18,898 nt of DNA from an uncultured bacterium (GTDB lineage Bacteria; Gemmatimonadota; Gemmatimonadetes; Gemmatimonadales; Gemmatimonadaceae): NCBI GenBank assembly GCA_963978095.1, contig CAXBQP010000053.1, positions 1-18,898 on the forward strand, in the 5' to 3' direction. Of the stretch, positions 1 to 18,898 are shown one piece after another. The position numbers and the translations under genes are program-made. Within the stretch, counting starts at the first letter, position 1; each line of letters begins with the position of its first letter. The notes beneath the pieces are model-generated. The model was not told the origin of the DNA. It was given only the letters and a program-made list of their open reading frames with translations, and searched no databases.

Positions 1-2
1 GG

Positions 3-692
3 ACAGCCACCATCACGGCGACGAGCGAAGGTATCGCCGGAGCGTCGAACATCACTGTAAACAGTGGGTCGAATACCGTCAGCAATATCGAGGTGTATCC
101 TGGCGGCGCTTTATACGTCGTTGGTGACACGGGCACGTTCTTCTTTATTCCGAAGAAATCTGACGGCTCGGTTTACATTCCACCGGCTGGATTCGGTGTA
201 ACCGCTAGTGGCCCATACTACGGCGCTGGTCAGACGAGTTGCGGCCCGGAAGGCTGCTACCAGAAGGTTTCAGGGCAAAATCTAGCCAGCGGTTCCTCGC
301 CTCAATGCGGCAAGCTGACTGAGGGCGCGGGTGCGGCCACAGCGGGTGCAGCCGGCGGCGAGTACAACATGTGCGTGGTATCGAACGTGGCGGACTCCCT
401 GCACATCGGTAACCTATCGAGCGACATTCGAGTCAACGGTAGCTATGGGTTCTATGTGTACCTGTACATTTTCAGCAATGGAAGCAGCATGGCCGCGGCG
501 AACGTCGAAGTCACGGTGACCGCCGGGAACGCCGACATCACGCGCGGAACAACGACGGTCGGTACTCTCTCGGTGCAAAACCCATCCATCTTCGTAACCC
601 CTCGATCTACTGGAACAATCACATTGCAAGCCCGATTGAGAAAAAGTGATGGTAGTTATTGGACCACTAGTCAAAGCTTTGTTGCGAAATAA
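3..692 (+). CDS. C-terminal part of an Ig-like (Big_2-type) domain surface/secreted protein; 5' end lies outside the window
   Basis: The frame is open from base 3 (TATITATSEGIAGASNITVNSGSNTVSNIEVYPGG...), so the GTG at 93 is internal. TATITATSEG...ITV matches the typical end of bacterial Ig-like group 2 repeats. The rest is Ser/Thr/Gly-rich, looks beta-rich and has 4 Cys. Stop TAA at 690-692. Confidence 0.75.
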   Translation, partial: TATITATSEGIAGASNITVNSGSNTVSNIEVYPGGALYVVGDTGTFFFIPKKSDGSVYIPPAGFGVTASGPYYGAGQTSCGPEGCYQKVSGQNLASGSSPQCGKLTEGAGAATAGAAGGEYNMCVVSNVADSLHIGNLSSDIRVNGSYGFYVYLYIFSNGSSMAAANVEVTVTAGNADITRGTTTVGTLSVQNPSIFVTPRSTGTITLQARLRKSDGSYWTTSQSFVAK

Positions 693-754
693 ATAGCGGA
701 CCGTCGCGCGAAAACGCTCGCACGACGACGATCAGTCAGGCGTTTTCAGAAGGG

Positions 755-793
755 AAAGTGCCAGTCGCACCCCGCGGCTGGCACTTTTCATTT
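755..793 (+). terminator. Rho-independent terminator after the Ig-like gene
   Basis: AAAGTGCCAGTCGC (755-768), loop ACCCC, then GCGGCTGGCACTTT (774-787): a 14-bp stem with one G-U pair, running into a T-rich tail (TTTTCATTT, 785-793). Confidence 0.8.
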
Positions 794-881
794 CCGTTAC
801 CTATACCGTTCCTGAAAACCTCCGGGACAGGTAACTTTTCATATAACAGCGGTTCACCTTGCCCTACGACGCCCAAAACCG
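794..881 (+). promoter_or_regulatory. Probable promoter region of the BNR protein-amidase-fucosidase operon
   Basis: AT-richer intergenic stretch with a -10-like TATAAC at 842-847 and the inverted repeat GTTACCT (796-802) / AGGTAAC (829-835). Confidence 0.4.
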
Positions 882-3800
882 ATGCAAACGCGCTTTAGCC
901 GCATTCTCGCAACAGCACTCCTCGTCCTCGGCGCCAGCACCGGTCTCGACGCCCAATCTCCCGCCGCAACCGTCGACTCCGCCCTGCTCAAAACGCTCCA
1001 GTGGCGCAACATCGGCCCCTTCCGCGGCGGACGTGCCGACGCGATCGCCGGCGTCACGGGACAACCGTATGTCTACTACGCCGGCTACACCGGCGGCGGA
1101 CTCTGGAAGACCGACGACGCGGGGCACAGCTGGAAGAACATTTCCGATGGCTTTTTCCGAACCAGCTCCGTGGGGGCCATCGGCGTCGCCGAGTCGGATC
1201 CGAATGTGATCTATGTCGGCATGGGGGAGCACGCGGTCCGCGGACAATCTTCCTCCTATGGCGACGGGGTCTACAAATCCACGGATGCCGGCAAGAGCTG
1301 GAAGCACATCGGCCTGGCCGCCACCAAGCAGATCTCCCAGGTCCGCGTCCACCCGCAGAACCCGGACCTGGTCTACGTGGCCGCCCAAGGGGACCGCTGG
1401 AAAGGCACCGCCGACCGCGGGATCTATCGCTCCACCGATGGCGGCAAGAGCTGGTCGCTGATCCTCAAGGGCGCCAACGCCTTCAGTGGCGCGAGTGACC
1501 TGTCGATGGATCCCAACAACCCGCGCATCCTCTACGCGGCCTTCTGGGATCACCAGCGTCTTCCCTGGCAGGTGCGCTCCGGCGGTGCCGGCAGCGGCAT
1601 CTGGAAGTCCACCGACGGCGGCGACAACTGGACGCGCCTCGCCAACGGACTCCCGAAGCTCATGGGCAAGATCGGGGTCGCCGTCTCCCCGGCCAACCCG
1701 GAGCGCGTGTTCGCCATCATCGAGGCCGACAAGAGCGGCCTGTACCGCTCCGACGACGCGGGCACCAGCTGGAAGCTCCTCTCGGAAGACCGCAATATCG
1801 TCACCCGCAGCTGGTACTACATGAACATCACCGCCGACCCGGCCAACGCCGACGTGGTGTATGTCATCAACGCGCCGATCATGAAGTCCATCGATGGAGG
1901 CAAGACCTTTGCCACCCTCCCGGCGCAGCACGGCGACAACCACTTCCTCTGGATCAATCCCAAGGACGCACGCTACATGGCGAACGCCAACGATGGCGGC
2001 GCCACCATCAGTCTCGACGGCGGCAAGAGCTGGAGCACCCAAGGCAATCAGCCCACGGCCCAGTTCTACCACGTGATCGTCGATGACGCCTACCCGTACC
2101 GCCTCTACAGCGGACAGCAGGACAACTCGTCGGTGATCATCAAGAGCCGATCCGACGAAGGCGCCATCACCGAGGCCGATTGGCAGAACGGACCGGGCTG
2201 CGAAAGCGCCAACATCGGCGTCGACCGCAAGAATCCGCGCTATGTCTACGGCGGCTGCTACCAAGGCATCCTCGACGAGCTCGACATGAGCTCGGGCCTC
2301 CGCCGCAACATCATGCCATGGCCGGAACTGAACCTCACCGAGCCGAGCAACGAGACCAAGTACCGCTTCAACTGGACCGCGCCGGCGCTCGTCTCACGCC
2401 ACGCGGGAAATGTGATTTATCACGGCGGCAATGTGCTCTTCCGCTCCCCGGATCGCGGCCGCACCTGGACACCGATCTCGCCGGACCTGACCCGCAACGA
2501 CAAGGCCACCCAAGGACTCGGCGGCACCCCGTTCACGAACGAAGGCGCCGGCGGTGAGGTGTACGGCGCTATCGTCACCATCGCCGAGTCGCCGCACGAT
2601 GCCAACACCCTCTACGTGGGAACCGACGACGGCCTCGTGCAGCTGACGCGCGACGGCGGCAAGAGCTGGACGAACGTCACCCCCGCCGGTCTCGCCGTCG
2701 GACTCGCGAACGAGCTGGAGGTCTCGCCGCACGATCCGGGCACGGTCTACCTCGCCTTCCGCCTCGATCGGCGCGGAGACTACACCCCCTATCCCATGAA
2801 GTCCACCGACTACGGCCGCACGTGGACGCGCATCAGTACCGGGATGCGCGACGGAGAACCGGTACGCGTCATCCGTGAGGATCCCGAGCGGAAAGGGCTC
2901 CTCTACGCGGGCACCGAAACCGGCGCGTACCTCTCCTTCGACGCGGGCGCCCACTGGCAACCGTTCTCGCAGAACCTGCCCAACGTTCCGGTCACCGGAC
3001 TCGACGTACGCCACGGCAATCTCTACGCCTCCACCGAAGGGCGCGCCTTCTGGGCGCTCGATGACCTGAGCGCCGTCCGCCAGCTGAACGCCGACGTCGC
3101 CAAGGCCGCCGTGCACCTCTTCACCCCGCGCGACGCGATGCTCGTGCCGGGCAGCCAGGGGCGCAACACCGGCGCGGGAACCAACCCGGCCCCGGGCGCC
3201 AACATCTACCTGTCGCTCGCGGCCGCGCCGGATTCAGCCAACCCCGCCACCCTCGAGTTCCTCGACGCGCGAGGCGTCGTGATCCGACGCTTCGGCAAGG
3301 GAGCGGTCGGCAAGGGGGTGGCCGCTCCTGCCCCACTCACGCTGAAGGCCGGGCTCAATGCCTTCCAGTGGGACCTGCGCAGTGAGGCGCCGGCCAAGCT
3401 CCCCGGCAATGTCAACATCTGGGGCGGCCCGGGCGCGGGCTATCTCGTGACGCCGGGGAGTTATCAGGTGCGACTCACGGTCGGCAGCACGGTGCAGACC
3501 CGGAGCTTCACGGTGGTGCAGGACCCGCGGATCTCCGCGACGGCCGCCGAGATCGCCGCGCGCGACGCCTTGGCCCGCGCCATCGTCGCCCGCGTCGACG
3601 AGATCCACGAATCGCTCCTGCGCCTCCGCGATGTGAAATCGCAGGTCGCGGGCTATGTCGAGAAGGCCAAGGACGTGCCCACCGGCAAGCAGATCGCGGA
3701 AAAGGGCAAGGGGATCACGACGGCCGTCGACTCGCTCGACCCGCGCCTCTCCACCAAGGCGGCCAACGGGCAGGACGTCATCAACTTCCGCAACGGCATC

Positions 3801-4016
3801 AACGCGCAGTACGCCTTCCTCCTGGGCAACCTCGAAGGGAACGAAGTCCTCACGCAGCCGGTGCGTGATCGGTTCGCCGAACTCGAGAAGCTCTGGGCGA
3901 CGATGCAGCAGCGCATCAGCGACGTCGAGACGAGACAGGTCGACGAGTTCAACGCGCTCCTGAAAGCGGCGCAGCTCAATGGCGTGATCGTCACGAAGCC
4001 CAAGGTCGCGATGTGA
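882..4016 (+). CDS. Secreted BNR/Asp-box repeat (VPS10/sortilin-like) beta-propeller protein, often annotated as glycosyl hydrolase
   Basis: 1044 aa with a Sec signal peptide (MQTRFSRILATALLVLGASTGLDA). N-terminal WRNIGPFRGGR motif and about 11 Asp-box repeats (e.g. WKTDDAGHSW, YKSTDAGKSW, YRSTDGGKSW, FRSPDRGRTW, YLSFDAGAHW). C-terminus looks like a beta-sandwich followed by a helical tail. Confidence 0.9.
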   Translation: MQTRFSRILATALLVLGASTGLDAQSPAATVDSALLKTLQWRNIGPFRGGRADAIAGVTGQPYVYYAGYTGGGLWKTDDAGHSWKNISDGFFRTSSVGAIGVAESDPNVIYVGMGEHAVRGQSSSYGDGVYKSTDAGKSWKHIGLAATKQISQVRVHPQNPDLVYVAAQGDRWKGTADRGIYRSTDGGKSWSLILKGANAFSGASDLSMDPNNPRILYAAFWDHQRLPWQVRSGGAGSGIWKSTDGGDNWTRLANGLPKLMGKIGVAVSPANPERVFAIIEADKSGLYRSDDAGTSWKLLSEDRNIVTRSWYYMNITADPANADVVYVINAPIMKSIDGGKTFATLPAQHGDNHFLWINPKDARYMANANDGGATISLDGGKSWSTQGNQPTAQFYHVIVDDAYPYRLYSGQQDNSSVIIKSRSDEGAITEADWQNGPGCESANIGVDRKNPRYVYGGCYQGILDELDMSSGLRRNIMPWPELNLTEPSNETKYRFNWTAPALVSRHAGNVIYHGGNVLFRSPDRGRTWTPISPDLTRNDKATQGLGGTPFTNEGAGGEVYGAIVTIAESPHDANTLYVGTDDGLVQLTRDGGKSWTNVTPAGLAVGLANELEVSPHDPGTVYLAFRLDRRGDYTPYPMKSTDYGRTWTRISTGMRDGEPVRVIREDPERKGLLYAGTETGAYLSFDAGAHWQPFSQNLPNVPVTGLDVRHGNLYASTEGRAFWALDDLSAVRQLNADVAKAAVHLFTPRDAMLVPGSQGRNTGAGTNPAPGANIYLSLAAAPDSANPATLEFLDARGVVIRRFGKGAVGKGVAAPAPLTLKAGLNAFQWDLRSEAPAKLPGNVNIWGGPGAGYLVTPGSYQVRLTVGSTVQTRSFTVVQDPRISATAAEIAARDALARAIVARVDEIHESLLRLRDVKSQVAGYVEKAKDVPTGKQIAEKGKGITTAVDSLDPRLSTKAANGQDVINFRNGINAQYAFLLGNLEGNEVLTQPVRDRFAELEKLWATMQQRISDVETRQVDEFNALLKAAQLNGVIVTKPKVAM

Positions 4017-5473
4017 GTCTCCCCCCTCGCGAGGACCGCGGTGTGCCGCGCGGCGGCGACGACCTCTGCGACGCCACCGCGGTCACCTTGGCGGCATGGA
4101 TCGCACGGGGGGAGCTCTCCGCACGCGAGGTCGTTGCGGCCCACCTCGCACGCATCGAGGCGGTGAACCCCTCGCTCAACGCGATTGTCACCCTCACCGG
4201 CGACCGCGCCATGGCCGACGCCGCCGCGGCCGACGAGCGTCAAGCCCGCGGCGAACCGCTTGGTCCGCTTCATGGTCTGCCGATCGCCCACAAGGATCTC
4301 GTCGACACCGCCGGGATCCGCACCACGTACGGGTCCCCGGCGTTCCGCGATCACGTGCCCGCCACCGACGCGCGACTCGTCCGCTCGCTTCGGGCCGCAG
4401 GCGCCATCACCCTCGGCAAGACCAACACCCCCGAGTTCGGCGCCGGCTCCAACACCTTCAATCCGGTCTTCGGCGCTACCGTCAATCCGTACGACCGGCG
4501 CAAGACGGTCGGCGGAAGCAGCGGGGGCGCAGCGGTCGCGCTCACCACCGGCATGCTCCCGATCGCCGATGGCAGCGACACGGGCGGCTCGCTCCGGAAT
4601 CCCGCCGCCTTCACCAATGTCGTCGGCCTCCGCCCGTCCCCGGGCCGCGTCAACGACGACCTGGGCTCCTGGTCGCCGCTCTCCACCAATGGCCCCATGG
4701 CGCGGACGGTCGCCGACACGGCGCTGCTGCTCAGCGCGATCGCCGGCCCCTGCGACGGCAACCCGCTGTCGCTCGACGACGATCCCGCCATCTTCCGTGC
4801 ACCACTCGAGCGCGACGTCCGCGGCCTCCGCATAGGCTGGTTCCGCGACCTGGGCGGGATCCCATTCGAACCGGAGATCCGGCGCGTGGTCGGTGAGGCC
4901 CGTGCCGTCTTCACCGCCCTCGGCTGCGTCATCGAAGAGGCCGAACCGGATTTCGTCGGCATCGACCTCGCCTTCGAGACGTTGCGCCACCTGTGGTTCC
5001 ACGCGAACCTCAAACCGCTGGCGCGCCGAAGCCCGGAACTCGTCAAGGACACCATTCACTGGGAGATCGCCGAAGCGGAGCGGCAATCCAGCGCCGACGT
5101 GGCGCGCGCCCTCGCCCGCCAGGCGCGATTCCACGGGCAGGTCCGTGCCTTCTTCTCGCGCTTCGATTTCTTCGTGCTTCCCGTGACGCAGGTCGTCCCC
5201 TTCGATCACGCGATCCCCTTCCCGACGGAGATCGCCGGCCAGGCCATGCACACCTACATCGACTGGATGCGCTCCTGCTGGTACGTCTCCATGATGGCCG
5301 CCCCCGCGATCTCCGTCCCCGCCGGCTTCACCCGCGACGGTCTCCCGGTGGGACTTCAGATCGTCGGTCGTCCGCGCGACGACCTGAGCGTCCTGCAGCT
5401 GTCCCATGCCTTCGAGCTCGCCGCCCCACACGGATCGCGCCGTCCCTCTCTCACGCCGAGTGCCGCACCATGA
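4013..5473 (+). CDS. Amidase (amidase signature family)
   Basis: GPLHGLPIAHKD (catalytic Lys), GKTNTPEFG, GGSSGG and GSDTGGSLRNPA (Ser-cisSer-Lys triad motifs), C-terminal GLPVGLQIVG. GTG start overlaps the upstream TGA (GTGA). No signal peptide. Confidence 0.93.
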   Translation: MSLPPREDRGVPRGGDDLCDATAVTLAAWIARGELSAREVVAAHLARIEAVNPSLNAIVTLTGDRAMADAAAADERQARGEPLGPLHGLPIAHKDLVDTAGIRTTYGSPAFRDHVPATDARLVRSLRAAGAITLGKTNTPEFGAGSNTFNPVFGATVNPYDRRKTVGGSSGGAAVALTTGMLPIADGSDTGGSLRNPAAFTNVVGLRPSPGRVNDDLGSWSPLSTNGPMARTVADTALLLSAIAGPCDGNPLSLDDDPAIFRAPLERDVRGLRIGWFRDLGGIPFEPEIRRVVGEARAVFTALGCVIEEAEPDFVGIDLAFETLRHLWFHANLKPLARRSPELVKDTIHWEIAEAERQSSADVARALARQARFHGQVRAFFSRFDFFVLPVTQVVPFDHAIPFPTEIAGQAMHTYIDWMRSCWYVSMMAAPAISVPAGFTRDGLPVGLQIVGRPRDDLSVLQLSHAFELAAPHGSRRPSLTPSAAP

Positions 5474-6894
5474 CCGACTCGCACATGCCCCGCCGCGACT
5501 TCCTCGCCGCCTCCGGCACCGCCCTCGGCGCCGCGTTCGGCGCGATGCTCCCGCGCGGCGGGCGCCACGGCGACCGCTTCACCGGATTCCCCGAGTGGAC
5601 GACGAGCATCGGCGGCCCGTCCGCCACCGCCGCCGACCGCATGGCATGGTGGCGCGAGGCGCGCTTCGGGATGTTCATCCACTTCGGCCTCTACTCCGTG
5701 CTCGGCGGCGAGTGGGGGGGCAAGACGAACTACGGCGAGTGGATCCGCAACAACGCCAAAATCCCGATCGATGAGTACGAGAGGATGCTCGGCCGCTTCA
5801 ATCCCGTCGAGTTCAACGCGAACCGGATCGCGAAGATGGCCGCCGACGCCGGCATGAAGTACCTCGTGATCACCACCAAGCATCACGACGGCTTCTGCCT
5901 CTGGCCCACGAAACAGACCGAGTGGTGCGTGCGCAACACGCCGTACCGGAAGGACATCATGAGGGCCGTGGCTGACGCCTGTCGCGCCCACGGCGTGAAG
6001 CCCTGTTGGTACCACTCGATCATGGATTGGCATCATCCCGACTACCTCCCGCGACGTGACTGGGAGAAAGGGATGCGCCCGGAGAACGGCGCGCGGTTCG
6101 ATCGGTTCGTGACGTATCTGCACGCCGAGGTCGAAGAGCTCATGACGCAGTACGGCGAGATGGGCGTGATGTGGTTCGACGGCGAGTGGGAGAGCACCTG
6201 GTCGCAAGAGTTGGGCGCGGCGCTGCTCGAGCATTGCCACACACTGTCGCCGAATACGCTGGTGAACAGCCGCGTGTCCAAGCAGCCCGCCAACGGGCTC
6301 GAGGCCAAGCTCTCCAAGCCGGCGCTCGGCGATTTCGGCACCCCTGAACAGAAGATTCCCGATCGTGGCCTCCCCGGCGTGGACTGGGAAAGCTGCATCA
6401 CCATGAACCAGAACTGGGGCTACAACAAGGCTGACAAGGACTTCAAGCCGTTGCCCAAGCTGGTGGAGCTGCTGATCGAGACGTCGTCCAAGGGGGGCAA
6501 CCTGCTGCTGAACATCGGGCCCACGGGGACCGGCGCCGTGCCGACCGAAAGCGTGGACCGTCTCGCCGGATTGCACGCGTGGATGAAGGTCCACGGCGAG
6601 GCGATCCATGGCACGGAGGCCTCGCCGTTCGAGGGAGCCCCGTTCCGCGCGACGCGGAAGGGAAAACGGCTCAACGTCTTCCTCCCCGAGTGGCCGACGA
6701 GTCGGGAGCTCCTGCTCCCGGGCGTCAGCGCGGCCCCCACGCGCGTCCGACTGCTCGGGAACTCGGCGGCGGGATCACTCCCGTCGCGGGGTACGGACCG
6801 TGGGCTGGTGGTCACCCTTCCGGACGCTCGAGCGAACGCGGTATGCAGCGTGCTGGCGCTCGACATGCCCGCGCCAGTCCCCGCCGCCTATTGA
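5470..6894 (+). CDS. Alpha-L-fucosidase (GH29) with Tat signal peptide
   Basis: Motifs WWREARFGMFIHFGLYS, TTKHHDGFCLW, YHSIMDWHHPDY, MWFDGEW (nucleophile Asp), WESCITMNQNWGY and GGNLLLNIGP. Start placed at ATG 5470 (ATGA overlap with the amidase stop), giving the twin-arginine leader MTDSHMPRRDFLAASGTALGAAFG; 474 aa. Confidence 0.93.
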   Translation: MTDSHMPRRDFLAASGTALGAAFGAMLPRGGRHGDRFTGFPEWTTSIGGPSATAADRMAWWREARFGMFIHFGLYSVLGGEWGGKTNYGEWIRNNAKIPIDEYERMLGRFNPVEFNANRIAKMAADAGMKYLVITTKHHDGFCLWPTKQTEWCVRNTPYRKDIMRAVADACRAHGVKPCWYHSIMDWHHPDYLPRRDWEKGMRPENGARFDRFVTYLHAEVEELMTQYGEMGVMWFDGEWESTWSQELGAALLEHCHTLSPNTLVNSRVSKQPANGLEAKLSKPALGDFGTPEQKIPDRGLPGVDWESCITMNQNWGYNKADKDFKPLPKLVELLIETSSKGGNLLLNIGPTGTGAVPTESVDRLAGLHAWMKVHGEAIHGTEASPFEGAPFRATRKGKRLNVFLPEWPTSRELLLPGVSAAPTRVRLLGNSAAGSLPSRGTDRGLVVTLPDARANAVCSVLALDMPAPVPAAY

Positions 6895-7003
6895 GGCGCA
6901 AGCTGTACAGATTTTGTAATGGATAATTTCTGGACGTGCGCTCGTTGTACTCTGGCAATTGCGCACTGCAATATTAGGTTACAAAGTTGTAAGGAGAACC
7001 TCG
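6895..7003 (+). promoter_or_regulatory. AT-rich promoter/operator region of the signalling operon, with palindromic sites
   Basis: Sharp drop in GC. Inverted repeat TTACAA-AG-TTGTAA (6979-6992), related TACA-GATTT-TGTA (6906-6918), half-site TTGTAC (6945-6950), and SD-like AAGGAG (6991-6996). Confidence 0.55.
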
Positions 7004-7039
7004 ATGCGCTGCCCCCCCCGACTCGTTGAGGAACCATGA
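7004..7039 (+). other. Putative 11-aa leader peptide/uORF (MRCPPRLVEEP)
   Basis: AAGGAG lies 7 nt upstream of ATG 7004. The stop TGA (7037-7039) overlaps the ATG at 7036 of the next gene (ATGA). Contains a C8 tract (7012-7019). Confidence 0.35.
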
Positions 7040-7647
7040 ATCCAGCTACGACCGCCCTCGTCTTGATCGGTTATCAGAACGATCAGTTCGCCACGAATGC
7101 CATTCTCCGCTCGGCAATCGACGACGCGTCGCGTACGGATTCCGTCCTGGAGCGCACGTTGCACTTCGTCAGTCACGTCACCGAAACACCGATGACGGTG
7201 ATCGTGCCGCCCACGGAGTTGACGCAGCGTTTCGTGTCCGCCACCAACGCCAACGGGATTCTCTGGAAACTCCGCGAGAGCGGTGCGTTGCTTCCGGGCT
7301 CCAAGGGCGCCGAACCCATTCCAGAGCTGTTGGCCTATGGCGAGCGCTTGGTCACGATCCGGGGCAAGTCCGGGTTCAACGCGTTCCGGAACACGGACAT
7401 GGAGCGTGAACTGGGCACCCGCGGCATCCGCGACGTGCTGATCGCCGGCGCGATTACGTCCTTGTGCGTGGACTCCACGGCCCGCACGGCGTACGAACTG
7501 GGTTACAACGTCACGATGCTCACGGACTGCGTCCTCTCGGGCACCGCCGCGGAGCACGACCTGTACTGCGGGCGCATGTTCCCGCTCTACGCGCGCACGG
7601 TGGACAGCCGCACCCTGCTTCGCGAGTTCCAAGGCGTCGCCGCGTGA
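7036..7647 (+). CDS. Isochorismatase-fold (cysteine hydrolase family) protein 1, catalytic Asp replaced by Gly
   Basis: TALVLIGYQNDQF (family consensus about ALLVIDxQNDF), GKSGFNAF, GIRDVLIAGAITSLCVDSTARTAYELGYNVTMLTDC; 203 aa. Confidence 0.9.
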   Translation: MNPATTALVLIGYQNDQFATNAILRSAIDDASRTDSVLERTLHFVSHVTETPMTVIVPPTELTQRFVSATNANGILWKLRESGALLPGSKGAEPIPELLAYGERLVTIRGKSGFNAFRNTDMERELGTRGIRDVLIAGAITSLCVDSTARTAYELGYNVTMLTDCVLSGTAAEHDLYCGRMFPLYARTVDSRTLLREFQGVAA

Positions 7648-7684
7648 ACCGTACCGTCGGCACTCCCTGCGCCGGTCGCCCGTG

Positions 7685-8299
7685 ATGGATCCACGCTCCG
7701 TCGCGCTCCTGTTGGTGGGGTTCCAGAACGACAAGTTCTCGGAGGACTCACCGATTCGCGGGTTTGTGGAGGAGCAACACCAGCTCGACGGGTCGCTCGC
7801 CCACACGGTGCGCTTCGTGCAGGCGATCGCCGATTTGCCGACGTTGATCATCACGACGCCCATCGAGTTCGAAGGCGATGACGCGACGCGGACGCGGCGC
7901 CCGGCGGTGCTCACCGCGATCCGCGACATGGGGCTCCTCAAGAGCTGCTCCGTGGGCGCCGAGACCATTCCGCAGCTGGCCGCGCTCGGCGATCGCATCA
8001 TCACCATCCGCAATCGGTCCGGCTTCAACGCCTTCGCGCAGACGAGTCTCGAGGACACCCTGCGGTCGCACGGCGTCCGTCACGTGCTGATCGCCGGGAG
8101 TTTCACCTCCATGTGCGTCGATTCGTCCGGCCGCGCCGCGTTCGACCTGGGATTCGACGTCACCATCCTCACGGATTGCATCGTGGGGCGGACCAAGTTC
8201 GAAGACGAGTTCTACTGCTCCTCGATCTTCCCGCTGTACGCCAACACGGCGACCAGTAGTCAGATGCTCGAGCAGCTGCGGGGGAGCGGTGCCGACTGA
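7685..8299 (+). CDS. Isochorismatase-fold protein 2, catalytic Asp->Gly and Lys->Arg
   Basis: VALLLVGFQNDKF, NRSGFNAF, GVRHVLIAGSFTSMCVDSSGRAAFDLGFDVTILTDC. From ATG 7685 it aligns without gaps to protein 1. GTG 7682 is an alternative start. Confidence 0.9.
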   Translation: MDPRSVALLLVGFQNDKFSEDSPIRGFVEEQHQLDGSLAHTVRFVQAIADLPTLIITTPIEFEGDDATRTRRPAVLTAIRDMGLLKSCSVGAETIPQLAALGDRIITIRNRSGFNAFAQTSLEDTLRSHGVRHVLIAGSFTSMCVDSSGRAAFDLGFDVTILTDCIVGRTKFEDEFYCSSIFPLYANTATSSQMLEQLRGSGAD

Positions 8300-10763
8300 A
8301 GAGACCGCCTCGCTCGGCGGCAGTCGAGCGCAGCGGTCGCTCGCGGACATTCACGTCGAGGCCACGTCACGGCTCGTGGACGCGTTGGCGGAGTCCGAGA
8401 ATCGCCTGCGCCGGTGCGTGGAGTTCCTCTCCCAGGTCGTCTTCGAGCTGGACGAGGACGGCATTTTGGTCTTCATCAGCCCAGCATGGTTGCGCGTCAT
8501 GGGGGAGGATCCCATGCGTTGCCTGCGTCTCCCGCTGCGTCAGTTCGTGCGCGAGGAGTACCGCCAGACGCTCGACGGGTTTCTGGCCGACCGGACCCGG
8601 CTGCGGCACTCCTTCGAGGCGCATCCGGCCCGATGGGAAACGAGTTGGGCGAAGTTCTCGCTCGCGCGCGTGCCGGAAGGAGGATTCGTCGGCGCCATCG
8701 AGGACCTGACCGCGCAACAGCGGGCGCGAAGCGAGATCGAGATGTTGTCGCTGGTCGCCAGTGCGACCGACAACATGGTGATCATCACCGATGCCCAGGG
8801 GGCCACGACCTGGGTCAACGACGCGTTCACCCGCCGGACGGCGTATACAATCGACGACATGGAGGGACGGACGCCGGGGAGTGTCCTCCAACGCGCCGGT
8901 TCGGAACGTCACGTCGCCGAGTCGTTGGGGCGCGCCGTGCGCGAACAACGCTCCGCCCACGCCGAGATCCTCAACTTCACCAAGAGCGGCGCCCCATACT
9001 GGGTCCAGCTGCAGATCAGCCCGGTCCACGATGCGACCGGTCAGGTGACCCGTTTCGTCTCGATCCAGTCGGAGACCACGGAACGACGCGCGGCGGACGA
9101 GGCTTTGCGTGCGCGCTCCGCCTCGCTCGAGGAACGCGTCTCGGAACGCACCGCGGAGTTGATTGCGGCACGGCGGCGTGCCGAATCCGCGACCAACGCC
9201 AAGAGCGTGTTCCTGGCGAACATGAGCCACGAGATCCGGACGCCGCTCAACGCGATCATCGGACTCTCGAGCCTCTGCCTCACCACCGACCTCGACGAAC
9301 GGCAGCGGGATTACCTCACCAAGGTCGACCGCTCGGCGCAGCACGTCTTGCGCGTGGTCAGTGAGATCCTGGACATGTCGAAGATCGAATCCGGGACCCT
9401 CGCGCTCGATCGCGTCGACTTCTCCATCCGGACGGTGTTGGAGCAGACGGAGGCCATCATGCTCCACTTGGCGCAGAGCCAGGGGATCGCGCTTTCCGTG
9501 ACCTGTGAATCCGACGTGCCAGAGCACGTGGTCGGCGATCCGGTGCGCGTACAGCAAGTCCTGTTGAATCTCCTGAGCAACGCGGTGAAGTTCACGTCGC
9601 GCGGCTCGGTCGACCTCAGCGTGTCCGTCGTGGAGCGCGAGGGTGCCCACGTGGTACTGCGCTTCAGCGTCTCCGACACGGGGATCGGCTTCCCGCCGGA
9701 GATGGCCGAACGATTGTTCGAACCGTTCGCCCAGTTGGACAACTCCTCCACGCGCGAGGTGGGAGGCACGGGGCTCGGCCTTTCGATCAGCAAGCGCCTG
9801 GTATCGCTCATGGGCGGCGAGTTCCGCGTGAAGAGCACGCCGGGACTCGGAAGCACCTTCTCCTTCACGGCATCGCTTCCGGTGAGCTCCGCGCAGGACC
9901 TCGTCCGCACCGTTGCCGCGCAGCGGGAGCAGGCGGATCGGGGCCGAGCCCGCGCCCGCGGCGCGGCCATTCTGGTCGCCGAGGACAACGAGCTCAACCA
10001 GCAGGTCGCGCGCGAGCTGCTCGAGTCGGTCGGCGCGACGGTCTCCATCGCGGAAGATGGACTCGAGGTTCTCCGACTCCTGGACGAGGGCAAGACGTTC
10101 GATCTGATCCTGATGGATGTACAGATGCCGCGCCTCGACGGCATGGAAACGACCCGTCGCATCAGGGAACGGGGAGAAGGCGCGTCCATCCCGATCATCG
10201 CGACCACTGCCAACGCGACGCCGGAAGAACGGCAACGGTGCCGGGTCATCGGGATGAACGACTTCGTTTCGAAGCCGGTGATGCCGGACCAGCTGTTCCA
10301 GACCCTCAGCCGCTGGCTGAGCACCTCGAGCGCGGTTCCGCCGGCGCCGGCCAGCCACGGCGCCTCCACGTCGGAACCGGCGGTCCTGGATTTCAAGACC
10401 CGGGAGATTCGCATGCCGAATCTCGACCTCTCCGCCCTCGAGAAGATGGTCGCCGGCGATCCGGCGAAGCTGTCGCGCCTCCTCGGCATCTTCGTCAGCA
10501 CGACGCAGAAGACCTTGGCCGAGATGGAGGCGTGCATCGCGGGTGAGCAGTTGCCGACCCTCGCTCGGCTCGCGCATCGGTTGCGCTCCGCCGCCGCGAC
10601 GGTGGGCGCCCATCGTATCGCGCGGCAGTGCGAAGCCCTCGAATCGTCCACCACCGAAGCGGACGCGGCCGACCGGGCGGCGCGGCGCGTGCAGGAGATC
10701 CAGGCGTTGTTCGCCGAGGTGCAGCAGGAGTTGGCAGAGCGCAGCGGGCTCCCGCAGCGGTGA
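8289..10763 (+). CDS. Cytoplasmic unorthodox hybrid histidine kinase (PAS-PAS-HisKA-HATPase_c-REC-HPt)
   Basis: PAS1 ([18 protein letters not shown]) and PAS2/PAC ([18 protein letters not shown]...[18 protein letters not shown]). H-box [19 protein letters not shown]-box [11 protein letters not shown]1 DTGIG, F-box LFEPF, G2 GGTGLGL. REC with VAEDN, LMDVQMP and SKP; HPt [14 protein letters not shown]. No transmembrane segment is evident. Overlaps the upstream gene by 11 nt. Confidence 0.95.
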
Positions 10764-10773
10764 GGTCCAGAGC

Positions 10774-12000
10774 ATGAGTGCGTCCCCGGTCGCCCCGCTG
10801 CGTGTCCTCGCCGTCGACGACGACATCTTCCTGCTCGAGATCGTCAAGGAGATGCTGGAGGTGTGCGGCGTGACCGACTGCCACACGGCATCCGACGGTC
10901 AAGAGGCCTTGCAGCATCTGGACGCATCCGGGGTCCATCCGGACATCATCCTCTGCGACATCGACATGTTCGGCATGGACGGGATCGAGTTCACCCGACA
11001 CCTCGCCACCCGCGCGTACACCGGCGGCTTCGCCATCATGTCCGGTTCGTCGCAACGGATGCTCCGGACGGTCGGCGCGCTGATCGAAGAGCGGAACCTG
11101 CGGTTCCTGGGCTCGATGGAGAAACCGTTGACCGTGGAAGCGCTGCGGGCGATCCTGCAACGCGTGCAGACGTCGCCGGTGGCATCCGCCCCCGCGACAC
11201 CGGCCAGTCCCGAGTTCCCGTCCCTCACCCCGGACGAGATCCGCGCCGGCATCGCGGCCGGCTACATGCGGCTGTATTATCAGCCGAAGATCCACCTCGA
11301 CACGCTCAAGGTGGTGGGGGTCGAAGCCCTGCTCCGGTGGTACGATCCCGAGCGGGGGGTCATCCCGCCGTTGAGCGTGATTCCGGTGGCCGAAGAGCAC
11401 GGCATGATCACCGAGATCACCTTCGCCGTCTTCCGGTTGGCCGCCGAGCAGCAGGCGGCGTGGCAGAAAGCGGGGATCGACCTGGTCGTGGCCGTGAACA
11501 TCTCGGCCGACGATCTCCTGCGGTACGACCTTCCGGATCGCCTGCGCGAGATCGTGGATCAGGTCGGGGCGAACACGAGCCGCCTGACGCTGGAGGTCAC
11601 GGAAGGACGCCTCATGACGAACATGGCATCGGGGATGGAGGTCATCTCGCGGCTGCGCCTCATGGGATTCAACTTCTCCGTCGACGACTTCGGCACCGGG
11701 TACTCGAACCAGGAGAAGCTCCGGAAACTGCCCTTCGACGAGATCAAGATCGACCGGTCGTTCGTCACCGACGCGGTGCAGAATCCGACACTCTGCGCGA
11801 TCGTCGAGTCCAACATCAGCCTCGCCCACGCGCTCGGCATGAGTGTCGTCGCCGAGGGCGCGGAGAGCGAGGCCGACTGCGCCCTGCTGCGGTCCCTCGC
11901 CTGCGACGAGGTCCAAGGATTCTACTTCTGCCGCCCCGTGCCGAATGAGCAGGTGATCGCGTGGAAGAACGAGTGGGAATCCACCCGCGTGCGCGACTGA
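10774..12000 (+). CDS. Response regulator with EAL domain (REC-EAL c-di-GMP phosphodiesterase, RocR/PvrR-like architecture)
   Basis: Start ATG 10774 after GAGG (10762-10765); 408 aa. REC motifs VLAVDDD, ILCDIDMFGMDG, IMSG, EKP. EAL motifs YQPK, GVEALLRW, VNIS, LEVTE, DDFGTGYS, IKIDRSFV, VAEGAE, QGFYF. Confidence 0.95.
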   Translation: MSASPVAPLRVLAVDDDIFLLEIVKEMLEVCGVTDCHTASDGQEALQHLDASGVHPDIILCDIDMFGMDGIEFTRHLATRAYTGGFAIMSGSSQRMLRTVGALIEERNLRFLGSMEKPLTVEALRAILQRVQTSPVASAPATPASPEFPSLTPDEIRAGIAAGYMRLYYQPKIHLDTLKVVGVEALLRWYDPERGVIPPLSVIPVAEEHGMITEITFAVFRLAAEQQAAWQKAGIDLVVAVNISADDLLRYDLPDRLREIVDQVGANTSRLTLEVTEGRLMTNMASGMEVISRLRLMGFNFSVDDFGTGYSNQEKLRKLPFDEIKIDRSFVTDAVQNPTLCAIVESNISLAHALGMSVVAEGAESEADCALLRSLACDEVQGFYFCRPVPNEQVIAWKNEWESTRVRD

Positions 12001-12003
12001 CGC

Positions 12004-13254
12004 TCAGCTCGCCAGCGTCCGGAGCGCCCGCACGAAAGTGTCGAGCTCGGCGGTCGAAGTGTACACCTGCGGGGTCACGCGCACGCCGTGCACGCCGGCC
12101 CCATCGATCGCGACCGTCCACACCTTGAACCGCTCCAGCAGGGTCTTGGCCAGCTCACCCGGCGCCATTCCCTGGATGCCGACGTTGGCGATCGCGCAGG
12201 AGCGTGCCGGATCCGACGGCGTATTGAGCACGACGCGGGGCAGCCCACGGACCTTGTCGCTCCAATAGCGCTGCAGGTACCGCAGACGGGCCTCCTTGCG
12301 CGCCACGCCGATCGCCTCATGGAACACGATGGCGTTCTCGATGCCGAGGTCGGTGTGCGGCGGATGGGTCCCGGTGTGGTTCAACTTCATGATGTCATCC
12401 TGCTTGGGCCCTTCATCACCGTAGATCGGCCAGAGGCGGCCGATCTTGTCCCGTTTCACATAGAGGATGCCGGCGCCGATCGGCGTCGACAGCCATTTGT
12501 GCAGGCTCGCGCCATAGTAATCGCAATGCAGATCGGGAATCCTGAAATCGAGCTGCGCGAACGCGTGCGCGCCATCGACCATGACGTCCACGCCGCGGGC
12601 ATGCGCCATGTCGCAGATCGCCCGCACCGGCAGGATGTGCCCCGTGATGTTCACCATGTGCGGGATCATCAGCAGTCGGGTGCGCGGCGTGATCGCCCGC
12701 GCGTATGTCTGCACCACGACATCGTCCGACGCCGGATCCATCGGGATGTCCACGAACACGTTCACCATCCCGTGCCGCTTGGCCTGGAGCTTGAACATGT
12801 CGATCATGGCGCCGTAATCCTGATTGGCCATGATCGCCTCGTCCCCGGGCTTCCAGTCGTAGCCGTTGATCACCGTATCCAGCGACTCGGTGGTGTTGCG
12901 CGTGATGATCAACTCCTCCGGTCCGCAGCCGGCGATCCCCGCGAGCTTGGTGCGCACGCGGAGCTTGTCGGTATCCTTGACGGTGCGCATGTAATGCGAT
13001 GCCTCGAGATTGATCGCGCGGACGTGGCGGATGAATCCTTCCAGGACCTCCTCGGGCTGGAAGCAGAAGAATCCGTTCTCGAGGTTGATGTACTCCGGGG
13101 TCAGCTTGAACTTGGACCGGATCCCGGCCCAGAACGGCTCGTCCTCGGCGAGTGCGCGCACCGGCATCGCGGCATAGCGCTGCAGCAGTTCGGGGGTGAA
13201 CAGCATCCCCATCGTCGCACCGCCCATCGTCCGCAGGAACTCTCGCTTGTCCAT
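12004..13254 (-). CDS. Aminotransferase class V-fold PLP enzyme (isopenicillin N epimerase/PvdN-like) with Tat-like leader
   Basis: YINLENG, ITRNTTE, HMVNITG, VDGAHAFAQ, SLHKWL (PLP lysine) and GVRVTP. N-terminus MDKREFLRTMGG. SD GGAGG upstream. Confidence 0.9.
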   Translation of the reverse strand: MDKREFLRTMGGATMGMLFTPELLQRYAAMPVRALAEDEPFWAGIRSKFKLTPEYINLENGFFCFQPEEVLEGFIRHVRAINLEASHYMRTVKDTDKLRVRTKLAGIAGCGPEELIITRNTTESLDTVINGYDWKPGDEAIMANQDYGAMIDMFKLQAKRHGMVNVFVDIPMDPASDDVVVQTYARAITPRTRLLMIPHMVNITGHILPVRAICDMAHARGVDVMVDGAHAFAQLDFRIPDLHCDYYGASLHKWLSTPIGAGILYVKRDKIGRLWPIYGDEGPKQDDIMKLNHTGTHPPHTDLGIENAIVFHEAIGVARKEARLRYLQRYWSDKVRGLPRVVLNTPSDPARSCAIANVGIQGMAPGELAKTLLERFKVWTVAIDGAGVHGVRVTPQVYTSTAELDTFVRALRTLAS

Positions 13255-13295
13255 CGCGCCCTCCGTCGGGTCGACCTGCGTGATTGCCGGACCGC

Positions 13296-16200
13296 TCAGA
13301 CCGTGACCGCCGATACCGGTTCGTCCACCGCCAGCGCCGCGCGCCGGCCGCGGCGCACCAGGTCATCGAAGTATGTGTAGATCACCGGCGTGACGTACAG
13401 CGTGATCAACTGGGAGAAGGCCAACCCGCCGACGACCGCGATCCCGAGTGGCCGACGCGATTCCGCCCCCGCGCCCGCGCCCAGGGCGATCGGCAGCGTT
13501 CCAACGAGCGCCGCCATCGTGGTCATCGTGATCGGCCGGAACCGGACCAGACAGGCCTCGTAGATCGCGTCGAAGGGCGTCTTGCCGTGCTTCTCGGCGT
13601 CGACCGCGAAATCGATCATCATGATCGCGTTCTTCTTGACCAGCCCCACCAGCATGATGATGCCCACCCACGCGTACACGGTGAGCTCCGTCCGCGTGAG
13701 CAGCAGCGCCAGCAACGCCCCAAAGGCGGCGAAGGGGATCCCGGAGAGGATCGTGAGCGGATGGATGAAGCTCTCGTAGAGGACGCCCAGCACGATGTAG
13801 ATCACGAAGATCGCGATCACGAACAGCGCGAGCAGACCCTTCTGCGTGTCCTGGAACACCTGGGCGGCCCCATAGAAGCCGGTCGAGATCCCCTCCGGCA
13901 ACACCGCCTTCACCTCCTTCTCGATCTCGTCGGTCGCCTGCCCCAGGGCGTATCCCGGCTTGAGGTTGAACGAGATCGTCACGCTGGGCTGCTGGGACGT
14001 GTGGTTCACCAGCATCGGCCCCACATTGCGCTCCACCCGCGTGACGGAGGACAATGGCACGAGCTTCCCCGTCTTGCCCCGCACATACAGCAGGTCGAGG
14101 GCGCTCAGATCGCGCTGGAACTCCGGCAGCAGCTCCATCACGACCCAGTACTCGTTGTTGGCCGTGTAGATCGTCGAGACCTGGCGCGAGCCGTAGGCGT
14201 TGTACAGCGCCGTCTCGATCTGCTCGGGCGTCACCCCGTACAACGCGGCCCGGTCACGGTCGAGCTGCAACGCCGCCTGCGGATTGGCGATCTGGAGATC
14301 GGTCGTGATGTCGACCGTCGACTTCAGCGTCTTGAACTTGGCCTCGGCAGCCTGCGCCGCGGTGTACAGCGTGGCCAGGTCCGGCGACGTGAGCGTGTAC
14401 TGGTAGCTGCCTTTCGACGTCCTTCCCCCGAGGTTGATGACCGGCTCATTGCGCAGATATACCGCGATGCCTGGCACGACCCGCAGCTTCTTCGACAGGA
14501 TCGGGATGAGTTCGTCCGCCGTCAGCTTGCGCTGTTCACGCGGGCGCAGCCGCAGCGTGAACCGTCCCTGATTGGCGGTCGACGCGCCACCGCCCTGCGA
14601 GGTCCCGACGTTCGAGATCAGCGCCTCGATGTTCTCGGTGTCGGCGAGCGCGATCGCCACGACACGCTTCTGATGCGCCACCATGTCCGTGAAGCTCGTG
14701 CCCTGCGCCGTCTCGGTGGAGACGGAGAGCCGGTTCTGGTCCTCGGAGGGGAAGAACCCCTTCGGGATGATCTGATACGCGACGCCGGTCAGGACCAGCG
14801 CCAACGCGGACGCGACGAGCGCGACGGGACGATGCGCCATCACCCATTCGAGCGTACGCCCGTAGAACCGTGCCGTCCCCTGGTACAGCCGCTCGAAACC
14901 ATCGAGGATGACGTTGCGTCGGCCGTGGAGCCCCTCGGCGGTAAGGAAGCGGCTCGCCAACATCGGCGTCAGCGAGAGCGACACGAACCCCGACACGAGG
15001 ATCGCCACCGCGATCGTGACGGCGAACTCGCGGAACAGCCGCCCCACGATCCCGCTCATGAACAGCAGCGGGATGAACACCGCCACGAGGGAGAGCGTCA
15101 TCGAGAGGATCGTGAAGCCGATCTCGGCCGCCCCCTCAAGGGCGGCCTGCATCGGCGGCTTCCCCATCTCCATGTGGCGCACGATGTTCTCGAGCATCAC
15201 GATGGCATCGTCGACGACAAATCCGACCGCGAGCGTGAGCGCCATCAACGACAAATTGTCGAGACTGAAGGCGAGCGCGTACATCACCGCGAACGTGCCC
15301 ACGAGCGACATCGGTAACGCCAGCGACGGGATCACCGTGGCCGAGACGTTGCGCAGGAACAGGAAGATCACCATCACGACCAACGCGATCGTGAGCATCA
15401 GCGTGACCTTCACGTCGTGCACGGACTCGCGGATCCCCTGGGACCGGTCGTAGAACAGGGTGAACTCGATCGCGGCCGGAATCTGGGCACGCAGCGACGG
15501 GAGCATGGCCTGGATGGCGTCGGCCACCTCCACCGTGTTGGTGCCGGGCTGCTTCTGCACGCCGAGCGAGATGGCGCGCGTGTCCTTGTACCAACCGGCG
15601 ATCTTGTCGTTCTGGACGCCGTCCACCACCTGGCCGAGATCCTTGAGCCGCACCGGCGCGCCATTGCGGTACGCCGCGATCACCTCCCCGAACTGCGCGG
15701 CGTTCACCAGTTGTCCGTTCGCGTTCACCGTGTAGGCCTTGTTGGCCCCCCACAGCACACCGGTCGGCAAATTGACGTTCTGCTGTGCCACGGCCGATGC
15801 GACTTCATCGATGCCGATGCCGCGGCTCGCCAGCTTGCGGGGATCGAGCTGGACACGCGCGGCGTACTTCTGCGTACCCAACACCTGCACCTGCGCGACG
15901 CCGCTGATGGTCGACAACCGCTGGGCGATGCTCGTCTGGATGTATTCATCCAGCTGCGAGAGCGGCATGGTCTTGGACCGGAAGCTCAGATACAGGATCG
16001 GCTGATCGGCCGGATTCGACTTGTTCATCGACGGTGGCACGATGCCCGGCGGCAGTTCGCGCAACGTCTTGCTGATGGACGACTGGACGTCCTGCGCCGC
16101 CGCGTCGATGTTCCGGTCCAACGAGAACTGCAGCGTGATCGTCGTGCTGCCGAGCGAACTCGTGGACGTCATGTTGTCGACGCCCGCGATGGTCGTGAAC

Positions 16201-16409
16201 TGCTTTTCGAGTGGGGTGGCCACCGCGCTGGCCATGGTCTCGGGACTCGCCCCGGGCAACGCCGCCGTGACGGTGATCGTGGGATAGTCGACCACCGGCA
16301 GATCGCTGACCGCGAGCTTCTGGTAGGAGAGCGTGCCGAACACCAGGAACGCGAGCATGACCAAGCTGGTCATGACCGGCCGACGGATGAACAGCGCCGT
16401 GATGTTCAT
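13296..16409 (-). CDS. RND efflux permease (HAE1, MdtB/MdtC-like)
   Basis: 1037 aa. FIRRPVMT, PGASPETMASAVATPLE, GFVVDDAIVMLEN (TM4 Asp pair), GLVKKNAIMMIDF (TM10 Lys), RFRPITMTT, LYVTPVIY. Confidence 0.96.
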   Translation of the reverse strand: MNITALFIRRPVMTSLVMLAFLVFGTLSYQKLAVSDLPVVDYPTITVTAALPGASPETMASAVATPLEKQFTTIAGVDNMTSTSSLGSTTITLQFSLDRNIDAAAQDVQSSISKTLRELPPGIVPPSMNKSNPADQPILYLSFRSKTMPLSQLDEYIQTSIAQRLSTISGVAQVQVLGTQKYAARVQLDPRKLASRGIGIDEVASAVAQQNVNLPTGVLWGANKAYTVNANGQLVNAAQFGEVIAAYRNGAPVRLKDLGQVVDGVQNDKIAGWYKDTRAISLGVQKQPGTNTVEVADAIQAMLPSLRAQIPAAIEFTLFYDRSQGIRESVHDVKVTLMLTIALVVMVIFLFLRNVSATVIPSLALPMSLVGTFAVMYALAFSLDNLSLMALTLAVGFVVDDAIVMLENIVRHMEMGKPPMQAALEGAAEIGFTILSMTLSLVAVFIPLLFMSGIVGRLFREFAVTIAVAILVSGFVSLSLTPMLASRFLTAEGLHGRRNVILDGFERLYQGTARFYGRTLEWVMAHRPVALVASALALVLTGVAYQIIPKGFFPSEDQNRLSVSTETAQGTSFTDMVAHQKRVVAIALADTENIEALISNVGTSQGGGASTANQGRFTLRLRPREQRKLTADELIPILSKKLRVVPGIAVYLRNEPVINLGGRTSKGSYQYTLTSPDLATLYTAAQAAEAKFKTLKSTVDITTDLQIANPQAALQLDRDRAALYGVTPEQIETALYNAYGSRQVSTIYTANNEYWVVMELLPEFQRDLSALDLLYVRGKTGKLVPLSSVTRVERNVGPMLVNHTSQQPSVTISFNLKPGYALGQATDEIEKEVKAVLPEGISTGFYGAAQVFQDTQKGLLALFVIAIFVIYIVLGVLYESFIHPLTILSGIPFAAFGALLALLLTRTELTVYAWVGIIMLVGLVKKNAIMMIDFAVDAEKHGKTPFDAIYEACLVRFRPITMTTMAALVGTLPIALGAGAGAESRRPLGIAVVGGLAFSQLITLYVTPVIYTYFDDLVRRGRRAALAVDEPVSAVTV

Positions 16410-17599
16410 CGCGGGTTCCGACCTCCCGTCCCCGCCCCCGGCCGGTCGCCCGCCCCGCCCGCCGCACCGGGTCCCTTCCCGTTGTTCCCGGGCGTCTTGA
16501 TGTCGACGGTCGCCCCGACGGTCAGGCGCGACTGGCCGTCGACCACCACCCGCTCACCGGCGCTGAGCCCGGAGGCAATCACCGATTTGTCCCCCACGGT
16601 GCGCGCGACCTTCACGGGACGCAACTGCGCCTTGCCCGCGTCGTCCAGCACCCACACGAAGAGCCCCTCCTGCCCGGTCTGGACCGCGACGGAGGGAACC
16701 AGCACCGCCCCCGTCTGCACGTACACGTCGAGCGTCACCGGCATGAACTGCCCGGGCCACAGGCGGTTGTCGTCGTTTGGAAAGCGGGCTTTGAGCGTGA
16801 CCGTCCCGGTCGTGGTATCGACGCCGTTGTCGACGAAGCTCAGCGCGCCGACCGCGGGCGCGCCGTCATGCGCGGGCCGCGCGGTTGCCCGCAGCGTGCC
16901 GCCGGATCTCGAGTACTGCTGGACCGTCTGCAGTTCCTTCTCGGGCACGGCGAATCGCACGAGAATCGGATGGATCTGATTGATCTGGACCAAGGGCACG
17001 GTCGCATTCGGCCGGACGAGATTCCCTTGGCGCACGAGCAACGCCCCGGTCTTGCCGGCGACGGGCGCACGAATCGTCGCGTTGTCGAGATTGAACTGCG
17101 CGGTCGCGACGGTCGCCTTGTCGGCGTCCACCACGGCCTTGAGCGCCGTGGCATTTGCCATCGCCTGATCGGCCTGCGAGCGGGTCACGAAATCGCGCTG
17201 GGCGAGCGCCGCGTACCGGTCCGCGTCGCGCTGGGCGTTGGCAAACTGCGCCTGGTCGCGCGCGAGCACGGCCTGGGCCTGCTGCAGCGCCGCACGGTAG
17301 GGCACCGGATCGATCTCGAACAACACCTGTTGCGCCTGCACTTCGTCCCCTTCCTTGAACTTCACGGCGGTCAACACGCCGCCGACCTGCGACTGCACCG
17401 CCACCGACTGGAGCGGCTCGACGATGCCGTTGGCGGTCACCTGATACGGCGCATCACCGGTCTCGACCACGGCGATCGTGACGGGCACGGTCGCCTTGCC
17501 GGGCGCCGCGGCCTTGGCGCATCCGGCCACCAGCAACAACGTGAGCGCGGGGCGCCGAAGGAGACCAGCAGAGACGGCACGCATGGAAATCGAGTTCAT
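16406..17599 (-). CDS. RND efflux periplasmic adaptor (MFP, MdtA-like), probable lipoprotein
   Basis: Lipoyl/barrel motifs VQSQVGGVLTAVKFKEGDEV, IRAPVAGKTG, DNGVDTTTGTV and LWPGQF, plus an alpha-hairpin. Start placed at ATG 17599 (ATGA overlap with the OMF stop). Lipobox-like LVAGC. Its stop overlaps the permease ATG. Confidence 0.93.
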   Translation of the reverse strand: MNSISMRAVSAGLLRRPALTLLLVAGCAKAAAPGKATVPVTIAVVETGDAPYQVTANGIVEPLQSVAVQSQVGGVLTAVKFKEGDEVQAQQVLFEIDPVPYRAALQQAQAVLARDQAQFANAQRDADRYAALAQRDFVTRSQADQAMANATALKAVVDADKATVATAQFNLDNATIRAPVAGKTGALLVRQGNLVRPNATVPLVQINQIHPILVRFAVPEKELQTVQQYSRSGGTLRATARPAHDGAPAVGALSFVDNGVDTTTGTVTLKARFPNDDNRLWPGQFMPVTLDVYVQTGAVLVPSVAVQTGQEGLFVWVLDDAGKAQLRPVKVARTVGDKSVIASGLSAGERVVVDGQSRLTVGATVDIKTPGNNGKGPGAAGGAGDRPGAGTGGRNPR

Positions 17600-18897
17600 T
17601 CGGGACTCCCCGGCGCACCGGGGCTGAGTTGGAGAGGTGTCGCGCCGGCGGGGCCCAGTACGCCGGCATCGCGCGACAGTTGCGCCAACGCCGAGAACCA
17701 GGTCCACCGGCTCTGCACCGCCTGTGCGCGGGCATCCGCGAGCGCATTCTGGGCCGACAACAGATCGAGGATGCTGCCGACCCCTTCGGCGTAGCGGCCG
17801 CGCGCGACCTCCTCGGATTGCGTCGCGCTCGCCAGCAGATTCGCGGCGGTGGTCACCCGCTGCGCCGCGGTACGCAACGCCCAGTACGAGGTGAAGACCT
17901 GCGCGACGGCTTGCAACCGCGCCTGGTCCGCCCGCGCAACGGCCGCGGCGAAGTTCTCCTGCGCGGCGACCAGATCCATCTCGCGACCGAACCCGTTGAA
18001 CAATGGCACCGACACGCCGACGGTGATGGCGAAGGTCCGCCCATCGAGCGCACTCACGTTCGACACGGCGCGCCCGCTGTTCGCCCCAAGGGTCACGGAC
18101 GGCAGGCTCGCCGACCGGGCCACCCGAATCTGCTGCTCACTCTGCCGCGCCAGTGCTCGCGCGGCGGCCACATCGGGGCGGTCGCGCACCGCGCGCTCGA
18201 TCAGCGAGTCCACGTTCTCCGCGATCGCCACCGCGCCGAGCGCCGCGGTGTCGGGCGCCACGTCGAACGCGGCATTCGCCGGCAGCCCGAGCGCCAGCGC
18301 CAACTGCGCGCGTGTCCCCTGCACGTTGCCCTCCGCGGTCTGCCCCACCAGCTGGGACTGTGCCAGCGCGGTCCGCGCCTGCAGCACATCCGCGATCGTC
18401 GCCAAACCGACGTCATGCCGCCGCTCCGCCGCCGCGAGATTCGTCTCGGCGGTCTTCACCGTGGCTCGCGCCGCGTCGAGCAGCCCGCGACTCGACTGGT
18501 ACGCGAAGTACGCGCCCTCGGCGGCCAAGACGACATTCTGCACCGCAGCATTGTGATTGAGTCCGGCGGCGAACAGCGCCTCATGCGCCGCACCGATCGT
18601 TCCGCCGCGCGCCCCGAAATCCCAGAGCAGGTACTGCAACGACAGCGTCGCCGTCGTGAGCGTGCGATTCGAGATCGCCGAGACCACCTGCGACGGCCCG
18701 CCCGCGATGTCGAAACTCGCCGCAGGCACCATGCGCCCGCGCGAGGCCGCGTACGACGCCGAGGCCGCCCGCGCCTGCGCCCACGAGGCCCGCGTCTGGG
18801 GACTGTTGGACAGCGCCAGCTCGACCACGTCGCCGAGCAGCAACGCCTGGAGGCGCGCCGGACCGAGGGGCGCCGGTGACGCGCCCCGCGGTGCGCC
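17596..18897 (-). CDS. TolC-family outer membrane efflux protein (partial; 5' end lies beyond the window)
   Basis: Two OEP repeats: VVELALSNSP, LQYLLWDFG, RHDVGLATIADVLQA, RPDVAAAR, VSVPLFNG, RYAEGVGSILDLLSAQ. The frame stays open to the window edge (GAPRGASPAPLGPARLQAL). Confidence 0.92.
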   Translation of the reverse strand, partial: GAPRGASPAPLGPARLQALLLGDVVELALSNSPQTRASWAQARAASASYAASRGRMVPAASFDIAGGPSQVVSAISNRTLTTATLSLQYLLWDFGARGGTIGAAHEALFAAGLNHNAAVQNVVLAAEGAYFAYQSSRGLLDAARATVKTAETNLAAAERRHDVGLATIADVLQARTALAQSQLVGQTAEGNVQGTRAQLALALGLPANAAFDVAPDTAALGAVAIAENVDSLIERAVRDRPDVAAARALARQSEQQIRVARSASLPSVTLGANSGRAVSNVSALDGRTFAITVGVSVPLFNGFGREMDLVAAQENFAAAVARADQARLQAVAQVFTSYWALRTAAQRVTTAANLLASATQSEEVARGRYAEGVGSILDLLSAQNALADARAQAVQSRWTWFSALAQLSRDAGVLGPAGATPLQLSPGAPGSPE

Positions 18898-18898
18898 C

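Follow-up and report, generated by a model that had tools for sequence, protein, structure and literature searches.

Most soluble kinases have, to our knowledge, no known input, and the locus described here raises the question of what such a kinase senses and through which part of the protein it is addressed. The window, a stretch of 18,898 nucleotides from an uncultured bacterium of the family Gemmatimonadaceae (contig CAXBQP010000053.1), contains four real, co-directional open reading frames on the + strand at 7036..12000, packed, as a preliminary description had it, with a 37-nt gap, an 11-nt overlap and a 10-nt gap. They encode an isochorismatase-fold protein and candidate accessory sensor, ISO1 (7036..7647; 203 aa; PF00857); its lineage-specific paralog, ISO2 (7685..8299; 204 aa; PF00857); a soluble unorthodox histidine kinase assigned by its Pfam domains (8289..10763; 824 aa, GTG start); and a REC-EAL response regulator, a predicted c-di-GMP phosphodiesterase (10774..12000; 408 aa; Pfam EAL, 221 bits). 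None of the four has a membrane segment, no hydrophobic 19-mer exceeding 1.44. Taken with related loci, these genes suggest an undescribed kind of bacterial sensor, formed by an isochorismatase-fold protein with glycine in place of the catalytic aspartate (Gly-type ISO) and a short helix in its partner. The gene arrangement lies far beyond chance, since it recurs across phyla.

The genes had been credited with an AT-rich promoter region of their own. The intergenic region 5' of ISO1 (6895..7035, + strand) does have a GC content of 44-50% vs 66.6% for the genome and is a likely promoter by composition, but it must be called putative because no sigma-70-like site was found there. A 6+2+6 bp inverted repeat, read from the sequence, lies upstream of ISO1 at 6979-6992 and is partly kept in loci L001 and L002; a comparison of 155 upstream regions gave no palindrome or 8-mer common to more than one clade, and an Rfam search of the window for a riboswitch or shared RNA element returned no matches.

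The two downstream proteins have the parts of a phosphorelay. Pfam and an AlphaFold model give the kinase the order helix-PAS1-PAS2-HisKA-HATPase-REC-HPt, with PAS1 backed by the model, and its motifs are present (His314, the N, G1, F and G2 boxes, Asp610, Lys662 and His763). The regulator retains Asp62 and Lys117 in its REC domain and Glu184, Asn242, Glu274, DDFGTGYS at 304, Lys325, Glu361 and Gln381 in its EAL domain. A membrane-less PAS-PAS hybrid kinase with REC and HPt domains, followed by a REC-EAL protein with intact catalytic motifs, is thus what the preliminary description had recognized. Its further statement that the kinase has no periplasmic sensor holds, neither such a domain nor a membrane segment being present; as an argument that the kinase lacks a sensor it is weak for the window, because PAS2 resembles LOV domains by alignment, without the photoactive Cys (a motif found in 0/79 genome-set partners), and PAS2 could be the real sensor of this kinase.

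The two small proteins match PF00857 with 108 and 95 bits, and these matches together with structure matches place them in the isochorismatase-like hydrolase superfamily fold; they are 41% identical to each other. The predicted model of ISO1 (pLDDT 91.7) is closest to the Glu-type structure 3KL2 (TM 0.86, Z 27.7). The triad is broken in both, as had been claimed: Gly12 replaces the catalytic Asp that characterizes active cysteine amidohydrolases, and Cys144 is retained. ISO1 is short of the Asp alone, since it also retains Lys111, and ISO2 has Arg111 instead; in BiuH, a Lys-to-Arg change lowered activity about 25-fold (PMC5806882). Among the NCBIfam models BiuH, RutB, YcaC, PncA and PRK11440, no curated cut-off was reached (best score 55.6 bits vs 195). 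In either window copy, 10-12 of the 58 conserved positions are gone, compared with a median of 1 in the family; the losses include the pocket aromatics Tyr17, Tyr66 and Phe85. At the C-terminus ISO2 retains the clade-specific Arg169, Thr170, Phe176 and Cys178, and ISO1 has lost Arg169 and Phe176. Selection is purifying on both, with dN/dS of 0.04-0.14 for ISO1 and a relaxed 0.26-0.43 for ISO2. A half-dead heterodimer with complementary losses was considered and rejected (overlap of 4 vs 2.1 expected). The pair groups together in a tree from a quick version of the tree search (SH-aLRT 87), and the doublet is, judging from that tree, a local, lineage-specific duplication; two ISO copies occur in just 3/80 genome loci (L001, L002 and L024, among the best 80 of 543). 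Pairing, which the preliminary description had treated as a defining feature, is therefore not one.

Isochorismatase-fold proteins with this glycine form a distinct clade. Among its 126 non-redundant members, Gly stands for the catalytic Asp in 125, the nucleophile at the Cys144 position is present in 124, and position 111 is Lys in 111 and Arg in 11; Thr141 of the oxyanion-hole region is also conserved. The clade-specific residues are Tyr17, Phe18, Asn115, Ser142, Asp146, Arg169, Cys178 and Tyr185. In the Glu-type sister clade, an acid is retained at the Asp position in 26/28. The Gly-type family comprises 543 stretches in one-genome-per-species data; where its proteins are named, they are annotated as generic hydrolases only, and an ESM Atlas search returned generic isochorismatase clusters only. 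Its distribution is patchy: 2/201 genomes of the host family carry the system, a DNA search of 20 close relatives found it in none, the ISO gene occurs in 2/251 genomes of one verrucomicrobial order, and a plasmid search gave no match at 1e-30. Synechococcus sp. CS-1328 (L079) is a cultured environmental carrier.

Members of the clade almost always adjoin, or are fused with, signalling proteins, unlike the Glu-type family, whose neighbours are varied and mostly metabolic. The adjacency to signalling genes across phyla that had been predicted is thus borne out, and Gly-substituted homologues were not found mostly in metabolic contexts, an outcome that would have spoken against the proposal. No clade-wide metabolic neighbour hinting at a ligand emerged from the survey, and most of the recurring clusters were opposite-strand shadows.

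What is conserved across these loci is a unit of one Gly-for-Asp isochorismatase-fold protein and a helix of about 20 residues that opens the next gene. The helix stands directly downstream in 79/80 genome loci from seven phyla (the best 80 of 543) and in 68/80 metagenome loci (the best 80 of at least 523), both sets having been picked by likeness to two seeds and containing many loci that are kin. In the Glu-type control it follows in 0/18 loci, which come from one actinobacterial order and one cyanobacterium. Nine of the best 80 of at least 523 metagenome loci have no helix downstream despite room for one, and three of these nine have it in another protein nearby. When a profile was built from the metagenome helices only, 58/79 genome-set partners reached at least 10 bits with it, compared with a genome background maximum of 6.8. 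A protein search with the helix alone gave four close matches. Of 129 helix-bearing partners, none contains a hydrophobic 19-mer that scores 2.0 or higher. In 251 genomes of the verrucomicrobial order, intact helices were confined to the two ISO-bearing genomes, both of which were in the training set of the helix profile. The helix corresponds to no Pfam family, and no description of it or of the module was found in a literature in which subscription papers were poorly covered.

In the window kinase, motif and model place the helix at about residues 20-42 (8346..8414, + strand), as a proposed docking and transducing element, and residues 14-46 form one continuous helix running into PAS1 in the AlphaFold model. 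It scores 1.4 bits with the profile built from metagenome helices only. When the genome was searched as 37,618 six-frame segments, no other segment gave a match of more than 6 bits. The helix is a diverged copy of the family motif in its own lineage. With this helix and its lost conserved positions, the window locus is an atypical member of the family. A complex prediction with two copies of ISO2 and two of kinase residues 13-52, each from an 86-row alignment, gave no verdict for or against a complex (score 0.00, fold of the partner uncertain). In a covariation analysis of ISO and helix columns with an effective number of about 40, the top pairs trace the division into two clades and columns with gaps.

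The conserved helix and the natural fusions, neither of which figured in the preliminary description, form the strongest line of evidence. In seven proteins an ISO domain, the helix and an output (PAS, kinase or GGDEF-EAL) make up a single chain: five are ISO-helix-PAS-kinase-REC, one is a partial ISO-helix-PAS, and one is ISO-GGDEF-EAL-REC with a weak helix match. Fourteen partners have neither PAS nor other sensor and consist of a bare helix and a kinase, with the His box 29-43 residues past the helix; that of locus L111 was confirmed by Pfam. Among the best 80 of the 543 genome loci, a REC-EAL gene comes next on the same strand in 16, and in other loci the output is a plain kinase, a HisKA_2 kinase, a GGDEF-EAL protein or, in one case, a Ser/Thr kinase. 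Breakdown of c-di-GMP, formerly regarded as the hallmark of the system, is consequently one output among several.

We consider it probable (about 0.7), on genomic evidence throughout, that the Gly-type ISO is an accessory cytoplasmic sensor, similar in role to H-NOX and NosP, which controls its partner through the helix, a reactive pocket with the Cys being the probable means. The family would derive from cysteine amidohydrolases by loss of the catalytic Asp, with fold, Cys and Lys preserved, and a small molecule is therefore most likely bound or reacted without turnover. The ISO would act on the dedicated N-terminal helix of the signalling protein encoded with it; since the helix runs into a coiled coil, it could switch any output that follows, be it PAS-kinase, bare kinase or GGDEF-EAL. 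The clade, its residues, the linkage, the fusions and the helix are observed in the sequences; ISO-helix binding, the ligand, the loss of catalysis, the direction of control and phosphotransfer are what we infer from them. In the window, ISO input would travel along a relay from His314 through Asp610 and His763 to Asp62 of the REC-EAL protein and so control c-di-GMP breakdown, and PAS2 may add a second input, possibly flavin-based. ISO1 and ISO2 have each moved away from the family pocket; they might assemble into a mixed oligomer, or each might have a ligand of its own. As to the chemistry, a reversible Cys144 adduct (with an aldehyde, an oxidant or sulfane sulfur) is favoured over amide acylation at about even odds, because departure of the leaving group from an amide also relies on the lost Asp as acid; in YcaC, the family Cys takes propionamide and persulfide adducts (PMC4519933). 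A bolder version, in which the activated Cys of a pseudo-amidohydrolase covalently traps a reactive small molecule and the helix can be acquired by any kinase or cyclic-dinucleotide enzyme, as a portable two-part input in at least seven bacterial phyla that is linked to a TIR-like region in one possibly eukaryotic protein, is offered tentatively and is rather doubtful.

The Gly-type proteins might instead still be active hydrolases, substrate-assisted or supplied with an acid by another residue or the partner helix, the kinase reading turnover or occupancy as with a trigger enzyme. The conserved Cys144, Lys111 and Thr141 would suit such an enzyme, and 10% of the activity of MhIHL survives in its D13A variant (PMC5353710), so loss of the Asp need not abolish catalysis; in BiuH, however, the equivalent Asp36, both general base and general acid, was reported to tolerate no substitution (PMC5806882). 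A near-invariant Glu in the helix (84/86) and carbamoyltransferase genes near six loci can also be cited in its favour. In the isochorismatase fold the Asp position is buried at the end of a strand, which makes supply of an acid from a separate helix unlikely. Because the Gly is all but fixed while the sister clade keeps its acid, and no metabolic neighbour recurs across the clade, continued catalysis is considered unlikely.

It is also quite unlikely that ISO binds no ligand and clamps the helix as a structural or inhibitory subunit, while the PAS domains, or the abundance of ISO, do the sensing. The LOV-like PAS2 agrees with this idea, as do window copies that have lost three pocket aromatics yet remain under purifying selection; but the 14 bare partners have no PAS at all, and a scaffold needs neither Cys144 nor Lys or Arg at position 111 (122/126). 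The patchy spread might further indicate a mobile cassette whose proteins travel together and do not interact, a very improbable account given that the same helix is kept ahead of unrelated outputs, that fusions occur, and that the helix was not found in the 249 genomes of the verrucomicrobial order without ISO. The result is a candidate sensor family of 543 stretches with a recognizable helix that predicts its partners, and the bare helix-plus-kinase versions offer a minimal two-protein system for ligand discovery. Should the Cys chemistry be covalent, the family would clearly illustrate how the active site of an enzyme can become a receptor, and engineered signalling could borrow the helix as a modular input.

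Several known systems resemble parts of this arrangement. The regulatory hydrogenase HupUV/HoxBC is a sensor of enzymatic origin whose partner is a soluble PAS kinase, HupT/HoxJ, bound in its N-terminal part; the hydrogenase has a fold unrelated to that of ISO, a metal cofactor and a known ligand. BiuH, TrtA, MhIHL, YcaC and 3KL2 share with ISO the fold, the nucleophile Cys and the Lys, but differ from the Gly-type clade in the catalytic acid, in its specific residues and in its linkage to signalling genes. In Pseudomonas, RocS1/RocR (PMC12051241) and PvrR likewise combine an unorthodox PAS, REC and HPt kinase with a co-encoded REC-EAL phosphodiesterase, and the window has a HisKA-HATPase-REC-HPt kinase beside its REC-EAL protein, for which PvrR is the best NCBIfam match (297 bits, under the 580 cut-off). 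The RocS kinases are described as having periplasmic SBP_bac_3 sensors (PMC12051241), whereas Pfam and hydrophobicity searches found neither this domain nor a membrane segment in the window proteins, and the window kinase is soluble and opens with the new helix. H-NOX and NosP are heme proteins that sense NO, and VpsS, described as lacking a sensory domain, is regulated by a co-cistronic NosP (PMC6769237); in ISO1 and ISO2, by contrast, PF00857 is the sole Pfam match, with no HNOB or FIST heme-binding domain, and the isochorismatase fold comes with a partner helix of its own. The likeness to H-NOX and NosP lies in the organization, a small soluble protein encoded beside a kinase or c-di-GMP enzyme, which is also what the ISO loci have.

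In the window, positions 7036-12000 hold four co-directional genes, two of which encode isochorismatase-domain proteins with 41% identity to each other, ISO1 (7036-7647) and ISO2 (7685-8299), accompanied by genes for an 824-residue kinase (8289-10763) and a REC-EAL protein (10774-12000), all assigned with Pfam. The intergenic spacing given in a preliminary description was confirmed on re-measurement, all phosphorelay and EAL motifs were found, and its membrane-less kinase was borne out, since no membrane segment is present in any of the four proteins. Its AT-rich promoter region stands as regards composition, but a sigma-70 consensus sought in the gap before ISO1 was not found. A perfect 6+2+6 bp inverted repeat (6979-6992), 43 nt upstream of the ISO1 start, is a possible regulator site; it is partly preserved in the related loci L001 and L002 and is without counterpart in the wider family. 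In L002, a close relative, the REC-EAL gene is broken into two ORFs (L002:13508-14965) by a frameshift or an assembly error. The flanking genes are ordinary by Pfam: a BNR/Vps10-repeat protein, an amidase and an alpha-L-fucosidase on one side (882-6894), and a class V aminotransferase and an RND efflux set on the other (12004-18843), RND-type genes being also close to L001, L002 and several further loci. At the contig edge (3-692), an ORF of low GC content (about 56%), of which the C-terminal part is present, has no Pfam match.

Homologue searches revealed a clade of isochorismatase-fold proteins, here termed Gly-type, in which glycine replaces the catalytic Asp of the Asp-Lys-Cys triad. Among 126 non-redundant members, Gly is found in 125 and the nucleophile Cys in 124, while the Lys position holds Lys in 111 and Arg in 11. 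An acid is retained in 26 of 28 more distant proteins used for comparison, which a quick tree splits from the clade (SH-aLRT 98). The nearest structure to the AlphaFold model of ISO1, a confident one (pLDDT 91.7), is 3KL2, an uncharacterised protein from Streptomyces in which Glu occupies the position of the catalytic acid. Two eukaryotic-looking proteins, whose gene models may be faulty, carry Gly-type domains: P0086 has two in tandem, and P0139 matches the helix weakly (8.9 bits) and TIR weakly as well, below the cut-off. In P0228, an isochorismatase domain of the acid-retaining sister family (Glu-type) is fused to FIST N and C domains, the fold of the NosP sensor.

The gene directly 3' of ISO begins with a motif, roughly D/E-L-H/Q-x-Q/E-A/I-T/Q-Y-R-L-x-E-x-L, that matches no Pfam family and is modelled by AlphaFold in the window kinase as a single helix continuing into PAS1. 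A first scan (one genome per species) gave 543 stretches, and the best 80, labelled as Gemmatimonadota, Pseudomonadota, Acidobacteriota, Verrucomicrobiota, Actinomycetota, Cyanobacteriota and Armatimonadota, were analysed; a second scan, run on metagenomes with a Colwellia-named member as seed, contributed the best 80 of at least 523. With a profile trained on these same loci, the helix was detected in 79/80 loci of the first set, the remaining one being truncated by a contig end, and in 68/80 of the second; the survey upheld the expected adjacency of ISO to signalling genes across phyla. Three second-set loci lacked room and nine gave no match; among the nine, L108, L132 and L151 bear the motif in another nearby protein, L148 has a PAS kinase whose start has diverged, and L136 and L154 have no signalling gene within the stretch examined. 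When the profile was built from the second set only, 58 of 79 first-set partners scored at least 10 bits, against a best background score of 6.8 among 37,618 six-frame segments of the host genome. Many first-set record titles indicate freshwater lake or pond metagenome-assembled genomes, which may reflect habitat or merely the seed.

The proteins bearing the helix are varied. Separate partners include HisKA kinases, HisKA_2 kinases and PAS-GGDEF-EAL proteins, and at L151:2813-4366 there is, 3' of ISO, a Ser/Thr protein kinase with the helix at residue 468 of its open frame, close to the C-terminus. In 14 partners, mostly of one sub-clade, the His box lies 29-43 residues past the helix with no PAS between, and, of the 129 helix-bearing partners that exceed 250 residues, none contains a strongly hydrophobic segment. 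Fusions comprise five ISO-helix-PAS-HisKA-HATPase-REC proteins of 732-744 residues, a partial ISO-helix-PAS protein and an ISO-GGDEF-EAL-REC protein with a weak helix match (9.2 bits); one of these fusions comes from a Cellvibrionaceae genome. What is kept throughout is therefore the pair of ISO and helix, with an exchangeable output. Two features that the preliminary description took as defining do not generalise: a same-strand REC-EAL gene lies 3' in 16 of the 80 first-set loci, and two ISO copies occur in only 3. Helix-bearing kinases are also encoded on the opposite strand, a few kb from ISO, at L124:9619-11916 and L132:5659-7173; the former is the second such kinase of its locus, where one ISO may control two kinases. 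At L126:885-3902 a helix-PAS-GGDEF-EAL partner ends in a hemerythrin domain, a hint that oxygen or redox state may be a theme, and in a Colwellia-like sub-clade genes for a pilus secretin and TPR proteins come after the cassette (L099:7241-9217, L085:10503-11459), which suggests that attachment is under control.

Gene order and conservation argue, with a probability of about 0.7, for Gly-type ISO being an accessory sensor that acts through the helix of its partner. That the genes merely travel together is very improbable. At 18 control loci of the Glu-type family (17 from one actinobacterial order and one cyanobacterial), neither helix nor kinase is present in the surrounding 1.5 kb or so; a divergent PAS gene occurs at one of them, and the others lie amid varied, mostly metabolic genes. 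Reciprocally, of 251 genomes of one verrucomicrobial order, the two with an ISO gene are the only ones with intact helices, a test independent on its negative side only, because both positives lay in the training set; 20 other weak matches there are generic linkers missing the first half of the motif.

A still-active trigger enzyme is an unlikely reading, and a ligand-free clamp slightly more so. The Asp is irreplaceable in BiuH, acting as general base and general acid (PMC5806882), and for TrtA its proposed role is activation of the hydrolytic water, with Lys lowering the pKa of Cys (PMC7948467); in MhIHL an Ala mutant of the Asp keeps one tenth of the activity (PMC5353710). Gly-type proteins have thus probably, though not certainly, lost turnover, and their Cys is expected to stay reactive. 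In the sensor reading, changes in the Cys144-Lys111 pocket would alter the grip of ISO on the partner's N-terminal helix, and the helix would act through a coiled coil on the output, in the window a His-Asp-His-Asp relay with c-di-GMP breakdown as its end point. The C-terminal helix region may provide a route from pocket to surface, since enzymes of this family have pockets completed by the C-terminal helix of the partner subunit (PMC7948467, PMC5806882) and several clade-specific residues map there. The covalent trap proposed earlier keeps its expected reactive Cys, but an amide has no advantage as ligand: adducts that form without an acid catalyst, with an aldehyde, oxidant or sulfane sulfur, suit the pocket at least as well, because the missing Asp is also needed for release of the amide leaving group. 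In YcaC the corresponding Cys can carry propionamide or persulfide (PMC4519933). A related ORF cluster lies near L133, L134, L146, L148, L158 and L160; the ORFs scanned at two of these six loci (L148, L158) encode proteins of about 1300 residues in which a carbamoyltransferase is fused to a methyltransferase, a possible hint of a carbamoyl ligand in that sub-clade.

The window's cassette is a diverged, accessory one: it is present in 2 of the 201 host-family genomes and was not found in 20 relatives, though many of these match the flanking genes. ISO1 and ISO2 cluster with the L001 and L002 orthologues (quick tree, support 87), and the doublets of L024 and L158 fall elsewhere. Each copy departs from the family at 10-12 of 58 conserved positions, where the median is 1, Tyr17, Gly22, Tyr66 and Phe85 being lost in both. 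Purifying selection is strong on ISO1 (dN/dS 0.04-0.14) and weaker on ISO2 (0.26-0.43). The kinase helix scores 1.4 bits with the independently trained profile, its near-invariant Glu being replaced by Asp. PAS2 of the kinase may be a second input, as it resembles LOV domains, though it lacks the photoactive Cys.

In the literature searched, which excluded most subscription papers, no paper was found to describe this helix or an input with the isochorismatase fold. The output half resembles RocS1/RocR (PMC12051241), minus the periplasmic sensor. H-NOX and NosP are soluble co-encoded proteins that control a kinase or c-di-GMP enzyme (PMC6769237), and the working principle proposed from the genes of the window is the same, but neither ISO protein carries the heme-binding domain (HNOB or FIST) that defines H-NOX and NosP, and the ISO proteins would form, with strong support from genomic context, a new input family paired with a helix of its own.
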